The position numbers and the translations under genes were made by a program. Positions 1 through 64,000 of a DNA stretch of 64,000 bases are shown one piece after another (position 1 is the first letter of the stretch; each line of letters begins with the position of its first letter). Under the pieces are notes generated by a model. It had not been told where the DNA came from. It was given only the letters and a program-made list of their open reading frames with translations, and did not search any database. The DNA is from an uncultured Nitrososphaerota archaeon. Its GTDB lineage: Archaea; Thermoproteota; Nitrososphaeria; Nitrososphaerales; Gagatemarchaeaceae. The stretch covers positions 320,001 to 384,000 of the forward strand of contig CAWISW010000003.1 in NCBI GenBank assembly GCA_963838925.1. The letters run 5' to 3'.

Positions 1-74
1 ATCGGGACGTAGCCCTCAGGCAGCTTGTCGAAGCGCTTCGTGATCAGGTCGATGATCCCGTACTCGTCTAGCAT
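1..74 (-). CDS. thiL: Thiamine-monophosphate kinase, N-terminal fragment (runs off window)
   Basis: ATG at 74; MLDEYGIIDLITKRFDKLPEGYVPI resembles the ThiL N-terminus preceding GDD; directly downstream of the PGM gene. Confidence 0.6.
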   Translation of the reverse strand, partial: MLDEYGIIDLITKRFDKLPEGYVP

Positions 75-77
75 CGG

Positions 78-1382
78 TCAGGCACCGGCGCGCTTGACCT
101 TCAGGATGTACGAGTGGGCGAGCTGCTCGGCGTCCTTCATGCTCGGCGCCTCAGCGGAGACGCGTACGCCGTCCTCCGTGTTCGAGACCCTGATCAGCAC
201 CCACGAGGAGCTCGAGGTCCTGATCTTCAGCCCGTCGAGCGCGTCCGCCCCCGGGTTCTCCTTCTGAAGCTTCTTGACCGCGTACAAGGCTTTCTTGCGA
301 GGCATCCCCATCTTCTCTCGGGCTATGTGGTACGACTTCACCTGCCCGTAGACCTTGGTGCCTTTGCGCTTGATTGCGCCGACTATGAGCGCCGCGGCGA
401 CCATGGAGTCCCTGCAGTTGTTGAAGCTCGCGTCAATCACCCCTCCGCTGCTCCCCTCCCCTCCCAGCCTCACCCCTTTCTGTGCCATGAGCCCCACGAC
501 GTTGCCTTCTCCGACCTTGGCACGGAAGACCTGCCCGCCAGCCTCCTTGACGATGTCGTCGATAGCCTGCGTCGTGTCCACGGAGACCACGACGTCCTTC
601 TGGCTCATCGTCTGGAGGGCCTCCTTCATCGCCAGGGTGAGCATGTAGTCACCCGTCCGAGCCTTGCCGTCGCAGTCGACCAAGGCGAGCCTGTCCCCGT
701 CGCAGTCGAACGCGAAACCCACGTCCGCCCCCTCCTTCTTCACTGTCTTGCAGAGCATGTCCAGGGGATCGTTAGTAGGGTCTATGGTCCTGATGAAGAT
801 TCCCCGAGTGTCGCCTATCGTGGAGACAAGGCACCCGAGCTTCCGGAGTATCTCTGGGGCGTGCCCCACGGCCGCCCCTCCGTTGAGGTCGAGGACGACC
901 TTCACTCCTTGGGCGGACCCCTCGCCCGCCATCTCCACCATCTCTCTGTTGTAGGAGAACCCCTCGGAACGCATCAGCCTTCCGGGCGAGGCCGCCTCCT
1001 CCTTCTTCGGTCCCTTCCGCAGGACCTCGTCGAACTCGGACTGGTTGATTCCCCGGCCGTTGATTACGAACTTGAGGCCGTTCCACTCGGGCTCGTTGTG
1101 CGAGGCGGTCACGATGACCGCGGGCCTCCCCTTCCTCCTGCTCTCCCGGAATATGGCCGGCGTGGAGATCACCCCATAGTCGACGACGTCTGCGCCCGTC
1201 CCGAGGATTGCGCTGGTCACGACCCGCGAGGCTATCGGGCCGGTGGCCCTTGTGTCCCTCCCGAGGAGGAACTCGTCGGCCCCGAGGAGGCGGACGAACC
1301 TCCGCGCGTACTCCGCCATGTCCTCGGGTAGAAGGTCCGAGTTGAAGACCCCGCGGATGCCGCTGGTAGAAGTGACCGTCAA
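78..1382 (-). CDS. Phosphoglucomutase/phosphomannomutase family phosphohexomutase
   Basis: TSGIRG, TASHNEP, DCDGDR metal loop, GGEGSSG, IRVSNTE. Confidence 0.93.
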   Translation of the reverse strand: MTVTSTSGIRGVFNSDLLPEDMAEYARRFVRLLGADEFLLGRDTRATGPIASRVVTSAILGTGADVVDYGVISTPAIFRESRRKGRPAVIVTASHNEPEWNGLKFVINGRGINQSEFDEVLRKGPKKEEAASPGRLMRSEGFSYNREMVEMAGEGSAQGVKVVLDLNGGAAVGHAPEILRKLGCLVSTIGDTRGIFIRTIDPTNDPLDMLCKTVKKEGADVGFAFDCDGDRLALVDCDGKARTGDYMLTLAMKEALQTMSQKDVVVSVDTTQAIDDIVKEAGGQVFRAKVGEGNVVGLMAQKGVRLGGEGSSGGVIDASFNNCRDSMVAAALIVGAIKRKGTKVYGQVKSYHIAREKMGMPRKKALYAVKKLQKENPGADALDGLKIRTSSSSWVLIRVSNTEDGVRVSAEAPSMKDAEQLAHSYILKVKRAGA

Positions 1383-1564
1383 GGGACTATCTGACCCTCC
1401 TTTGATGACGGCGCAGTGGGAATTCCGTCAAGTCGCCTACTCATCGTGAACGGTTGTCGCATCTGCACTTAAAGCGCTTTTCACCGTGGAAGAAACGCCA
1501 AACTGCACTGCCGGAGGGAGCCTCGAAAAGTAATTATCGCTGCCTTCCAGTTATGTGGGTAGGC

Positions 1565-2242
1565 ATGAGCGAGGACGGCTTCGAGAGAGTCTGTGCCATC
1601 TGCGGCTCGGTAGTGCTTCTGGACTCCAGTTCCTGCAGGAGATGCGGTCATGACCTGATGGACTCTCCTCTGGAGGAGCAGGAACACGCCTCTCCAATCA
1701 GGCATGAGCCACTAGCGTCGATGCGAGTCTACAGAAGGCAGATCGGCACGTTCTTGATCCTCTTTGTCTTCGGATCTCTTCTGCTCGCCGGAGGGTGGGT
1801 CCTGGCATACTTCGGAGGCGTGTGGCGACTCTCAGCTGAAGATGCCTCGTTGGCAGTCTTCGCTAACTACCCGCAGTGTGCCGGATTCGCGTCGAGCTTG
1901 CGGGTCTTCTTCCCGATGTTCGGGTCGCTCGCCTCCAATGCGTCCTGCAGCCTCTACTCCTTGGATTCGGGCGGGCTCACCTTCGTCAGCCTCGGTGTGG
2001 CCTCGATGCTGGTCGGTCTGGTCGCCTTCAAGAAGCGCTTCTCGAGCGTGGGTGTGAGGATCAGCGCGTTCTGGTGGGCGCTCGCCCTGGCGATTCCACT
2101 GGTCGGAGGGATAATCGCCTATCTGAATGTCCGGGGGAACAATCGGACGAGCGCGATTGGCCTGGCGCTCCTGGGGGTGGAGACGCTGTTCGGCTCGGCA
2201 CTCCTCTACGTCCTGACCGGTTTCCCGCTGGCCTTCTTCTAG
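1565..2242 (+). CDS. Membrane protein with N-terminal zinc ribbon
   Basis: CAICG...CRRCG then ~5 hydrophobic segments; ATG 1565 preferred over TTG 1454. Confidence 0.7.
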   Translation: MSEDGFERVCAICGSVVLLDSSSCRRCGHDLMDSPLEEQEHASPIRHEPLASMRVYRRQIGTFLILFVFGSLLLAGGWVLAYFGGVWRLSAEDASLAVFANYPQCAGFASSLRVFFPMFGSLASNASCSLYSLDSGGLTFVSLGVASMLVGLVAFKKRFSSVGVRISAFWWALALAIPLVGGIIAYLNVRGNNRTSAIGLALLGVETLFGSALLYVLTGFPLAFF

Positions 2243-2354
2243 AAGCGCAGGGAAATGCCTCCGCGTAGACGCAACGAATCCTTTGTGTAACTCATGCGTC
2301 AAGAGAAGTTGAGTTCCCGTCTTTTGATTCCCTAATCGCCTTCTCAGCATTCAG

Positions 2355-2852
2355 ATGGCTCCGAAGATATTCAAGGCGAAGCGAAGCGCCAAGCTGGGGG
2401 AGTACAAGTTCACCCAGATCTTCATCGGCGCCGAGAACTCGCCCACTCTCCTCAGGCTCTTCGGTTCCCAGAGGACCATGTCGAAGATCGTCAGGCACCT
2501 GAAGGTCAGCATCGTGGATTCGGACTGGGGGATCTGGCTCGACCACAACACCGGGGCAGTGTGCGTGGGCTCGAAGTACCTCTCATCCGCGAAGATAAAC
2601 TGCCTCTACCTGGACGTGATACACGTCCTCGTCCACGTCAAGCAGTTCCTCGACGGCAAGGACCTGTTCGACCAGACCTTCGAGTACGTCGACCGCCCCA
2701 CAGAGATAGAGGCCTACCGGTACACCGTGGACGAGGCGAAGCGGCTCCAGATGAGCGAGGACGAGATCCTCCGCTACCTGAGGGTGGACGCCGTCGACGA
2801 CTCTGAGCTCGGGCGCCTCATCGAAAAGATAGGCGTGCGGCCCCGCCGCTGA
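2355..2852 (+). CDS. Hypothetical protein, zincin-like (HVLVH...EIEAY)
   Basis: Host-like codon usage; HxxxH plus downstream E resembles HEXXH proteases lacking the catalytic Glu. Confidence 0.7.
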
Positions 2853-2905
2853 GCTGCGACTCCTCGAAGCCTTTAGAAAGGCTCCGCCCTAAGAACAACC
2901 CTCGA

Positions 2906-4237
2906 ATGAAGTACGTGGAGGGAGCGAAGAAGGTGTTCTTGGACACGGGCACCCGCTTCCCACGGAAGATCATCTGGTCGGTCGCCCTGATAAAGCGCGA
3001 GGCGGCCAAAGCAAACTCTTCGCTTGGGCTGCTCGACCCTGAGATTGCCTCCGCGATAGTCGAGGCCTCCACGGAGGTAATGGAAGGGAAGCACGACTCG
3101 AAGGTCACCGTCGACGTCTTCCAGACCGGCTCCGGGACAGGGCTCAACATGAACCTCAACGAGCTGATCGCCGAGAGGGCCAACGAGCTGCTCGGGAAGA
3201 GCGGAGGCAAAGGTAGCGCCCACGCCAACGACCACGTCAACACGGGGCAATCCTCGAACGACGTGGGGCCATCCGCCATCAGAATCGCCGCGGTGTCACT
3301 CTTCAGCGAGGAGCTGGCGCCGTCCCTGGGGAAGGCCTCCAGGAGCCTCGTGGCGCTCTCGAAGCGCACCGCCGGAGTCTACAAGGCCGGAAGGACCCAT
3401 CTCAGGGATGCCCTGCCCGTCACTATGGGCCAGGAGTTCGCCGCGTACGCCGACGCGCTCGACCACGACCTCCTGCTCCTCCGGGGCGCCGTCGCTTACG
3501 CCAAGGAACTGCCCATCGGAGGGACGGCGGTCGGGACGGGGGTGAACGCGGGCCCTGGGTTCGGGGCCGCTGTCGTTCGGGGAATAAACAGCTCGACGAA
3601 GCTCGGATTCTCAGAGGCGAGGAGCAAGTTCCGCGCGATGAGGCTGCTCTCCGACCTCGTCGCGCTCAGCTCGATCATGAGCGTCACGGCGCTCGACGTC
3701 TGCAGGCTCTGCCAGGACATCAGGCTGATGTTCTCAGGGCCCCTAACAGGCCTCGGCGAGATAGAGATCCCCACGCAGGAGGAGGTCGCCGGCAGCAGCA
3801 TAATGCCCGGAAAGACCAACCCGGTCACGGTGGAGGCGGCCATGCTGGCGTCGGCGCAGGTCATGGGCCTTGACCGGGCGAACGAAGTCGCCGGTACGCT
3901 GGGCGAGTTCGAGCTCAGCATGGGCGTCCCCCTGGTAGGCTACAACGTCGCCTTGCAGATCTCGCTTCTCTCGGAAGCGCTCAGAAAGCTGTCCTCGGTG
4001 GTGCTGGACCACATCGCCCCGAACGTAAAGAAGAGCAGGGCCTTCGCAGAGGCCAGCCCGGCCCTTGTCACCGCGATAAGCCCCGCGATAGGCTACGACA
4101 AGGCGGCCAAGGTGGGAAAGAAGGTCGCGCGAGGGCTTTCGGTTAGGGACGGGCTCAGGCAGTTGGGGTACACGGACAGAGAGATCACAAAGATCCTCGA
4201 CCTCCGGAAGCTCGTCGACCCGAAAGCCGGAAACTAG
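2906..4237 (+). CDS. fumC: Class II fumarate hydratase / aspartate ammonia-lyase family
   Basis: [40 protein letters not shown] signature. Confidence 0.85.
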
Positions 4238-4249
4238 TGTCGAGCGGGT

Positions 4250-5188
4250 TTGAGCAGCAGAGCCACCTTCGTCTCGGTCGCTAAGGAATTCAAGGAGCAG
4301 CCTCTGCTCTTGCGTTCCTTCCAAGGGTCCGGGCGCTGGTCGGACCTGGGGAGCAGCAGCTACCCGATACTGGTCGGAGCGGGAGACTCCTACGCCGCTT
4401 CCTTGTGCGCTTCGTTCCTTGCCGGGCCTCCCGTGCTGGCGCTCGACCCGTACTCTCTCATGGAGTCGACAGGCTGGGCAAGGGGAAGGCCGGTCTACCT
4501 CGTCTCAATCTCTGGCGAGACAACGTCCAACATCGAGCTCGCCCGCGCCCTGAAGGGGACGGCCACCAGGACGGTGGCGATCACCTCCAACCCGAGCAGC
4601 AGGCTGGCCGCCGAGGTCGACAGCGTCGTCGAGCTCCCCTTCAGGCCGAAGGTCAAGTCCCCTGGCATCGCCTCCTTCACGCTCTCGCTCGCAGCCGCAC
4701 TCAAGGTCGCCGGACTCGACTCCAAGTGCGACTTTGAGAAGGTCTTCTCGCGTGCTGCATCCGTGTCCAAAGCAATCCGGATTGCGGGGAAGAGCGGCGT
4801 GACACACTTCACCGGCAACAACGAGCTCTATGCCGCCTCGGTTTACGGGGTGGCGAAGGTCTACGAGCTTCTCGGTGGGAGGGCGCAGGCGTCCCTCTTG
4901 GAGGAGTTCAGCCACATGCCCCTCTTCTCGCTCACGACCTCTGACACCGTCAACGTGGCCGAGTCGCAAGAGGGGCGCAAGGGAGCCCAGCTCTCTAGGA
5001 GGCTGAACGAAGGCGGGTTTGCTTCCTCGCTGATGAGCCTCGAAGGAACTCGCCTCGAAAGGCTCTACCTTCTCATATTTGCGATGCAGGCGGCTGCCAT
5101 AGACGCGGCAAGAGAAAGAGGACTGAAGGCCCCCTACTTCCTGGGCGCCAAGAAGAAGCTAAGAATCAGCGACGCGATGATCTACTAG
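4250..5188 (+). CDS. SIS-domain sugar isomerase/binding protein (GlmS C-terminal like)
   Basis: GAGDSY, SISGET, ITSNPSSRL, EEFSH. Confidence 0.8.
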   Translation: MSSRATFVSVAKEFKEQPLLLRSFQGSGRWSDLGSSSYPILVGAGDSYAASLCASFLAGPPVLALDPYSLMESTGWARGRPVYLVSISGETTSNIELARALKGTATRTVAITSNPSSRLAAEVDSVVELPFRPKVKSPGIASFTLSLAAALKVAGLDSKCDFEKVFSRAASVSKAIRIAGKSGVTHFTGNNELYAASVYGVAKVYELLGGRAQASLLEEFSHMPLFSLTTSDTVNVAESQEGRKGAQLSRRLNEGGFASSLMSLEGTRLERLYLLIFAMQAAAIDAARERGLKAPYFLGAKKKLRISDAMIY

Positions 5189-5541
5189 TGGCTTGCGCCA
5201 GAACCGCAGCCGCAGCCCTGTCCCTGGACGTTAGGGTTCTCGATCTTGAACCCCTGCCTCTGCATCGTGTCGATGAAGTCGATCTTCGAGCCCCTGAGGA
5301 TGTCGGCGTTGTTCTTGTCGGTGACTATCTTGAACGTGTCGACCTCTTCGACTAAGTCGTTGCCTCTCGGCTTGTCGGCGAGCTGCATCCCGTAGGTGTA
5401 ACCTCCGCTGCAGGCGCATCCGCCTGAGGCGTAAACATCAATCCTGAGAAAAGAGCCGTCCTCGTTCTGCTCCTTGAGTGCCTCGGAGAGCTTCTGCTTC
5501 GCGAGGGGCGTGAACTTGACTAGCGGCATCATCTTCTGCAT
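5185..5541 (-). CDS. A-type Fe-S carrier, HesB/IscA/ErpA family
   Basis: GGCACSG, FKIENPN, C-terminal CGCG. Confidence 0.9.
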   Translation of the reverse strand: MQKMMPLVKFTPLAKQKLSEALKEQNEDGSFLRIDVYASGGCACSGGYTYGMQLADKPRGNDLVEEVDTFKIVTDKNNADILRGSKIDFIDTMQRQGFKIENPNVQGQGCGCGSGASH

Positions 5542-5657
5542 GTTGGTTTTGGATGCCGGCAGGTCATATTTAGGCTATTCGGATTCCGGTTCTGCCAAAC
5601 AGACCGGGATGCGTCGGTTTCTTATATGACGTCAGCCGTTGTTTCATCGTCCCCCGG

Positions 5658-5825
5658 ATGGCAGAGTACAGGTACTGCGAGAAGTGCATGATGAGGACTG
5701 AGCACGAGACGGTCGTCGACGGCAGGGACTACAACCCGAGGGGAAGGGGGCTGTACAGGTGCAAGAAGTGCGGTAGGGTAAAGTCGATGCGGCACCTCCG
5801 CCCGAGCTCCGAGATCGGCTACTGA
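5658..5825 (+). CDS. Small zinc-ribbon protein (55 aa), not in ORF track
   Basis: MAEYRYCEKC...YRCKKCG...; TTATAT box at ~5622 upstream. Confidence 0.75.
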   Translation: MAEYRYCEKCMMRTEHETVVDGRDYNPRGRGLYRCKKCGRVKSMRHLRPSSEIGY

Positions 5826-5833
5826 AGCGCAGC

Positions 5834-6832
5834 TCAGGCGTACTCAGACCTGTCGACGACGTTCTTCAGCGGCTGCCCCCTGTAGTAGCGCGTGAGGTTG
5901 TCGATTGCCCCCTTCGCGACGCTCCCGGTGATTATCGCGCTGGGTCCAGAGGCGTGAGGGGTCCCGATGAAGTTCTCGAGCTCCAGGAAGGGCAGGTCGG
6001 GAGAGAACGACTCGCCCCCCGTCCCGTCGGGCCACCAGACGTCGGTCGCGTAGACGAAGCCCGGGTTCCTGACCAGCTGGTCGTACATGGCCTCCTTCTG
6101 GACCACCTCTCCCCTGGCGACGTTCACGATGGTCGCGCCACGCCTCATCGCTGCGAGCTCCTCCTTTCCGATGAGGCCCTTGGTGGCTTTCGTGAGGGGA
6201 ACCGCGAGTACCACGACGTCTGATTCCCGGAGGAGCCTCATCAGCCCGGCCCTCCCTCTCAGGAGCTTGACGCCCCGCTCTTTGACCGGATGCCTTCCCC
6301 AAGCGAGGACCTTCATCCCGAATGGCCTCACGAGCCGCGCGGTCGACCTGCCAATCCCTCCGTAGCCGACGACTCCGAGGGTCTTGTCCTTGTAGAACGT
6401 CACTTGCCTGCCCAGGTCGTCCAGCGGTTGGCGCACGAAGGCGCCCGCCCTGAGCTGGCGGTCGAACTTGACGATGCTCTTCCCTGCCGCCAGCATCAAG
6501 CCAATCGCGAACTCGGCCACCTCGTCCGAGTATGCCCCTGCGTTGCTACAGAGTGTCACCTTCTTGTCGAGGAGGTCGAAGCGCATCCTGTTGACCCCCG
6601 CGTTCCCGGTCTGGAAGAGGCGGAGGCTTCCCATCTTGGAGACTTCCTCCTTGCCGAGGGCCTTCGGCCACCCGTGGGTATAGACGCAGTCAATCAACGG
6701 GAGAACCCGCGCCTTCTCCTCCTCGTCCATGTCTTCGAGCCAGTAGATGTCAGCGAAGCGCTTGAGAGGCTCGAAGTCCTGCCTGCGATTGTCCGTCTGC
6801 GCCACGAGGAGCTTCCCTCGGCCTTTCCCCAT
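5834..6832 (-). CDS. D-isomer-specific 2-hydroxyacid dehydrogenase
   Basis: GVVGYGGIG, VNVARG, DVW, TPH. Confidence 0.9.
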   Translation of the reverse strand: MGKGRGKLLVAQTDNRRQDFEPLKRFADIYWLEDMDEEEKARVLPLIDCVYTHGWPKALGKEEVSKMGSLRLFQTGNAGVNRMRFDLLDKKVTLCSNAGAYSDEVAEFAIGLMLAAGKSIVKFDRQLRAGAFVRQPLDDLGRQVTFYKDKTLGVVGYGGIGRSTARLVRPFGMKVLAWGRHPVKERGVKLLRGRAGLMRLLRESDVVVLAVPLTKATKGLIGKEELAAMRRGATIVNVARGEVVQKEAMYDQLVRNPGFVYATDVWWPDGTGGESFSPDLPFLELENFIGTPHASGPSAIITGSVAKGAIDNLTRYYRGQPLKNVVDRSEYA

Positions 6833-6885
6833 CTGGAACCCTTTTAGGCGCAACATATTCAAACGATTCGTCGAAGTATTTCGTC

Positions 6886-7461
6886 ATGAGTCAGGCGAGG
6901 AGAATCAGCCCGGGAATCGCCTCGTCCCTGCTGGTCATCCTCCTGGTCGCCTCGGCGCTCCTGCTGGTCTACTCGAGATCCTCGAGCAGCGTCATAATCC
7001 AAGTCTTGGGGATGCTCGTCTCCATGGGGCTCGTATTCTACCTTAGCCACCCGCTGGGCCACTTCTTCACGGCGATGGCGTACGGAGTCGGCACCGACTA
7101 CTTCTTTGTGGGGAAGAGCGACTTTCGGAAGCTCCAGGTGAAGCCGATGAGCCTCGTGGGCGGTCTCATGCCGACCATCGGGACCAAGCTGAAGCGGGAG
7201 GACCTCACGAAGCTGTCGCCGCGACGCAGGGGCTACATCTTCGGAGCAGGGGTAATCTTCAGCAACGCGCTCGTCGGGGTCGAGCTCGTCTATGTCCTGG
7301 CTGCGGGCTTTAGTCTCCCGGCCGTCCTCCTCGGCGCCTTCTTCTTCGTGGGGACAGTGGCGACAGAGGTTCTATTCAGCACGAAGGTTGGCGACCTGGG
7401 CAAGATGGCGAACGAGTTCAAGAAGCAGGCGCCAGCGGGCGTGTCGACTCGCTCGCCCTAG
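6886..7461 (+). CDS. Membrane protein, M50-peptidase-like (HPLGH)
   Basis: Four TM segments, HPLGH and GD motifs. Confidence 0.6.
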   Translation: MSQARRISPGIASSLLVILLVASALLLVYSRSSSSVIIQVLGMLVSMGLVFYLSHPLGHFFTAMAYGVGTDYFFVGKSDFRKLQVKPMSLVGGLMPTIGTKLKREDLTKLSPRRRGYIFGAGVIFSNALVGVELVYVLAAGFSLPAVLLGAFFFVGTVATEVLFSTKVGDLGKMANEFKKQAPAGVSTRSP

Positions 7462-7802
7462 TCAGCCTCGTCATCATCCTCGTCCTCCTCCCGGATGGTC
7501 ACCTCGTCCGGCTCGATGCCGAGGGCCTTCAACTCCTCCTCGGCGTCCCTCAACGAGATTGACTTGTAGAAGTCGATGTCGTAAAGAAGGCCGACGCCCT
7601 CCCACCCCCTCTCCACAAGCTTCCTGCCGAGTTCCGCTGCCCTCGCGAGCCTCCTGCTGAGCTCTTGGCCGCGAGAAGCTACCTCGTTCAGAAGCTCCAT
7701 GTCAACTGGCGAGCCTTCGAGCCCGTCAATCTCCCAAGCAGGCTTTCCGAACAGGAAGACGGAAACGGTGACGAGGGGCTTCCCCCGACTAGTCTCGCTC
7801 AT
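7458..7802 (-). CDS. Hypothetical protein with acidic C-terminus
   Basis: Clean ORF with ATG and upstream TTAA box, convergent overlap with previous gene. Confidence 0.65.
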   Translation of the reverse strand: MSETSRGKPLVTVSVFLFGKPAWEIDGLEGSPVDMELLNEVASRGQELSRRLARAAELGRKLVERGWEGVGLLYDIDFYKSISLRDAEEELKALGIEPDEVTIREEDEDDDEAD

Positions 7803-7892
7803 CGACCAAGACCGCGGACACGTTAGTTAAGCGCCAATCAAATTATTGCGAAACTGATAAAGAGACATTGTCCGCTTTGCGGCGGCGTCTTC

Positions 7893-8537
7893 TTGCTATC
7901 TCTCGCGGCACTGCTGGTTGCCGCTGCCACGGTCGGAATCCTCCACATGTCCGCGCCTGACCACTGGGCGACGCTGATCATACTGGGACGCATCTCCAAG
8001 TGGAATCGGACTCGCCTGATGGGAGTCGGCGTGATGACCGCGGTGGGCCACGTGGCACTCTCCCTGCTGCTAGGCTTCGCGGTCTTGTATGTCGGGATAG
8101 CCTTCTCGCAGCAAGCTTCGCTCTACCTCACAGAGGCGACCGGGGCGACCATGGTCGTGGCGGGGCTCTTCTACGGAGTGAAGATGCTCAGGTCAAACGA
8201 GACCGAGGACTACGAGAAGGAGACTCAGGACGAGCTCAGGAAGGGCGAGGGGACGCTCGGGAAGCGCTTCCGCTACTTTGCGGTCCTGGGGGCCGCGCTC
8301 TCGCCCGACCTCAGCATACTGCCGATATTCCTCCTTGCAGCTCCCATCGGCCTGAGCTTCGCCTTCGACGCAGCCATCGTGTTCGCCGTCGCTTCCATCC
8401 TGGCGTTGCTGTTCTTCCTGCTGCTAGGTTCCGCGGGTTTGGCCAAGGCCTTCGAGAAAATCCCTCCCAAGTACAACGACGCCCTGGTAGGCTTTGTTAT
8501 CGCGGCAGTCGGAATCTACATTCTGGCGGCAGGCTGA
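7893..8537 (+). CDS. Ni/Co transporter-like membrane protein (NiCoT/RcnA/UreH-like)
   Basis: HMSAPDHW resembles HAxxxDH, plus GH motif and ~6 TMs. Confidence 0.7.
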   Translation: MLSLAALLVAAATVGILHMSAPDHWATLIILGRISKWNRTRLMGVGVMTAVGHVALSLLLGFAVLYVGIAFSQQASLYLTEATGATMVVAGLFYGVKMLRSNETEDYEKETQDELRKGEGTLGKRFRYFAVLGAALSPDLSILPIFLLAAPIGLSFAFDAAIVFAVASILALLFFLLLGSAGLAKAFEKIPPKYNDALVGFVIAAVGIYILAAG

Positions 8538-8568
8538 TTCCATAACGAAAGCAATGGCGCAAGAATTA

Positions 8569-8700
8569 TGCGGTCGCAGGGATTTGAACCCTGGTTGCTA
8601 GCTTACCCCGACCATCTTATCGGCCTCACCAATCAAGTGGTCATGGAGGGCTAACGTCCTAGACTGTCCTCCCGAAGGATCCAGACTGGACGACGACCGC
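8569..8700 (-). tRNA. tRNA-Gly(TCC) with two introns (17-nt D-loop intron 8664-8680; 40-nt 37/38 intron 8604-8643)
   Basis: Acceptor GCGGTCG/CGACCGC-A, T arm CAGGG-TTCAAAT-CCCTG, anticodon stem TTAGC/GCTAG, anticodon TCC at 8647-8645; both insertions fold as bulge-helix-bulge motifs. Confidence 0.92.
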
Positions 8701-8729
8701 GCAAGCACGAGCCTCGAAGACCCTCCTTT

Positions 8730-9401
8730 TTACCGTTGGTCTTCCATCGCCTTCTCGACCTCATAGACGACCCGCGCCGCCACGACGTGGGCATCGAGAG
8801 CCCTGTCGTCGATTCTCACGAGGCTGTCGAAGGCCTTGAGGTCTTTCGGGAGGAAGTGCCCCCGTGGGAAGCCCCCGACCGCCACTGCCGGACTCTTCTG
8901 CTGGACGAGGTCAGCTGCCAGATCCTCCAGTCGAGTCGGCGCTCCCTGGATTGAAAGACCGGCGGAGTAGTCCGTCCCCAGACCTCTCAGGAGCTGCGGC
9001 AAGGTCGCGTCCCTCACCAAGACCAGGCCTTCTCTAGGCCTCTCGACGAGCATCTTCTCCATCAGGTTCCTGAACCGCGCGTAGCTCTTCGGGGGCCTTG
9101 CGCCCTCGCCGAACTCGAGGACCGAGTCGTCGATGGTGTGGATGTAGACCCTAGCCTTCCCTTCCTGGTGCAGCGGCGTGCTCGTGACGTTGAGGAGCGT
9201 GAGATGGATGAGGTCTGGCCTTCCCCTCCTGTAGCCGTCGGCGAGCTTGAGCATCGCAGAATGGTGGATGCTCCGGTCGAGAAGGATGCTCCCGGGCTCC
9301 TGGCCGCGGCGCTCGGCGTCCTTCTTGACCGACGGGTCGCGCCTCAGGCCCTCCGGGATGAGCTCGAGGGCGGCCTCTGCGATGACAAAATGGAGCACCA
9401 C
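8730..9401 (-). CDS. nep1: 16S rRNA pseudouridine N1-methyltransferase Nep1/EMG1
   Basis: LLDRSIHH, RGRPDLIH, VYIHT, GGFPRGHF. Confidence 0.92.
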   Translation of the reverse strand: MVLHFVIAEAALELIPEGLRRDPSVKKDAERRGQEPGSILLDRSIHHSAMLKLADGYRRGRPDLIHLTLLNVTSTPLHQEGKARVYIHTIDDSVLEFGEGARPPKSYARFRNLMEKMLVERPREGLVLVRDATLPQLLRGLGTDYSAGLSIQGAPTRLEDLAADLVQQKSPAVAVGGFPRGHFLPKDLKAFDSLVRIDDRALDAHVVAARVVYEVEKAMEDQR

Positions 9402-9469
9402 GGCAGTCCAGCAAGACTTTTCGAGTCGCGATTTATTACTTTGCGCGAGGTAGGTGAGACATCCCGCCG

Positions 9470-9769
9470 ATAAAGCGGAAGGAGTCGAAGAGGCAGGCTA
9501 CCATCGCCGCACGGACGCTGCTCGAGCTCTCAGCCTCGACCTCGCACGACGACCTCGACCTGGCCAAGCGGCAGGCGGCACTAGCGAGGAAGCTGATGCT
9601 GAAGTACAACGTCAGGTTCGGCTGGGACCTCAAGAGGTTCTACTGCCACGGCTGCAAGGAGCTCATGGTCCCCGGGGTGAACGCGAGGGTGAGGCTCTCC
9701 AAGGGGATGGTCCTTACGACCTGCGTGAATTGCGGACGCGTAAACAGAAAATCGCTGGCGCAGGCTTAA
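9470..9769 (+). CDS. rnp4: RNase P protein Rpp21 (non-canonical start, probably ATA); absent from ORF track
   Basis: Frame reads IKRKESKRQ...ARKLMLKYNVRFGWDLKRFYCHGCKELMVPGVNARVRL...TCVNCGRVNR; conserved position before rps19e. Confidence 0.88.
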   Translation: MKRKESKRQATIAARTLLELSASTSHDDLDLAKRQAALARKLMLKYNVRFGWDLKRFYCHGCKELMVPGVNARVRLSKGMVLTTCVNCGRVNRKSLAQA

Positions 9770-9818
9770 ATATTCAAAGGGGAGGGCTCTTTAATCTACT
9801 TACCCAGAGAAAGAGAGA

Positions 9819-10274
9819 ATGGTTAGCGTAAACGACGTCCCCGCGGACAAGCTCATCGAGCAGCTAGCGGAGCAGCTCAAGCGTGTCCCCGAGATCGAGC
9901 CTCCATCCTGGGCGTCATTCGTCAAGACGGGCTCGCACGCCGACAGGCCTCCCCAAAGGAAGGACTGGTGGTACGTCAGGGCAGCCTCCCTCATGAGGAA
10001 GGTCTACCTCAAGGGCCCCCTCGGGATCGAGAAGCTGGAGATAGTGTACGGCGGGAGCAAGCAGCTCGGCTACTTCCCCAAGCACCACAGGGACGCAGGG
10101 AGCTCTGCGATAAGGAACCTCCTCAAGGGGCTAGAGAAGGCCGAGCTCGTCACAAAGCAGGGGACGAAGGGCAGGGTGCTGACCCCCAAGGGATTCGCGC
10201 TCCTCGACAAGATCAGCAAAGACATTTTTAAGGAACTCGTGAAGCAGAACCCAGCGCTGGAACGGTATAGTTGA
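9819..10274 (+). CDS. rps19e: 30S ribosomal protein S19e
   Basis: WASFVKTG, DWWYVRAASLMRK, GRVLTPKG. Confidence 0.96.
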   Translation: MVSVNDVPADKLIEQLAEQLKRVPEIEPPSWASFVKTGSHADRPPQRKDWWYVRAASLMRKVYLKGPLGIEKLEIVYGGSKQLGYFPKHHRDAGSSAIRNLLKGLEKAELVTKQGTKGRVLTPKGFALLDKISKDIFKELVKQNPALERYS

Positions 10275-10278
10275 TTCT

Positions 10279-10572
10279 ATGATGGACGAGCAGCACAAGG
10301 AGGTTCAGCAAAGGCCCGCCTCGCAAGACGACGCGCAGCGGCGCGCCATGCGCGAGAACGTGATGCGCATAGCCCTGACCTCCGAGGCTCGACAACGGCT
10401 CACCAACGTGAGGATGGTCAAGCCTGACGTCGCCCACGCGATCGAGGAGTACATCATCCAGCTCGTCTCGTCCGGCAGGCTCAAGAGGACCATCGACGAC
10501 GAGCAGCTCAAGGAGCTCCTCTCGAGCATCCAGGGGACGGCCAAGAAGGAATTCAAGATCAGGAGGATTTAG
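10279..10572 (+). CDS. PDCD5-like DNA-binding protein
   Basis: LTSEARQRL.NVRMVKP, IDDEQLKELL, KEFKIRR. Confidence 0.9.
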   Translation: MMDEQHKEVQQRPASQDDAQRRAMRENVMRIALTSEARQRLTNVRMVKPDVAHAIEEYIIQLVSSGRLKRTIDDEQLKELLSSIQGTAKKEFKIRRI

Positions 10573-10578
10573 AGAGAC

Positions 10579-10737
10579 ATGGGAAGAAACAAGGACGCGT
10601 CCAAGAAGAACCGCCTCATGAAGGCGAGGAAGTCGAACTCCTCGGTGCCGACGTGGGTCATCGCCAGGACCAACAGGAAGGTCAGGGCGAACCAGAAGCA
10701 CCGTACTTGGAGAAGGACCAAGCTAGGGTTCAAGTAG
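10579..10737 (+). CDS. rpl39e: 50S ribosomal protein L39e (not in ORF track)
   Basis: [13 protein letters not shown]...[14 protein letters not shown]...WRRTKL. Confidence 0.93.
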
Positions 10738-10772
10738 CCCCCGGACTGGCAATAATCAAAGAGTAGACAAAG

Positions 10773-11060
10773 ATGTCCTCCTCAACCAACGTCGAGCCGC
10801 TGACGAGGGTGCACATGGTCCCGCTCAGGCGGGCCTTCGAGGCGCCCAAGTACAGGCGGACCAAGGTGGCGATCAGGGTGATCCGCGAGTTCACGACCCG
10901 CCACATGAAAGCCACCGAGGTCAAGATCGACAAGGAAGTCAACATCCTCCTTTGGTCCAAGGGCATCACGAACCCGCCCAGGCGCATCAAGCTCGAGATG
11001 GAGAGAGACGAGGACGGAGTGGTCTCGGTGCGACTGCCGCCAGCCGAAGAGTCATCCTAA
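10773..11060 (+). CDS. rpl31e: 50S ribosomal protein L31e
   Basis: IREF..RHMK, VKID.EVN..LWSKGITNPPRRI. Confidence 0.95.
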   Translation: MSSSTNVEPLTRVHMVPLRRAFEAPKYRRTKVAIRVIREFTTRHMKATEVKIDKEVNILLWSKGITNPPRRIKLEMERDEDGVVSVRLPPAEESS

Positions 11061-11726
11061 ATGGGTCTTCACCTAGTCGACCTTTACAGAAGCCCTAACA
11101 TCGGAATCTTCCTAAAGGCAAACGACAAGGCCGTCCTCGTCCCCAAGGGGATTGCCGGCACAAAGTCGGAGCGGCTCGCCTCCGACCTTGACGTGGTAGC
11201 CTGCCCAACCTCCGTTGGCGGCACAAGGCTCATAGGCCCTCTCGTCGCCATGAACAACAAGGGAGTGCTCGCCTCCAGGATGATAGAGGACTATGAGATG
11301 GACGAGATAGCCTCGACGACCGGCCTCAAGGTCACAAGGTTCGAGTCGAGGTTTACCGCGGTCGGGAACCTGGTCGCAGCCAACGACCACGGCGCCGTAG
11401 TCTCGCCGGTCTTGGAGCCCCACGCCGTCAAGCAGGTCGAGGACGTCCTCGGCATCAAGACCATCACTATGACCATCGCCGACTACATCCAGGTGGGCGC
11501 CATGGTCGTGGCCACCGACAGCGGCGCGGCGATGTCTCCAAGGGCGGACGAGAAGGAGGCAGAGGAGGTAGCAAGGGTGCTCAAGGTCGAGGTCTCCGCT
11601 TCCTCCGTCAACGGCGGGATACCTTACCCGGCCTCCGGGGTCGTTGCGAACACGAAGAACGCGGTCGTCGGCTATTTGACAACTGGACCCGAACTGATCT
11701 TCCTAACCCGGGCGCTGAACGTCTAG
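11061..11726 (+). CDS. eif6: Translation initiation factor aIF6
   Basis: SPNIGIF, AVGNLVAAND, SVNGG, TTGPEL. Confidence 0.95.
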   Translation: MGLHLVDLYRSPNIGIFLKANDKAVLVPKGIAGTKSERLASDLDVVACPTSVGGTRLIGPLVAMNNKGVLASRMIEDYEMDEIASTTGLKVTRFESRFTAVGNLVAANDHGAVVSPVLEPHAVKQVEDVLGIKTITMTIADYIQVGAMVVATDSGAAMSPRADEKEAEEVARVLKVEVSASSVNGGIPYPASGVVANTKNAVVGYLTTGPELIFLTRALNV

Positions 11727-11782
11727 CTCTCGGCTCAACCGGCACTCACTCTTAAAAAGCCCCGCGAGGCTCGACCCTCAGT

Positions 11783-12232
11783 TTGAGCTCAGAAGAAGAG
11801 AGGATGAACAGGCTCCTCGTCGAGTCCAGGATGCTCGAGAACACCTTCAACGAGTTGACCAACAGGCAGGGCATGCTCGAGAGGATGCTCATCGAGACGC
11901 GCGCCTCGCTTGACACCATCAAGCAGGTCGGCTCGACGGCAACGGAGGAGGTCCTCATCCCCGTCGGGGCGGGTGCGCTGCTCCGAGCGACGCCGCCGAA
12001 GGCCGACAAGGTCTTGATGAGCATAGGCGCCAACGTCGTCGTCGAGAAGAGCAAGGAGGAGGCGGAGAAGCTGCTCGAGGGTAGGTCGAAGGACCTGGAG
12101 GAGAACATCATCGCGATACTCAACCAGAGGAACCAGATCGCGCAGAGGTTGGAGGCTGACCGCAGGACCCTGCAGGCGTTCATCGACAGGCAAGAGCAGA
12201 TGCAACAGGGACAGCCAGGTCAGCCAAGGTAA
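11783..12232 (+). CDS. pfdA: Prefoldin alpha subunit
   Basis: EVLIPVGAG, VLMSIGANVVVEKS flanked by coiled coils. Confidence 0.93.
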   Translation: MSSEEERMNRLLVESRMLENTFNELTNRQGMLERMLIETRASLDTIKQVGSTATEEVLIPVGAGALLRATPPKADKVLMSIGANVVVEKSKEEAEKLLEGRSKDLEENIIAILNQRNQIAQRLEADRRTLQAFIDRQEQMQQGQPGQPR

Positions 12233-13137
12233 TGTTTGAGAAGCTCAGAGGAGCGTTCTCCTCGCTCGCAAAGGCCGTCGCCGAGAAGAAGCTGTCTGAG
12301 AAGGACCTCGACGACTCCCTCTACAACTTCCAGCTCGCCCTGATGGAGAGCGACGTCGCCCAGAACGTGGTCGAGAGCGTCACGGGAGACCTGAAGAAGC
12401 AGCTCCTCGGGCTGTCAGTCGAGCGCTCCAAGGGCTTGGAGGACTTTGTGAAGGAGAAGCTGAGGGGCGAGGTGCTTTCGATCTTCTCTCAGGTGGGAGA
12501 CGTCGACGTGATACAGAGGGTCAAGGACAGCAAGGCGAAGGGCGAACCGTTCAAGATCCTCTTCCTCGGGATAAACGGGACCGGGAAGACGACAACGGTC
12601 GCCAAGTTCGCAAACTACATGAAAAAGAACGGGTTTTCAGTTGTCATCGCCGCGGGAGACACCCACAGGGCGGGGGCAATCGAGCAGGTGAGCGAACACG
12701 CCGAACGCATAGGTGCGAAGGTCGTCGCCCAGAGGTACGGCGCGGACCCCGCAGCCGTGGCAAGGGACGGCGTCCTCTATGCCAAGTCGCACCACATCGA
12801 CGTCGTGCTGATAGACTCCGCGGGGAGGATGCAGACCAACCAGAACCTCATGGAGGAGATGTCCAAGATAGTGAGGGTCGTGAGCCCCGACCTGAAGATA
12901 TTCATCGGCGACTCCCTCGCGGGCAACGACGCGGTCTCCCAGGCGGAACTCTTCAGCAAGTACACCGGGTTCGACGGCGCGATATTGACCAAGGTCGACG
13001 CGGACTCGAAGGGAGGCGCGGCGCTTTCGATAGCCTTCACCACGAAGAGGCCGATCCTCTTCCTGGGGGTGGGGCAGAGCTACGACGACCTCAAGAGGTT
13101 CGACGCGAAGTCGTTCGCCGACTCGCTCGTTAGCTAG
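12232..13137 (+). CDS. ftsY: SRP receptor FtsY
   Basis: GINGTGKTT, DTHRAGA, DSAGR, TKVDADSKGG. Confidence 0.96.
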   Translation: MFEKLRGAFSSLAKAVAEKKLSEKDLDDSLYNFQLALMESDVAQNVVESVTGDLKKQLLGLSVERSKGLEDFVKEKLRGEVLSIFSQVGDVDVIQRVKDSKAKGEPFKILFLGINGTGKTTTVAKFANYMKKNGFSVVIAAGDTHRAGAIEQVSEHAERIGAKVVAQRYGADPAAVARDGVLYAKSHHIDVVLIDSAGRMQTNQNLMEEMSKIVRVVSPDLKIFIGDSLAGNDAVSQAELFSKYTGFDGAILTKVDADSKGGAALSIAFTTKRPILFLGVGQSYDDLKRFDAKSFADSLVS

Positions 13138-13153
13138 GGATTCTTCGAAGCGA

Positions 13154-13459
13154 CTAGAAGTCCGCGAACAGGTACCTGTCTAGGTTGACCCTGCCTGCAG
13201 ACACCTTGACGCCCTCGCGCGCGAGCAGCTTCGCCTTTGTCGCAGGACCTTCGCCCCCGGAGTATCCTCCGAGGACCCCGTCCGCCCTCACGACGCGGTG
13301 GCAAGGCACCACTATCGGGTTGGTGTTGGCGCCTAACGCGTTCCCCACCGCCCTCGCCGCCTTGGGGGAGCCTATCGCCTTGGCGATCGCCCCGTAGGTC
13401 GTCACCTTTCCCATCGGGATCAGCGACGTCACCGCATAGACTGACTGGTTGAAGTTCAT
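13154..13459 (-). CDS. ogt: O6-alkylguanine-DNA alkyltransferase (MGMT/Ogt)
   Basis: TYG.IA, ARAVG, PCHRVV. Confidence 0.9.
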   Translation of the reverse strand: MNFNQSVYAVTSLIPMGKVTTYGAIAKAIGSPKAARAVGNALGANTNPIVVPCHRVVRADGVLGGYSGGEGPATKAKLLAREGVKVSAGRVNLDRYLFADF

Positions 13460-13464
13460 TGGTC

Positions 13465-14301
13465 TCAAACGCGCACCACTTCTAGAGCGAATTGTTTGGC
13501 GAGCAATATTATCTTTTCCCTATTCGCCCCGGTGCCCTTCCAGTCCACGAACACGTAGCGGGGGAACTTCGACGTCCTCTGGATCAGCTGCCCGAACATC
13601 TCCCCGTCTATCCACTCGAGGTAGTGCTTCGCGACCACCGCCGAGAGCGCGTACTCGCCCTCGAGGAGGATTTTGTTGAACTTCTGCGGGTAGTGTGTCC
13701 CGCCAAACGCGAGCCCCACCTTGTCCCAGCTCTTCCCGGAGGTCAAGGAAGACATGAGGGCGTCGGCGATGACCTCGGCCGCGTGGGCGTCTCCCCACTG
13801 CTTCTCGGTCGTGCCCAACTCCACGAAGAGGACGGGCCTCCTCAACGAAGTGGGGCCGTGGTGGGTCGCCTCGATGGTCACGTCGTAGCCCTCGAGTTGG
13901 GACTTCCTCTCGTTAAGCGCGATGAGGTAGTTCTTCTGGAGGTCGGGGTCGATCGCCCCCACTTCCCTCGGATTGGCCCCGAGGACGGCCTTGTCGGTGA
14001 AGTTTCCGGTGGTGTGGACGGTGAGCGCAGGGATTCCGGACTCGGCCCTGTGCGTCGAGAGGAAGATGTAGGCCTTGGGCTTGAAGATGGAGTCGAGGTC
14101 CGGCGGCTCGATTATCTCGCTGTCTATCGTCGCGAGGATGATGGAGTCCTTCTGGTAGAGGTCGCTGGATTCGAACCTGATTCCCGTGGAGACGAACCCT
14201 TGCTTCCGGATGAGGGCCGAGGCCATGGTCCTCGAAGCCAGGTTCTTTGACGACGCCACAAGCACGAAGGTCGGATTGCTTGCAGGCTGAGGCATGGCCA
14301 T
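13465..14301 (-). CDS. dtdA: Archaeal D-aminoacyl-tRNA deacylase
   Basis: FLSTH, LTVHTTGN, EATHHGPT, FVELG, GGTHY. Confidence 0.92.
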   Translation of the reverse strand: MAMPQPASNPTFVLVASSKNLASRTMASALIRKQGFVSTGIRFESSDLYQKDSIILATIDSEIIEPPDLDSIFKPKAYIFLSTHRAESGIPALTVHTTGNFTDKAVLGANPREVGAIDPDLQKNYLIALNERKSQLEGYDVTIEATHHGPTSLRRPVLFVELGTTEKQWGDAHAAEVIADALMSSLTSGKSWDKVGLAFGGTHYPQKFNKILLEGEYALSAVVAKHYLEWIDGEMFGQLIQRTSKFPRYVFVDWKGTGANREKIILLAKQFALEVVRV

Positions 14302-14430
14302 CTTGCGTCGCCCTCGCCGGCAAACCGCGCGCAAAAAGGTTAGCTGGCCACGATAGTCGGAGCTTGCCATCGAAAGGGGCCTAACAAGCCATATAAACAC
14401 CTCCGGGAGTTGGGGCTCCAGTAATCCACA

Positions 14431-14607
14431 TTGGGCATCAGCGACTTCCTCCGGTCAATGGCCTCCGTCATCAAGCTCTCCAGGAAGAGCGACCGCGAGG
14501 AGTTCTTCCTCTACCTCAAGCTCGTCGTCCTAGGGCTGGGCGTGGTCGGCGTCATCGGCTTCCTCGTGAAGCTCATGTCCACGGCGCTCCCGACGATCTT
14601 CGGTTAG
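14431..14607 (+). CDS. secE: Protein translocase SecE/Sec61-gamma (not in ORF track)
   Basis: TTG start, MGISDFLRSMASVIKLSRKSDREEF plus one TM (GVIGF); upstream of spt5. Confidence 0.9.
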   Translation: MGISDFLRSMASVIKLSRKSDREEFFLYLKLVVLGLGVVGVIGFLVKLMSTALPTIFG

Positions 14608-14628
14608 ACAAGGGAGACTGAGAGTAAA

Positions 14629-15123
14629 TTGTCATCGTCAGCGACCACGGAGCAGAAGCAGACATCAATCTATCCGGTCAAGACCACCGGCGGGCAGGAG
14701 CGGACAGTGGCAACCTTCGTGGCCGAGAGGGCCAAGCAAAAGGCCAAGCCCATCTATTCTATCCTCGCGCTCGACACCTGGAAGGGTTACGTGCTCTTCG
14801 AGGCCCCGAACTCGCAAGTGGTCGACGAGAGCATCCAGGGGTTCAAGCACATCAGGAGCAAGATCCCAGGGATGATGCAGTTCTCCGACATCGAGAAGTT
14901 CCTGGTTACCAAGTCGATGGTCGCGGAGCTCGGAGAGGGCGACACGGTCGAGATAGTCGCAGGACCTTTCAAGGGGATGAGGGCCAAGATCACCAGGATC
15001 GAGCAGGCGAAGCAGGAGATCACGGTGGTCCTTGTCGACACGCCCTACCAGATGCCAGTCACGCTCAACGCGGGCTACACGAAGGTTGTAGAGAAGGCCA
15101 AGCCTGCGGCCGAGAAGACCTAG
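14629..15123 (+). CDS. spt5: Transcription elongation factor Spt5/NusG
   Basis: TTGGQE, KGYVLFE, KOW motif GDTVEIVAGPFKG. Confidence 0.95.
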   Translation: MSSSATTEQKQTSIYPVKTTGGQERTVATFVAERAKQKAKPIYSILALDTWKGYVLFEAPNSQVVDESIQGFKHIRSKIPGMMQFSDIEKFLVTKSMVAELGEGDTVEIVAGPFKGMRAKITRIEQAKQEITVVLVDTPYQMPVTLNAGYTKVVEKAKPAAEKT

Positions 15124-15183
15124 GCGCTAGGCAAACACTTTAATCGGGTTGCCCCTCGGGCGGGAAGAACAAGGTAGAGGAAG

Positions 15184-15681
15184 TTGGCTGAAAAGAAGAT
15201 AGTTTCTGTTCTCGTAATGGGCGGAGAGGCCAGCGCAGGCGCGCCACTGGGCCCTCAGCTGGGCCCCCTCGGCGTCAACGTGCTGGGCATCGTCAACGAG
15301 ATCAACAAGGTCACAGCCGACTTCAAGGGGATGCGCGTCCCCGTAAAGATCGAGGTCGACCCCGAGACCAAGGCCTTCTCAGTCGCAGTCGGAACCCCGA
15401 CCACCTCGGCGCTGGTGGTCAAGGAGGCGGGCGTCCCCAAGGGCTCAGGGAAGCCCAACACAGACCTGGTGGGGAACATGACCTTCGACAAGGTCCTCAA
15501 CATCGCGAAGATCAAGATGGGCGACTCGTACGCCAAGTCGATAAAGTCAGCGGTGAGGGAGGTCGTAGGAACCTGCGTCAGCATGGGGATTAAGGTCGAG
15601 AACACAGACCCCCGCCTCTTCATGAAGGAGATAGAGAGCGGCAAGTGGGACCCGCCCATCACGGCCTTCGAAGCGAAGTAG
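15184..15681 (+). CDS. rpl11: 50S ribosomal protein L11
   Basis: GAPLGPQLGPLG, GTPTTSAL, GTCVSMG. Confidence 0.96.
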   Translation: MAEKKIVSVLVMGGEASAGAPLGPQLGPLGVNVLGIVNEINKVTADFKGMRVPVKIEVDPETKAFSVAVGTPTTSALVVKEAGVPKGSGKPNTDLVGNMTFDKVLNIAKIKMGDSYAKSIKSAVREVVGTCVSMGIKVENTDPRLFMKEIESGKWDPPITAFEAK

Positions 15682-15775
15682 CCGCGCCACTCGCAAGACG
15701 ACCGGAAGCTCCCTTGCAACCCGAAACTCTTTTAAGAAGAATTTTGAGGCTCGTTCAGGCTTTAGGGGATTCGGG

Positions 15776-16429
15776 TTGCTTTCAAACGTCCAGATAGCAG
15801 AATTGGTCAAGAAGGGGAAAGAGTCGAAGGAGAGGAAGTTCCCCGAGTCCGTAGAGGCTTTCCTGACCTTCAGGGACGTCGACCCGAAGAAGGTTGACCT
15901 CAACATCAACGAGACGGTCTACCTTCCGCATCCGGGTTCTCGGCGCGCCTCGATATGCTTCGTGGGCTCCGGCGACCTGCTCCTCAGGGCCAAGAACGCG
16001 AAGGTCGACGGCGTCATCGAGCCGGCCCAACTTGAGAGTTACGCAGGTAACAAGAAGGAGGCGAAGGGCCTCGCGAGGCAGTACGACTTCTTCCTCGCTG
16101 ATACGGCGCTCATGCCAAGGATCGGCAGGATCCTTGGCCAGTACCTCGGCCCGCGAGGCAAGATCCCGACGCCCGTGCCGCCGAACGCCCAGATCGAGGC
16201 GATGATCAACAGGACGAGAGGCGCCATCCGCGTCAGGAGCAGAGGGGCTCTTGGCATAGGAGGCCTGGTGGGCGACAAGAAGCTCTCCGACCCGGAGATT
16301 GCCGATAACATCGTAGCAATGATCCAGGCCGTCCAGAAGAAGCTCCCCAACGGCGACAAGAACATCCGGACCGTGGGCGTGAAGACGAGCATGGGGAAGC
16401 TCGCAAAGGTCAAGGTCGAAGAAAGTTGA
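15776..16429 (+). CDS. rpl1: 50S ribosomal protein L1
   Basis: RKFPESVE, LGPRGKIP, VKTSMG. Confidence 0.96.
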   Translation: MLSNVQIAELVKKGKESKERKFPESVEAFLTFRDVDPKKVDLNINETVYLPHPGSRRASICFVGSGDLLLRAKNAKVDGVIEPAQLESYAGNKKEAKGLARQYDFFLADTALMPRIGRILGQYLGPRGKIPTPVPPNAQIEAMINRTRGAIRVRSRGALGIGGLVGDKKLSDPEIADNIVAMIQAVQKKLPNGDKNIRTVGVKTSMGKLAKVKVEES

Positions 16430-17331
16430 GCCAGCAGGCCCAGGTCCAGAAGCGCGAGCCCAGCGACGAGAAGAAGGCGGCGGTCGACCGCATCGCCAAG
16501 CTCGCGAAGGACTACCCCGTCCTGGCAGTCACGAAGCTCTCGAAGGTGAGGTCGGCCCAGCTCATGGCCGTGAGGAAGGTCCTCAGGGGCCAGGCAGAGA
16601 TCGTCGTGGTCAAGAACAAGCTCGCCATATTAGGGCTGAAGCGCGCCGGACTCAAGAACGCGGACGAGCTCCTCAAGAACCTCGAGGGGCAGAACGCGCT
16701 GATATTCTCCAAGCTCGACCCGTTCAAGCTCTTCCTCATGCTCGAGAAGAACAGGGTCAACCTCGGCGCGAGGGCCGGGGACATCGCCCCAACTGACATC
16801 GTAATCCCCGCCGGGAACACGGGCCAGCAGGCAGGGCCCGTCCTGAGCGAGTTCAGGGAAGCCGGCATCACGACCAAGATCGAGGCAGGCAGCATCCAGG
16901 TGGTCAAGGACGCCGTCGTCGCCAAGCCGGGCACCGTCATCTCGCCGAAGCTCGCCAGCTTGCTCTCAAGGCTCGGTATCAAGCCGATCCGCGCCGGGCT
17001 CGCAATCGCGCTCGCGTACGAGGGCGGCCTGATCTACGGCGCAGAAGCGGTGGCGATAGACCTCGACAAGTACCGCGCCAGCCTGATGGAGGGCTTCTCG
17101 TCCGCCAAGGGACTGTCGATAATCATCGGCTACGTCACCAAGGAGACGGCTCCGGACATCATCGCAAAGGCGTACCGCGAGGCGCTTGCCGTCGCAGTGG
17201 AAGCGGGAGAGATAACGAAGGAGAGCGCCCCGGTGATACTAGGCAAGGCCGAGGCCGAGGCCAACGCCGTGGAGGCCAAGGCCAAAGAGAAGGGCTACGG
17301 TCAGGCACCTGCGGCCGCGCCCGCTGCGTAA
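16426..17331 (+). CDS. rpl10: 50S ribosomal protein L10 (P0)
   Basis: VVKNKL, GDIAPTDIVIPAGNTG; L11-L1-L10 order. Confidence 0.95.
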   Translation: MSQQAQVQKREPSDEKKAAVDRIAKLAKDYPVLAVTKLSKVRSAQLMAVRKVLRGQAEIVVVKNKLAILGLKRAGLKNADELLKNLEGQNALIFSKLDPFKLFLMLEKNRVNLGARAGDIAPTDIVIPAGNTGQQAGPVLSEFREAGITTKIEAGSIQVVKDAVVAKPGTVISPKLASLLSRLGIKPIRAGLAIALAYEGGLIYGAEAVAIDLDKYRASLMEGFSSAKGLSIIIGYVTKETAPDIIAKAYREALAVAVEAGEITKESAPVILGKAEAEANAVEAKAKEKGYGQAPAAAPAA

Positions 17332-17451
17332 CCCAACGACCCCAGCTCCAACCGAGACGCCTGACTCTGGATTCTTAGCCCCCGAGTTTCACTTTCGAGA
17401 CCTCACGGTCGGTCTGAGAAAATACCGTAGAAGTGAATGCTTCGCGCGAGT

Positions 17452-17757
17452 CTAGCCGAAGAGCGATGCCAGGCCTGCGAGGGCCTCCTCTTCCTTCTTC
17501 TCCTCTACCTTGGGCTTCTCTTCCGTCTTTGCCGCTGCTGGGCCAGCTGCTGCCGGTGCCGCTGCTACCGCCATCGTCGCCGCGCTCTTGAGAGCCTCGT
17601 CGATGTTGACTTCGCTTAACGCTGATGCGAGCGCCTTGACCTTGACCGTGTCTACGTCGACGCCGGCGGCCTTGACCACGCTCGTGAGGCCCGCCTCGTC
17701 GACCTTCTTCCCCGCCTTGTGAAGCATCAATGCCGCATACATGTACGAATCCGTCAT
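17452..17757 (-). CDS. rpl12: 50S ribosomal protein L12 (aP1)
   Basis: [12 protein letters not shown], Ala hinge, [13 protein letters not shown]. Confidence 0.95.
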
Positions 17758-17912
17758 TTGGAAATCCAAACTCGCCATCCATCTACCGCTTTTATAGTTT
17801 TTGCTGCGAAACGGAGCCCGGTGCCCCTTCGCTCTCGTAGAGCCGTGAAACGGGCGCAATCCCCCGAATCTGTTTATTACCTTCGCGACGAGGCAGCGAG
17901 GCAGAGAAGCAG

Positions 17913-20660
17913 ATGAAGAGCCCGAAGGAGATACTTCAGGAGAGGTTCTCCAGCGAGTACGAGAAGTACTATGGCGTCGAGCTCTTCGAGAAGAAGGGGT
18001 TCACGAGGAAGAAGTGCACGAACTGCGGCAAGCACTTCTGGACGCTGAGGCCCGAAAGGACAATCTGCGACGACTCGACCTGCTCTCCTTACACTTTCAT
18101 CGGAGACCCGCCCACTAAGAAGAGGCTCGACTACATCTCCGCGTGGAAGGCGGTCGAGAAGTTCTTCGTGAAGAACGGGCACACGAGCGTGCCGCGATAC
18201 CCCGTCGTGAGCAGGTGGAGGCCCGACCTCTTCTTCACGGTCGCATCGATAGTCGACTTCCAGAGGATAGAGGCGGGCAAGGTCGTCTTCGAGCTCCCCT
18301 ACAACCCGCTCGTCGTTCCGCAGATGTGCCTCCGCTTCAACGACATCCCTAGCGTCGGGGTGAGCGGGAAGCACGGCACCTCCTTCTGCATGATAGGGCA
18401 GACGGCTGTGGACAACAAGGAGGGCTACTGGAAGGACAAGTGCATCGACCTCGACTTTGAGATGCTCACGAAGGAGTTCGGGATCCCCGACGACGAGATC
18501 TCCTTCGTCGAGAGCGTGTGGGTCGGCGCGGGCGCCTTCGGCTACTCCCTAGAGTACTTCGTGAGGGGACTCGAGCTGGGCAACGCCGTCTTCACCGCGT
18601 ACGAGGGCGACCCATCGAAGTACACGGAGATGGGCGAGAAGGTCGTGGACATGGGGGCAGGGCTCGAGAGGCTCTCATGGATGACCCAGGGCACGCCCAC
18701 CTACTACGACACCGCCTTCGCCCCCGTCCTGGCGCAGATGAAGGACAGGTTCGACATCCACTACGACGAGGAGCTCTTCGAGAGATACTCCAGGCTGGCG
18801 GGCGCGATGAACCTCGACGAGTATCCGACCCTCGCGGAGGCGAGGAAGGTCATCGCGAAGAGCCTCAACGTCGAGCCCGAGCTCATCACGAAGCAGCTGG
18901 GCCCAATCGAGGCGATGTACGCGATAGCGGACCACACGCGGACGCTCCTCTTCGCGATAGCAGACGGCCTGGCCCCTAGCAACGTGGGCGGCGGATACAA
19001 CCTCCGCGTCCTCTTCAGGAGGGCGGAGGCGTTCATCAACCAGAACGGGTGGAAGGTAGACATGGCGGAGGTCGTGAGCTGGCACATAGACCACCTCGCC
19101 AAGATGTACCCCGAGCTCGAGTCGCACCGCGAGGACGTCGCGAAGGTGCTCACGGTCGAGACGGCACGCTACGGGACCTCGATGCAGCGGATCTCCAGGA
19201 CCGTGTCTGCCCTCGCAAGCTCGAAGAAGGAGCTCGGAAAGGACGACCTCGTCACGCTATACGAGTCGGAGGGCATCACGCCCGAGCAGCTCATCGACGG
19301 CGGCGTCAAGGTCTCGCTCCCCGAGGACTTTTACCAGCGGGTCGTCGCAAAGCACGTCTCGCAGAAGCTGGACCAGAAGAAGGACCAGTTCGACATCTCA
19401 GGCCTCCCGGACACTCGCCTCCTCTACTACGAGGACGGAGAGAAGTTCGACTTCGAGGCGAAGGTGCTCAGGGTGTTCCCCGGCGGCTACGTCGCTCTGG
19501 ACCAGACGGCGTTCTACCCGAGGGGCGGCGGTCAGGAGCCCGACCACGGAACTCTAGGCGCGAAGAAGGTCCTCGACGTCGAGAAGATAGGCGCGGTCGT
19601 GGTCCACAAGCTGGAGGGCGGCACCCCCGCGGAGGGCTCGAGGGTCGTAGGGAACGTCAACTCCATGAGGAGGCAGAAGATCCGGCGCATACACACAGCG
19701 ACGCACCTGCTCAACGGCGCTTCGAGGCACGTGCTCGGCCCATGGGTGTGGCAGCACTCCGCCTTCAAGGAGGAGGACTATGGGAGGCTGGACATCACCC
19801 ACTTCGCGAAGCTCACCGACGACGACGTCAGGAAGATCGAGGACACCGCGAACGACATGGTGATGAAGAACTTCCCGGTCGTCGTCTCGTACCTTCCGCG
19901 CAAGGAGGCGGAGGCGAAGTACGGGTTCAGGCTCTTCCAAGGAGGAGTGGTGCCCTCCAAGATCCTGAGGATAGTCAACATAGCCGACTGGGACGTGGAG
20001 GCGTGCGGAGGGACGCACACCAACACCACAGGGCAGGTGGGCTTCATCAAGGTCATGAGGACGGAGAGGATCCAGGACGGCGTCGAGAGGCTGGTCTTCG
20101 TCGCCGGTTACCCCGCGGTGGGGTACGTCCAGCAGATGGACTCGACGGTCGACCAGGTGTCGTCCATCCTCAACACACAGCGTGAGAACATCGTGAAGGT
20201 CCTCGCCTCGATGAAGCAGGAGCTCGACGAGACCTCGAAGAGGGAGAAGGCGCTGGGCGAGAAGCTGATAGGGGCCTCAGCGTCGAAGCTCATATCCTCT
20301 GCGACCCCCATCGAGGGGACAAACGGACGCAAGGCAATGCTTTATGTCTCCCTCGACGTAGACATGAGCGAAGAACTGATTGTTAACCAGGGCGCGAAGC
20401 TAGTCAAGGAAGAACCCTCCCTAGTGTATGCGAGCATCGCGCCCCGCGGCAATTCGACAAGACTGATCTGCTTCGTAGGTCCCAAGGCCAAGGAGGCCGG
20501 CGTAGCCGCGGACGCCCTCGTGAGGGAGCTCGCAAAGGCCTGCGGCGGCTCCGGAGGCGGCACCAAGGACTTCGCACAGGGAGGCGGCCCTAAGGCCATC
20601 GAAGCTACCGCCGCCAAGGACCTGCTGTCGAGATCAATCTCAGGGACCATCGGGAGGTAG
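17913..20660 (+). CDS. alaS: Alanine--tRNA ligase
   Basis: [27 protein letters not shown], editing HTATH...CGGTH, C-Ala GGGG motif. Confidence 0.97.
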
Positions 20661-20671
20661 AAGAGGGCAGC

Positions 20672-23530
20672 TTGGCGCAATACGAGAAGCACTGGCTCAA
20701 GGTGTGGAACGAGAAGCGGATCTTCGAGTCCGAGTCCGTCCCGGGGCGGAAGAAGGCCTTCGTCACCTTCCCCTTCGCGTACATGAACGGGCCGCTCCAC
20801 ATTGGGCACTGCTTCACGGCGACGCGCGTCGACATCTACGCGCGCTTCAAGAGGATGCAGGGCTTCAACGTCCTCTTCCCCTGGGCATGGCACTGGACGG
20901 GCGAGAGCATCCCCGGGATGAGCTACCGCCTCTCGCAGGGGGACGAGGGGGTGCGCAAGGCCTTCCTCGAGATCGACGGCGTCCCAGAGAAGGAGGTGGA
21001 GCGGTTCGTCGACCCCGAGTACCTCGCTTCCTACTACACGCGGGTGAGCCGCGAGGCCGTGAAGGACACGGGCTTCTCGATAGACTGGAGGCGCGAGTTC
21101 AGGACGGTCGACCCCGCGTTCAAGAAGTTCATCGACTGGCAGTACCTGAGGCTCCGCGAGCTGGGCTACGTCGTCCAGGGGACGCACCCGGTGGTCTGGT
21201 GCAGCCACGACGAGAGCCCCACGGGCGACCACGACAGGATGGAGGGAGAGGGCGTCACACCCGAGGAGTTCAACCTGATCAAGTTCGAGGTCGAAGAAGA
21301 AGACCTCGAGGGCGGGAAGAGGAAGTGGCTGGTCGCGGGCACCCTCCGCCCCGAGACCATCTTCGGGGCGACCAACGTCTGGGTCCATCCGCATGGGAAG
21401 TACGTCGAGGCCCAGGTCGACGGGGAGGCGTGGATAGTCAGCAGGTCGGCCGTGACGAAGCTCAAGGAGCAGCTCCACGACGCGAAGATCACCGACGAGT
21501 TCGACGGCTCTACGCTCCTAGGCCTGATGGTCAAGGCGCCCATAACGGGGAAGAGCCTCCCGGTCCTCCCCGCGACCTTCGTAGACGAGGAGCTCGTGAC
21601 GGGGGTGGTCTACAGCGTCCCTGCGCACGCGCCCTACGACTACATGGGGCTCCTCGACGTGCAGGAGGAGAGGGTGAAGGCTCCTCCCCCAGTGCTGCGC
21701 CTCGCCAGGGCGCTCAAGCCGATTTCGATAGTCTCCGTCCAAGGATACTCGGCGATCCCTGCGGAGGACGAGGTCAAGAAGCGCGGGATCAAGGACTCGA
21801 ACGACGCCAAGCTCGAGGACGCGACGGCCGAGGTCTACAAGGCGGAGTTCCACCGCGGCGTAATGAAGGAGAACTGCGACGGCTTCAAGGGTCTGAAGGT
21901 GAGCGACGCCAAGCCGAAGGTCATCGAGGAGATGAAGCGGAAAGGCCTCCTCTCGGTCATGCAGGAGCTCCCCCAGAGGGTCGTCTGCAAGTGCGGCACG
22001 AGGTGCTACGTCAAGATACTCGAGAACCAGTGGTTCCTGAACTACTCCGACCCAGCGTGGAAGGAGCGGACAAAGACCCTCATCAGGGCGGCCAACGTCT
22101 ATCCAGAGCAGTCGCTCGAGTGGTACTTCTCGACCATCGACTGGCTGCGCAACTGGCCGTGCGCGAGGAAGTCGGGGATGGGCACGAAGCTCCCCTGGGA
22201 CAAGGAGTGGATAGTCGAGACGCTCTCGGACTCCACCATCTACATGGCGTTCTACACGATATGCCAGTTCGTCAACTCGGAGAAGGTGAAGTTCGACCAG
22301 CTCCTCCCCGAGGTCTTCGACTACCTGCTCCTGGGGAAGGGCTCGGAGGCGCACGTCTCCAAGCTCTCCGGCATAGAGCTGAAGCTCCTGAAGGCCATGA
22401 GGAACGAGTTCACCTACTGGTACCCCGTCGACCTGAGGAACTCCGCCAAGGAGCTGATCCCCAACCACCTCACCTTCTACGCCTTCCACCACGTGGCGCT
22501 CTTCGAGCAGAAGTACTGGCCGCGGGGGTTCAGCGTCAACGGGATGATCCAGATAGAGGGCCAGAAGATGAGCAAGTCGAGGAACGTCTTCATCACGTGG
22601 AGGCACGCGCTCGAGCAGTACGGCGCGGACGGCCTGCGTGCCACCCTCGCCCTCGCCGCCGACGGTATGGACGACGCCGACTGGAAGGCAAAGAACGCGG
22701 AGGACATCAGCGCGAAGATAGACTCCCTCTTCCCGTTCATCGAGAAGGCGCTGGCATCCTCGACGGAGCGGCAGATCGAGCTGTCCGACCGCTGGCTGCT
22801 ATCCGTCATCCACGGTCGCATCGAGGTCGCGACCAAGTCTCTGGAGGAGATGAAGATCCGGAAGGCGCTCTCGGTGGCGCTTCTCGACGTCTGGAACGAC
22901 ATCCGCTGGTACCTGAGGAGGTCGGAGAAGCCGAGGCACGACACCCTCAAGCTGGTCTTCGAGACCTGGATACGGCTGGTCGCGCCCTTCATCCCGTTCG
23001 CCGCGGAGGAGCTCAACACCAGGATGGGGAACAAGGGGCTCATCGCGACGGCGGACTGGCCTTCTGTAGTGGAGTTCCCGCTGGACGAGGCGGCAGAGGT
23101 CTCCGAGCTGCTGGTCGCGAAGGTAATCGAGGACGCCAGGAACTTGCTCAAGATAATCAAGGAGCAGAAGACCCGCCTCACGATCTACGTCGCGTCCGAC
23201 ACGGCCTCTCAGTACTTCCTCGAGCTGGCGAACACGGACAAGGGAGAGAAGGGCAACAGGGGCGAGGTGATCAAGAAGTACGCCTCCTCGGGCATAAAGC
23301 CCGACAGGGTGATCAAGCTGCAATACGAGCTAGGCCAGGAGCTGGTCGCGAGGCTCACCTCGCTGGGCAAGTTCGACGAATTCGATGTCCTCAGCGACGC
23401 CGCGCCCTTCCTCTCCAACGAGATAGGCATCGAGGTCCGGGTCTTCAAGGCGGCGGGCAAGAAGGTCGAGGACCCCGCCAACAAGGCGAAGGACGCCCTC
23501 CCGTTCAAGCCCTCGTTCTATCTAGAATAA
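20672..23530 (+). CDS. leuS: Leucine--tRNA ligase (archaeal type)
   Basis: YMNGPLHIGH, TLRPET, SVPAHAPYD, KMSKS, KALPFKP-like C-terminus. Confidence 0.97.
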   Translation: MAQYEKHWLKVWNEKRIFESESVPGRKKAFVTFPFAYMNGPLHIGHCFTATRVDIYARFKRMQGFNVLFPWAWHWTGESIPGMSYRLSQGDEGVRKAFLEIDGVPEKEVERFVDPEYLASYYTRVSREAVKDTGFSIDWRREFRTVDPAFKKFIDWQYLRLRELGYVVQGTHPVVWCSHDESPTGDHDRMEGEGVTPEEFNLIKFEVEEEDLEGGKRKWLVAGTLRPETIFGATNVWVHPHGKYVEAQVDGEAWIVSRSAVTKLKEQLHDAKITDEFDGSTLLGLMVKAPITGKSLPVLPATFVDEELVTGVVYSVPAHAPYDYMGLLDVQEERVKAPPPVLRLARALKPISIVSVQGYSAIPAEDEVKKRGIKDSNDAKLEDATAEVYKAEFHRGVMKENCDGFKGLKVSDAKPKVIEEMKRKGLLSVMQELPQRVVCKCGTRCYVKILENQWFLNYSDPAWKERTKTLIRAANVYPEQSLEWYFSTIDWLRNWPCARKSGMGTKLPWDKEWIVETLSDSTIYMAFYTICQFVNSEKVKFDQLLPEVFDYLLLGKGSEAHVSKLSGIELKLLKAMRNEFTYWYPVDLRNSAKELIPNHLTFYAFHHVALFEQKYWPRGFSVNGMIQIEGQKMSKSRNVFITWRHALEQYGADGLRATLALAADGMDDADWKAKNAEDISAKIDSLFPFIEKALASSTERQIELSDRWLLSVIHGRIEVATKSLEEMKIRKALSVALLDVWNDIRWYLRRSEKPRHDTLKLVFETWIRLVAPFIPFAAEELNTRMGNKGLIATADWPSVVEFPLDEAAEVSELLVAKVIEDARNLLKIIKEQKTRLTIYVASDTASQYFLELANTDKGEKGNRGEVIKKYASSGIKPDRVIKLQYELGQELVARLTSLGKFDEFDVLSDAAPFLSNEIGIEVRVFKAAGKKVEDPANKAKDALPFKPSFYLE

Positions 23531-23542
23531 GCGAAATGCCCA

Positions 23543-24241
23543 CTACGGCGAGGTGCCGGGGCCTACCTCTCCGAATCCAGGCATCTGTGTCCATGTTGTC
23601 AAGAAATCCCAGGTCTCATTTGAGATTACCCAACTCCCAGCGCTGATAACCCATTGCTGTTCGACAGACACTGTAGCGTTCGCACCGGCCCAGAACACGG
23701 TTCTGCCGCTGACGAAGAGGCTGAACGTCGCGTTGACGGTAGAGGGTCCAATGGATCTCGAACTGAGATTGGAGACAGTGATTGTGGGTGTTGGAACAAA
23801 ATCATGGAATCCATATGAATAGATGCTCCTAATGGAATCGATGCCGACGTAAGATCCCTTGTCGTTGTAAGGAGCGCCGCCGTATGACGTGATGTTCCCC
23901 GTCAAGGCCAATCTCGACGAATTGGTGTAGAATTGGAGGACCCCCGAGTAGTTCCCACTTCCTGCTGTGCCTCCAAGTTGCTGCATGCCTAGAACCAGCT
24001 GGCTGATGTCGGAATCTACCTGCAGGGCGTTCGAATCTTCGGAGGAAGTCGACAAAGCCGTCGTAGAGTGCGCCTCAGAACTTGTGATCTGAGGCTTGTT
24101 CAAGGCGTATTGGAAAGCGGCTACCAAGATGACTGCCGCTACCAGCACGGCTACCAAGACTCCAAGCCGAACTCTGCGTTGGCGCCAGGAGAAGTTAGAG
24201 CGTGGAGCGGGGCCAGCCAAGGCACCGGTCTTGATGCCCAA
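23543..24241 (-). CDS. Membrane-anchored NTF2/SnoaL-like protein (accessory family A)
   Basis: N-terminal TM; GSY.G...I and W.ISNETWDF shared with 42227, 47080 and 51646 genes. Confidence 0.75.
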   Translation of the reverse strand: MGIKTGALAGPAPRSNFSWRQRRVRLGVLVAVLVAAVILVAAFQYALNKPQITSSEAHSTTALSTSSEDSNALQVDSDISQLVLGMQQLGGTAGSGNYSGVLQFYTNSSRLALTGNITSYGGAPYNDKGSYVGIDSIRSIYSYGFHDFVPTPTITVSNLSSRSIGPSTVNATFSLFVSGRTVFWAGANATVSVEQQWVISAGSWVISNETWDFLTTWTQMPGFGEVGPGTSP

Positions 24242-24285
24242 GCCCCGTATTTAGTTTGCAGTTGCTGTCAATGACAATGACTGCT

Positions 24286-24327
24286 AAAAGAAAAGAGGAG
24301 GAGGTGTGAGACGCGGACCGAAGTCCG
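24286..24327 (-). terminator. cUUCGg hairpin plus T-tracts after the DUF5679 gene
   Basis: Minus strand CGGAC-TTCG-GTCCG followed by CTTTTCTTTT. Confidence 0.5.
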
Positions 24328-24330
24328 GCC

Positions 24331-24480
24331 TCAGCCACCGATTCTGAACATTTTTGTCGAACAGACTGGGCAGGTGCCTTGCGTCGCCTTCTTCCCGTTC
24401 TTCATTACGATTCCTTTGGAATCTTTCATTTCTCTCTTGGCCTTGCAACGGACACAGTACGCAGTTACGGAGTTGGGCAT
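24331..24480 (-). CDS. DUF5679 family small basic zinc-ribbon protein (49 aa; not in ORF track)
   Basis: AYCVRCKAKREMK...MKNGKKATQGTCPVCSTKMFRIG; TTATA box ~30 nt upstream. Confidence 0.85.
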   Translation of the reverse strand: MPNSVTAYCVRCKAKREMKDSKGIVMKNGKKATQGTCPVCSTKMFRIGG

Positions 24481-24561
24481 GGTTGCGAATTGTCTGGCTC
24501 AGGGGGTATAAGCGCGATTGCATCACACCACGTTGACAAAAAGGCAAACGGTTTCAGCCAC

Positions 24562-25143
24562 TCAGTCATCATCTGCGAACTCGCGAATCTTCTGCAGAGT
24601 TTGGTTTTCGTCTAGCAAGTCATGCTCCCAAATTATGAGAGTATCGTATCCAAATCGCCTGAAGTGTGCGACTCTCTCATCCGTCGTCTCCCGTGCTTTC
24701 ACAGTGTGCCAATAGTCCCCAAAAAGCTCTATGAGTTGCTTCTTGTCATTTGTGCTTACGAAGTCAGGACACTTTCCGCCAACTAGGAGTTCCCAGTTGC
24801 CGACATATCGAAATTGCAATCCATTTCTATTGATCAGGTCGATTAGTCTTAGTTCCAGCTTGTTCGGCTTCTTGTGCTCCCCGACCATCATCTTCCGTAG
24901 TTGCTCTTCCTTATGCAGTCTCCAGAACTCTTTGTGCTTTGGATTTGGTCTGCCTCTCTTAGTGTCGGCCATCTTTTTCGCATACACGGGGTTCTTCATA
25001 GGATTCCTGTCCCCCATCTTTGAAAGACTCGCCTTCCGCTTCCAATCTTCCGATTTTGGGATTCCTTTCAGTAACGCGCCATACTTGTTTCCTGGCTTGA
25101 ACCAGCCTTTCTTCCGTAGCGTCTCCTTCGAGTCTGGCAACAC
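24562..25143 (-). CDS. NUMOD3-repeat + Vsr/DUF559-like endonuclease (free-standing homing-endonuclease type)
   Basis: GIPKSEDWKRKASLSKMG.RNPM repeats, PNKLE, PDF...IELFGDYWH...LIIWEHD; visibly AT-rich. Confidence 0.8.
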   Translation of the reverse strand: MLPDSKETLRKKGWFKPGNKYGALLKGIPKSEDWKRKASLSKMGDRNPMKNPVYAKKMADTKRGRPNPKHKEFWRLHKEEQLRKMMVGEHKKPNKLELRLIDLINRNGLQFRYVGNWELLVGGKCPDFVSTNDKKQLIELFGDYWHTVKARETTDERVAHFRRFGYDTLIIWEHDLLDENQTLQKIREFADDD

Positions 25144-25249
25144 GCAAGTAATTGGATTCGCCTAATATTCACCAACCGGGAACCAATTCAGAAATCGGAA
25201 GTAAACTCTTCACTCTTTAACTACCAATAACCACAGAGTTTCAAACCGA

Positions 25250-26290
25250 TTGGCAACGATCCTCTACGCCGTGAGCCCAATCGGCTTCGGGCACGCATCC
25301 CGCTCAGCGGCAATCGGCCTCAAGTTGAGGCAGAGGTCGCTCGAGCCGGAGTTCGCCACGGGGGGCCCCGCAGTCGAGTTCCTGAGGTCCTACGGCTTCA
25401 AGGTCCACGACGTCGTAAGCGAGCCAGTGCCCACCGAGTCCGGGGGAGAGATGAAGATGGCCGCTCTTTGGTATCTCAGGTACTGGTTCGGGTACAGGTC
25501 GACGAGCAGGAAGATGACAGAGCTTGTGTCAAGGCTCTCCCCCAACCTCATAGTCGGCGACGAGGAGTTCTCGTCCGTCTCGCTCGCGGTCGCGAGGGGG
25601 GTCCCGCACGCGATGATCTCCGACGAGCTCCAGCTCGGGTTCGCGAGAGGCGCAATCGCGAGGAGGGTGGAGGCAAGCGTGAGCGAGTGGTATTCCAACC
25701 TCCAGAGGAGCGTCTCCAACCTTCTGGTGCCCAGTTTCGGGACGGACAGCGGAAACATCCACTACATGACGCCCGTGACGAGGGAGGTAACAAAGACGCG
25801 CGACGAATCGAGGGACGAGCACGGCCTGCCCCTCGAATCTGGCGTCATCCTATTCAGCTCGAGCGGGACAGGAATCGGGAAGTTCCTCCTGAACAGGTCG
25901 CAGGAGGCCTTCGGGAAGGTTTGCACTCACTCCGAGGTGTTCGCGGCGTCCGGCACCGGAACGCCGACAACGAAAGCCCCCAACGTCCGCAATCTGGGCA
26001 TCGTCCGAGACAACCAGAACCTCGTATCGGCAGCCGACCTGGTAATCTCGACTGCAGGGAAGAGCACCATAGACGAAGCCGTCAGCAGCGGGACGCCGAT
26101 CATCGCGATTCCGATCAAGAACCACGTGGAACAGGAGAGGAACGCAGCCGAGCTCGGCTTCACCTTCGGCGACCTCGAAAGGCTGGCGGAGCTGATCGCG
26201 AAGCTTCTGGGGAAGAGGCGCGAGCCCGCGCACTATGCCGGTGCGCAGAGGACCGCCGACTATCTCGCTTCGCTCTTGCCCGCGAGCTAG
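25250..26290 (+). CDS. GT-B glycosyltransferase (GT28/MurG-like)
   Basis: GFGHASR, ADLVISTAGKSTIDEA, HVEQERNA. Confidence 0.85.
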   Translation: MATILYAVSPIGFGHASRSAAIGLKLRQRSLEPEFATGGPAVEFLRSYGFKVHDVVSEPVPTESGGEMKMAALWYLRYWFGYRSTSRKMTELVSRLSPNLIVGDEEFSSVSLAVARGVPHAMISDELQLGFARGAIARRVEASVSEWYSNLQRSVSNLLVPSFGTDSGNIHYMTPVTREVTKTRDESRDEHGLPLESGVILFSSSGTGIGKFLLNRSQEAFGKVCTHSEVFAASGTGTPTTKAPNVRNLGIVRDNQNLVSAADLVISTAGKSTIDEAVSSGTPIIAIPIKNHVEQERNAAELGFTFGDLERLAELIAKLLGKRREPAHYAGAQRTADYLASLLPAS

Positions 26291-26838
26291 GCCTTCGTCT
26301 TTGTTCTAGCTTTCACCGTGCGCTTCCCGCGGAGGGAGAGCTCGCGGATGGCCAACATTACGGCGTCTTCCGGGCTGCTTCCTTCGAGCACCTTGCTCCT
26401 CCGCCTTTCGTCGATGTATCTTCCAGCCCATTCGTCCGCAACGCCCCCGGTGCCCTTGACGGCCACTATCGGCTTTCCCTCCTGGTAGGCCGCGGCCGCC
26501 TCGCTCAGGGTCCCCGCCCCGCCCCCGACGACCACCATCGCGTCTCCCGAGTACGCGACAAGAAAGTTCCTAGACCTCCCCATCCCCGTGGACACGACGC
26601 AGTCGCAGTACCTGTTCGCTTGGGCTGAGTCGGCGGACGGTATGATCCCAACAGCATGGCCTCCAGCCTCGAACGCGCCCTTGCTGGCAGCCTCCATCAC
26701 CCCTCCGAGACCGCCGCAGACGAGGGTCCCGCCCTCTTTCGCTATCGCCTTCCCGACCCGATACGCCGCGTCGCGCGCGACATCGGTGCACGAGTCATCA
26801 TCGTAGCCCACGACGGAGATCTGGACGCGCCGAGCCAT
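26287..26838 (-). CDS. LOG/SLOG family protein (TIGR00725-like)
   Basis: CGGLGGVMEAASKGA, TGMGRSRN, GGGAGTLSE. Confidence 0.88.
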   Translation of the reverse strand: MARRVQISVVGYDDDSCTDVARDAAYRVGKAIAKEGGTLVCGGLGGVMEAASKGAFEAGGHAVGIIPSADSAQANRYCDCVVSTGMGRSRNFLVAYSGDAMVVVGGGAGTLSEAAAAYQEGKPIVAVKGTGGVADEWAGRYIDERRRSKVLEGSSPEDAVMLAIRELSLRGKRTVKARTKTKA

Positions 26839-26901
26839 GTCCACCACGGTCCTCGTCGAGCCCTTAAAGACTCCACAGCCCGTCGAACTGCAGACACCAA
26901 C

Positions 26902-27579
26902 ATGGAGAGGGCGCTGTACGCAGACCGGGCACAGGCGGGAGAGGCGCTCGCGGCCGCCGTTAAGAGGGAGCTGGGGCAGAAGCTGCCGGCCGGGAGGCCG
27001 CTCGTCTTGGCGATACCCAGGGGAGGAGTCCCGATAGGCCGCGATGTCGCCGAGGCCCTCGACGCCGAACTCGACCTAGTCGTCCCGAGGAAGCTCGGGG
27101 CAGAGGGGAACCCAGAGTACGCCATCGGGGCCGTGATGCCGGACGGAGCCCTCTACCTCAACCAGGAAGCCCTCAGCATCACGGGGGCCACCGCCGAGTA
27201 CATAGCAGCGGAGAAGGCCCGTGAGATGAAAGAGGGTGCGAGGCGCCTCGAGGCCTATCGCGACGGGCGCAAAGAACCCGCGCTCTCCGGGAGGGCCGTG
27301 ATTGTCGTAGACGACGGCGTCGCCACTGGAGCCACGATGATCGCCGCGCTCAGGTCTGTCAGGCTCCGAGGGGCGAGCTTTGTCGTCGCCGCGGCTCCCG
27401 TGGCGCCACCGAGCACCATCGAGGAGCTGAGGCACGAGGCGGACGTAGTGGTGTGCCCGTACGCCCCCGAGCCTTTCTACGCGATAGGCGCCTTCTACGG
27501 GGTCTTCTCACAAGTGAGCGACGAGGAGGTGGAGGAGATCCTTCAAGAATACTGGAACCGTCCAGAAAAGAAGCGCTGA
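26902..27579 (+). CDS. Type I phosphoribosyltransferase
   Basis: LAIPRGGVP, RKLGA, VVDDGVATGAT. Confidence 0.9.
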   Translation: MERALYADRAQAGEALAAAVKRELGQKLPAGRPLVLAIPRGGVPIGRDVAEALDAELDLVVPRKLGAEGNPEYAIGAVMPDGALYLNQEALSITGATAEYIAAEKAREMKEGARRLEAYRDGRKEPALSGRAVIVVDDGVATGATMIAALRSVRLRGASFVVAAAPVAPPSTIEELRHEADVVVCPYAPEPFYAIGAFYGVFSQVSDEEVEEILQEYWNRPEKKR

Positions 27580-27644
27580 GTTTTTCTCCCTTGGATAGGA
27601 GGGGCGCATTTGTGCCTCCCGCGGGTGCCCTGGGGTCCTAGCCG

Positions 27645-28526
27645 ATGGTATCAGCCGCTATCATCCTCGGGGTCGTCCTCGCGTTCTGCTTCGGGACCTC
27701 GGACTTCCTCTCGAAGGGCCTCACAGGAAAGGTCGGGTTCTACCGCACCACGGTGTACACGCTGGCGACCAGCGGAGCCTTGGTGTTCGTTCCGTTGCTC
27801 TTCTTGGGCGCCCCGAGCGTCCCCTCGCTGACCGGCGTGGCTATCCTCGCACTGATCTCGGTGTCGACCTTCATCGCGTTCTTGTTCATGTACCGCGGTT
27901 ACCAGAAGGGGCACCTCTCGGTGGTCTCGCCCACCGTCAACTCGTTTCCGATCTTCTCAGTCTTCTTCGCGGTCTTCGTGCTGGGGATCGACCTCTCCTA
28001 CGAGGTGCTGCTCGCCCTCGTCGGCGTGATCGTTGGAATCCTCCTGGTCTCGACAAACGTCTCCGCCTTGAGGTCCTCCAACGGGAGGAGCCTCACGCCC
28101 GGCGTCCCGGAGGCCGTGCTGGCTGCGTTCTTCTTCGCCGTCGGCTTCACGGCCCTGGGCTACGCGGAGGAGACGGTGGGGTACCTCCTTCCGGTCCTCG
28201 CGGCAAGGCTCGGCGCCGCCTCCGTCGGACTCCTGACCGGCTTCGCCCTTAAGCAGAACTTGCAGCCCTTCGGCGGCAAGCCGTTCCTTCGCCTGTTCGC
28301 GATGGGGGCTCTCGAGGCGTCGGGAATCCTCGCGTTCACCCTCGCGCTCTACTACTCCTCGGGCATCGCCGTCCTCCCGATAACGACGACGCTCGGAGGA
28401 ATGGGAGTTGTCTTCACGGTAGGATACGCGCTGGTGCTGCTTAAGGAGAGGGTCGCGCCCAACTACGCGGTCGGCATCGTAATCCTGATCGCTAGCGTAG
28501 GCGCGCTTCTCTACTTCACGGCTTGA
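27645..28526 (+). CDS. EamA/DMT family transporter
   Basis: ~10 TMs in two repeats, LSVVSP and LLKER. Confidence 0.88.
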   Translation: MVSAAIILGVVLAFCFGTSDFLSKGLTGKVGFYRTTVYTLATSGALVFVPLLFLGAPSVPSLTGVAILALISVSTFIAFLFMYRGYQKGHLSVVSPTVNSFPIFSVFFAVFVLGIDLSYEVLLALVGVIVGILLVSTNVSALRSSNGRSLTPGVPEAVLAAFFFAVGFTALGYAEETVGYLLPVLAARLGAASVGLLTGFALKQNLQPFGGKPFLRLFAMGALEASGILAFTLALYYSSGIAVLPITTTLGGMGVVFTVGYALVLLKERVAPNYAVGIVILIASVGALLYFTA

Positions 28527-29211
28527 GCGAGAAGTAGAGCCGCCTGTTGCTCTTCCCCTTGTTCTCGATGCGGTTGACGACTATCTCCCCAATCTCCGAC
28601 GTGTTCTTGACGTGCACGCCTCCGTCGGCTTGAGTGTCGATATCCCCGATCTGGACTATCCTCAGCTCCGCGACCGCAGGCGGGAGGGCGTCCGCCAGCT
28701 TCACGAAGCCCGGCGTGCTCAGAGCCTCCTCCCTCTTCATGAAGAACGTCTTCACCTCCGCCCCCCTTGCCGCGGCCTCGTTGGCCATCTTCACGTAGCC
28801 AGCCACCTTCTCCCTGTCGAACGCCTCCAAGGAGAAGTCTATCCGTGACTCGATGGGCGCGATCTGGTTCCCAGTGATCAGGGCCCCGGTCTCGCGGTTG
28901 ACGACCGCGCTCAGTATGTGCGCCGTGGTGTGCATCCTCATCACCCTGTGCCTCCTCTCCCAGTCGATGACGCCGTGGACGGCGTCACCCACTTTGAACG
29001 AGGCTCCTCCTAGGACGTGGTAGATCTCCTCGTCCTTCTTGATTACCTCAGTCACCTCCACGCCGTTCAGCTTCCCAACATCGGATACAAGGCCACCTCC
29101 GCGCGGGTTGAACGCCGTCCTGTCCAGCCTCACGCCGTTCTCGTCGACGGACTCGACCTTGGCGTCGAACTCGCGCAGATACATGTCCTGCCAAAAGAGC
29201 TTCTCAGTCAT
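28516..29211 (-). CDS. alaXM: AlaX-M trans-editing protein
   Basis: LDRTAFNPRGGG, MRMHTTAH, QADGGVHV. Confidence 0.9.
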   Translation of the reverse strand: MTEKLFWQDMYLREFDAKVESVDENGVRLDRTAFNPRGGGLVSDVGKLNGVEVTEVIKKDEEIYHVLGGASFKVGDAVHGVIDWERRHRVMRMHTTAHILSAVVNRETGALITGNQIAPIESRIDFSLEAFDREKVAGYVKMANEAAARGAEVKTFFMKREEALSTPGFVKLADALPPAVAELRIVQIGDIDTQADGGVHVKNTSEIGEIVVNRIENKGKSNRRLYFSLKP

Positions 29212-29292
29212 CGAGCGGACCTCACCGAAAGACCCCCTGCGACTCGACTGCCTGAATAAATATCCGGGGCGCCCCGAGGGCCCGAAAGTCGC

Positions 29293-29802
29293 GTGGCGGC
29301 GCTGAGACAGGTGAACAGGGTCAGGCTTCTGATAATGCTCGCCGTCCTCATCCCTCTCGCAATCCTCGCGACCTACATCCTTGTATATGATTCTACCCCG
29401 ATTGCCAGCTCGCCCAACGTCCACTACTCCACCTTCTCCGTTGGGAGCAAGACGTTCGATCTCACCTACCTCGCGACGAACCAGAGCGCGCTGCAGAAGG
29501 GGCTCATGGGAGTGAAGGTCACCGGCAGCACCACCGAGCTCTTCGTCTTCCCCAACGCGGGCTACTACTCCTTCTGGATGTACGGGGTAAACTCGAGCCT
29601 CGACATCATGTGGGTGGACGCCCAGCCCGGGAGCAACGTCGGCAGCGTCGTCTACATGGCAGCCAACGCGCCCCCGTGCACGTTGCCCGTCATCTGCACC
29701 TCCTACCAGCCCACCGCGAGGGCCAACTTCGTGATCGAGGCCAAGGGCGGGTTCGCGGCGGCGAACGGAATCAAGCTCGGGACGACGGTAACCTTCGGCT
29801 AG
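29293..29802 (+). CDS. DUF192 family exported protein
   Basis: QKGLM, FWM...SLDIMW, FVIE..GGF. Confidence 0.85.
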   Translation: MAALRQVNRVRLLIMLAVLIPLAILATYILVYDSTPIASSPNVHYSTFSVGSKTFDLTYLATNQSALQKGLMGVKVTGSTTELFVFPNAGYYSFWMYGVNSSLDIMWVDAQPGSNVGSVVYMAANAPPCTLPVICTSYQPTARANFVIEAKGGFAAANGIKLGTTVTFG

Positions 29803-29806
29803 GCGC

Positions 29807-31135
29807 TCAGAAGCTCGTTATCTTCGCCTGCGTCAGCTCCCTCGAGATGAGCACCGACGAGCCCTTCCACTTCTTGGACGGGATCCTCATCTTCGCGAGC
29901 GCCGCGGCGAGGGCTGGCTGGAACGAGTCGAACTTCGCAGGCCTCTGCCTCATCAGCTCCCTGATGCTCTCCCTCACGTTCCACACTCCCAGCGGCATTA
30001 TGTATCCGGGGTAGGTCTCGCGAAGGACGATGGCCGCGGCCTGCCTCCTCTCCTCCTCCAGGGCCTCCGCGACAGCGAGCCTCGTCGAGTAATAGCACCC
30101 GCCGACCTTGGCGTAGGTGCGCCTGCCGAAGTGCTCCTCAAAGTCGCCGATGATGTATGGCTCCTTCGACGACTGGTTCCACGTCGTGTTGGGGAACCAC
30201 GCCTCGATCCACTCGAACCTCCAAGGCTCTGGCAGGAGGATCGCGACGTATTGGTTGTCGTACACGCTGTAGCTGTAGACCCGGTACTCGTCGATGGTCT
30301 GGAACCCCTTGACCTTCTCCATGAGCTTCGCGCTAATGGTGCTGTCCACCGCGGTGATGCTCCACCTCGTCGGGACGAGCCTGCGCCTCGCCCCCTCCCC
30401 GAACATCCCGATGCTCAGGGCCCTCTGGATCCGCGTCACCATGATGCCGTCTCTGTAGAGCGAGAAGATCGCCTCCGACGCCTTCAGGTCCCGGTCGTAG
30501 TAGGGCTTCTCGATTCGCCTTTCCACGGTGACGTTGGAGGTCTTGAACTTCTCCATCGGAGCGGAGGGCCCGAAGGGCTGGGTGTCCTCGCTGAGCGTGA
30601 GGACTTTCCGCGGGGCCTTTGAGAGCCTCAGCTCTGAGTCCACGGGCTTGGCGGCCATGGAGAGTTCCTGCAGCTGCTGGAGAGTCCTCCCGGGGTTGCC
30701 AGCGTCCTCCACGTTCGCCCTCGTGTTGCCCCGCACGAGCGAGTACCTGTAGTCGACGATTGTTTCGAGGGGCCTCCCGAGCCAGAACTCCGGCGTGTCC
30801 ATGATTGAAGTATCACCGTATTGCGGCGGCACCATCGGTCCTATCGAGACCTTGGGGTATCCTATCCTGCCCACGAATACGCCCGGCGGGGACGACCCTG
30901 CGATGTTGTCGGTGTAAGAATAGTTCGACCGTCCGATCGCCTCAGCCTTCACGATTATCGGACAGCGCGGCTTGCCGCAGAGGAGCTTCGCGCCGCGACA
31001 CTGAAGGCACATCCATGCCGGAGGCGACTCCACGACCTCGATTGAGCGCGCGACCTCCTCGAACCCAATCTTTTCAGTGGCTATCACGTTCGAAAGCCAT
31101 GTGACACGTCTCGGCGCCAGATGAAACCATCCCAA
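29807..31135 (-). CDS. nreA: Archaeal DNA repair protein Nre (start uncertain)
   Basis: C..C.G...LCG...CP, GSSPPGVFVG, RLVPTRWSITAVD, GVWNVRE, C-terminal PIP box QAKITSF. Confidence 0.92.
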   Translation of the reverse strand: MGWFHLAPRRVTWLSNVIATEKIGFEEVARSIEVVESPPAWMCLQCRGAKLLCGKPRCPIIVKAEAIGRSNYSYTDNIAGSSPPGVFVGRIGYPKVSIGPMVPPQYGDTSIMDTPEFWLGRPLETIVDYRYSLVRGNTRANVEDAGNPGRTLQQLQELSMAAKPVDSELRLSKAPRKVLTLSEDTQPFGPSAPMEKFKTSNVTVERRIEKPYYDRDLKASEAIFSLYRDGIMVTRIQRALSIGMFGEGARRRLVPTRWSITAVDSTISAKLMEKVKGFQTIDEYRVYSYSVYDNQYVAILLPEPWRFEWIEAWFPNTTWNQSSKEPYIIGDFEEHFGRRTYAKVGGCYYSTRLAVAEALEEERRQAAAIVLRETYPGYIMPLGVWNVRESIRELMRQRPAKFDSFQPALAAALAKMRIPSKKWKGSSVLISRELTQAKITSF

Positions 31136-31215
31136 AATCTTGGCTTGGCGCTCTTAAACTCTAGGCCCGAACAACGGGTCACCGATAAATAGAGACCGTC
31201 AATTTCGAGGAGAAG

Positions 31216-32472
31216 ATGCCCAAGTTCGCGCATCTGTCAGATATCCACATCGGGGCCTTTAGGCAGCCGGAGCTGAGGGAGCTTCTACTTACTGCCTTCG
31301 ACCTGGCGATCGACAAGTGCATCGACGAGAAAGTCGACTTCGTAGTGATAGCCGGTGACGCATTCGACTCCAACATCCCTGACCTTTCGTCAGTCAAGCG
31401 TGCCGTTGCGAAAATGCGCGAAGCCAAGGAGAAAGGGATCGCGTTCTACGTCGTCTACGGTAGCCATGATTCCAGTCCCAACTACTCATCGATTGTGGAC
31501 GTGCTGGAGAGCGCTGGACTTCTCACCAAGATCGAGAAGGTGACCAAGAGGGAAGACGGAAAGCTCGACCTGGCCTTCACGGTAGACCCTTCCGGGGCGA
31601 AGCTCTGCGGCATCTCCGGGAAGAAGCTAGGCTTGGACAGGCTGGACTATGAGCTCCTCGACAAAGAAAAGCTCGAGAAAGAGGACGGCTTCAAGATATT
31701 CGTCTTTCATGGGGCACTCGAGGAGTACAAGCCGCACGACCTCTCAATGATGGAGGCGATGTCGGTGTTGCAGCTCCCAGAGGGATTCGACTATTACGCC
31801 GGCGGGCACATTCACCAAAGGTCGGTCAGTTCATTGAAGGGCAGGCGCAACATCGCGTACCCTGGCCCTCTATTCGGAACTGACTTCAGGGACTTGGAAT
31901 CCATCGCTAAGGGCAACGACGCCGGTTTCTACATCGTGGACTTCGACTCCGAAGTTCGGCGGGTCAGGTTCATAGAAGTCACTCCGTGCCGAATAACTGA
32001 GCTAGAGTTTTCCGCGCAAGGGAAGAGCGCGGTCCAAGCGTATGGCGCGTTGCAGGACTTGGTGAAAAGAGCCAAGGTCGAGGGTCAGGTGGTTCTGCTC
32101 AAGGTCCAAGGTGAACTCTCACAAGGAAGGACCTCGGACATTGATTTTGGAGCCATACGAAAGCATGTCCTCGCGCAACGACCGATCAGTCTCTTGCTAA
32201 GCTCCAGTCAGCTCACCTCTCGGGAGCAATCGGCCGCAGAGGGCACAAGACCTATCTCTCCTTCATTGACTGAAAGGGAGACCTTCGAGCAGAGGATTTC
32301 AGCAGTCAAAAGTCCCGAACCTCGACTGCGGGGAGAGAGAGGCGTGCAGCTCTCACTGTCCCTCCTAAAGGCACTGAAGGACGAGAGGCGGGAGAACGAG
32401 CTGAAGCCTGACTACCAGTCTAGGATCGAGAAGGCTGGAGTCGACATCCTTGAGCTGGAGAAGAGTTCCTGA
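31216..32472 (+). CDS. mre11: Mre11 nuclease
   Basis: DIHIG, AGDAFD, GSHD, GGHIH, YPG. Confidence 0.92.
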   Translation: MPKFAHLSDIHIGAFRQPELRELLLTAFDLAIDKCIDEKVDFVVIAGDAFDSNIPDLSSVKRAVAKMREAKEKGIAFYVVYGSHDSSPNYSSIVDVLESAGLLTKIEKVTKREDGKLDLAFTVDPSGAKLCGISGKKLGLDRLDYELLDKEKLEKEDGFKIFVFHGALEEYKPHDLSMMEAMSVLQLPEGFDYYAGGHIHQRSVSSLKGRRNIAYPGPLFGTDFRDLESIAKGNDAGFYIVDFDSEVRRVRFIEVTPCRITELEFSAQGKSAVQAYGALQDLVKRAKVEGQVVLLKVQGELSQGRTSDIDFGAIRKHVLAQRPISLLLSSSQLTSREQSAAEGTRPISPSLTERETFEQRISAVKSPEPRLRGERGVQLSLSLLKALKDERRENELKPDYQSRIEKAGVDILELEKSS

Positions 32473-34508
32473 TGCTGCTTCGTGAGATTTCCATCAAGAA
32501 CATCCGGAGCTATAACGATGATGCGGAGACGCTCGTAGAATTCCCCGAAGGCGTGGTGCTCTTCGAGGGGGACGTCGGCTCCGGAAAGTCGTCCATCCTC
32601 TACGCTGTAGAATTCGCATTGTTCGGGACCGCGGAAGTCAGCGGCAAGAACCTACTGAGCGAGGGAAAACAAAGTGGGCATGTCAGACTAAAGTTCAGCG
32701 TCAACGGGAAGGAACTTGAAGTCCGGCGCGGACTCATCAGGAAGAAGGAGAGCGTCGCCCAAGAGAAGTGCTACATCGTCGAGGATGGCAAGAAGACGGA
32801 CCTCTCGCCTGCGGACCTGAAGGAACGGGTCATCGGCCTGATGAAGTTCAACGAGCCTTCAAACCCTAGGGCCGAGAGCCTAGTGTACAGGTTCGCCGTT
32901 TTTACCCCACAGGAGCAAATGAAAGACATCATCCTGAGGGACACCGAGGACAGGCTCAGGGTCCTCCGGAGGGTTCTGGGCATTTCAGAGTACCAACTAG
33001 CCGCCGAGAACTCCTCTCTAGTCGAACAGCGGATAAAGAACGATGCTTACGTGTTGAAGAAGTCCAGCGAAGATCTTGAGGAGAAGGAGTCGCAGGCATC
33101 GGCGCTCTCAGCCGAGATAGCCACGCTTGAGAAGCGGCTACCCATCCTCGAAGGGTTGTTGTCCGCCGCCAAGGAAGAACTCGAGAGGCTGGAGTCCGAG
33201 TCGAAGGAGCTCGTCTCTAAGAGGGAGGTCGTCAGCAACGTCGCAAGCAAAGTCCCCGCCCTCGAGAAGAACATGAAGATGCTTTCGAAAGCAGCGAGTG
33301 ATGCCTTAGACAAGGCAGACCGGCTCGAAGCAAGGCTGAACGACCAGTATGTCCCGTTCATAGATGAATTTGAAAGAAGGAAGCCACCGAGCGAGATGAG
33401 TTCGGATGCCATTGCCGAAGAGGTAGCTAGAAAGAGAGACGAGCGCGGAGAGAAGACGGCCACTCTGCGCGTGATGCAGAGCGAGTTCAAGGGGACTGAA
33501 GAGCTGCTCCGCGGCGGCAAGTGTCCTCGATGCGGGCAGAAGATAGACCACGACCAGTTCGGTGGCAAGGCAGTCCATCTGGCTTCAGAGATTGAAAAGA
33601 CCCAGGCAGAGCTCGTGCTGCTGAAAGAGAAGTGCGACATCATGGAGTCGCTTCAAAGACAGGTCGCGAATTACGAGAAGGACAAGGAAAAGTTCACTAC
33701 TTATTCGAAAGAGAAGACCAACATAAGGCGCGACATTTCCGAACTGAGGCAACAGGTCTGGTCGTTTCAGGCCGAACTGCTCAAGTCGACTCGCGATTTG
33801 GAAGCGGCCAAGAAAGAAGAAGAGAAACTCAAGGCGCTCGCTCAAGAGATCGTCGAGCTGGAGCGCGTCCTCGATTCAGGCCGGAGAAAAAGAGACGATG
33901 CCAATCTCAACTTGCAGAGGGCGATGGCACAGAAGGACGCCAAGAACGAACAACTGGAGAGCGTAAGCGTCGAACTCGGGAAGAAGAGATGGATGAGGGT
34001 CGAGGCTCAGAGACTTGGCGGTTATCAGTCGTGGCTCTCGGACTACTTCAGGCCGGCGGTAGAACAGATTGAACAGCAGACTTTCATGCAGATGAACTCG
34101 CGCTTCAATCACCACTTCCAGAGGCTCTTCTCCTCAATGGTCGATGATAACGGCATCTCGGTCCGAGTCGATGAAAAATTCTCCCCTGTTCTGGAAAGGC
34201 AGGGGTTCGAACAGGAATACGAAGCCCTCAGCGGAGGAGAGAGGACAAGCGTGGCCCTGGCTTACAGGCTTGCACTAAATGCGATCGTGCAGGAGACTGG
34301 TGCCTCGGGAACCGGAGAGCTCGTGATACTCGATGAACCGACCGAAGGCTTCAGCAAAGAGCAGATCCACAAGATGAGGGACATCCTTGTCGAGCTCAGG
34401 TCCAAGCAAGTAGTAATCGTCTCCCATGAGAAAGAACTCGAATCGATGGCTTCCCACGTCTTCCGAGTCCAGACGGTGAACGGGACTTCGACGGTCAGAC
34501 AGGCGTAG
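32472..34508 (+). CDS. rad50: Rad50 ATPase (short, 678 aa)
   Basis: GDVGSGKSS, Q-loop, central CPRC hook, LSGGE, ILDEPT, SH. Confidence 0.92.
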   Translation: MLLREISIKNIRSYNDDAETLVEFPEGVVLFEGDVGSGKSSILYAVEFALFGTAEVSGKNLLSEGKQSGHVRLKFSVNGKELEVRRGLIRKKESVAQEKCYIVEDGKKTDLSPADLKERVIGLMKFNEPSNPRAESLVYRFAVFTPQEQMKDIILRDTEDRLRVLRRVLGISEYQLAAENSSLVEQRIKNDAYVLKKSSEDLEEKESQASALSAEIATLEKRLPILEGLLSAAKEELERLESESKELVSKREVVSNVASKVPALEKNMKMLSKAASDALDKADRLEARLNDQYVPFIDEFERRKPPSEMSSDAIAEEVARKRDERGEKTATLRVMQSEFKGTEELLRGGKCPRCGQKIDHDQFGGKAVHLASEIEKTQAELVLLKEKCDIMESLQRQVANYEKDKEKFTTYSKEKTNIRRDISELRQQVWSFQAELLKSTRDLEAAKKEEEKLKALAQEIVELERVLDSGRRKRDDANLNLQRAMAQKDAKNEQLESVSVELGKKRWMRVEAQRLGGYQSWLSDYFRPAVEQIEQQTFMQMNSRFNHHFQRLFSSMVDDNGISVRVDEKFSPVLERQGFEQEYEALSGGERTSVALAYRLALNAIVQETGASGTGELVILDEPTEGFSKEQIHKMRDILVELRSKQVVIVSHEKELESMASHVFRVQTVNGTSTVRQA

Positions 34509-34599
34509 TCCGCCAGGTCAGGTATCAGCCGGCGTGGGCAGTCAGATACGCTTAACTCTCAGGCAGGAGATGGAAGCACCCGGCGCTCGGGGTGGAAAA

Positions 34600-35394
34600 G
34601 TGGTAAACATCAGTCCCGCGACGGTGCCGATTCTTGAGGCCTTCGAAAGGAACGAGGGCTGCGTCCTCTGCTCCCTCTGGCTGAAGGACGAGTTCCAGAG
34701 CATGGAGTTCGTGGAGGACAACGAGGTGTCGATGGACCAGGCCTTCCGCCGGGACGTCGCAGACTCGTCGGGCTTCTGCAACAGGCACATGCACGTCCTC
34801 TACAGGGCAGTCTTCGGGGGCGGGATACCCGACGGCCTGGGATACGCGATGTACGCGCAGGACAGCGTCGAGAAGTTCCACGAGACCATCCAATCGGTGT
34901 ACGCGTCCTACCAGAACGTGGGAAAGAACTCTTGGAACGTCCTCGCCAAGGAGAGGACCCCCCAGGCGGTGATCGAGTCGTCCGCCGGCAAGTTCGAAAA
35001 GATGCTCCAGGGCAGTAGGATCTGCGAGATCTGCAGGAGGATGCTGCTCGCCGACGGCAGGCGGACTAGGACTTTCGTCGACATGCTGGGGCACGAAGAT
35101 TTCGCGGAAAAGTTCTCAAAGTCGGGGCGCCTCTGCTTCCCCCACTTCGTCACCTCGATCCAGATGGTCCCGACGCGGCGGGTCAAGAAGAAGGTCGTGG
35201 CAGCGCTCCTGGTCGAGACGGAGCTCAGGTGCCTGAAGGAGGTCGACAACCTGCTCGCGGACGGGGGGAAGGCCTCGCCCGAGATGGCGGCTATGATGAT
35301 TGCTGGGGTGGAGGGGCTCTACAGCGTCACCAAGAAGAGCTCCAACCCGATGACCTCGGGCATGGCCGAGAGCCGGAGCAAAGGGAGCAAGTAA
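34600..35394 (+). CDS. DUF6062-like Cys/His zinc-binding protein, paralog 1
   Basis: GCVLC, GFCNRH, CEIC, LCFPHF. Confidence 0.75.
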   Translation: MVNISPATVPILEAFERNEGCVLCSLWLKDEFQSMEFVEDNEVSMDQAFRRDVADSSGFCNRHMHVLYRAVFGGGIPDGLGYAMYAQDSVEKFHETIQSVYASYQNVGKNSWNVLAKERTPQAVIESSAGKFEKMLQGSRICEICRRMLLADGRRTRTFVDMLGHEDFAEKFSKSGRLCFPHFVTSIQMVPTRRVKKKVVAALLVETELRCLKEVDNLLADGGKASPEMAAMMIAGVEGLYSVTKKSSNPMTSGMAESRSKGSK

Positions 35395-35399
35395 CGCCA

Positions 35400-36206
35400 A
35401 TGGCCACCACGACGAGCATGACGAGCGAGATCTCGGACGCCTTCAGCAAGGGGACGCGAGGGTGCCCGTTTTGCGCCCTCTGGACGCGCGAGGAGGCTTC
35501 AATGACGGAGGGCATCAGGAGGGACGACCTCTCGGCCGACCCCAAGCTCAAGGACAGGCTTGTGACCTCTTCAGGATTCTGCAACAGGCACACACACGCC
35601 ATCCACAAGGCGACCACTGCAGCGAACGTGCAGGTCGGCCTGGGGTGCCCCGAGTGCGCTCAGGTCGTGCTGAAGAAGTTCGAGGACAACATCGCCCCCC
35701 TACTCGCCAGCCTGCAGTCGGGCAAGGCGCCCGTGGAGTCTGGGAAAGAGCCCGAGGAAGACCCCCTTAGGGCCACAATCTCAACCCTCGAGAAGACGAT
35801 CAGCGGAGGCGCGATGTGCCCCGTCTGCGAGAAACTGCTAGAGTCCGACAAGGCCAGAGTCACCAGCCTACTTCAGATGCTGGGGAGCAAGGACTTCGCA
35901 GAGCTCTACGCAAAGTCCGAAGCGATTTGCATGCCGCACTTTGTGACCGCGATGCAGCTTCTCGCGGGATCCTCTGCGAAGGGCATCGAGGGGACATGGG
36001 CGCTTCTGGTCAAGACGGAGCTCGCGCGCCTGGCGTCGGTCGACAACCTTCTCAACGAGCGCATGAAGAAGTACTCGTGGGACTTTAGAGATGAGGGGAT
36101 AACTCCCGAGGAGGCCACAGCGCAGAAGACCGGCATGCTCGCGATAGTCGGAGTCGAAGGCCTGTTTGGCAGGCAGCGGAAGACGTCCCTCCGCCCCGCC
36201 AAGTGA
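35400..36206 (+). CDS. DUF6062-like Cys/His zinc-binding protein, paralog 2
   Basis: GCPFC, GFCNRH, CPVC, ICMPHF, YSWDFRDE. Confidence 0.75.
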   Translation: MATTTSMTSEISDAFSKGTRGCPFCALWTREEASMTEGIRRDDLSADPKLKDRLVTSSGFCNRHTHAIHKATTAANVQVGLGCPECAQVVLKKFEDNIAPLLASLQSGKAPVESGKEPEEDPLRATISTLEKTISGGAMCPVCEKLLESDKARVTSLLQMLGSKDFAELYAKSEAICMPHFVTAMQLLAGSSAKGIEGTWALLVKTELARLASVDNLLNERMKKYSWDFRDEGITPEEATAQKTGMLAIVGVEGLFGRQRKTSLRPAK

Positions 36207-36233
36207 CAGGCCCCCGTTCCTCCTAGGACAGGC

Positions 36234-38234
36234 TCAGCCGAGCGTCACGGTCGCGAGCGTCGAGAAGCTTGCGAGGTCGCTCGCCATCACCTCGTCCTGC
36301 GAGATGGTGTAGAGGGCGTTCCCGATGATGACGGTCCTCTCGATGTCGTGGCCGCCGCTGCCGCCGTAGTATGAACCTGGGCCCGTCCCCTGCGCGTACT
36401 GCGTCACCGTCCCTAGCAGGTTGAAGCCGCTAGGCGACACGCCCAGGACGTAGGCGCCCTGCCAGACCTCCTGACCGTAGGGAGGAGGGCTCCCCGGAGG
36501 CGACGTCTGGCTGCCCTGGACCTTGTACAGGTCGACCGGGATCACCGTGACGTTCCTCGACGAGTCGAAGGTGAACGCCAGGTGGTTGGTGAGCACCGGA
36601 GAATCAGTCCCCCTGTCACCAATCAGGAAGTTGGCGACCTCAGTCGAGCTCCCGTCGCTCCCGATTTGGAAGAGCGAGAGCTTCAGCCCGAGGTAGTACG
36701 CGAAGTTCCCGGTAGTGGACGCAACCGTGTCCTTCCCCACCCCGATCAGGTACGAGCTGCCGAAGGGGTAGAGATAGTCGGAGAACCCGGACGTCGTCTT
36801 CAGGGCGCTCGTGATGACGGGGTTGGTCGCGTTCTGGAACGAGATGTCGAAGAGCGGGTCTACCTGCTCGAAGGTTACCACGTAGCCCACGGCGCCCGAG
36901 AACAGGACCGAGTAGATGTTCTCGCCTGGGGCGATGTTGCGCAGGGCCCCCATCTGCGTGAAGTTCTGGTCGAGGACGTAGACGTCGTCGCTCCTAGAGC
37001 TCGTCCCGTTGACAGAGACGGCCCTGCTCGTAGCGACCCTGAAGTACCCGTTGTACTCGTCCATCGAGTACTGATTGAGGACGACTCCGGGGAAGAAGCC
37101 CGCGGCCTTGACGGAGATCTGCCCGGAGGAGTACGCGACGCGGAAGACTGTGCTGTTCTGCGGCTGGCCGTTTCCTTGGCCGCCGAAGATGTCGCCCGCT
37201 ATGCCGTCAGCGTAGTATGAGGGATAGTTGGGGTAGACCACGTAGATGTTGGTGGCCGAGGCGTAGACCGTCGAGGCGGGCCCCGTGAGAACTGCCACGG
37301 CCTGTTGGGCGCCCGTGGTCATCGACATGCTCATGACCATCGTGTACACGCTCACCTGGCTCTTGTTGGGGGTATAGTACGTGGACCCGGGCGAGAGGAC
37401 CGAGGTCACTCCCTGCTCAACCACTGTCGGGTTCTGGGCTGTCACGTTCCCGCTGCTGCTCACGAAGGACGGCTGCTGGACTATCTCGTAGAGGTATCCC
37501 TGAGAAATCCTTGCGGCGACGTGGCTGCCGCTCACGCTGATCGAGTTTAGGAGGCTAGGAGCGCTCGGGTTCGCAAGGTCGTAGAGCCTCAGATTGACGG
37601 ACGAGTTCAGGTTGCTCTGCGCCACGACCGCGAGCCTCTGGGGCGCGATGGCGATTCCCAGAATCTGGGAGGTGGGCAGCCTAATGGTCGATACTATCGA
37701 CATCGAGCTAGCCGGCTGAGTCTGGATTATCGCGACTGTCTGGGAGGACGCGACGTAGAGGTAGGTCCCGTCGGTCTTCACCGTGTCGAGCTCGTCCACC
37801 CCTTGGACTTGGTCGTTCGTCATCGTGTAGCCCGAACTAGATGTGGTACCCGCCGCTTCGGGCGCTGCAGCCACGGTCGTCGTGGAGGCGGTCATCGTCA
37901 TCGTCGTCATGGCCCCCATGACGGTCGTAGTGCCCATCATCACACCGGGAAAGTTGAGGGAGTTCTCGTACTGCTGCACGCTCTTCGCGTTGGCGGTGAT
38001 GAACTGGTGGAGCTCAGCGTAGGTCTGGAAGGAATTCAAAGTCCCCGGAGTCGCGATTCCGGGGGCGATCACCGGACCAGTCGCCGGTGGGTTTGCCATT
38101 GGGGTTGAAACAGGAGGACTCGGACTCGCGTTGCGCGGGAACCAAAGCAAGGCCGCCCCCGTCATGATAAGCACGAGGACTGCGGCCCAGGCCGCTTCTT
38201 CGCGTCCGACGCCACGCCTCTGACTTGTTTGCAT
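36234..38234 (-). CDS. Secreted beta-propeller protein (Beta_propel/PF09826-like)
   Basis: TNDQVQGVDELDTVKTDG, LNQYSMDEY.GYFRVAT, GENIYS..F, VTFEQVDPLF, GFSDYL.P. Confidence 0.88.
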   Translation of the reverse strand: MQTSQRRGVGREEAAWAAVLVLIMTGAALLWFPRNASPSPPVSTPMANPPATGPVIAPGIATPGTLNSFQTYAELHQFITANAKSVQQYENSLNFPGVMMGTTTVMGAMTTMTMTASTTTVAAAPEAAGTTSSSGYTMTNDQVQGVDELDTVKTDGTYLYVASSQTVAIIQTQPASSMSIVSTIRLPTSQILGIAIAPQRLAVVAQSNLNSSVNLRLYDLANPSAPSLLNSISVSGSHVAARISQGYLYEIVQQPSFVSSSGNVTAQNPTVVEQGVTSVLSPGSTYYTPNKSQVSVYTMVMSMSMTTGAQQAVAVLTGPASTVYASATNIYVVYPNYPSYYADGIAGDIFGGQGNGQPQNSTVFRVAYSSGQISVKAAGFFPGVVLNQYSMDEYNGYFRVATSRAVSVNGTSSRSDDVYVLDQNFTQMGALRNIAPGENIYSVLFSGAVGYVVTFEQVDPLFDISFQNATNPVITSALKTTSGFSDYLYPFGSSYLIGVGKDTVASTTGNFAYYLGLKLSLFQIGSDGSSTEVANFLIGDRGTDSPVLTNHLAFTFDSSRNVTVIPVDLYKVQGSQTSPPGSPPPYGQEVWQGAYVLGVSPSGFNLLGTVTQYAQGTGPGSYYGGSGGHDIERTVIIGNALYTISQDEVMASDLASFSTLATVTLG

Positions 38235-38326
38235 GGACTTGCCATGTCGCACAGGGCACATGATGCTACGCTAGAGAACACGCGTTCTAAGGGGCAGAAC
38301 AGGCCGAACGGAGGCTAGATTGGCCC

Positions 38327-38354
38327 CCGGTGGAGGGCATTTCCCTCCAACCGG
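38327..38354. other. Strong hairpin immediately 3' of RNase P RNA
   Basis: CCGG-TGGAGGG-CATTT-CCCTCCA-A-CCGG. Confidence 0.5.
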
Positions 38355-38363
38355 AGTCAGTAT

Positions 38364-38656
38364 GACGCGTGTCGGTCGTAGTCCTCCTCTTGTTCTAGGC
38401 GGGATTCAGCTAAGCGGCCTACCTTGGCCTGGTGCAGGCGCGTCGTCGACCATGTTCGGCCTTGCTCTGCACGGGTCAGCCGTTTCATCCCGCTTCCGCC
38501 GACCTCGGGATTTCTCCGTCATCGCCCTAGACGGGGCGGGTGTCGTTTCTGTTCTGTTGCCAGCCGTCTCCAGCTACGCCTCTCGGCGTCGTGCATCCTG
38601 CAGTGAGGGAGGAACTTCCCCAGGAGACCCCCGTGGCCCACCCACCGACTCACGTC
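38364..38656 (-). ncRNA. rnpB: RNase P RNA
   Basis: Minus strand GGGGAAGTTCCTCC (CR-I), AACAGAAACG (CR-II), GGATGAAACGG (CR-III), GAGCAAG, GCTTAGCTGAAT (CR-IV), ACAAGAGGAGGACTA (CR-V) with P4 and terminal P1 pairing. Confidence 0.93.
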
Positions 38657-38735
38657 GTCCGCTAAACGCACTTGATTCGGAATTAAGTGTTTCGCGCAAC
38701 GCAGCTCCCGGTCGAAGCCAACGAAATCAGACTCC

Positions 38736-39296
38736 CTAGGGCGTAAACACGCCTGCGAATGGTGCGAAGGCCGTATTGTTTCCAATGCCCACTCTAATCT
38801 GAATGCCCCCATACAGTTTTTCGCCCACTAAAGGAGTGCATGGGCTGCAACCTGCGGTGAAGTTGGCCCCTATTGATGAAACCGTAGCATTGACAGTCGC
38901 CCACTGTCCGTATGAAAGGACAGCCGACGGCGAGCTTGTGCAACCGTCCGCAGCGGTCGATGTTGTTCCGTAGGTCAATTCCATACATCCTTCGCTATGA
39001 CCTATGGTTACGGTGCTGCTAAGAGCCGTGCTATAGACAAGCAGAGTGCAAGAGGTATGACTGATACTGCATCCCATCAGACCCACTGACACTTCGGTAA
39101 CCGGAACCGTATACGTTCCGATGGTCTCAATGGTGGTAGTGTAGGTTGTAGTCTGGACTGAAGTTGCTGTGACTGTCATTGCAGCGGCTCCTGAAGCATA
39201 GGCAATCAGCCCGCCCAGAATTAGCCCAATCATGAGGGCGCTGCTTACTGTCACGATGAGCACTGGCCCTCTGGTCCGAGTAGGTTTACTGCTCAA
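38736..39296 (-). CDS. Secreted Thr/Cys-rich hypothetical protein
   Basis: N-terminal TM, Thr-rich stalk, six Cys, AT-rich codons. Confidence 0.7.
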   Translation of the reverse strand: MSSKPTRTRGPVLIVTVSSALMIGLILGGLIAYASGAAAMTVTATSVQTTTYTTTIETIGTYTVPVTEVSVGLMGCSISHTSCTLLVYSTALSSTVTIGHSEGCMELTYGTTSTAADGCTSSPSAVLSYGQWATVNATVSSIGANFTAGCSPCTPLVGEKLYGGIQIRVGIGNNTAFAPFAGVFTP

Positions 39297-39344
39297 GATA
39301 ATTCAGAGATGAAAAAAGGGCTCTTAGGAGCGATTAATAGTTTG

Positions 39345-39872
39345 TCAGAACCTGCTTCCCCGTTCTGGTACGCGGAGCTGCGGGAAGAAGCTCCGCTCGA
39401 TCTCCACCGCCTCCTGCTCGGACGACGCCCTGGAGTACTCCACGAGAGGGTCGTGGTTGAGAGTCAAGAAGGTCGGGCCCCACTTGTATATGTTGAGGAA
39501 ACGCACTGCTTCCTCCTCCTCGCCGAGTATGAACAAGGTAGCGGCGACAGCTTCCACCGAGCTCAGGATTCCTAGCCGCGAGTAGTTCGTCGGGTTGGCC
39601 GCCAAGAGGCCGGGGAGCCTCCTGTGCTTTCCGCCAATCTTCCTGAAAAAGACCTCCTGGGCGAGGTTCCACGAGCAGTCTATCGCAAGGATGGACTTGC
39701 ACATCTTGTCGATGGGGGTGAGCAGCTGGCCCGAGTAGGGGTTGAGCACGACCGTCGTGTTGGGGGCGTGGAACTTCCTGTTGACCTCCGTCGCCAGGCC
39801 CATGTGCACCATCTTCTTGGCGGTGCACTTCTCCGGGGCGTCCTGCCCGAAGTCGATAACGAAGACGTTCAA
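39345..39872 (-). CDS. tsr3: 16S rRNA aminocarboxypropyltransferase Tsr3
   Basis: QDAPEKCTAKK, IDCSW, RRLP.LLAANPTNY, YKWG.TFL.LN. Confidence 0.93.
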   Translation of the reverse strand: MNVFVIDFGQDAPEKCTAKKMVHMGLATEVNRKFHAPNTTVVLNPYSGQLLTPIDKMCKSILAIDCSWNLAQEVFFRKIGGKHRRLPGLLAANPTNYSRLGILSSVEAVAATLFILGEEEEAVRFLNIYKWGPTFLTLNHDPLVEYSRASSEQEAVEIERSFFPQLRVPERGSRF

Positions 39873-39949
39873 TCTCTGAGCAACCCTGATTGAGAAAGGT
39901 TGATGAAAGAGGTGCTAATATACATCGTGAGAGTACCACCTTGAGCAAC

Positions 39950-40309
39950 TTGGGGCACACCTTTGTGGAGGTGACCGTCTACGGTGGCGATCTCTCGGCA
40001 GGCAAGAGGGTGAGGCTGCTCGTTGACACGGGCTCGACGTACACCTGGATTAGAGGGACGCTGCTCGGGGAACTCTCCATAAGGCCAACCAAAGAAAGGA
40101 GCTTCAGGACGGTTGACCGTAGGATTCTCAAACGGCAAATCGGCGAGGCGGTCATCGACTACGCCGGAGAGAGGGTTACCGCGGTCGTGGTGTTCGCGGA
40201 AGAAGGAGATGAGGAGGTCATTGGCGTCCACACTCTCGAGGGCATGGGGATGGAATTCGAGCCCGTGGCGAACCAGTTGAGGAAGGTCGAGGCCATCCTG
40301 GCCGTCTAG
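39950..40309 (+). CDS. Clan AA aspartic protease (retropepsin-like, AF_0612 type)
   Basis: LLVDTGS, VIGVHTLEG. Confidence 0.85.
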   Translation: MGHTFVEVTVYGGDLSAGKRVRLLVDTGSTYTWIRGTLLGELSIRPTKERSFRTVDRRILKRQIGEAVIDYAGERVTAVVVFAEEGDEEVIGVHTLEGMGMEFEPVANQLRKVEAILAV

Positions 40310-40311
40310 CA

Positions 40312-40329
40312 TTCGGACAAAACTATTTA
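40312..40329 (+). promoter_or_regulatory. TTCGGACAAAA-CTATTTA element
   Basis: Shared upstream motif of accessory genes; TATA 35 nt before ATG 40364. Confidence 0.7.
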
Positions 40330-40363
40330 CTTCGCCGAGGGCTTCCGTTTTCGTGCTTCGCAG

Positions 40364-41659
40364 ATGCCCCGCCGAAGTGTAATCGTGTTTGTGATTACTG
40401 CGTTGGTCGCCACCGGAGCATACCTATCGGTTTCAGAACTTGCGGGTCAGCCCCCCGTCACTTCCAATCAAGTGACTTCGACCGGCAACTCGGTTTCTGT
40501 GGGCAGCTCCGGCAGTTACCAGGTCCTTAAGACGAACCTGACGATATATTATGGTCCGGCCTGCATTCCACCTAACCTTGAGGGCTTCGGCTGCGAGACG
40601 ATAGACACGGCGCTCCATTCCCCTTCCCTCAGCGGGGTGGACCTCATCCAGTACCAGGGCAGCAAGTATTATGGCCTGAACTTCACGGGTTACGAGAACG
40701 GGCAGCCTGACACCCGCGACATCTGGTTCACCAATTCAACGATCCTCTGCGTCAGCCCTCCGACCAGTGAATATCCCCCATGTCCGACGAGCTCTGCACG
40801 GCCGCGCGCCATCGTAATCTTCAACTCATCGGCTTCTGCATTGAACTCCTCAAGCGGTCTTACGCTGAGCCTCCAACTCTCACTCGCCCCCGGGAATTCC
40901 TCCAAGCTGCAAGTTAGGGTGGATCTCTTCAACACGCAACAAGCGGAGAATACAGTAGGCGCCGCAAACAGCTGGCCTGTCTCCAACGACTCTGTGAGGG
41001 ACATTTGCGTAAATCACATCGTCGGATACGTCTTGTATCAGGGACACTATGACTTCGGCAACTTCACTGCGGGCTCGCCTCTGGCCCTTGACCCTACTAA
41101 CACCCAGACGCTGTGTCCCGCGCCCTCATCGTCGGTATATTACTCATTCCAAGCCAACAGCGACAACGCAACGATTCAGGGGGCTAGCGCCTTCCCCTCG
41201 GGCGGTGCAACCCGGACAATCTCAGTCTCAGACAGTCTCTCGGGTTATTGGACCGGGAACCGGACATCATCTTCATTCGACTCGTTCCTCCCTGGAATCT
41301 ACTCTGTGGCTGCAATGGACCAATGGGGGCAGGTCGTCGTGCTCCAGTTCGAGGTCAGCGGAATCAGCCTACAGAACTTCTCGCTCTGCCCCTCTAACTG
41401 CCTCTATCCCAGCCCGTCTCTGACCGGAGAGATCTATTTCGGAGGCCCTTCTCTTGCGAAGAGCATGGAACTCTTCGTCAACGGGACCGACGAAGGGTCT
41501 CTGGGACACGGCATCGGTAGCACCAACGTCATCTACTTGTACAAGGGGAGTTTCCAGTCTCCGCAAGTAATAGCAGGCGATGCGTACGTGATCAAGTTCG
41601 TGGCCACTCTCGCGGACAACTCGACCGCCACCGCCTCGACCACAGTGGTAGCGAAATGA
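40364..41659 (+). CDS. Secreted multidomain protein (accessory family B)
   Basis: Signal anchor; GL.L.L...SDNA...GYW...PG.Y...D.WG module. Confidence 0.8.
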   Translation: MPRRSVIVFVITALVATGAYLSVSELAGQPPVTSNQVTSTGNSVSVGSSGSYQVLKTNLTIYYGPACIPPNLEGFGCETIDTALHSPSLSGVDLIQYQGSKYYGLNFTGYENGQPDTRDIWFTNSTILCVSPPTSEYPPCPTSSARPRAIVIFNSSASALNSSSGLTLSLQLSLAPGNSSKLQVRVDLFNTQQAENTVGAANSWPVSNDSVRDICVNHIVGYVLYQGHYDFGNFTAGSPLALDPTNTQTLCPAPSSSVYYSFQANSDNATIQGASAFPSGGATRTISVSDSLSGYWTGNRTSSSFDSFLPGIYSVAAMDQWGQVVVLQFEVSGISLQNFSLCPSNCLYPSPSLTGEIYFGGPSLAKSMELFVNGTDEGSLGHGIGSTNVIYLYKGSFQSPQVIAGDAYVIKFVATLADNSTATASTTVVAK

Positions 41660-41735
41660 CCCGCAACGATAACCTTCGCTCACCTGGGCAGAGTCGAGAC
41701 GAAACTGTTTTTCTGCTGCCGTACCAGCGTCTGGA

Positions 41736-42200
41736 GTGACCTTGCGCCGAATCGAAGTCGCCGCGGTGATTGTCGTCCTGGCGTCGGCCTGGATAGCGGG
41801 CTACCTCGTCGCCCCATCCTCTTCCCCCGCGACGTCTGTCTCCTATCAGACGGTCACCGGGCTCTACACGTCGTCGGCACTTCAGGTCTTCACTTCGACC
41901 TTCCTCGCGCAGAGCAGCACTCAGAGCGGGGTGAAGACGGCGACCGTCTACAACACGATAACCTACACGACGTCCGCAACCGGACTCACCTCCACGATAA
42001 CTCTCTGCTCATCGGTCGAGTACGCCACCGTCACGACTACGGGGACGGTGACCTCCTATCTCTCAAATGAGACGGTCGTCACCAAGACGACCACGACTGG
42101 CGTGACGACCATACGCGCCGGCTCCACGGTCACCACGACGGGGTGCGATGTTGCCACGGTCACCAGAACTACCACCACTTACGTGACGACGACTCAGTGA
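41736..42200 (+). CDS. Secreted Thr-rich protein
   Basis: N-terminal TM, Thr/Val repeats, two Cys. Confidence 0.75.
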   Translation: MTLRRIEVAAVIVVLASAWIAGYLVAPSSSPATSVSYQTVTGLYTSSALQVFTSTFLAQSSTQSGVKTATVYNTITYTTSATGLTSTITLCSSVEYATVTTTGTVTSYLSNETVVTKTTTTGVTTIRAGSTVTTTGCDVATVTRTTTTYVTTTQ

Positions 42201-42226
42201 TCCGACGCCTTCCAAAGCAGTCAGTA

Positions 42227-42826
42227 TCAACCTTCCTGGGCGTACTGGACGATGAAGGCCAGGTAGTCGGAGCTCTCTCTCAAGATGAGCCAGTCCCCAG
42301 CCCTATAGACATAGGAGTAGCTTGCCGAAAGATTCCCCTCAAAATCCCCCATCATGTTGGAGTGTCCTGAGAAGGACAAGGAAGCACCGAGACTTGCGGT
42401 TCCGTTTGGGAGGAGGCTCGCGTTCTCAGAGCGGATGGTGTAGTTGATCTCCGTCGCGGCGCCCGGGAACGTCCGCAGCGTTGTGCTGATGGCGCTGGTC
42501 CCCCTGTAAGTGCCTCCGAAACCCTGCGTGACCCCATACCAGTACATTATCCCGTTGGACGCGTAGTCCTCCGTTGCCGCGGTATAGTTTCTCTCGTCGA
42601 GGTGCGATAGGTGCATGTTGAATGCTTGGACGACCGCGCTCAGGTTCTTGAGGGACTGCGACTGGGCCGCGGTGTAGCTCCCTACCTCGGAGCTAAGGCC
42701 CGAATTCTCCTTCTGGAGCGATGCGACCAATCCGTATTCGTAGCCGCTGATGAACAGGACGACCACCAGCGCGACAATGAGGCAGATGGCGAGTTCGCTG
42801 CGGACCGTCTTCGGGGTCGGCTCCAA
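42227..42826 (-). CDS. Membrane-anchored NTF2/SnoaL-like protein (family A)
   Basis: HLSHLDERN, W.G.TQG.GG.Y, FSGHSN..G.F.G, WLI..E..D. Confidence 0.8.
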   Translation of the reverse strand: MEPTPKTVRSELAICLIVALVVVLFISGYEYGLVASLQKENSGLSSEVGSYTAAQSQSLKNLSAVVQAFNMHLSHLDERNYTAATEDYASNGIMYWYGVTQGFGGTYRGTSAISTTLRTFPGAATEINYTIRSENASLLPNGTASLGASLSFSGHSNMMGDFEGNLSASYSYVYRAGDWLILRESSDYLAFIVQYAQEG

Positions 42827-42898
42827 GCCACTCGAAAGAGGGTCAGGTCACGGATAAAGGATTCTCGGTTCGGTAAATCGCCTTGCTAGTCGCATCAA

Positions 42899-43106
42899 GA
42901 AGAGATTTCCATCAGCACATCCTTTCTCCGCAAGGGGAGGGGAGAGCTGAGGAGAGCGGCGATAGAAGATCGCGTTGAAGGGGTGGGGGTGTACGCTAGA
43001 AGCCTTCGGGCGACCAGTTCAGCCCGTCCACTACCTATAGCTCAACGTGCGAGTGAAATGCCCCGGCGGAGGGGCAATGAACCCCTGTGCACGGCGAAAT
43101 CACTTT
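42899..43106 (+). ncRNA. Putative structured ncRNA of unknown class
   Basis: No credible ORF; closing stem GAAG.GATTTC/GAAATC.CTTT, G-U-rich GCAA-tetraloop hairpin 42920-42943, GCC-TTCG-GGC, CGTTGA/TCAACG, TGCCCC-GGCGGA-GGGGCA. Confidence 0.6.
43031..43097 (+). repeat. Repeat A copy 1 (3' part of putative ncRNA)
   Basis: CTACCTATAGCTCAACGTGCGAGTGAAATGCCCCGGCGGAGGGGCAATGAACCCCTGTGCACGGCGA. Confidence 0.9.
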
Positions 43107-43151
43107 CATTCGGATAAATCCCGTCCTAGAACAAAGCGGCATACCGGCTGA

Positions 43152-43736
43152 CTATTGGGCGGTCACTGTCACAGTTTCTAGGTCAGCTGGCCTGGAATGG
43201 CTCAGGGGACCTGAGTTCCAGTTTGCGACTGCCTGAACTGTGTAGTTCATCCCTCGAACTATATCGAGCTCTGCATTCGATATCATGAAGGAGTAGTTGG
43301 TCTCCTGCTCGCCACGAGAGTTGGGTGTCCACGTGGGGTCCCAATTGATGCCAGTGGTGTCGATGTGGATTGTGGTGACATTGGTGCCCACTGGCCATCC
43401 ACCATTCACCGGGTTGGGCAGAGCCCACTGCAGTTCGATGGTCGAGGGCGGTGAGAGATCGCTGTGGGTGCACTCTATCGTGCCGGCAAGCAAGCTCTCA
43501 TTCGTTCCAAGCGTGGATGAGGACGTGAGATTGGTGTCGATCAGCAAGATGTATGGGCCGCAATAGGTGTCCGGACCCTCGCAGTTCGTCGATGTCGTGA
43601 CCCCGAACTCGCTCGTTACGCTCGTGGTCTGCCCGCTGCGAGTCGTTGCAAGGTAGCCGACGGCAACCGACCCCAGCACCACGGCGAGCGCCAAGATGAG
43701 CGCGGCAACAGATCTTCCGATTGCGGCTCGAGGCAT
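43152..43736 (-). CDS. Secreted protein with class III-like signal peptide
   Basis: MPRAAIG plus hydrophobic stretch; motif promoter at 43768-43786. Confidence 0.75.
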   Translation of the reverse strand: MPRAAIGRSVAALILALAVVLGSVAVGYLATTRSGQTTSVTSEFGVTTSTNCEGPDTYCGPYILLIDTNLTSSSTLGTNESLLAGTIECTHSDLSPPSTIELQWALPNPVNGGWPVGTNVTTIHIDTTGINWDPTWTPNSRGEQETNYSFMISNAELDIVRGMNYTVQAVANWNSGPLSHSRPADLETVTVTAQ

Positions 43737-43767
43737 TGCAGGCTGGGTTCTGTCGTATCGCGTTCGG

Positions 43768-43786
43768 GATATAGTTTTGTCCGAAC
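43768..43786 (-). promoter_or_regulatory. GTTCGGACAAAA-CTATAT element
   Basis: Match to shared motif upstream of ATG 43736. Confidence 0.7.
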
Positions 43787-43791
43787 CAAGC

Positions 43792-43829
43792 GCCCCGGCG
43801 GAGGCACAATGAACCCTCATGCATTGCGA
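43792..43829 (+). repeat. Repeat A copy 2
   Basis: GCCCCGGCGGAGGCACAATGAACCCTCATGCATTGCGA. Confidence 0.88.
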
Positions 43830-43950
43830 GAATTGCCATTCAGCTCCTGCAATTACGGTTCGACTTTCGGAAACGTACCTTGTAGCCCGTCTAGGACTCA
43901 GATCAAGAGGCTCGTAGCAGACCCTCTCTTCTCGACCCAACTCCCTCTCT

Positions 43951-45507
43951 TCAACCACCGTTCTTGATGGACGTTGCGGAAGTCGTCGTCGTGGTGACGG
44001 TGCTGCTCCCCTCGTTCGACGTGACAACGGTCACCACACCGGACGGGACTGACACCGTGACGTAGATGGTCGAATTGGGATGAACCTGAATCGAAGGGAT
44101 CGTCGCACTATACCCCGGCCCCTGGTTGTAACCGGCCATGAAGGTCACGTTGTAGTAGCCACTCGCGATGAAGGTCATGTTCCCCGCGAGCTGCAGGTAG
44201 CCGGTTCCGTTGACGTCCCCCAGCCTGATGCAGTAGTGGTTTGTCAGGCCCCATTCGCCGTTTGTCGCGTTTCCGAACTGGGTCACGAAGAGTGTCCCAT
44301 TCGTTATGACAGTGCCCTGGTCCGTGGCCACCTTCATGTATACGGTCCCTTTCGGAGCCGGATTCAGCACCGTGTTGAGCGGTGCACCGCAGGCAGGGAA
44401 GTTCACTGTCGTAGATGTGCTCGTTGTTGATGACTGCAGAGTTGTGGAGGCGGAGGACCCGGCCGTGGTGCAACTTGTCCCATAAGTGGTATCAACCGCT
44501 CCAGAAGGAACCTGCAGCGTCACACAGGTGGATCCCGCCCTTTGGCTCGCCGTCACGTTGTAGGTTTGACCACCGTATTCGACGGAGAAAGAATTGGTGG
44601 CGTCCCCGAAGGCATACCATTCTGTGCTCGTGGTCGTGAAGCTCACGAATGCCTCGCCGCTGAAACACGACGGATACACGGAACACGGAACGCACGTGTA
44701 CGGGAAGTCGTAGGATGTCGTCGCGACCGCTCCCGCGACGGGGGCCGAATCGGAGTCCGAAAGCACGCGCAAGTAGACCTCCCCAAAGCACGCGTAAGTG
44801 GACTTCCCCGCCCACGCTACGAGGTTCCCCGCGCAGTCATAGTTCGAGAATTGATAGCTGGCCAGGGTGACCACGCCGGACGGCACGGCGAGCGTAACAC
44901 ACGTCGTCGAATCAGGGTAAGTGCCCCCTGAGAACAAGTATGTGTTGCCGGCATAGCCTACCGTAAAATTGTAGCCCCCGGCGATGTTGTCTGTTGAATT
45001 ATTGGGAATGTCGAACCATCCCGACGACCCTTCGCTGACTCTGTCAAAGTAAAGCGTCTCTGTCGTATGGAACTCTGCGGCGTTGCAGCCCGTCTCAAAG
45101 GCGGCGCTGACGGCAGGCGCGCCTTGCTGAACCGGCATCCCAGTGGTGTCTGACACGACCTGCAACTCCATCGTGGCACCGCCCGGGGGAGTGCAGTTGG
45201 TCATGGTGGCGTTCATCTCGGTGGACGTCGTCAGAGAGCTAGAGAGACTCACGTTTGCCGAGTAGGTGCTTTGAGTGTCGGCAATCCTCGAAACCGTGGA
45301 AGAGGTTGAGGTCTGTGAGGTCGCCACGGTTTCGGTCCCTTGGGACGTCGAAGCTGTCGTGCTCGTCGTGCTGTTAGGTAACGAGCTGGTCCCCTGTGAA
45401 AAGAAAGCCGCGGTTATTGCAACTAGCCCAACTGTAATGGTAACAAGAGCAATCGAGAGGTATCGTGCCGCAAGGGCGGTCCTCTTTTGACCGACTTCAA
45501 ACCTCAT
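43951..45507 (-). CDS. Secreted protein with three internal Cys-containing beta-sandwich-like repeats
   Basis: TM plus Thr stalk; V.SD...P...Y..T......VT..VPSG.V three times. Confidence 0.8.
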   Translation of the reverse strand: MRFEVGQKRTALAARYLSIALVTITVGLVAITAAFFSQGTSSLPNSTTSTTASTSQGTETVATSQTSTSSTVSRIADTQSTYSANVSLSSSLTTSTEMNATMTNCTPPGGATMELQVVSDTTGMPVQQGAPAVSAAFETGCNAAEFHTTETLYFDRVSEGSSGWFDIPNNSTDNIAGGYNFTVGYAGNTYLFSGGTYPDSTTCVTLAVPSGVVTLASYQFSNYDCAGNLVAWAGKSTYACFGEVYLRVLSDSDSAPVAGAVATTSYDFPYTCVPCSVYPSCFSGEAFVSFTTTSTEWYAFGDATNSFSVEYGGQTYNVTASQRAGSTCVTLQVPSGAVDTTYGTSCTTAGSSASTTLQSSTTSTSTTVNFPACGAPLNTVLNPAPKGTVYMKVATDQGTVITNGTLFVTQFGNATNGEWGLTNHYCIRLGDVNGTGYLQLAGNMTFIASGYYNVTFMAGYNQGPGYSATIPSIQVHPNSTIYVTVSVPSGVVTVVTSNEGSSTVTTTTTSATSIKNGG

Positions 45508-45598
45508 TACTACTCGTTGCGAAAGAGCGGTTGGAGATACTTACAGGTTGCGCACTAATGTTCTAGGCCTATCCAAGCCGGAGTCGAGGTCCCACACC

Positions 45599-45632
45599 CG
45601 GCGGAGGCGCAATGAACCCTTATGCACGGCGA
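45599..45632 (+). repeat. Repeat A copy 3
   Basis: CGGCGGAGGCGCAATGAACCCTTATGCACGGCGA. Confidence 0.9.
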
Positions 45633-45721
45633 TTGCCCGCATTTTCTCAAAGCTACCGGGAGCTGGAACGTTCGGAGACAAAGGTATTAGTGAGCAGGAG
45701 GGCCTTCACGCTCCGATCTCC

Positions 45722-47005
45722 ATGACACTGCCGACGAACAGCGACAGGAGACTGGTCTACGTAGCCGCGGCGATAATAGTCGGCGTAGTGCTCGTATCGG
45801 CAGCAATCATACTCCCTCCAGCCATCCATCAGACGAAGACAGCGCCACCATCGACCTCGACCACGGTATCTCAACCATCGGTCTCGACTAACGCCTCAAG
45901 CACGACAGCAGACGCGACCGGGCTCCGACTTTCGCTGGCCATAAACAATGACGTGATAGCTGAAGGGGGCAGCATCTCAATCAACATCACAGATTTCAAC
46001 ATACTGCCGGTCAGTAACTCACCCCAGCCTATCAGCATCTTGAGGCTCGGCACGAGCGCGTGCCCTACATCGTTGCCCCTTGGTGTTGGGATATTCCAGG
46101 GCGACTTCGACGCCGGAAACGTCTCCAGCGCCCAGCCGATGGATCTCTACCAACCAGGAGTCTACAGCTGTCCCGGCATTCCATCGGGCGGCTACTCCTA
46201 CACCTTTGAGCCGGAGAGCGACAACGTGAACCTCTCCGTCGGGACGAGCACTGCGACGCACACCGTTACAGACAACGGCACGACTAGCGTGCAGTACATC
46301 GTCACGAATCCCACATACGTCAAGGACGCGTCCGCAACTCTGCAGTATTCGGGCTATTGGACGGGGGAAGCGACCTTCACCTTCTCGAACGCCACCTTTC
46401 ATTCCTTTGGTGCGGGGGAGTACACCATCGAAGCGGTCGACTTGTGGGGCCACGAGGTGTTCGCCCACTTCCAAGTAGTCCCGAACCCTGCATCGTCGGC
46501 CACAACCACGACGATAACGGTTGCTGCACCCGGCCAGTGTCCTGCAGGGAACACTTGCGCTTCTTTCAGCTACAACTCTGACGGCCAGGTCAAGGTGGAT
46601 TCCGTCAACGCGACCCAGCAGGCGTGCTTCAACTGCGGAGTCGTGAATGGGAACGGTCACTCGTACGTGTACATTCAGGTGACGTTCGAGAACACAGGCA
46701 GCTTGCCTATCTACATCCCAGACGGCTCGGCAGTGATTTCAACGTCGCCCTCGTCGAACTCCTCTGTGCTCCAGCAGGTGGTCTCGGCCCAGTGCGCAGG
46801 AACATATTCGATCCTGGAGCTCGACCCCGGGAAGAGCGCCACATTCTCAGGTCCTTCCTGCGAGGACGGATTTGCATACCAGATGGTCAATCCTGGGACC
46901 GTGACCCTCACTCTCAGTTTCAATTGGACGACCAACTCGCAAGCTTCGACAAATCCGACCGACTTCCAAGAGAAAACCACAATCTTGGCGCAGCTCACTT
47001 TCTAG
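45722..47005 (+). CDS. Secreted multidomain protein (family B)
   Basis: TM; GLRLSL...ESDNV...SGYW...GEY...DLWG; GTTCGGAGACAAAGGTATTA at 45670. Confidence 0.8.
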   Translation: MTLPTNSDRRLVYVAAAIIVGVVLVSAAIILPPAIHQTKTAPPSTSTTVSQPSVSTNASSTTADATGLRLSLAINNDVIAEGGSISINITDFNILPVSNSPQPISILRLGTSACPTSLPLGVGIFQGDFDAGNVSSAQPMDLYQPGVYSCPGIPSGGYSYTFEPESDNVNLSVGTSTATHTVTDNGTTSVQYIVTNPTYVKDASATLQYSGYWTGEATFTFSNATFHSFGAGEYTIEAVDLWGHEVFAHFQVVPNPASSATTTTITVAAPGQCPAGNTCASFSYNSDGQVKVDSVNATQQACFNCGVVNGNGHSYVYIQVTFENTGSLPIYIPDGSAVISTSPSSNSSVLQQVVSAQCAGTYSILELDPGKSATFSGPSCEDGFAYQMVNPGTVTLTLSFNWTTNSQASTNPTDFQEKTTILAQLTF

Positions 47006-47043
47006 TTAGGCCGTGGCATTAGTGTCGGGCGAGATTGAACTCT

Positions 47044-47072
47044 CGGCGCAGGTGCAATGAACCCTTATGCAC
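47044..47072 (+). repeat. Repeat A copy 4 (3'-truncated)
   Basis: CGGCGCAGGTGCAATGAACCCTTATGCAC. Confidence 0.85.
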
Positions 47073-47079
47073 AGTTATG

Positions 47080-48792
47080 CTAGCAGAGCGTCAGGTTTGA
47101 TACCAGCGACACCCCGTCGTAGATGCTTAGCGCCCCGCAAGCGCCTGGGCCGACCATGCCCTCCGCGTCGACCCACTCGGGGCTGGTCGAGGAGCTCACT
47201 ATGTTGAGGAATGAACCGGGCGAATCAAAAGTGGCCGCGATGGTCCCGTTGTACCCTATCAGTCGGACGGTCGTCCCGTCTCCCACGATCACCAACGAAG
47301 CACCGTTGACGAATGCCAGCGGGTTCCCGTAGCCGGTGTCGTTCCAGAGGATGTTACCACTTGAGTCGAAGAGGAGCTTACCGACGTTGCCGCCCGAAGC
47401 TATGTATCCGCCATCGGAAGACATGAAGAGCGGCTGGACAGCGGTGTATGCCTGCCTCTTCCAGAGGACGTCGCCATCTTTGCCGCTGAAGTAGTAGACG
47501 CTCCCGTTCTCGCCGTTCACGAACGTCCCCACCGCCACCCTGGAGCCGTCGCTCGACATCTGCACGAAGTTCACGCCTTCGCCTTGATTGCCAATATGAC
47601 TCCACAGAAGGCGACCTTGCGAGTCGAGGTAGACCACTCCCCAGCTGAAATCGGTCCGGTTGGGGAGCAGCATGTACTGCACCGCGCTCACGACGTAGTC
47701 TCCTTGGCCCGACGTAGCGATGTGCATGCCCGAGCCTCCGTAGGGGAAAGTGTAGTTCCAAAGTACTGAACCAGCGTCATTCAAGCAGAGTATGCCCCAG
47801 TAGTAGTCCGCGAATATCCTTGAACCGTCTGGCGACATCCCCAGCGAAATCACCGAACCCTTCGCGGTGACGTTCCAGAGCTGTGCGCCCTCCCCGTCGA
47901 AGAGAAAGAGGACACCGGTATCGCTGACATGCCCGAGCCGCTCCAAACCGTATCCGCCCGCTGCGACATAGGACGCATTCTGAGAGACAGCCACCGACTC
48001 TATGTTGCTATTGTTGGTGACACGCCTCCAGAACACCCCTTGGGATTGGCTCCGCAACGAGACCAGGTACACGGAGCCGTTGCCGCCGCCTCCTATGCTG
48101 ATTGTCCCCACTGCGGCGTAGCCTCCGTCCGGACTTATGCTCTCAGCATCAGGCCTCTGGGTAGCCGCTTGTCCTGGAGGCGGAGGCCCTCCACCCTGCT
48201 GGGAATACTGAATGTTGAAGTTTGTGAAGTCCCAGTGCTCGGCGGAGATCAGCCAGACGCCTTCCGCAGGGAAGTAGGCATAGGAATCGTTCGCCAAGAC
48301 AGCACCAGCGAAGTTCCCCCAGATGTTGCTGTGGCCGGAGAACGAGAAGTTCCAGTCCACCAACACCGCGCTTGTCGAGGGCAGGATTGTCTGCGTCACG
48401 TTCGTGATCTGGAACGACGACATTCCACCTATCGCGGTCTCAAGTGTGAGTTTGATGTCGGTCCGAGACTCGTAAGAGCCGCCAAGGCCTTGAGTAGTTC
48501 CTACCCACGTCATCGTCCCATTGGGTGCGAAGAGATCGGCGACTGCCGAGGCGTTCCTCGACTCGAGCAGTGAGACATGCATCGCGTGCGTTGCGTTGAC
48601 CATCTCGACGGCCTGTGAGGGAGGGGACGGGTAACTCGAGGACGCGTTGGTTGTGGTCGATACGCTCGATGCCGAGGAGGTCGCCGTCTCAGTACTGCTC
48701 TGCAGACTCACCAGAGGCAACGACACCAGGGTGAGAACGGCGATCATCACAAGCGCCTGCGCCGCGACGAACAGACCTTCTTTTCTTCTCAT
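47080..48792 (-). CDS. Secreted protein: family A domain fused to PQQ/WD40-like beta-propeller
   Basis: WLISAEHWDF domain then repeated S.DG..V/A...G.V..F...G..LW blades. Confidence 0.82.
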   Translation of the reverse strand: MRRKEGLFVAAQALVMIAVLTLVSLPLVSLQSSTETATSSASSVSTTTNASSSYPSPPSQAVEMVNATHAMHVSLLESRNASAVADLFAPNGTMTWVGTTQGLGGSYESRTDIKLTLETAIGGMSSFQITNVTQTILPSTSAVLVDWNFSFSGHSNIWGNFAGAVLANDSYAYFPAEGVWLISAEHWDFTNFNIQYSQQGGGPPPPGQAATQRPDAESISPDGGYAAVGTISIGGGGNGSVYLVSLRSQSQGVFWRRVTNNSNIESVAVSQNASYVAAGGYGLERLGHVSDTGVLFLFDGEGAQLWNVTAKGSVISLGMSPDGSRIFADYYWGILCLNDAGSVLWNYTFPYGGSGMHIATSGQGDYVVSAVQYMLLPNRTDFSWGVVYLDSQGRLLWSHIGNQGEGVNFVQMSSDGSRVAVGTFVNGENGSVYYFSGKDGDVLWKRQAYTAVQPLFMSSDGGYIASGGNVGKLLFDSSGNILWNDTGYGNPLAFVNGASLVIVGDGTTVRLIGYNGTIAATFDSPGSFLNIVSSSTSPEWVDAEGMVGPGACGALSIYDGVSLVSNLTLC

Positions 48793-48859
48793 GCTTGGTC
48801 ACCGTGTGGAACAATCGGTAGCAGCCGAGGGCTGCTTCGAGAAGAAGGGCCCGCCTCAG

Positions 48860-48877
48860 TAAATAGTTTTGTCCGAG
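48860..48877 (-). promoter_or_regulatory. CTCGGACAAAA-CTATTTA element
   Basis: Shared motif upstream of 48792. Confidence 0.65.
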
Positions 48878-48923
48878 CTGGGCGCGAGGCCGTAAATAGG
48901 TCCGATGGCCATTCCGGCACGAC

Positions 48924-49163
48924 ATGAATAAAGGAACGATTCTGCTTCTTGCTGCCGGAGCTTGCGCGATAGGCTGCGCCTTCGTCTGTTTCTTCTTTTT
49001 CGTTCCAATAATAAGGATGGACATAACGCCTTGCGAACCTAATGGTGCTGGGGTTGGATATGCTTCTTTGTCATATCACTTGTTCTACATGGGAATGAAC
49101 TATCTTGGAAACCAATTAGTCTGGATGACGGGAAGTAATGCCAGTTGCATGGGGCTTCCCTAA
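48924..49163 (+). CDS. Small membrane protein
   Basis: 79 aa, N-terminal TM, AT-rich. Confidence 0.55.
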   Translation: MNKGTILLLAAGACAIGCAFVCFFFFVPIIRMDITPCEPNGAGVGYASLSYHLFYMGMNYLGNQLVWMTGSNASCMGLP

Positions 49164-49225
49164 GATTATCATCACCCGCGACTGGACACCCGAGGCGAAT
49201 CACCCGACCATTGGACAGAACCGCT

Positions 49226-49258
49226 GGGCGGAGGCCCGATGAACCCTGTGTATGGCGA
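49226..49258 (+). repeat. Repeat A copy 5
   Basis: GGGCGGAGGCCCGATGAACCCTGTGTATGGCGA (1-nt deletion). Confidence 0.82.
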
Positions 49259-49394
49259 AGCCCTTCTACTTCATTTTAGACAAACGCAGCGGAGCCCGCG
49301 CCCCTCGGAACGAGACTTCGAAGCCCAACCCTCCGCTAATCACGTTCGGACAATCCCTTAACTGGGACCTCGCTCTGTCGTTAGAACGTTCGAA

Positions 49395-50273
49395 ATGCGT
49401 CCGATTGCTGGCGCTGCCGTTGCCGCAGTCATTGTGGTCGCGGGGCTTGGAGGATACCTCATAGCTACAGGAGCGATGTCGCCCGGCTCTTCGCAGACCA
49501 GGTCACAGACGACAGTCACCGTTACTGCTTCGAGCACGGAAACCGCAACCGCGGCCTTCAACGGATCATCGTACTACAGCGACAATGTAACAGGCATCAT
49601 GATAACGGAGAACCCGGGGGCATTCCACTTCGACAACGGGTCGGTGACGTTCATGGGAGTGGAGTTCCAGACGATCTGCACGGATTACGGCGCTGGATGT
49701 CCGGTCCCGGCTCCCCCTCCAGGAACAACGTTCGTGGTGCCCTCCGGCGCAAGCATCACCCTGAACGTCACCTTCCCAGACCACAGCAGCGAGATTGTCG
49801 AGGGGGGACCTTTATTTGCAGGGCCTGTTCGCTCGGATACATTCTCTCATCACATCGATCCTCAGGCGGGGATTATGATAGTGTACAACGATTCGGACCC
49901 CATCTACAAGTCCTACCTGCTCGTCTCCATTCCGGAGCCGACACCGAGCCAAGCGACGAACTCCAGCACATCGGGCGACGCAGGGACTTCCTCGAATACC
50001 TCCGTCGCGACCTCCACGGCGACCGAGACCCTCACCACGCAGGCCTCCCAGGCTACGACGAGTTACGCTGCTCCGACTTCTGACTGCACCTTACTGGGCG
50101 GTACCGTCACGGTGACGACCACTGTCACTGCCTTCGCGCCGCCCGCGACGTCTACCGTCACGGTGACGACAACGACAGTCTCGACCAGCTACACCCAAAC
50201 CGTCACCGTGACCAGTTGCACATACACCGAGCCGACGGTCACTTCTACCGTCACGACCACAGCGAGCCCGTAG
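49395..50273 (+). CDS. Secreted protein with Thr-rich C-terminal module
   Basis: TM; GTTCGGACAATCCCTTAA at 49344; TVTVT repeats with Cys pair. Confidence 0.8.
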   Translation: MRPIAGAAVAAVIVVAGLGGYLIATGAMSPGSSQTRSQTTVTVTASSTETATAAFNGSSYYSDNVTGIMITENPGAFHFDNGSVTFMGVEFQTICTDYGAGCPVPAPPPGTTFVVPSGASITLNVTFPDHSSEIVEGGPLFAGPVRSDTFSHHIDPQAGIMIVYNDSDPIYKSYLLVSIPEPTPSQATNSSTSGDAGTSSNTSVATSTATETLTTQASQATTSYAAPTSDCTLLGGTVTVTTTVTAFAPPATSTVTVTTTTVSTSYTQTVTVTSCTYTEPTVTSTVTTTASP

Positions 50274-50276
50274 GGA

Positions 50277-50310
50277 CGGCGGAGGCGCAATGAACCCTTA
50301 TGCATGGCGA
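50277..50310 (+). repeat. Repeat A copy 6
   Basis: CGGCGGAGGCGCAATGAACCCTTATGCATGGCGA, 3 nt after the stop of the preceding gene. Confidence 0.9.
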
Positions 50311-50396
50311 AGTCACTCATTTCCATTGCCGAAGCTCAGTCTAACTACCAAGTTCAAAAGAGACCTCCTGACTTCTACCTCACGCAGGGTTGCGGA

Positions 50397-51530
50397 GTGC
50401 CAAAGCGTGTTCCACATTTCCGTTCCAGCCGCTCGGCGGCGAGCATCTTTCTTGCCCTCTTGGTCGTCTGCATCATGCTCGCTCCCTTCGCCAGAGCCCA
50501 AGATGCAGTCACGTCCATCACTGTCGGATACTATCCTGATGCGGCAGCGTACGACGCTTCAAAGGGAGAGGTGTTCGTGGCCAATTCTGGCTCCGAGAGC
50601 CTGTCCGTGATATCCGACAGCAGCAATCAGGTTATCGCGACGGTAAGCTTGGGGAGCGCTCCGAATGATTTGGCCTATGATCCCGCAAGAGGAGAAGTGT
50701 TCGTGACCGATGCGGCCGCTAGCGACGTCCTCGTAATATCTGATACCACGAACTCAATCGTCGACACCATAGCGTTGCCCCCAAACAGTCAGCCCATGTA
50801 CATCGAGTACGACCCCTCGAAGGGCGAGATGTTCGTAGCAGATCGCGGCTCGGCCACAATCTCAGTGATATCTGATAGCGCCGACACGATTGTCGCGACC
50901 ATAATCATGCAACCCCAAACAAGCTCGTTTGTATACATGGCCTACGACTCTGCCAAGGTCGAGATGTTCCTCACCAATCCTGTGACTCACGACGTTTCCA
51001 TTGTCTCAGACACAACCAACACCGTCATCGCAAACGTGACCTTGCCTGCCATAGCAGATCCCACGAGCATAGTATTCGACCCCGCGAGGGGCGAGATGTT
51101 TGTGGCGAATTTCGATTCAAACATCTTCGTCATATCGGACAGCAGCAACACGCTAGTCGCGACGATGAATGCAGTTAGCGGATCAAAGGCCGAGGTCTAC
51201 GACTCGGCTCGGGGCGAGATTTTCGTAGCGAATGCTGACACTGCCTCGATCTCTATCATATCCGACAATAACAACACGGTCTTGACGACAGCGTTTTTGC
51301 CGATGGCAAGTACGCCCTCTGACCTTGCCTATGACTCCGCCAAGGGAGAGGTGTTCGCAACAGACTCAGGGGGTACCACAGTCTACGTCGTATCAGACGC
51401 ACAATCATCGACCATCACTACAAGTTCCACGGCCCCAGAATTCTCCCAAGGCGACACAGTCATCGTGATGGCGGCAATGATAATGTGCATTGCATTGCTG
51501 ACAAGGAACTATCGTTCAACGTGCGAGTGA
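50397..51530 (+). CDS. YVTN/YncE-type beta-propeller surface protein with PEF-CTERM-like tail (start uncertain)
   Basis: Seven YD.A(K/R)GE(V/M)FV...SVISD..N..(V/I)AT repeats; APEF + TM + RNYR. Confidence 0.85.
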   Translation: MPKRVPHFRSSRSAASIFLALLVVCIMLAPFARAQDAVTSITVGYYPDAAAYDASKGEVFVANSGSESLSVISDSSNQVIATVSLGSAPNDLAYDPARGEVFVTDAAASDVLVISDTTNSIVDTIALPPNSQPMYIEYDPSKGEMFVADRGSATISVISDSADTIVATIIMQPQTSSFVYMAYDSAKVEMFLTNPVTHDVSIVSDTTNTVIANVTLPAIADPTSIVFDPARGEMFVANFDSNIFVISDSSNTLVATMNAVSGSKAEVYDSARGEIFVANADTASISIISDNNNTVLTTAFLPMASTPSDLAYDSAKGEVFATDSGGTTVYVVSDAQSSTITTSSTAPEFSQGDTVIVMAAMIMCIALLTRNYRSTCE

Positions 51531-51571
51531 AATGCCACGGCGGAGGTGCAATGAACCCTTGTGCATGGCGA
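51509..51571 (+). repeat. Repeat A copy 7 (long)
   Basis: CTATCGTTCAACGTGCGAGTGAAATGCCACGGCGGAGGTGCAATGAACCCTTGTGCATGGCGA. Confidence 0.9.
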
Positions 51572-51645
51572 TTGCCCGCACTTTCAACAAGCTAGCGGAG
51601 CCTCCACACGGAATAATAGGCGCCGCCGCTATTCCCGCATCCAAG

Positions 51646-52326
51646 CTGAAGGCAAAGACGAGCGCCTATGTGGCCGCTCAAATCGCCGCTTTTGCTGCCG
51701 TGTTGGTCCTGATCTCATTGCCACTCGAGTCAGGGAGCCAGCAACCGATTTCGGCGCCCTCCACCAGTCAAGAGCTGACCTTCACATCGTTTAGTTGCAC
51801 TTCCACCTCGAAGGCCGTCACTAACGTGTTGCCCGTCAGCTCTGAATCCCAATTGCTTTCAATGGTCAACAGCAGCTTTACCGAGCATCTCCTGCATCTC
51901 GGCTCTAGAAACACCTTCGCGGCAACGAACGACTTCGAGGATGGGGCGCAAATGGCCTGGTCGGGGTCGGGGTTCGCCAACGCCGGAGGCTTCGCAGGAA
52001 ACTACACTGGGTTGCGGGCAATCAACGAGGTCTACGAGGGGCTCTTGGAAATCCCAACTTCACTCTCCATTGTCAACGAGAGCTGGACTTTGGCCACAAC
52101 CGGGCCAGAGTCGGCCGTGGTCCACTCTTCACTGGGATTCGAGGGATACGGCAACGCAACGCATGGGGAGGGCTTCGACGCCCAAGTCGTTGGAACAGAC
52201 TATTACGTGGCCGCAAACGGCTGGCAGATTTCGCAGGAATTCTGGAATTTCACGAGCTTCGACTGGCAATACTCGTTCTCAACAATGTTTGGCCCTGGCC
52301 CATCTGACGATTCGTGCTACCACTAG
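51646..52326 (+). CDS. Membrane-anchored NTF2/SnoaL-like protein (family A), probable CTG start
   Basis: LKAKTSAYVAAQ...VLVLISLPL aligns with N-termini of 48792 and 55090 genes; HLLHL.SRN, WQISQEFWNF. Confidence 0.78.
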   Translation: MKAKTSAYVAAQIAAFAAVLVLISLPLESGSQQPISAPSTSQELTFTSFSCTSTSKAVTNVLPVSSESQLLSMVNSSFTEHLLHLGSRNTFAATNDFEDGAQMAWSGSGFANAGGFAGNYTGLRAINEVYEGLLEIPTSLSIVNESWTLATTGPESAVVHSSLGFEGYGNATHGEGFDAQVVGTDYYVAANGWQISQEFWNFTSFDWQYSFSTMFGPGPSDDSCYH

Positions 52327-52341
52327 AGCATCCAGCGCCAG

Positions 52342-52396
52342 CTACCTATAGCTCAACGTACGAGTGAAATGCCCCGGGGGAGGCGCAACGATCCCT
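52342..52396 (+). repeat. Repeat A copy 8 (long 5' side, divergent 3' end)
   Basis: CTACCTATAGCTCAACGTACGAGTGAAATGCCCCGGGGGAGGCGCAACGATCCCT. Confidence 0.9.
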
Positions 52397-52568
52397 CTTC
52401 AAGAGAAACGGAATCCGCCAAGACGGGCTTATCTCGCGATTTGCCATTTCAGGACTTCGACGATGAGCATGGTCATGTCTCCAACCCTAGTCTGAACTCA
52501 GTCGAATCTCTCCGTGTAACGAAATGAACTCTTTTATACCGAGTCCGACCAAATAGTGCCGAACACAA

Positions 52569-52802
52569 ATGCCCATGGCTTTCGTGCTTATCAACGCAGA
52601 TTTAGGGGCCGAGGAGGAGCTGCTAAAGTCGCTCAGAGGGTTGGAGTTCGTACGCGATGTGTACGTCGTCTACGGAGTTTACGATATTATAGCTCGCGTC
52701 GAGGCCGACACCATGGAGAAGGTCAAGGAGACCATCACGTGGAAGATTCGCAGGCTCGACCGCGTCAGGAGCACCCTGACGATGATAGTCGTCGAGGGCT
52801 AG
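52569..52802 (+). CDS. Stand-alone Lrp/AsnC ligand-binding (RAM) domain protein
   Basis: MPMAFVLIN...VYGVYDII.RVEA...IRRLD.VRSTLTMIV; TTTTATA box at ~52532. Confidence 0.92.
   Translation: MPMAFVLINADLGAEEELLKSLRGLEFVRDVYVVYGVYDIIARVEADTMEKVKETITWKIRRLDRVRSTLTMIVVEG
52761..52802 (+). repeat. Repeat B copy 1 (3' end of Lrp gene)
   Basis: CGCGTCAGGAGCACCCTGACGATGATAGTCGTCGAGGGCTAG. Confidence 0.92.
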
Positions 52803-52887
52803 CTACACAACTCTCTGTCGCACGATAATCTTCGTGGCGACCGACAATTCCATGGCGAGCGAGACGGCCATGATAATCGCGAGATGA

Positions 52888-53682
52888 TTGAAGATGAACG
52901 GGAGAAACGCACTGTTCGCGCTCTTCGTGCTGCTCACACTTGTGTTCGCCGCCCTTTCCGTGCTGGAGTATGAGCAGGTCCAGACGTTGAGCTCACAGAC
53001 TCGTTCATCAAGCACAACAAGCACCACGAGTACGTCGCTCGGCCTTTCTTTCCCTCACACCGAGTCACAAATTAGCTCATTCTGCAACTTCGGACAACTA
53101 GTCGGTGGACCGGGCAGGGAAGACGCTGAGAATGCAACCGGTCAGACTGTGACCACCTTTAACATCCCGGTTCTCGTCATGAAGGTTCCCACCACGGCCT
53201 ACGCTTGCGTGACATACAAATCCTTGGTCAATGGGCCGGCGCCCTTGAATTACACTGCGGGAGAGAACTACACGCTTCCTTTTGCGTTCAGCCTTCGGGT
53301 CTGTCACAGGATAGGCCAGTCAGGGATGGGCTGCCTGCCATCCCAAGCTCTCTCAGGAGTCGCGTTCCCTTCTTCAATTGCTCTCACGAACTCGACTACG
53401 ACGTTCACGGTGGTCTACAACATCACATCGACGGTTGGATCGACGGGATTCTACGATGACGCGGGGGATGTCTACTGGGGTTATCCTCTCGCCGTAGGGT
53501 ACCAGGACTCCCAGCTGAATTCGTCAGACTTTAGCCTTGTCCTTCCCTTGGGAAGCGGAGGAGGGCTCTATGAGCCGATTCAGTCTACTTCGGTCAGCGT
53601 GATTGGGATGGACTGGACTTACGTCCAATTCCAGTGCGTCATCACCAGACTAAGCTGCTCCTTTGGACCTGTCGGCGGCTAG
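52888..53682 (+). CDS. Secreted hypothetical protein (cassette between repeat B copies 1 and 2)
   Basis: N-terminal TM, Ser/Thr linker, Cys-containing domain. Confidence 0.78.
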   Translation: MKMNGRNALFALFVLLTLVFAALSVLEYEQVQTLSSQTRSSSTTSTTSTSLGLSFPHTESQISSFCNFGQLVGGPGREDAENATGQTVTTFNIPVLVMKVPTTAYACVTYKSLVNGPAPLNYTAGENYTLPFAFSLRVCHRIGQSGMGCLPSQALSGVAFPSSIALTNSTTTFTVVYNITSTVGSTGFYDDAGDVYWGYPLAVGYQDSQLNSSDFSLVLPLGSGGGLYEPIQSTSVSVIGMDWTYVQFQCVITRLSCSFGPVGG

Positions 53683-53712
53683 GGAGGCGCCCTTGGGACA
53701 ACAAATAACCAA

Positions 53713-53754
53713 CGCGTCAGGAGCACGCTGACGATGATCGTCGTCGAAGGCTAG
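53713..53754 (+). repeat. Repeat B copy 2
   Basis: 39/42 identical to Lrp 3' end; all three changes synonymous. Confidence 0.92.
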
Positions 53755-53765
53755 GTGTTAATGCT

Positions 53766-54014
53766 TCAATCGTAAGCTGAGCTTCTCGGCGCAATCTTGA
53801 AGACGAGTATCTCGTCTTGAGGAAGTATCGAGTACAGGACGCGAATGTCGCCGACTCTCAGCCTGTAAGAATTCAAGGCTCCCTTGAGCTTCTTGCAACC
53901 GGGCGGATACGGAGTGTCGATAAGTTCGGAAATCTTGGACCCCAATCGAGCCTTCAAGTCCGCCGAAGCACTGTCGAGGCTTTTCCTTGCCTTGGTCGAC
54001 AGGTATACCTTCAA
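53766..54014 (-). CDS. relE: RelE/ParE family toxin
   Basis: PYPPGCKKLKG...YRLRVGDIRVLY...FKIAPR..AY. Confidence 0.9.
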   Translation of the reverse strand: MKVYLSTKARKSLDSASADLKARLGSKISELIDTPYPPGCKKLKGALNSYRLRVGDIRVLYSILPQDEILVFKIAPRSSAYD

Positions 54015-54184
54015 CGCTTGCTTTTCCTGACGAAGGGAACGGTCTTGCCTTCCTGATGCTCCTTCAGCGCTTCTCTTCGGGCAGCCTTGTCGTCCTCGGA
54101 CATCTGCTCTGCCAAGGCGTCCTCGATTGAATCGAGCCGCTCACGTATCAGCTTTAGTTCTCTCTCGACCGCCGACGCCATCAT
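54011..54184 (-). CDS. Cognate antitoxin (57 aa; not in ORF track)
   Basis: MMASAVERELKLIRERLDSIEDAL...REALKEHQEGKTVPF; TTGA overlap with toxin start. Confidence 0.82.
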   Translation of the reverse strand: MMASAVERELKLIRERLDSIEDALAEQMSEDDKAARREALKEHQEGKTVPFVRKSKR

Positions 54185-54236
54185 CGATTGATTAGTCAGC
54201 TGAGATAATTAAACACAACAGCGCTCGAATCATCCG

Positions 54237-54260
54237 GACGATGATAGTCGTCGAAGGCTA
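54237..54260 (+). repeat. Repeat B copy 3
   Basis: GACGATGATAGTCGTCGAAGGCTA, 23/24 to Lrp 3' end. Confidence 0.88.
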
Positions 54261-54274
54261 CACGGGATTTCGCT

Positions 54275-55090
54275 CTAAGTGCAATCCTCGTTAGGGCCTG
54301 GAAACAGACAGACGATGGGCGAGGCGACCGCCGGACTTCCAGAGGGACCAGTCGCCACAAAGAAGCTCAGCGTGACGAGGCCGCCCCACGCGTCGCCAAC
54401 GGCTATCGTGTAGTTGGCTCCTGGGTCCCATTGCGTTGGCGCCCCAATGTACAGAATTGGGCCTCCGTTAGGCAGGTGAGAGGGATCCCAGTACCCCGCG
54501 ACCCGCACCGAAGCGTTCGAAGAAAACGACTGGCTTAGCGTGTAGTTGTCGTTGCAAATCGCGCAAGCCGGGACCTTCATGGTGGCGTTGTCGCTCTGAG
54601 GCGGGAAGAGGTACCAGAGAGCCGCCCCGTTCTCCATGCAGAGGATGTGCACCGGCGTCCCGCTATACAGCAGTCCCTGGACTGAGGAATCATTGTAGAA
54701 TCCCTTCAGCACCACGAACTCGTATGGCTCGTTCCAGTTGCACCAAGGATCCGGGGCCAGAGGGAATCCTAGAAATGGGAAGTGCCACGTCAGCTGGCCG
54801 CTCGAGGCATAGGCCGCGAAATCCTCTCCGCTGGCGTTTAGAGCGTTTGGGTTCTTGTTGTAGAGCGCAATCGAGAAGGTGATGCTCTGATTCGGCTGGA
54901 TGCCGCCCGCCGCGTTATCTGAGACTTCGAGCGTCAATCCCTGAGCGTCTGTCGCCTGAGCGGAAGTCACGAATCTTTCAATACCGGAGCTCCCGACGCT
55001 GGGCGAACCGATGGGCAGTGAGACGAGCAGAAGCACCCCGACCATCATCAAAGCCAATGCCACTGCGAAGCCTGCTTCCTTCGTCTTCAT
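54275..55090 (-). CDS. Secreted protein (family B)
   Basis: GLTLEV...QSDNA...AGYW...PGANY...DAWG. Confidence 0.8.
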   Translation of the reverse strand: MKTKEAGFAVALALMMVGVLLLVSLPIGSPSVGSSGIERFVTSAQATDAQGLTLEVSDNAAGGIQPNQSITFSIALYNKNPNALNASGEDFAAYASSGQLTWHFPFLGFPLAPDPWCNWNEPYEFVVLKGFYNDSSVQGLLYSGTPVHILCMENGAALWYLFPPQSDNATMKVPACAICNDNYTLSQSFSSNASVRVAGYWDPSHLPNGGPILYIGAPTQWDPGANYTIAVGDAWGGLVTLSFFVATGPSGSPAVASPIVCLFPGPNEDCT

Positions 55091-55218
55091 TTACCAGGCG
55101 TCTTGAGGTCACTGATTCAATATTAATGATGCGAAGCAATCCTCTGCGTAGCCTTGCTGGCGAATAGGAATATTTAGGTCAAGGAATTATATATATTAGG
55201 AATATCACCGCAGAGACC

Positions 55219-55416
55219 GTGAAGCCGCCCTTCCTCGTGGTCGCAAGAAATGGTGATCTGGTCAACAAGTTCGAGCAGGACTCGATGCTGAGGGCCGTCA
55301 ACCTCAAGGACTTTCTGGAGGGGCTCGGGGACTATCAGGAGGTCTCCATCTTCCAGCTCTCCCTCAACAGCGGCCAGAGCAAGGAGTGGGTGAAGCTGGA
55401 CGTCTTCGAGTCCTAG
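55219..55416 (+). CDS. Small hypothetical protein
   Basis: Host-like codons, strong TTATATATA box upstream. Confidence 0.65.
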   Translation: MKPPFLVVARNGDLVNKFEQDSMLRAVNLKDFLEGLGDYQEVSIFQLSLNSGQSKEWVKLDVFES

Positions 55417-55430
55417 GGCGGGCTTCTGCA

Positions 55431-56492
55431 TCATCGCGTTCCCTCGTACATCCTGACGACCGCCCTGAGCTGCGCCCTGCTCAGCTCGACCGGGGGGCTG
55501 GCCTGGGACTTGACCACAATCATCTGCGACTGCGAGGCGGGGCCCGCGTCGGCTATCCGCATCCCGACTGGCTCGCCGCTAGTCGCGAGCAGGCTGCTCA
55601 GGAACGCGGTGTACTGGTCGGGGCTCGGCCAGGTCAGCCTCCCCCCGATTGCCTTGAAGACCTCCATTAGGAGGGGAGGGTGGACGAACTCCTGGGGTGA
55701 AGACGGAACCTTTCCTCGGCCGTCGCGCCCCCGGTCGACCCTCCTGTAGAGTCCAAGGGACATCCCGAAGCCTTTCTCCTGTCTGATGGAGATGACGTCA
55801 TAGGTGCGGGACATCAAAGCTGTCGACCAGTCGTTCTTGCCGATCTTGGAGGCCTGCAGGGAGGGTTGGAGCAGCGCAAGCGCCTGCCCGGAGTCCAGCG
55901 GCAGCAGGTAGGCACCGAGCGCGGAAAGGGAGAGGGCGGTCTCCTTGAGGGCGGTCAATATCGCCTCCTCGGCCGACCGCTCGGTCGGGGCCATCCTTTC
56001 GACCACGACGTAGATGGACGGAGTATCGGAGGCGGACACCATGACGGTCCCGGTCACGCCAGCCAAGGCCCTGCCCACGTCGCGGGTCAACGGCTTCACC
56101 TGGGCGACTGCTACCCACGAGACCGGGAGCGGCGACGACCTGAGAAGGATTGACTCTTTGACAGGCTTCAGCGTGGACCCGAGGGCTGACATCGGGAGCC
56201 GGCCCCAGAGCATCACGAGCACCCCGAGAGCCCCAAAGACGAGCGGGGAGGAGGGGCCGTGGGCGAGGTACCCTAGGAACGCGAGCAGGAAGAGGAATCC
56301 TGCGAGGCCGTACCTGACCGGGAACTTCCCCCTCGGCTTCCCCCTGTCCTGAGACGCCGGCTTGCGCTTCCTAGCCCTCAAGATAGGCGGGAGGAGGAGC
56401 CAGGCGAAGATCAAGAGCGTCAGCTCCCACACTCCCGCGCCGAGAAACATTAGGGCGAGGAGGACCGCCAGAGACTTGCCCAGCCAGCCCAT
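55431..56492 (-). CDS. Membrane protein (4 N-terminal TMs + soluble domain)
   Basis: Hydrophobic hairpins, basic linker; TGATG overlap with upstream RadA paralog. Confidence 0.78.
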   Translation of the reverse strand: MGWLGKSLAVLLALMFLGAGVWELTLLIFAWLLLPPILRARKRKPASQDRGKPRGKFPVRYGLAGFLFLLAFLGYLAHGPSSPLVFGALGVLVMLWGRLPMSALGSTLKPVKESILLRSSPLPVSWVAVAQVKPLTRDVGRALAGVTGTVMVSASDTPSIYVVVERMAPTERSAEEAILTALKETALSLSALGAYLLPLDSGQALALLQPSLQASKIGKNDWSTALMSRTYDVISIRQEKGFGMSLGLYRRVDRGRDGRGKVPSSPQEFVHPPLLMEVFKAIGGRLTWPSPDQYTAFLSSLLATSGEPVGMRIADAGPASQSQMIVVKSQASPPVELSRAQLRAVVRMYEGTR

Positions 56493-57517
56493 CAGTGGAA
56501 CCCCTCGTCGTCGATGTAGGCGTGCCCGTACCTCGAGAAGTCCTCGAGTGCGGGGTGCCGGTGCACCCAGAACGCCCGCCCGTCGGTGTCCACCTTGATG
56601 GTGTCCTCGGGGTTCACCGAAGTAGCGTCCTTGTTCCTCTTCGACGTGTTCTTCGTCAGCTCGAAGCTAAACTTCGCCTCGTGCCCGAGCGTGATCCCGC
56701 CGTAGGGCTTCCCCCTGTCCCAGGCGGCCATCGGGTTTATCGACGCGTGGCTCGTCACGACGACCGCGATGCCGTACTCGACGCAGAGCCTCTGGGCGTG
56801 GGCGAGCAGTATGACCATTCCCGCGCTCCTCGCGGGGAGGTCCTGAGTGCCGAGGAATGCCGACTTGAATGGGGCGGAGATGGAGTCGTAGACCAGCAGC
56901 TTGGCCTTCGTCGCCTCGACTATCTGGTGGAGCGCGGACTGGTAGACCGGGGTGGACTTGAGCCTCAGCTCGACCCTCCCGCCCTCGGAGACTATCTTCT
57001 GCACGTCGTTGCCGTGCAACGCCAGCAGGTCGATGATCTCCGGCATCTGCACGATGAAGATGGACGGCTCCTCAGATTTGTCAAGGTTGACGGTAAAGTC
57101 GGGCGAGAGCACGTCGGCTATCGCGCTCATGTGGTTGTCGTTGTAGGCGACACCGATTCGGTCTAGGGTGCTGCTGATTGCGGTCACCAGCTCGCTCCGC
57201 GACGCCGCCTGGTCCTTCTTCTTGGCGGCGCGCGTGCTCCGCTCGAGCTTGAGCTCCTTGACTTTGATCTTGTCGCCAAACCTCTTCTCGAACCCCGGCC
57301 TCCGGTAGTCGACGAGGTAGCTGAAGTAGGACTGCTCGGTGTCAAGGATAACCGCGCTGCTGCCTGCGGCGACGGTCGAGTACGCGGCCTGCAGCGAGAG
57401 TATGCTCTTCCCGAGGGCCTTCTCGCCGAATATCTGGGTGATGGTCCCCGTCGAGAGCCCTCCGTCCGTCATGATGTCGAGCGCCTTGGCGCCAGTCTGG
57501 ATCTTGTCCATGGGCAT
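56492..57517 (-). CDS. RadA/RadB-like RecA-family ATPase with large insertion
   Basis: IQTG..ALD....GGL..GTITQIFGEKALGKS, LDTE, LLVYDSIS, VVVTSH, PYGG..LGH. Confidence 0.85.
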   Translation of the reverse strand: MPMDKIQTGAKALDIMTDGGLSTGTITQIFGEKALGKSILSLQAAYSTVAAGSSAVILDTEQSYFSYLVDYRRPGFEKRFGDKIKVKELKLERSTRAAKKKDQAASRSELVTAISSTLDRIGVAYNDNHMSAIADVLSPDFTVNLDKSEEPSIFIVQMPEIIDLLALHGNDVQKIVSEGGRVELRLKSTPVYQSALHQIVEATKAKLLVYDSISAPFKSAFLGTQDLPARSAGMVILLAHAQRLCVEYGIAVVVTSHASINPMAAWDRGKPYGGITLGHEAKFSFELTKNTSKRNKDATSVNPEDTIKVDTDGRAFWVHRHPALEDFSRYGHAYIDDEGFH

Positions 57518-58743
57518 CACCTCGAGCTCTCCCAGAACGTCCGGCCTTTTTCGGTCAGGGAGAGCCCGTGGATTGTCCGACCCGACCTCTCCTGCGGCGT
57601 TACCGCGATGTATCCCTCGGCCTGGAGCCTGTCGAATGTCCTCTCGAGGAGATCCTTGTCGAACTCAGAGGAGAGAAACGAAATCAGCGAAGTCCGGGTG
57701 GCGCCCTCGTAGCCCGCGACCTCCTCGAGTATCCGCTTGGCGAGCTCCTCGCCGGCGGTCGGGACGAGAGAGGCGCCCGTCTTGGCCTCTCCCTTCCTCC
57801 CCTCGAACTCCCTCGGGACGAAGACCTCGCTCGAACCGTAGGATGGGTTCTGGAACATGAACATGTTCGGGGTGAGGACGAGGCCGCCCCTGCCTGACTC
57901 GTTCCACGCGGCGCTGGAATGTATCCTGACCGAGCAGGTGTCCATGTAGCCCTTGTCGAGACCGTAGGCCGCGTCAGAGGCTAGGACCTTGGGCAGGGGC
58001 GCCGAGACGAACGAGGTGAGGAACCGCGGGTTCCTCCGGAAGACCGGGCGCTCCTTGAACAGGCGGTTCGCCTCTGTCATGATGATGACGTCAGGCCCGT
58101 GAACCTCTTCTCTGCCGCCCAGCATCGCTAGGAGCTTTGCGAGGAACAGGGCCACGGCCGTCTCCGCGGCCTCAGGCGACCCGGCATTCCTAAAGTTCAA
58201 GACCGCGCTCTTCCCCATAATCTGCCTGACCACATCTTTCTCCCCGACTAGGTTGAGAGACCGGAGAGCCTCCAGCCTGACGCGCAGCCTATCGACGGCG
58301 CGCCCCTTCGCAGAATCTGGGGACTGTATCAGGTCGGCCAGAGACGATGGGCTGGCGACGCCCCGCTCGTTGGCGATGATCTGGGCGATTGCGTTCAGGC
58401 TGGCCTCTTGCTCGAAAGACAGTTCGAGGGAGGTGGAATAGGCGCCGGACAAGAGCTGCGCGTGGACGATGGGGTTGTCCTCGATCCTGATTGAGTCGTA
58501 GAGGAAGTAGGAGACGTCGTACTCGTCGATGTATCCGGAAAGCGAGTCTGAGACGCTGCCGTCCATATCGAGGAGGAGAGACTTCAACCCCGCTTGGTGG
58601 CACGCGTAGGCGACCAGAGGGGCGAGGCGGTTCGCGCCCTGGCCGAGCATCGCGATTCCCCCCTTCAGGTCGTCGAGCTTCACCTCAAACCTCCCGCCCA
58701 ACCGCGTGAACCCCAACCAGACCGAGCTTGTTGCCGAACTCAT
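57517..58743 (-). CDS. HerA/VirB4-like protein with degenerate Walker motifs and C-terminal wHTH
   Basis: VWLG..., IAMLGQGANR (Walker A position), LLLDMDGS, VIIMTEANRL (Walker B position), LQAEGYI...LSLTEKG. Confidence 0.65.
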   Translation of the reverse strand: MSSATSSVWLGFTRLGGRFEVKLDDLKGGIAMLGQGANRLAPLVAYACHQAGLKSLLLDMDGSVSDSLSGYIDEYDVSYFLYDSIRIEDNPIVHAQLLSGAYSTSLELSFEQEASLNAIAQIIANERGVASPSSLADLIQSPDSAKGRAVDRLRVRLEALRSLNLVGEKDVVRQIMGKSAVLNFRNAGSPEAAETAVALFLAKLLAMLGGREEVHGPDVIIMTEANRLFKERPVFRRNPRFLTSFVSAPLPKVLASDAAYGLDKGYMDTCSVRIHSSAAWNESGRGGLVLTPNMFMFQNPSYGSSEVFVPREFEGRKGEAKTGASLVPTAGEELAKRILEEVAGYEGATRTSLISFLSSEFDKDLLERTFDRLQAEGYIAVTPQERSGRTIHGLSLTEKGRTFWESSR

Positions 58744-58828
58744 GCGGAGAAAGGACGGAGCGACCTTATAGAGAATTGCTCATCTTAAGCACTCATTTAT
58801 GATGAGTGCAGTCCCGATACCAATATCG

Positions 58829-58848
58829 GTTCGGACAAACTACTAATA
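58829..58848 (+). promoter_or_regulatory. GTTCGGACAAA-CTACTAATA element
   Basis: Shared motif upstream of ATG 58886. Confidence 0.65.
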
Positions 58849-58885
58849 ACAAACGACCCTCCAGTATTCTGAAGGCGAGAGACGG

Positions 58886-59269
58886 ATGAACTTGTCACGA
58901 TTAGGTCTCGTCCTCATAGCGCTCGGACTGATCTCCCTAGTCCTGTTTTTTGCCACCCCAATCAATCCTAACACCACGCTCGCCGACTTGGGATTGCTGA
59001 GCATCCTCGGCGGCGCGCTCTTCGTTTATCTGGGCTTCCTTCGAAAGCGGACAACTCCTGGCGAGCAAACCAAAGCTCTCGTCATGACGGGATGGAAGAT
59101 CCTCTCGGTTGGGCTGCTGGTTGCCTTGGGCGCGTTCCTGCTGCTGAATCAGACCATGTGCGCGGAGGCCTGCAGTCTAACCGGCTATCTGGTGTATTTC
59201 TATGGAGGGCTCCTAGCAGCTGCAGCCGGGTTCGCCGCAATCATTGTAGGCAGACGTTCGAGAAGGTAG
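58886..59269 (+). CDS. Four-TM membrane protein
   Basis: Two hydrophobic hairpins, CAEAC loop. Confidence 0.75.
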   Translation: MNLSRLGLVLIALGLISLVLFFATPINPNTTLADLGLLSILGGALFVYLGFLRKRTTPGEQTKALVMTGWKILSVGLLVALGAFLLLNQTMCAEACSLTGYLVYFYGGLLAAAAGFAAIIVGRRSRR

Positions 59270-59343
59270 CCTGTGCACAGCCAGACTGCTTACGCCAAAG
59301 CGTGCGACGAGCGCCGTAATGCTTGGGAATGACGGTACCGCGA

Positions 59344-60234
59344 TCACGATTCTAGCGATTTCGGCGGTCGCTGCTGTACGACCGGCCCGTCGGTCTTCTC
59401 AAGGTCATCGAAGAGGTCCAGAAGCATCTTCCCCATCGGCGTCACTTCGTAGAGTCTCACGGTCCCGAAGGCAGCCTGCTCTCTGACGAAGCCGTACTTG
59501 TTGAGAATCTGAACGTGCCTGTCGACGGTCTTCCAGTCGACCCCCAGCTCCTGCGCGAGCTGCAGCCTGTCCTTGGGAGTGCTCAACGTGTTGAGGACCT
59601 TGATCCTCGTGGCTCCCCCCTTCATCTTCATGAAGAGCTCGAAGACGTCAGACCCGAAGCCCATCTCGCTGTACCGTGCCCTCACCCTCCCCCTCCAGAC
59701 CCACATCCCTCCGAGGAGGACCCACGTGACGGGCGCGAGAAGGAGCGAACCGGCCTGCACCTGCCTGAGGAGCGATTCGCTTTCAGTCGTAGGGCCGAGC
59801 GTCGACAAGCTTGCGAGCGCGCCCTGGTTTTGGTTCGTCGTGGTTGAGGCAATCCCGTTTCCGGCCACGAAAGCCATGCCGCCAGACGTCGTGGTTGTTG
59901 CGGCGACAGCGGATGTCGTGACCGTCGTGGTCGTCGCCGTGGTGACAGCGCTTGAGACAGTGTTCGAGGAGGTGGAGCTCTCCGTCGACGACACGGAGGT
60001 AGTCGAGCTCGAGATAGCCGACGAGGAACTCGTATTGACATTGCCATAGGTCTGGGAGCTGTTGCCTGAATTGGGCGATAGTTGCGGGAGGGAGGAGGAG
60101 CTCGATGCCGAGATGGCGGGGCCGAAGCTGCTTGATTGAAGGGCAGAAGTGCCGATAAGGCCCCAACCCGCAAGAGCGGTGGTCGCCACTGCGAAGAAAA
60201 GCAGAGTGGCAAAGGCCACTCTAAACCTGTTCAA
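59344..60234 (-). CDS. Membrane-tethered wHTH (ArsR-like) transcription regulator with extracellular Ser/Thr region
   Basis: N-terminal TM, S/T stalk, second TM, then MKGGATRIKVL...QLAQELGVDWKTVDRHVQIL...LYEVTPMG. Confidence 0.85.
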   Translation of the reverse strand: MNRFRVAFATLLFFAVATTALAGWGLIGTSALQSSSFGPAISASSSSSLPQLSPNSGNSSQTYGNVNTSSSSAISSSTTSVSSTESSTSSNTVSSAVTTATTTTVTTSAVAATTTTSGGMAFVAGNGIASTTTNQNQGALASLSTLGPTTESESLLRQVQAGSLLLAPVTWVLLGGMWVWRGRVRARYSEMGFGSDVFELFMKMKGGATRIKVLNTLSTPKDRLQLAQELGVDWKTVDRHVQILNKYGFVREQAAFGTVRLYEVTPMGKMLLDLFDDLEKTDGPVVQQRPPKSLES

Positions 60235-60270
60235 TCTAACTACAAATCTGCAAAAACAGCATTTTCATCA

Positions 60271-60310
60271 TAAATACTTTTGTCCGAACGTTAGGACAAA
60301 CCCTCATCAA
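60271..60310. promoter_or_regulatory. Back-to-back motif pair TTTGTCCGAAC|GTTAGGACAAA in divergent promoter
   Basis: 22-bp palindrome with one mismatch (60279-60300) flanked by TATTTA on the minus strand. Confidence 0.75.
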
Positions 60311-60321
60311 AGCAGCCGCGT

Positions 60322-61653
60322 TTGAAGTCGACCATGCGCTCCAGAAAAGCACTGATCGCGGTAGTCTTGCTATTGGTCATCGTCCCGGGTGGAGTACTCT
60401 TGGGGCTCACGAGGGCGTCTTCCCCGCAGGCCTCGTCGTTCGGGCCGGCGCTGGCACCTAGCACCCAGAATATCTCTTCGGGCGCGGCTCTGGCGAGTCT
60501 CGGCACGAGCTTTGGGTACGAGGCAGCGGGAGGGATAAGCTCGGTAGGCAACAACATACCGATCTCAGCCGGCGCGACCACGGAGTCGAGCACGGTCATG
60601 ATGACCGCCACGACCACGACCGTCGCGGCGGCCTCGAACGGCGGCACAACCGTGGTGCAAGGAAACACCCAACAAGTGTCCTCCCAAGGGACAGGCGCCC
60701 CTCTCTCCGCAGCGTCGACGGGCACCAACGGAAGCCGTGACATAGAGTTCTTCACGAACGTTACCCTCCAGGCTGGGTCCGCTTCCACAGCCTTCACGAG
60801 GGCCACCGCGATAGCATACTCGGTCGGCGGATACGTCTCCGACTCCACCGAGAGCAACACGACGGCCTTGGTCGTGTTACGGGTTCCAGCCGCGAGCTAT
60901 CAGAGCGCCCTGACGCAGCTCGAAGCCCTAGGTACGCTCGTCACGTTGCGCTCTTCGAGCAACGACGTCACGGTGCAGTATACCGACCTGAACGCCACCC
61001 TCCAGTCGCTGCAGGCGGAGCAGACCTCCCTCCTGAAGATCCTTGGCGAGTCGACCAACATCAACGCGACGCTAAACGTCGAGTCAAGGATACAGACGGT
61101 CGACCAACAGATCAACGCGGTCGAGAGCGAGATCCTCCAGACCCAGACCCTCGTGTCTTACGCCACGATCTCCGTCTTCGTGGAGGAGAAGGTCCAGACC
61201 CAGCCGCTGGCCATCAAGGTGACTGCCACTCCGAAGAGCGGGGAAAGCCCGCTCAGCGTCACGTTCAACGCGGTGACAAAGGGCGGAGTCCAGCCGTACA
61301 TCGTCAACTACAACTTCGGCGACGGCACTTCTTACGAGGGGCAGGCGTTGATACACACTTTCGAGCAAGCCGGGCACTACAACGTCACCGTGACCGCCAC
61401 CGACGCCTCCGCCAATGTCACAGAGGCCTGGACAATCGTCAACGTCTCCTCTCCGCCCGCCACCTCGACCTTCGGCGGTTTTCCTAACTTCGTCGGCGGG
61501 CTCTTCGTCCAGGTGGTAGAGGGGATAGTCGAGGTCGCGGTCGTGGTCGTCCCGATAGCCGCCGCGCTCCTGATCGCGCTCTTCCCTCTGCGGCACAGAC
61601 TGGGCATGTCGTCCCGGCGGCCGCAAAAGGACGAGGGAGGAGAGGCGGCGTGA
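60322..61653 (+). CDS. DUF4349 + PKD domain membrane protein
   Basis: GGYV, LRVPA, DVT.QYTDL.A.L, VSYATI; PLSVTF...NFGDG...HTF..AG.YNVTVT; C-terminal TM. Confidence 0.88.
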   Translation: MKSTMRSRKALIAVVLLLVIVPGGVLLGLTRASSPQASSFGPALAPSTQNISSGAALASLGTSFGYEAAGGISSVGNNIPISAGATTESSTVMMTATTTTVAAASNGGTTVVQGNTQQVSSQGTGAPLSAASTGTNGSRDIEFFTNVTLQAGSASTAFTRATAIAYSVGGYVSDSTESNTTALVVLRVPAASYQSALTQLEALGTLVTLRSSSNDVTVQYTDLNATLQSLQAEQTSLLKILGESTNINATLNVESRIQTVDQQINAVESEILQTQTLVSYATISVFVEEKVQTQPLAIKVTATPKSGESPLSVTFNAVTKGGVQPYIVNYNFGDGTSYEGQALIHTFEQAGHYNVTVTATDASANVTEAWTIVNVSSPPATSTFGGFPNFVGGLFVQVVEGIVEVAVVVVPIAAALLIALFPLRHRLGMSSRRPQKDEGGEAA

Positions 61654-61770
61654 ATCAGGTTCGAAGGAGAGACAAGCGGATAGCCTTATCTCAGAACGCC
61701 TTGCTAAAGAAACCCAAGAGTTGAGACATTCTCTTCTGAGGAATCGCGTTCTACACTCAATCGTTTCTTC

Positions 61771-62001
61771 GTGGTCACAGCAATCATAGCCGTTCTTTTC
61801 ACGGCGTATGAAATTGTGCTCTCGCCCTATCAGCTCTGCTCTTGTAGCCTCGCATCCCACATGGTTCCATGTTGCCCTGATCGTCCGTCGTGGTACTACC
61901 CGCTTCTGTTCGCGGGCATCAGCATCCTGATCCTGTCACTGATTGGAATTCTGGCTACTCGACGGGTGACGACGGTCGACACCAGTAATTCCCTGTCGTG
62001 A
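61771..62001 (+). CDS. Small Cys-rich membrane protein
   Basis: Two TMs around CSC...CC loop. Confidence 0.5.
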   Translation: MVTAIIAVLFTAYEIVLSPYQLCSCSLASHMVPCCPDRPSWYYPLLFAGISILILSLIGILATRRVTTVDTSNSLS

Positions 62002-62081
62002 GTGAGAAGGACGTAACAACACTGTGGAACTAACCCCCCCCATCGCCCGTCGGCGGGACTACACGCAATTCGATCGAAGTC

Positions 62082-62509
62082 TTAGGCTGTGAATGGTGCG
62101 GTTGTGGATGAAGAGATTGCGTAACCGCTCGCGCTGACAGCAAAGAATGTCGCGGCATACATTCCGGAAGCCAGTCCGAATGTTATCGTGTAGGCCGTCC
62201 CGTTGGCGCCTGCCGCGAGCTGAAGAACGCTCGTCGAGATCTCAACTGTTTGACCAAGGGAGTTATGGACTACCATGAACACGATTCCGGTCACAGTGGC
62301 ATTGATTCCGTTGACATATGAAATAGCGAAAGCGGCGTAGGCGGCAAGTTGGACGTAGGCGGGAGGGCCTGTTTCAAACCAACATCCACCAGCACCACAA
62401 GCAGCGTTGGCGCTCGCTGTCGCAGATTGGAGCGAAGGGAGAAAGAGAAGCAGAATGATGAGGCCGAAAGAACGGGCCCAATCGTGAAGCCGAGAGTCGT
62501 GTCTATCAA
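62082..62509 (-). pseudogene. Secreted protein gene split by a 1-nt frameshift near 62460
   Basis: MIDTTLGFTIGPVLSA (frame 1) continues as LIILLLFLPSL...TGIVFMVVHNSLGQTV...FTA (frame 2, no own start upstream of its signal peptide). Confidence 0.65.
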
Positions 62510-62621
62510 GACGCTTCGGTGGTGATGGTCGGATTTAGTCGTTCTGGAACAACCGTCGGTTCTGTTAACTTAGAGAGTCACGCCTGAGCAAGGTAACAGT
62601 CGGGTCACTCGGAGATAAGAG

Positions 62622-63170
62622 CTAGGTCGTTTGGGTGACAGTTGTTGTCGTGATAGTCGTTTGGCAGCCTGTCGAGGTCGCCGTCGAACCATAGTTCGTT
62701 GACGTTACCGTTGCAGTAGTCGTCACTGTGGCTGCGGCTTGAGTAGTGGAGGATTCCATTTGTGTGACGGTTACTGTGCTCGTGCTACTGCATTCCGTCA
62801 CCACAGTAGTCACCCCCGGGTAGCTGACTGTCCTCGTTACTGTGGCGGTTATCGTCTCCGCACCACCTTGTTGAGAACTCGATCCTTCCGACGACGTTGA
62901 GGAGGTCGGATATGAAATGGGCGTTGTGGTAGTAGATATCCCGTTCGACAGCGTAAACGAGGTTGTCGTGGAGCCCGGAATCGTGGTGTAGGTGCTTATT
63001 CCCGTCTCTGATGTTGTTGAAGTGTTGGTGCCGCCAGAACCTGATGTAACGGTAGTGGTGGAGGATGATGACGAAAAGAGTTCTGCGGCCGCTAGTATGC
63101 CGACAATGACCACTACGATTAGGACTGCAATAACGGCTGGAAGGCCGATAGCCGCTCGCCGAGTCCTCAT
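62622..63170 (-). CDS. Thr-rich secreted protein with class III-like signal peptide
   Basis: MRTRRAAIG + TM; motif promoter TTCGGACAAAGGTATTAA at 63198-63215. Confidence 0.8.
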   Translation of the reverse strand: MRTRRAAIGLPAVIAVLIVVVIVGILAAAELFSSSSSTTTVTSGSGGTNTSTTSETGISTYTTIPGSTTTSFTLSNGISTTTTPISYPTSSTSSEGSSSQQGGAETITATVTRTVSYPGVTTVVTECSSTSTVTVTQMESSTTQAAATVTTTATVTSTNYGSTATSTGCQTTITTTTVTQTT

Positions 63171-63326
63171 GTGCAATTATTCGATTGTCATTCATCATTA
63201 ATACCTTTGTCCGAATGGTACTGAATAGGGCGCATTCGTCGTAGCGGGTGATTGCAGCCCGAAGACTTTCCATAGCCGGTGGCTCCTCGACTTAATTACT
63301 TCGATTCCCCTCTCAGGGAGGCACAG

Positions 63327-63590
63327 TTGAAGAAACGAGAGAGGACTCTCATTCTCATGGAGATACTCTCGATTTTGCGCTCCGGTCCCATGGGGCCGAC
63401 CAGGATCGCCCAGGCAACGGGGCTAAGCTTCGACAAGTTCATGCAGCTGGCGGCGCTGCTCGAGTCGAGGCGCTTCGTTGGAAAGTCCGTCAGGGAAGGG
63501 CAGAACGTCTACGCAATCACGCCGGACGGCAGTCAGCTCCTACAGGAGTGGGAGAAGGTGTGGACCAAGATATCGCCGGACTTATCCTAG
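63327..63590 (+). CDS. Archaeal wHTH transcription regulator (HTH_45-like)
   Basis: KKRER.LI..EIL, PTRI.....LS, Y.ITPDG. Confidence 0.85.
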   Translation: MKKRERTLILMEILSILRSGPMGPTRIAQATGLSFDKFMQLAALLESRRFVGKSVREGQNVYAITPDGSQLLQEWEKVWTKISPDLS

Positions 63591-63646
63591 AGGGGACAGT
63601 CATGTCCTAAAATAACACCGCTGGCTAGAAGATTCTGTGTCTGAAG

Positions 63647-64000
63647 ATGCCGTGGCACAAGAAGGAGATGGCGATTGGCGTCATAATAGGAATCCTGGTG
63701 GCGAGCGCCTTCGCTGCCGCGCTGCTCGTCCCGCGCTCTACGAGTAGTTCCACGTCTAGCTCACAGCAGCAAACAACCGGGACGCTCATCGCAAGCTCAA
63801 GCACACAGACCCAGTCCGCGTGCTCCGAGATTACGCAGGGCAAGCAGTACTTCGTCGCCTGCGGATCGACTACGTACACGAACACGAGCACAAGCAACAC
63901 CTGCACGACCACAGGTCTTGTCCCCGGCACGTGCGCCGAGATTGGGCCGCCTTGCTTCAATGCTCCCGAGAGCTGCGCCACCACCCAGGCGGTGGCATAT
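63647..64000 (+). CDS. Secreted Ser/Thr/Cys-rich protein, partial (runs off window)
   Basis: MPWHKKEMAIGVIIGILVASAFAAALLVP then S/T stalk and Cys. Confidence 0.7.
   Translation, partial: MPWHKKEMAIGVIIGILVASAFAAALLVPRSTSSSTSSSQQQTTGTLIASSSTQTQSACSEITQGKQYFVACGSTTYTNTSTSNTCTTTGLVPGTCAEIGPPCFNAPESCATTQAVAY

What the first reader, a model, noticed from the sequence alone, without database searches (positions are those of the whole stretch)
42899..52396. Integrase-less cassette array: 3' end of a putative ncRNA repeated 8 times, one surface-protein gene per interval
Seen: consensus CGGCGGAGGnGCAATGAACCCTTrTGCAyGGCGA starts at 43064, 43796, 45599, 47044, 49226, 50277, 51538 and 52375. All copies are on the + strand, 0.7-2.2 kb apart. 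Each interval holds one secreted-protein gene in either orientation (one interval holds two). Copy 1 is the 3' end of a ~200-nt structured element. Copies 7 and 8 extend ~30 nt further 5' into it, and all other copies lie only downstream. No integrase, transposase, attC-type GTTRRRY box or cas gene was recognised in the window. Established: serial site-specific integration into tRNA/tmRNA genes leaves this pattern of displaced 3' fragments. Inference: minimal one-gene cassettes are serially captured at this RNA gene by a recombinase acting in trans, or by homology-anchored recombination. That would be an integron-like system for diversifying the archaeal cell surface that I do not recognise as described.
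Basis: partly seen in the sequence, partly recalled or inferred. Interest (0 to 1): 0.9.

Follow-up and report, generated by a model that had tools for sequence, protein, structure and literature searches.

The report
Gene-cassette arrays built on 23S rRNA tail
A genus of soil archaea stores dozens of small swappable gene cassettes, each bounded by a copy of the sequence that normally helps trim its large ribosomal RNA, and this window holds a second, smaller such array.

Summary
The eight co-oriented repeats are real. The "putative ncRNA" is not a new RNA. It is the last ~160 nt of the genome's single 23S rRNA gene plus its trailer. The repeat core (GAGGCGCAATGAACCC) is the 3' strand of the 23S processing stem, including its bulge-helix-bulge half. 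The real 23S gene lies 160 kb away and is followed by a 33-kb array of 18 such copies. Relatives in the same genus (Nitrososphaerales, group I.1c type) carry 12-52 copies directly after their 23S gene, all in one orientation and 0.4-2.5 kb apart. Cassettes are discrete. The same cassette, bounded exactly by cores, sits at different ranks in different species or twice in one array. Cargo is mostly unknown proteins, toxin-antitoxin genes, defence genes and secreted proteins. The window's array lies in a variable island that is empty in three of five relatives compared. No integrase lies in any main array, the site has no attC-like hairpin, and core decay shows no polarity along the arrays. Small arrays also ride on tRNA-integrating elements. 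The recombination mechanism is open: a sequence-specific enzyme acting in trans is my best guess, and homologous recombination is the main rival. I found no description in print.

The parts
42896..43098 (+). Fragment of the 23S rRNA gene (last ~160 nt) plus ~40 nt of trailer. It heads the window's array and contains copy 1.
   Evidence: RF02540 match at 42952-43043 to model positions 2885-2973 of 2987, 51.4 bits, E 5e-14. It is 98% identical to G000 C3:203859-204060(-), the end of the real 23S gene at C3:203899-207577.
43064..43097 (+). Repeat copy 1 (core 43069-43084)
43796..43829 (+). Repeat copy 2
45599..45632 (+). Repeat copy 3
47044..47072 (+). Repeat copy 4 (3' part cut short)
   Evidence: (families D2, D5)
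49226..49258 (+). Repeat copy 5
   Evidence: (D5)
50277..50310 (+). Repeat copy 6. It starts 4 nt after the stop codon of gene F.
51509..51571 (+). Repeat copy 7 with a ~30-nt 23S-like 5' extension. The stop codon of gene G lies inside the extension.
   Evidence: (D1, 90%)
52346..52396 (+). Repeat copy 8, with a 23S-like extension and a degenerate core (3 mismatches). It is the last copy of the array.
   Evidence: (D1 78%, D5 81%)
43152..43739 (-). Cassette gene A: 195 aa, N-terminal membrane anchor, no family
43951..45507 (-). Cassette gene B: 518 aa, Ser/Thr-rich secreted or anchored protein
   Evidence: Homologues lie in G021 23S-array cassettes.
45722..47005 (+). Cassette gene C: 427 aa, anchored protein
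47080..48792 (-). Cassette gene D: 570 aa, PQQ-type beta-propeller
   Evidence: PF13360, E 2e-10
48924..49163 (+). Small membrane ORF E (79 aa), in the same interval as D
49395..50273 (+). Cassette gene F: 292 aa, anchored and Thr-rich
   Evidence: 64% aa identity over 70 aa to G009 cassette c05.
50304..51530 (+). Cassette gene G: NHL/YVTN beta-propeller with a C-terminal membrane helix. The start codon is uncertain.
   Evidence: PF01436. TIGR02276 hit, and a weak PEFG-CTERM hit at 18.7 bits, below the 25-bit cut-off. 46% identity over 334 aa to G015 cassette c39.
51532..52326 (+). Cassette gene H: up to 264 aa. The start is uncertain because the ORF's first codons are the repeat itself.
   Evidence: 60% identity over 230 aa to G009 cassette c01.
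40364..42826 (.). Left part of the island without cores. It holds three secreted or anchored-protein ORFs (40364-41659 +, 41736-42200 +, 42227-42826 -) of the same cassette gene pool.
   Evidence: Homologues lie in cassettes of G009, G012 and G021.
38367..38653 (-). RNase P RNA, part of the conserved left flank of the island
   Evidence: RF00373, 182 bits. Synteny in 5 of 5 relatives compared.
52569..52802 (+). AsnC-type 77-aa gene, the conserved right flank of the island
   Evidence: PF01037. Synteny in 5 of 5 relatives compared.

Best explanation
The window holds a secondary array of a genus-wide gene-cassette system. Its recombination site is the 3' strand of the 23S pre-rRNA processing stem, with core GAGGCGCAATGAACCC covering the bulge-helix-bulge half.

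Shown:
- The repeat is the 23S 3' end and trailer.
- The main arrays start at the end of the single 23S gene.
- A cassette runs from just after one core to the end of the next. The variable 23S-like stretch belongs to the cassette's 3' end.
- Cassettes recur as whole units at other ranks, in other species, at this secondary island, and inside tRNA-integrating elements.

Inferred:
- Cassettes are cut out and put in at the core by a sequence-specific recombinase or integrase acting in trans. That enzyme is not identified and is not encoded in the arrays.
- Homologous recombination or gene conversion against the resident 23S end then homogenises the flanks.
- The window's array probably arose when a block ending in a long 23S-type repeat landed between the RNase P RNA region and the AsnC-type gene. 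It then served as a further site for exchange.
For: - Identity of the repeat. In a cofold the trailer pairs with the 23S leader as helix, 4-bp GCGC, bulges, helix. The 5' half occurs once per genome in the 6 of 10 fetched regions that reach it.
- Arrays: G000 has 18 copies, all on the - strand, directly after the 23S. G009 has 48, G015 52, G007 27, G021 32, G012 14, G018 12, G010 13 (12 in one orientation) and G022 12.
- Conservation over 235 copies peaks on the 16-nt core and falls on both sides.
- Modularity: there are 197 inter-core segments with a median of 948 nt. G007 c17 equals G015 c13 at 95% over the full length. G015 c15 equals G015 c32 at 97%. Ranks are shuffled between genomes. In 3 of 3 alignable pairs (5 tried) similarity starts after the left core and stops right after the right core.
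- 28 copies have a core with 1 mismatch or fewer and unrelated flanks on both sides.
- Island polymorphism at the window's site: 8 cores in G000, about 9 in G009, 1 in G012, and 0 in G018, G007 and G015.
- Six of the 8 window cassette proteins have homologues in 23S-array cassettes elsewhere.
- Mini-arrays follow an integrase plus J-domain gene in 4 loci on tRNA-integrating elements, and a fifth, more divergent locus has one core.
- The integrase family was found in 12 of the 17 genomes with 3 or more repeat matches and in 0 of the 6 others. This is only a weak hint, because relatives and assembly quality are not independent.
Against: - No recombinase is tied to the site. None of the PF00589 hits listed lies in a fetched main array.
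- G000 (87% complete) has one unrelated tyrosine recombinase, no serine recombinase and no member of the element integrase family.
- The single-contig genome G007 has only one tyrosine recombinase. It sits in a variable island that is missing at the syntenic place in G000, where the sequence reads like a tRNA gene (by eye).
- The element integrase sits right after an intron-bearing tRNA. In G009 a 16-nt repeat of the tRNA end lies 9.6 kb downstream, so its own target is probably the tRNA.
- The 23S-like extensions match the host's own 23S end best in 50 copies and another genome's in 7, with 10 of 10 in G021. That points to homology-driven conversion.
- Core mismatches run on smoothly (0:69, 1:47, 2:45, 3:30, 4:25 of 216), so part of the apparent core conservation comes from how copies were found.
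- Core decay shows no polarity along the arrays: pooled rho 0.02, p 0.75, n 226.
Confidence: 0.5

Rival explanations
1. There is no dedicated enzyme. General homologous recombination (RadA) and gene conversion among rRNA-derived direct repeats make and reshuffle the arrays. Crossing-over between two repeats loops out a cassette circle, which can re-enter at any other repeat or at the 23S end. DNA taken up from relatives is anchored by the conserved repeat.
For: - Extensions track the host's own 23S end, 50 against 7.
- Homology to the native locus has variable length on both sides of the core: 80 of 235 copies have 21 nt or more of 23S-like sequence, 29 of 235 reach 50-70 nt, and 126 of 235 keep the trailer motif.
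- No recombinase lies in the arrays.
- Core decay shows no polarity.
- SAR11 HVR2 sets a precedent: its authors proposed the 23S and 5S genes as anchors for homologous exchange of a surface-gene island (passages of PMC2217521).
Against: - Many junctions share only about 20-24 nt. 28 copies have a near-perfect core but unrelated flanks, which is short for RadA-type recombination.
- It does not explain how a new gene first acquires a core on both sides.
- It does not explain why only the 3' strand half of the stem is copied and never the 5' half.
Confidence: 0.3
2. This is the classical pattern. Integrase-carrying elements (viruses, plasmids) integrated one after another into the 3' end of the 23S gene, as at tRNA genes, and then decayed. 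What remains is displaced 3' fragments and leftover cargo.
For: The intact gene sits at one end and co-oriented 3' fragments lie downstream. Tandem re-use of one site by tyrosine-recombinase elements is known in archaea (passages of PMC6563490). Partial tRNAs scattered in islands are described for tycheposons (passages of 10.1101/2020.12.28.424599).
Against: - Units have a median of 948 nt, and 101 of 197 are 1 kb or less.
- There are no integrase remnants in about 150 cassette ORFs or in the G000 arrays.
- Intact whole-cassette copies occur at different ranks and are duplicated within an array.
- Core decay does not increase with distance from the 23S.
- The 20-mer occurs in no IMG/VR contig, and the 11 hits of the 16-mer lack the flanks and look like chance.
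Confidence: 0.1
3. The copies are kept for an RNA-level role. Each core is half of a bulge-helix-bulge site that can pair with the excised 23S leader, in trans or in a long read-through transcript, so that the splicing endonuclease cuts cassette transcripts. The arrays themselves form by some other recombination.
For: The most conserved 16 nt are exactly the central helix, the trailer-side bulge and the neighbouring helix ends of the predicted stem. All copies have the orientation of the rRNA transcript.
Against: No expression data were available. One third of the cassette ORFs are antisense to the core (69 of 197). The secondary arrays are far from the rRNA promoter. This reading does not explain cassette mobility.
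Confidence: 0.07
4. It is an artefact or a dispersed repeat, caused by mis-assembly of rRNA-adjacent repeats or by a MITE/REP-type element.
For: MAG assemblies often break at rRNA genes. One solitary copy exists at G000 C1:131729.
Against: The same architecture appears in 10 separately fetched arrays, including a single-contig genome. The exact 20-mer occurs in 90 or more stretches of many independent records titled Nitrososphaerales or Thaumarchaeota. Copies are clustered and co-oriented.
Confidence: 0.02

Closest known systems
Integrons, especially sedentary chromosomal integrons and CALINs (attC clusters lacking an integrase), including the archaeal integrons of Ghaly et al. 2022 (PMC9668308, passages read)
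   Same: Both are long co-oriented arrays of small, mostly one-gene cassettes, each ending in a recombination site. Cassettes are shuffled and duplicated as units. Cargo is dominated by unknown proteins plus toxin-antitoxin, acetyltransferase and methyltransferase genes. Arrays often have no integrase beside them, and small arrays ride on other mobile elements.
   Different: There is no IntI. The best integron-integrase model scores 24-40 bits against cut-offs of 265 or more. The site is not an attC: it shows no hairpin (12 of 12 ssDNA folds are no better than shuffles) and no GTTRRRY box. It is a copy of a host rRNA processing-stem strand. Cassette genes point both ways (128:69). The main array is anchored to the 23S gene, not to an attI.
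tRNA/tmRNA-anchored genomic islands built by serial integration, e.g. tycheposons of Prochlorococcus (bioRxiv 10.1101/2020.12.28.424599, passages read) and tandem iMGEs in archaea (PMC6563490, passages read)
   Same: An intact RNA gene sits at one end and displaced 3' fragments lie in direct orientation through a flexible island. Cargo serves defence and niche adaptation.
   Different: The target is the 23S rRNA trailer. 'rRNA' and '23S' occur 0 times in the main text of PMC6563490. Units are about 1 kb, without integration or replication modules. No integrase remnants were found. Copy numbers are much higher, up to 52.
SAR11 hypervariable region HVR2 (PMC2217521, passages read)
   Same: It is a flexible island directly beside the sole 23S rRNA gene, rich in cell-surface genes, with rRNA genes proposed as recombination anchors.
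   Different: HVR2 is one 48-kb block between the 23S and 5S genes, with no internal rRNA-fragment repeats and no cassette structure. Here the 5S gene lies 218 kb away and the island is cut into cassettes by up to 52 repeats.
Xer-dependent modules (IMEX elements at dif; pdif modules of Acinetobacter plasmids).
   Same: Small integrase-less modules are bounded by a short host-type recombination site and are presumably moved by a host recombinase in trans.
   Different: No dif-like 11-6-11 site was shown here. Only a weak 8-nt dyad (6 of 8) around the junction was seen, by eye. No XerA equivalog was found: the best score is 96 bits against a 220-bit cut-off. Sites here are all in direct orientation.

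Membership tests
Integron | An IntI-type tyrosine recombinase beside the array | tested here: not met
   There is no PF00589 hit in the window or in any fetched main array. The element integrase scores 24.1 bits on TIGR02249 (cut-off 265), and its relative in G007 scores 40.3.
Integron | attC sites: imperfect palindromes that fold as single strands, with an R' GTTRRRY box | tested here: not met
   Twelve of 12 single-strand DNA folds of the window's copies (8 on +, 4 on -) have z-scores of -0.88 to +1.36 against shuffles. The consensus shows no GTTRRRY at the junction. No attC covariance model was available.
Integron | Co-oriented array of small cassettes that move as units | tested here: met
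Integron | Cassette genes mostly promoterless and in one orientation | tested here: not met
   The largest ORF is sense in 128 and antisense in 69 of 197 cassettes.
Serial site-specific integration into an RNA gene (tRNA-island type) | Intact target gene followed by direct 3' fragments | tested here: met
   Met for the main arrays. The window's array has only a 160-nt gene fragment at its head.
Serial site-specific integration into an RNA gene (tRNA-island type) | Units carry, or carry remnants of, their own integrase | tested here: not met
Serial site-specific integration into an RNA gene (tRNA-island type) | Newest unit lies next to the gene and older ones decay distally | tested here: not met
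   Core mismatches against rank give pooled rho 0.02, p 0.75. Per-array signs are mixed, 6 positive and 4 negative.
CRISPR array | Short repeats with short spacers of about 26-72 nt, and cas genes | tested here: not met
   Spacings are 275-9296 nt and hold genes. Cas1 was found in 4 of 23 genomes of the genus, not in G000, G007 or G015.
MITE/REP-type dispersed repeat | Copies scattered genome-wide in both orientations | tested here: not met
   By blastn, 22 of 23 G000 copies lie in two arrays, each in one orientation.
Xer/dif-type modules | A dif-like site bound by a host Xer recombinase | tested here: inconclusive
   No protein reaches the XerA model cut-off (only 2 recombinases tested). The dyad symmetry is weak and was judged by eye.
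Archaeal 23S rRNA 3' end and processing stem | Match to the LSU model's 3' end, and pairing of trailer with leader in a bulge-helix-bulge-like stem | tested here: met
   Cleavage by the splicing endonuclease was not testable.

The most novel reading that the evidence does not exclude
A previously undescribed gene-capture platform of archaea. A recombinase or integrase that is neither IntI nor array-encoded, or a nuclease-plus-repair route, uses one strand of the 23S pre-rRNA processing stem (its bulge-helix-bulge half) as a portable 16-24-nt cassette site. It builds arrays of 50 or more cassettes directly behind the rRNA operon and seeds secondary arrays in the chromosome and on tRNA-integrating elements that can carry cassettes between species. 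A bolder form adds that the same cores also act in RNA, pairing with the excised 23S leader so that cassette transcripts are cut in step with rRNA synthesis.
Probability: 0.4. Interest if true: 0.92.

Novelty: new variant of a known kind. Interest (0 to 1): 0.8.

Why it matters
Integron-like cassette stores are known as engines of rapid adaptation in bacteria. In archaea only classical IntI/attC integrons have been reported. Here an abundant group of acid-soil archaea keeps a large, fast-changing store of toxin-antitoxin, defence and surface genes behind its only rRNA operon. The store uses a host RNA-processing sequence as the joint between cassettes.

If a dedicated enzyme exists, it is a new site-specific recombination system with a defined 16-nt target. 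If homology alone does the work, it shows that a cell can run an integron-like system with no integrase.

Either way it explains part of the flexible genome of these uncultured archaea. It also gives a simple sequence handle (the core) for recovering their cassette pool from metagenomes. The question is directly testable with two-core substrates.

Tried and rejected
- **Rfam at gathering thresholds over the whole window.** It missed the 23S fragment. Only the sensitive scan of 401 nt found it.
- **ARAGORN.** It found no tRNA in the window or in the arrays, and it missed the intron-bearing tRNA beside the element integrase.
- **Reads.** The only runs served were short Logan contigs of 4 soil runs from one study. 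Joints between repeat copies had sides of 20-49 nt, and many different loose ends abut the cores. In a community full of such repeats this cannot tell circles or empty sites from other array contexts. I draw no conclusion from it.
- **Viral contigs.** The 20-mer gave 0 hits. The 16-mer gave 11 hits without the flanking repeat sequence, so they look like chance.
- **Integrase beside the window's array.** tblastn with the element integrase and its J-domain neighbour found no integrase in G000. It found only a 44%-identical J-domain fragment next to the last core of the main array.
- **attB-like core at the empty syntenic sites.** None was found in G015, G007 or G018.
- **Shared flank after the last core.** A short resemblance between the window's flank and the element arrays' flank did not extend and was dropped.
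- **Conserved gene at the distal end of the main arrays.** None was found in the stretches fetched.
- **CRISPR-adaptation-like or casposase model.** Cas1 is in only 4 of 23 genomes, and core decay shows no leader-proximal polarity.
- **Not used.** The metagenome-contig scan was skipped because contigs ending in a repeat cannot be told from circles. Structure prediction and complex prediction were also not used.


Full report
**Observation**

None is expected by chance. The 21-nt core family recovers all eight, all on the + strand and 732-2182 nt apart. Copies 7 and 8 share about 30 more nucleotides 5' with copy 1 (family D1). Each interval holds one long ORF with a hydrophobic N-terminus, in either orientation, and one interval holds two. 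Pfam finds no integrase, transposase or cas family in 16 ORFs of 40-56 kb or in 49 of the other 50 ORFs of 100 aa or more. The unscanned one, 38320-38739, overlaps the RNase P RNA.

**What the '200-nt element' is**

A sensitive Rfam scan matches window 42952-43043 to positions 2885-2973 of the 2987-position archaeal LSU rRNA model (51.4 bits, E 5e-14). The genome has one 23S gene, at G000 C3:203899-207577 on the minus strand. Window 42896-43098 is 98% identical to its end plus trailer. The element is therefore a displaced 23S 3' fragment, not a separate ncRNA.

Cofolding the 23S leader and trailer pairs trailer CCCCGGCGGA / GCGC / GAACCCTGTGTATGGC with leader TCCGCCGGGG / GCGC / GCCGTGCATAGGGTTC, with bulges either side of the 4-bp helix. 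That is the form of an archaeal bulge-helix-bulge processing site. The register of the bulges is ambiguous, and cleavage is inferred, not shown. The repeat is this 3' strand. The 5' strand occurs once per genome in the 6 of 10 fetched regions that reach it.

**Genome-wide picture**

In G000 the core also occurs 15-18 times on the minus strand from C3:203871 down to 171267, starting at the very end of the 23S gene. By blastn only one copy lies outside the two arrays; the looser core searches add three weak matches elsewhere. Cargo there includes a type I restriction-modification system, a PIN/MazE pair, Fic, a NERD-HEAT protein, a radical SAM protein, a DDE transposase and many unknown ORFs.

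Record titles carrying the exact 20-mer name Nitrososphaerales or Thaumarchaeota MAGs, among them 'Candidatus Gagatemarchaeum'. Within the genus, 18 of 22 other genomes match the element. Outside the genus, genomes have at most 2 matches, which is their own 23S end. Fetched regions after the 23S gene hold the following copy numbers:

| Genome | Copies |
|---|---|
| G009 | 48 |
| G015 | 52 |
| G007 | 27 |
| G021 | 32 |
| G012 | 14 |
| G018 | 12 |
| G010 | 13 |
| G022 | 12 |

All copies are co-oriented except one in G010.

**Anatomy of the unit**

Over 235 copies, conservation peaks at GAGGCGCAATGAACCC and falls on both sides.
- 126 of 235 keep the trailer-like ATGCATGGCGA after the core (control: 2 of 192).
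- 80 of 235 carry 21 nt or more of 23S-like sequence before it.
- 29 of 235 reach 50-70 nt of 23S-like sequence.

The 197 inter-core segments have a median of 948 nt. 101 are 1 kb or less, and 19 exceed 2.5 kb. The largest ORF is sense in 128 and antisense in 69.

The same cassette recurs as a whole unit.
- G007 c17 and G015 c13 are 95% identical over 841 and 842 nt.
- G015 c15 and c32 are 97% identical within one array.
- Ranks are shuffled between genomes; 78 pairs align over 200 nt or more.
- Five pairs were aligned. In the 3 that aligned end to end, similarity begins right after the left core and ends right after GAACCC of the right core. The 23S-like stretch therefore belongs to the cassette's 3' end.

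Of 150 cassette ORFs from six relatives, 92 have no Pfam family. Fifteen are PIN, three ParE, one HicA and one VapB. The rest include Fic, GNAT, methyltransferases, NHL propellers, Mrr, AIPR and Schlafen-type proteins. One is a DDE transposase and none is a site-specific recombinase.

**The window's array in context**

The island lies between the gene next to the RNase P RNA (window about 39.9 kb) and an AsnC-type gene (52569). The same interval compares as follows:

| Genome | Interval | Cores |
|---|---|---|
| G000 | 12.6 kb | 8 |
| G009 | 28.5 kb | about 9 |
| G012 | 12.6 kb | 1 |
| G018 | 6.0 kb | 0 |
| G007 | 4.6 kb | 0 |
| G015 | 1.8 kb | 0 |

Six of the eight window cassette proteins, and two of the three upstream ORFs, have homologues inside 23S-adjacent cassettes of other species. 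For example, H matches G009 c01 at 60% over 230 aa, and G matches G015 c39 at 46% over 334 aa. The window therefore holds a secondary array drawing on the same cassette pool. Here that pool is dominated by anchored or secreted proteins, two of them beta-propellers.

**Search for the enzyme**

- G000 has one tyrosine recombinase (C3:13607-14902, unrelated in sequence to those below) and no serine recombinase.
- None of the PF00589 hits in 23 genomes of the genus lies in a fetched main array.
- A 443-aa integrase with a zinc ribbon, followed by a small J-domain membrane protein, is followed within 60-150 nt by a core and a mini-array of 1-4 cassettes in four loci (G012, G020, G009, G018). A fifth, more divergent locus has one core.
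- That integrase sits directly after an intron-bearing tRNA gene, recognised by eye in the alignment. In G009 a 16-nt repeat of the tRNA end lies 9.6 kb downstream. It is therefore most simply the integrase of a tRNA-integrating element that carries a mini-array.
- A 50%-identical relative is the only tyrosine recombinase of the single-contig genome G007. It sits in a variable block that is missing at the syntenic place in G000, where the sequence reads like a tRNA gene (by eye).
- The family occurs in 12 of the 17 genomes with 3 or more repeat matches and in 0 of the 6 others. This is a hint only.
- Cas1 is in 4 of 23 genomes.

**Mechanism**

In favour of a sequence-specific process:
- The shared unit is often only 20-24 nt. 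28 copies have a core with 1 mismatch or fewer and unrelated flanks on both sides.
- Cassettes are tightly packed.
- Only one strand-half of the stem is ever copied.
- A weak dyad, GCGCAATG ... CATGGCGA, brackets the junction. This was judged by eye.

In favour of homology:
- 23S-like extensions match the host's own 23S end best in 50 copies and another genome's in 7, and in G021 in 10 of 10.
- Homology to the native locus has variable length on both sides.
- No enzyme is found.

Core decay does not rise with distance from the 23S (pooled rho 0.02, p 0.75, n 226). This speaks against simple serial integration with distal ageing, and against CRISPR-like polar addition. Core mismatch counts run on smoothly to my detection limit, so the sharpness of core conservation is partly a result of how copies were ascertained.

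I put a trans-acting sequence-specific enzyme, with later conversion by homology, at about 0.5, and pure homologous recombination at about 0.3.

**Comparison with what is known**

- The site is not an attC: 12 of 12 single-strand folds are no better than shuffles.
- The recombinases found are far below the integron-integrase cut-offs.
- Archaeal integrons as published are IntI/attC systems. 'Thaumarchaeota', 'Nitrososphaer' and 'rRNA' each occur 0 times in the main text of that paper (PMC9668308, passages).
- The survey of thaumarchaeal integrated elements lists tRNA genes, intergenic sites and protein genes as targets. It has 0 occurrences of 'rRNA' or '23S' in its main text (PMC6563490, passages).
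- The family-level genomics paper on Gagatemarchaeaceae has 0 occurrences of integron, mobile, repeat, island or integrase (PMC10640624).
- SAR11 HVR2 is a surface-gene island between the 23S and 5S genes without internal repeats (PMC2217521, passages).
- Tycheposon islands hold partial tRNAs and integrase-bearing elements (bioRxiv 10.1101/2020.12.28.424599, passages).
- Full-text searches returned no description of rRNA-end cassette arrays. Supplementary tables were closed and could hold relevant entries.

**Verdict**

The RNA is the 23S rRNA, the window's array is secondary, and the enzyme is unknown. It is a new variant of cassette-array systems and could prove to be a new kind.

Noticed in passing
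G000 C3:203899-207577 (locus L013): The 23S gene spans 3679 nt against a 2987-position model, so about 690 nt are extra. This could be an intron or an expansion.
   Followed up: no
window 52742-52801, 53694-53753, 54201-54260; ParE at 53766-54014: Three copies of a 60-nt repeat lie to the right of the array. The first is the conserved 3' end of the small AsnC-type gene at 52569-52802, and the others probably belong to paralogues. A ParE-type toxin ORF sits among them. G012 has at least four such gene ends at the syntenic place, one directly after a core.
   Followed up: partly
L106, L107, L108, L109 (just upstream of the element integrase): An intron-bearing tRNA gene, conserved in four genomes, is missed by ARAGORN. 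The element integrase starts about 30 nt after its 3' end.
   Followed up: partly
G000 C3:171375-171515 (L014): A J-domain fragment, 44% identical to the J-domain protein of the integrase elements, lies just before the last core of the main array. This is the same order as in those elements and hints at exchange between the platforms.
   Followed up: partly
L140 9931-11401 (G000 C3:14931-16401): A gene that reads like glutamine synthetase (judged by eye from the translations; not scanned) is split into two overlapping ORFs beside the 431-aa recombinase. This may be a frameshift or an assembly error.
   Followed up: no
loci L039 and L068: Two short contigs binned as Acidimicrobiales and Acidobacteria carry the exact archaeal 20-mer, one of them twice. 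They are probably mis-binned archaeal array fragments.
   Followed up: no
G009 C3:1830352-1831173: A weak Cas1-like match (31 bits) lies in a 633-aa open frame about 33 kb upstream of the 23S gene.
   Followed up: no
window 50535-51365: Gene G contains seven tandem units of about 126-135 nt (NHL/YVTN blades) that show up as DNA repeat families D3 and D4.
   Followed up: no
window 31216-34508 and 56492-57520: A phosphoesterase and an SMC/SbcC-type ATPase (probably Mre11 and Rad50) and a Rad51/KaiC-like paralogue lie within 10 kb of either side of the island. This is probably coincidental.
   Followed up: no

Follow-up and report, generated by a model that had tools for sequence, protein, structure and literature searches.

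The window, a 64,000-nucleotide stretch of archaeal DNA, raises the question of why the end of an Lrp gene recurs behind the gene itself and how the DNA between the copies came to lie there. The target gene (52569–52802, + strand) encodes a stand-alone Lrp/AsnC ligand-binding (RAM) domain of 77 amino acid residues (PF01037, E = 1.2e-11), and a relative of it is present in each of the 41 genomes searched from the order. Its last 42 nt, the resident tail (52761–52802, +), recur by sequence match at 53713–53754 (+) as displaced tail 1, which ends in TAG and is identical at 39 of 42 positions. Displaced tail 2 (54237–54260, +) is a 22–24-nt remnant matching at 23 of 24 positions, in which the stop codon TAG has become TAC. 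All three copies lie where the original prediction had placed them. A 24-mer with up to three mismatches gave three matches in the window, against none in each of 100 shuffles, and no further tail copy with up to four mismatches exists in the 1.84-Mb genome to which the window belongs (G000, 87% complete).

Cassette 1 (952 nt; body 52803–53712, +) holds an ORF at 52888–53682 (+) for a 264-residue putative secreted or surface protein, which is Ser/Thr-rich, has an N-terminal hydrophobic segment and belongs to no Pfam family. Cassette 2 (507 nt; body 53755–54236, –), classed by ORF calls and Pfam as ParE/RelE-type toxin-antitoxin, encodes an 82-residue ParE_toxin protein at 53766–54014 (–) (PF05016, E = 2.2e-7, 31.8 bits against a cut-off of 23). 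Upstream of the toxin lies a 57-residue putative antitoxin (54011–54184, –), whose ORF overlaps that of the toxin by 4 nt and matches no family above the cut-off. Cassette 2 is consistent with the gene layout of a type II toxin-antitoxin system, with a predicted toxin of ParE/RelE fold and an overlapping partner. Its TATA-like promoter block (54202–54236) adjoins displaced tail 2, and this promoter-plus-tail block is common to the last cassette of the related genome G012 (~82% identical over 78 nt). A third unit (54261–55164, –) follows tail 2 and holds the gene of a secreted 271-residue "family-B" protein (54275–55090, –, by ORF call), a homologue of which, 28% identical, sits in cassette 1 of G006. 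The surface-protein cassette, RelBE-type cassette and family-B gene that had been predicted are all borne out by these ORFs and Pfam matches.

Further downstream, a possible vestigial tail, GGCGAATAG, was placed by its position at about 55153–55167 because homology to G018 begins at its TAG. It is followed by a promoter and a 65-residue gene (55165–55416, +; gene 55219–55416). The matching unit in metagenome contig L183 stands between a resident tail and a degenerate tail, and since it is tail-bounded there, the 65-residue unit is probably the oldest cassette. The conserved distal flank (55431–58743, –) encodes a 353-residue membrane protein, a 342-residue RadA/KaiC-like ATPase and a 408-residue protein. 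No other copies of the window's own cassettes (cassette 1, cassette 2 and family B) occur among all the loci examined. The window contains no tRNA gene, which rules out a tRNA-anchored island, and no Rfam family was matched at E <= 1 in 42000–56000.

The copies differ from the resident tail in ways that point to other alleles of the same gene. In displaced tail 1 the changes are ACC>ACG, ATA>ATC and GAG>GAA, all at third positions and silent; the probability that three changes all fall there by chance is P = 0.037. The divergence had been described as silent throughout, which is true of these three changes and does not hold more widely: 12 displaced copies from five genomes show 41 differences, 28 of them at third positions (P = 5e-6), and 13 of 39 changed codons are non-synonymous. 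Displaced variants equal resident alleles of other genomes, a match that the original prediction had proposed to look for; this is the case for ATC and GAA, and displaced tail 1 is identical at 40 of 41 positions to the resident allele of G018.

Comparison with relatives shows that the region downstream of Lrp varies strongly, from one empty site (G020, in which the distal flank directly follows Lrp) to same-strand arrays of one to six displaced ends, which were also found in four other genomes of the same genus. Clustered same-strand tails downstream of Lrp number three in G000, four in G006, six in G012, three in G009 and two in G018, and a reversed control pattern gave one match in 23 genomes. 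A further three tails turned up in 80 named loci; each lies downstream on the + strand, and the 1.17 Mb covered contained none upstream or antisense. The lineage is known here from metagenome-assembled genomes alone, and in soil and peat metagenomes about 20 of 75 loci carry two to four tails; all 137 Lrp-derived HSPs in the metagenome loci are on the + strand. In one soil study, of which assembled contigs alone were compared with the window and in which gaps in cover and differences in depth carry no weight, the contigs that match the tail continue beyond it into at least four different sequences; two of these are cassette left ends, one from family S and one from the small units. Since near-duplicates are frequent among the metagenome contigs and cassette copies share 67–97% identity, some of the apparently different contexts may have arisen where longer ancestral arrays lost segments, and not by separate insertions. 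One metagenome contig shows a joint from 52800 back to 52706, that is, a tail and then a return 95 nt upstream. The two loci in viral contigs that fit the tail pattern were discarded as chance in-frame "..TMIVVEG.." motifs within unrelated genes.

The displaced tails, approximately 63 in all, reach the stop codon and are 20–58 nt long, apart from one of 99 nt in G012; the displaced copies in L126 and L168 measure at least 84 nt. They fall into length classes of about 20–26, 30–33, 38–48, 51, 58 and 99 nt, with no single att length. The 3' end is kept by about 61 of 63 displaced fragments; two isolated fragments lack it, and no 5' Lrp piece is found among them. Each displaced tail is a hybrid. 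The left boundary tracks the left-hand cassette, as in the combination of an S promoter, a short repeat A and a 47-nt tail, and the stop codon, together with the bases that immediately follow it, tracks the family of the right-hand cassette. To the right of the tail, family S has TGA followed by GATTCCCACAG in four of five members (P = 0.005), the PIN unit has TGA followed by TTGGCGCA, and the small units have TAG followed by TTC.. or by C..GTTTCTCC. Such hybrid tails are the mark left when a copy on a cassette and the end of the resident gene undergo a single reciprocal crossover. A GAR polymorphism, another possible crossover marker, is ambiguous in its linkage to the left versus the right cassette.

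It is highly probable, on this evidence, that the Lrp 3' end is a reused insertion point at which serial insertion has left Campbell-type hybrid tails. Modules of 0.37–6.8 kb, most of which comprise a gene or a gene pair under promoters of their own, have entered in succession directly behind the last sense codon of Lrp, each bringing its own 20–60-nt copy of the Lrp 3' end. One reciprocal (Campbell-type) crossover within the module's copy keeps Lrp intact, now with the module's stop codon, and leaves the hybrid displaced tail on the module's far side. Repetition moves older modules away from Lrp, so that the array reads youngest-first. The comparative data support the proposal of the original prediction that incoming DNA repeatedly rebuilt the 3' end of Lrp and displaced the old one: apart from the two isolated pieces, the fragments are always 3'-terminal, on the same strand and downstream of Lrp.

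The cassettes themselves are compact, with 369–1,700 nt, intact ORFs and little spare DNA, and are separated by the tails; one large unit is the 6.8-kb HerA/DUF87 block of G006, whose four ORFs match DUF87/HerA and DUF1286 alone. Toxin-antitoxin pairs and secreted proteins make up the array content. Among the 66 cassette ORFs there are PIN, HicA/HicB, MazE, ParE, RHH, beta-helix and PQQ-like matches, most ORFs having no family, and none of the 66 matches an integrase or transposase family. The ORFs lie on both strands, with TATA-like blocks at the cassette ends. All cassette families have their start precisely at the stop codon. In G012, G006, L154 and L189 the S cassette can be aligned over its full length, beginning with the first nucleotide behind the tail, and in G018 over almost all of it; it has at least four different right neighbours, and cassette order is permuted in L126 compared with G012 and L195. 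The searches revealed no cassette in free circular form and no element that combines an integrase with an Lrp tail.

We separate serial insertion itself from a fuller statement, in which small cassettes are moved in trans by a site-specific enzyme; this fuller statement is tentative, its chances being close to balanced but on the lower side. The mobile unit would be an integron-like small cassette plus its tail rather than a decayed large element, and the reaction would be supplied in trans, the favoured candidate being a tyrosine-type site-specific recombinase acting on the core GACGA-TGATNG-TCGTC. This palindromic core is kept in every tail, and direct reading of the resident tail gives the imperfect palindrome CCCTGACGA-TGATAG-TCGTCGAGGG, which could be a by-product of codon choice. 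As single-stranded DNA, the Lrp tail shows no more folding stability than shuffled sequences (z –1.35 and –1.88), and repeat A, described below, likewise does not exceed its shuffles. No motif just 3' of the stop codon is common to all cassette families on inspection by eye.

As to the enzyme, the nearest PF00589 tyrosine recombinases in G000, G009 and G018 lie 89 kb or more away from the Lrp locus, no intI adjoins the Lrp array in these three genomes, and no serine recombinase was found in the 87%-complete G000. Integrases of about 430–440 residues are common in the genus and form two families with a patchy distribution. One of the families is intact in the empty-site genome G020 and went undetected in both G000 and G006. 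The 431-residue integrase of G000 (C3:13610–14902) and the 443-residue integrase that adjoins 23S-tail copies in G012, G018 and G009 are not proposed as the enzyme, as their distribution does not track the Lrp arrays. The lack of an array-linked recombinase, the spread of tail lengths, the missing circular forms and the absence of the window's own cassettes from other loci weigh against the fuller statement.

The window also carries a second array of the same architecture. The array of repeat A (42896–52388, +), neighbouring the Lrp locus, consists of displaced 23S rRNA 3' ends plus trailer, with seven BLAST copies (42896–43084, 43792–43817, 45597–45620, 49227–49295, 50277–50298, 51516–51577 and 52342–52388) and an eighth, from the pattern search alone, at ~47043. 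The repeat A copies bound secreted-protein cassettes. The same-strand array of G000 comprises 16 copies of the 23S rRNA 3' end over 30 kb. All six genomes of the genus in which such arrays were sought have them, with 11–32 copies; the other five are G009, G012, G018, G007 and G015. Both boundaries of the 23S copies are variable, and the 27 ORFs of the G000 array include no tyrosine-recombinase family and one IS-type DDE transposase. The S cassette family is common to the 23S and Lrp arrays. The same process may act at the 23S rRNA 3' end, where the arrays are far larger, and at least one cassette family has probably moved between the two loci.

No motif common to the Lrp tail and the 23S tail is evident, which makes one enzyme for both unlikely and favours a homology-driven process. 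Homologous recombination between tails by the host is a close alternative to the site-specific enzyme, and probably adds to the reshuffling. Taken alone, with the tails as portable homology arms and no dedicated site-specific enzyme, it is less probable, though still a serious contender. DNA between two gene-end copies would loop out, or arrive linear from a relative, and the host RadA machinery would insert it at the single resident copy. Two unrelated and very conserved targets with the same architecture and the S cassette family in both, the lack of a common motif and of an associated integrase, the variable tail length and the variable boundaries of the 23S copies are all as expected from homologous recombination. 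So is the contrast in identity, the displaced tails being 85–100% like the resident gene and the flanked cassettes merely 70–80% alike between genomes, which gene conversion would give. However, many tails have merely 20–31 nt, a length that is short for RadA-type recombination. The cassettes start exactly at the stop codon and the right end is almost always kept, a precision greater than illegitimate joints followed by homologous recombination would give, if selection for an intact ORF is not responsible. Homologous recombination also gives no account of how new cassettes first gained a tail.

A more doubtful alternative is ordinary accretion and decay. Integrase-bearing elements (cryptic integrated elements or proviruses) would have inserted serially at an att site in Lrp and then lost the integrase and most genes, so that addictive toxin-antitoxin pairs and selected cargo stayed between old att sites and the cassettes themselves never moved. 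This pattern is documented for thaumarchaeal integrated elements in the account of Krupovic et al. (2019, PMC6563490) and for tycheposon islands in the account of bioRxiv 10.1101/2020.12.28.424599, and both the 6.8-kb unit of G006 and the frequency of ~430–440-residue integrases in the genus agree with it. The absence of a tyrosine recombinase from the 66 cassette ORFs and from the 27 ORFs of the G000 23S array argues against it, as do the compactness of the cassettes with their intact ORFs, the identical cassette end points across several contexts and the permuted order. Remnants of tandem whole-gene Lrp duplication, or an assembly artefact at a short repeat, are very improbable sources of the tails: the 99-nt and >=84-nt displaced copies and the contig that returns 95 nt upstream would suit them, but, two short pieces aside, fragments from the 5' or internal part of Lrp occur only within resident genes, the DNA between tails consists of unrelated genes, and the pattern recurs in five genomes and about 20 independent metagenome contigs, G000 itself being in three contigs, so that neither of these two outcomes, named in advance as fatal to the original prediction, was found.

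A general capture mechanism beyond one att sequence, as first proposed, is plausible. The 23S rRNA 3' end provides a second target with the same architecture and a common cassette family; no recombinase could be assigned to it, and two site-specific systems or plain homologous recombination could also produce the pattern. The broadest reading, which is speculative and on balance unlikely, is that soil group I.1c Thaumarchaeota, which are abundant in acid soils and peat, possess an integron-like gene-end cassette system as their main route to defence, toxin-antitoxin and surface-protein genes. Its attachment sites would be the 3' ends of highly conserved genes, chiefly the 23S rRNA, with the Lrp-like gene as a secondary platform. 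Small cassettes, each with promoters of its own and a mimic of such a gene end, would undergo capture, stacking, reshuffling and transfer from species to species although they encode no recombinase, through an unrecognised trans-acting enzyme or homology alone. The locus and the 23S arrays bear on gene exchange in uncultured archaea, in that gene gain can be read in order, and the empty-site control and recurrent cassettes make gain and loss traceable in metagenomes. If the cassettes move as such, they would be an archaeal equivalent of integrons that uses sites of another kind, and would explain why toxin-antitoxin, restriction-modification and surface-protein genes cluster beside conserved genes of this lineage. 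If they are decayed ordinary elements instead, the Lrp locus would still preserve, cleanly and in datable form, a series of integrations into an att site within a protein gene.

Several known systems share part of this organization. In the thaumarchaeal survey of Krupovic et al. (2019, PMC6563490), 14 of 68 integrated elements have inserted into the 3'-distal part of a protein gene, one target being the AsnC-family regulator AFU58629; tyrosine-recombinase elements are described there as forming arrays via site reuse. The likeness extends to the same phylum, a 3'-distal protein-gene target, flanking direct repeats, a stop codon that the incoming DNA can provide, and proof from a relative with the empty site (PMC6563490). 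The elements described there are 2.6–140 kb long and defined by an integrase (PMC6563490), whereas the present units are mostly 0.4–1.7 kb, carry no recombinase and form stacks that reach at least six deep. By the measure of such CIE/iMGE elements, direct repeats over the target 3' end and an empty site are present, and an own integrase is absent.

In Prochlorococcus tycheposon islands, as outlined in bioRxiv 10.1101/2020.12.28.424599, older elements are displaced inward by newer ones, and the islands are strewn with partial tRNAs and degraded elements; they resemble the present locus in growing at the 3' end of a conserved gene, in their scattered partial targets and in their adaptive or defensive cargo. 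Tycheposons use tRNA or tmRNA targets, and intact ones carry a tyrosine recombinase and replication genes according to the same source. The present arrays differ in their archaeal host, their protein-gene and 23S rRNA targets and the lack of any complete element seen; of the tycheposon features, the scattered partial targets from serial insertion are present, and the tRNA/tmRNA target and the recombinase are absent.

Integrons and CALINs, including archaeal ones, as described by Ghaly et al. (2022, PMC9668308), share tandem small, mostly single-gene cassettes, a repeated recombination site between cassettes, toxin-antitoxin cassettes, a newest cassette that adjoins the anchoring site, and the possibility of integrase-free arrays. 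In contrast to integrons, there is no adjoining intI, the repeat is a host gene 3' end and not evidently an attC hairpin, the cassettes lie in both orientations with their own promoters, and the anchoring site is within a functional gene. A small-cassette array is thus present, and promoterless, co-oriented cassettes with a platform promoter are absent. Xer-dependent elements (IMEX) and the pdif modules of Acinetobacter plasmids are likewise small integrase-free modules, often of toxin-antitoxin type, flanked by short sites at which a tyrosine recombinase of the host acts; the sites here differ in being direct, not inverted, repeats. Our literature search found no published description of Lrp-tail or 23S-tail cassette arrays, and the words integron, cassette, mobile, genomic island and toxin are all absent from PMC10640624. 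Tandem integration at gene 3' ends is a principle already known; what is new here is its integron-like compactness.

The Lrp gene (52569-52802, + strand; 77 aa) encodes a stand-alone Lrp/AsnC ligand-binding (RAM) domain (PF01037, E 1.2e-11), and two displaced copies of its 3' end, or tail, lie downstream of it. Displaced tail 1 (53713-53754) is identical to the last 42 nt of the gene at 39 of 42 positions, the three changes (ACC>ACG, ATA>ATC, and GAG>GAA) each being silent. Displaced tail 2 (54237-54260) is identical to the last 24 nt at 23 positions and runs into TAC where the resident gene has TAG. The window has three occurrences of the tail 24-mer at up to 3 mismatches, against none across 100 shuffles; no further copy was found elsewhere in the source genome G000 (1.84 Mb in 3 contigs, the window being C3:320001-384000) with up to 4 mismatches. 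The first cassette, a 952-nt unit, encodes a 264-aa Ser/Thr-rich protein with a hydrophobic N-terminal segment and no Pfam family; the second, of 507 nt, encodes a ParE_toxin protein of 82 aa (E 2.2e-7), whose gene overlaps that of a 57-aa partner. A minus-strand gene for a 271-aa secreted protein (family B) follows displaced tail 2. The original prediction had described these copies and cassettes accurately in coordinates, identities, and gene content.

The block of promoter and last tail (54202-54260) is common to the window and the last cassette of the related genome G012, but the genes to its left differ, being the ParE pair in the former and a 486-aa secreted protein in the latter. After the family-B unit, TAG followed by GAATATTT occurs at 55165. 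The same junction is the stop of a clear tail in G018, where it precedes the same 65-aa gene as in the window, and GGCGAATAG in the window may be the vestige of a further tail. In locus L183, the unit with the 65-aa gene has the resident tail at one end and a degenerate tail at the other. On the strength of the common block, the TAG at 55165, and the L183 unit, the interval 52803-55430 is best read as four stacked units. Ser/Thr-rich proteins with hydrophobic N-terminal segments, mostly without any Pfam family, are unusually numerous in 36000-52400 and 59300-64000, flanking the Lrp locus on both sides.

A relative of the Lrp protein was present in all 41 searched genomes of the order. We fetched ~18 kb around the best Lrp match in 20 of these genomes and compared the tails in the sub-clade whose Lrp is at least 95% identical. 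Displaced 3' ends lie downstream of Lrp on the same strand, numbering five (with one internal fragment) in G012, three in G006, two each in G009 and G000, and one in G018. G020 represents an empty site, in which a trio of genes for a 353-aa membrane protein, a 342-aa RadA/KaiC-like ATPase, and a 408-aa protein begins 231 nt after Lrp; the same trio bounds the arrays in other genomes and is inverted and upstream of Lrp in G008. The trio is found at 55431-58743 in the window and in L025, L026, L027, and L028, and its 353-aa and 408-aa members have no family. In G003, whose contig stops 2.5 kb downstream of Lrp, strict scans did not detect a second tail, and a scan with up to 5 mismatches to a consensus core revealed a 361-nt unit split off behind a degenerate tail.

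In a genus-wide pattern search, all clustered matches were downstream of Lrp and on its strand, and the reversed control pattern gave one match among 23 genomes. Eighty named loci (up to 10 kb per side, 1.17 Mb) yielded three extra tails, each downstream on the + strand, and no upstream or antisense tails. The Lrp protein is 100% identical in the closest named records, those of Thaumarchaeota archaeon isolates AcS1-27 (L042) and AcS1-13 (L043). These isolates are listed under Ca. Gagatemarchaeum, family Gagatemarchaeaceae, formerly Group I.1c (table in PMC10640624), and that paper makes no mention of integron, cassette, mobile, genomic island, or toxin. In L026 (G009) and L027 (G008), 28 nt of the Lrp 5' end (ATGCCCTTGGCTTTCG..) occur a second time, ~90 nt before the actual start codon; hence, the 5' end seems to have been replaced and displaced there as well.

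An exact-pattern metagenome scan for the tail returned 75 contigs, ~20 of which carry 2-4 tails, on the same strand throughout. Pooled with the five genomes, these gave 120 tails, ~63 of them displaced (counted from the listing), although several contigs are near-identical and the tails are not all independent. With the whole Lrp gene as query, all 137 HSPs were on the + strand, only two isolated fragments lacked the 3' end, and no 5' piece was found outside a resident gene. The use of the last 24 nt as query therefore does not account for the restriction to 3' ends, and remnants of whole-gene duplications are excluded. In four runs of one study, tail-matching contigs, which as assemblies attest presence only, continue into at least four different sequences right after the tail, two of which correspond to left ends, one of the S family (described below) and one of the small-unit family; one contig has repeat-A-like sequence directly before a tail.

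Among 12 displaced copies from five genomes, 41 differences from the resident allele were counted, of which 28 affect the third base of a codon (P = 5e-6). G006, G009, and G018 have ATC and GAA, two of the variants seen in the window's displaced copy, as their resident alleles; this copy matches the resident tail of G018 at 40 of 41 positions. Displaced copies thus come from functional alleles and then decay. The regions downstream of Lrp vary among relatives, from an empty site to 1-5 displaced ends, and the proposal that each copy once completed a functional Lrp ORF, with matches among the alleles of other strains, is borne out. Divergence by silent changes only holds in the window's small sample and fails over the 12 copies, which have 26 synonymous and 13 non-synonymous codon changes.

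The tails record how the cassettes were joined. In G012, G006, L154, and L189, the cassette of the S family, encoding a secreted protein of 349-359 aa, aligns over its full length, beginning with the first post-tail base; in G018 the alignment is nearly as complete. To its left, four of five cases have a tail with TGA and then GATTCCCACAG; across all tails, 22 of 120 have TGA as stop (P = 0.005). At its right end are its own promoter, a 35-nt piece of repeat A (the neighbouring array, 42896-52388), and a 47-nt tail whose stop varies among TAA, TAG, and TGA. Other families follow the same pattern, in that the right-hand cassette is tracked by the stop codon and the bases just beyond it: TGA and TTGGCGCA for the PIN unit (mutated to CGA in G012), TAG with TTC.. 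or with C..GTTTCTCC for two families of roughly 340-365 nt, TAG with T.ACTT for family B, and TAA with A.C for VapBC. The left boundary of the tail tracks the left-hand cassette in S and other families. Since the stop goes with one neighbour and the left boundary with the other, every displaced tail is a hybrid, exactly as a single reciprocal crossover of the resident gene end with a tail on incoming DNA would predict. Together with the relatives, the hybrid tails support the core of the original prediction, that incoming DNA rebuilds the Lrp 3' end and displaces the old one. Left neighbours vary freely, as expected if newer cassettes enter beside the gene. The right neighbours of the S cassette vary too, being an NHL-repeat cassette, a 194-aa ORF, the 65-aa gene, and the PIN unit, and the order of PIN unit and VapBC in L126 is the reverse of that in G012 and L195, so tails also recombine mutually or cassettes insert independently.

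The 66 ORFs between tails (window, four relatives, and 17 metagenome contigs) match PIN (several models), HicA, HicB, MazE/AbrB, ParE, ribbon-helix-helix, beta-helix/NosD, and PQQ-like propeller families; the majority have no family, and many have hydrophobic N-terminal segments. Cassette genes lie on both strands, and TATA-like blocks adjoin the tails at cassette ends. The only large unit, of 6.8 kb (L022 7163-14003 in G006; also L038 8841-12774 in G022), encodes a 976-aa DUF87/HerA-like ATPase, a 764-aa protein, and a DUF1286 membrane protein, and has the look of a module for defence. At its right end, the sequence is similar to what lies upstream of the gene for the 408-aa flank protein.

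Repeat A consists of the 23S rRNA 3' end together with its trailer, starting within the last ~60 nt of the G000 LSU rRNA (C3:203899-207577, minus strand). The Lrp array is therefore the smaller of two gene-end-anchored islands. The rRNA-linked array (C3:173619-204100, 30 kb) has 16 partial same-strand copies down to C3:173619 and carries type I restriction-modification, Fic, Mrr, NERD nuclease, SWI2/SNF2 ATPase, a PIN/MazE pair, and one IS. Arrays of 11-32 partial copies on the same strand, extending over 14-82 kb, also stand behind the resident 23S end in G009, G012, G018, G007, and G015. BLAST detected seven repeat-A copies in the window array and a solo copy on C1; an eighth window copy near 47043 was seen by pattern search only. 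The 189 nt heading the window array (42896-43084) are 98.9% identical to the 23S end, with the rRNA operon 160 kb away and no rRNA gene nearby, which suggests an origin of this array, or of its first unit, by transposition from the rRNA-linked island. The repeat-A piece embedded in the S cassette shows that a cassette has apparently passed between the Lrp and 23S arrays. Within the repeat-A array, 50304-51530 encodes a 408-aa secreted protein whose NHL-type repeats appear as an internal DNA periodicity of 123-135 nt (family D2). No published description of 23S-tail arrays was found in the literature searched.

Small cassettes may well be moved in trans by a site-specific enzyme, a reading we favour tentatively. 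In G000 (87% complete), PF00589 matched a single protein, of 431 aa (C3:13610-14902), which has a 30% identical paralogue (C3:437157-438197); no serine recombinase was found in this genome. The 431-aa tyrosine recombinase (L021, G000:C3:12443-15976) adjoins a 219-aa ORF that, by eye, we take to be the C-terminal part of a glutamine synthetase; the pair may be a further case of integration into the end of a gene. In three genomes, a 443-aa tyrosine recombinase is found near nuo genes, with a J-domain protein and short series of 23S-tail copies beside it (L202, G012:C7:128001-146000; L203, G018:C8; L204, G009:C3:114001-131000). Its gene is intact in G012 and in G020, the genome with the empty Lrp site, carries a frameshift in G018 and G009, and was not found in G000. 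No integrase was found within 89 kb of the Lrp locus in the relatives checked. The imperfect palindrome GACGA-TGATNG-TCGTC, also coding sequence, is kept in all Lrp tails and is a plausible core site; it shows no significant folding as single-stranded DNA, and no motif common to the Lrp and 23S tails is evident. Displaced tails are 20-58 nt long, except one of 99 nt, with left boundaries clustering at about 20-26, 30-33, 38-48, and 51 nt and the stop codon as right boundary. That homologous recombination on the tails suffices is less likely than movement by a site-specific enzyme. That the arrays are fossils of ordinary elements is more doubtful still, with no integrase or transposase match among the 66 inter-tail ORFs and no tyrosine recombinase among 27 ORFs of the G000 rRNA-linked array.

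Integration at a gene 3' end, with the gene rebuilt and the old ends stacked, is known for thaumarchaeal integrated elements (PMC6563490), and the same class of mechanism for tycheposon islands (10.1101/2020.12.28.424599). Compared with these, the cassettes here are small, recombinase-free, and self-promoted, have constant end points, and reassort; the depth of the arrays also differs, and the end of a protein gene and that of the 23S rRNA are used in parallel.
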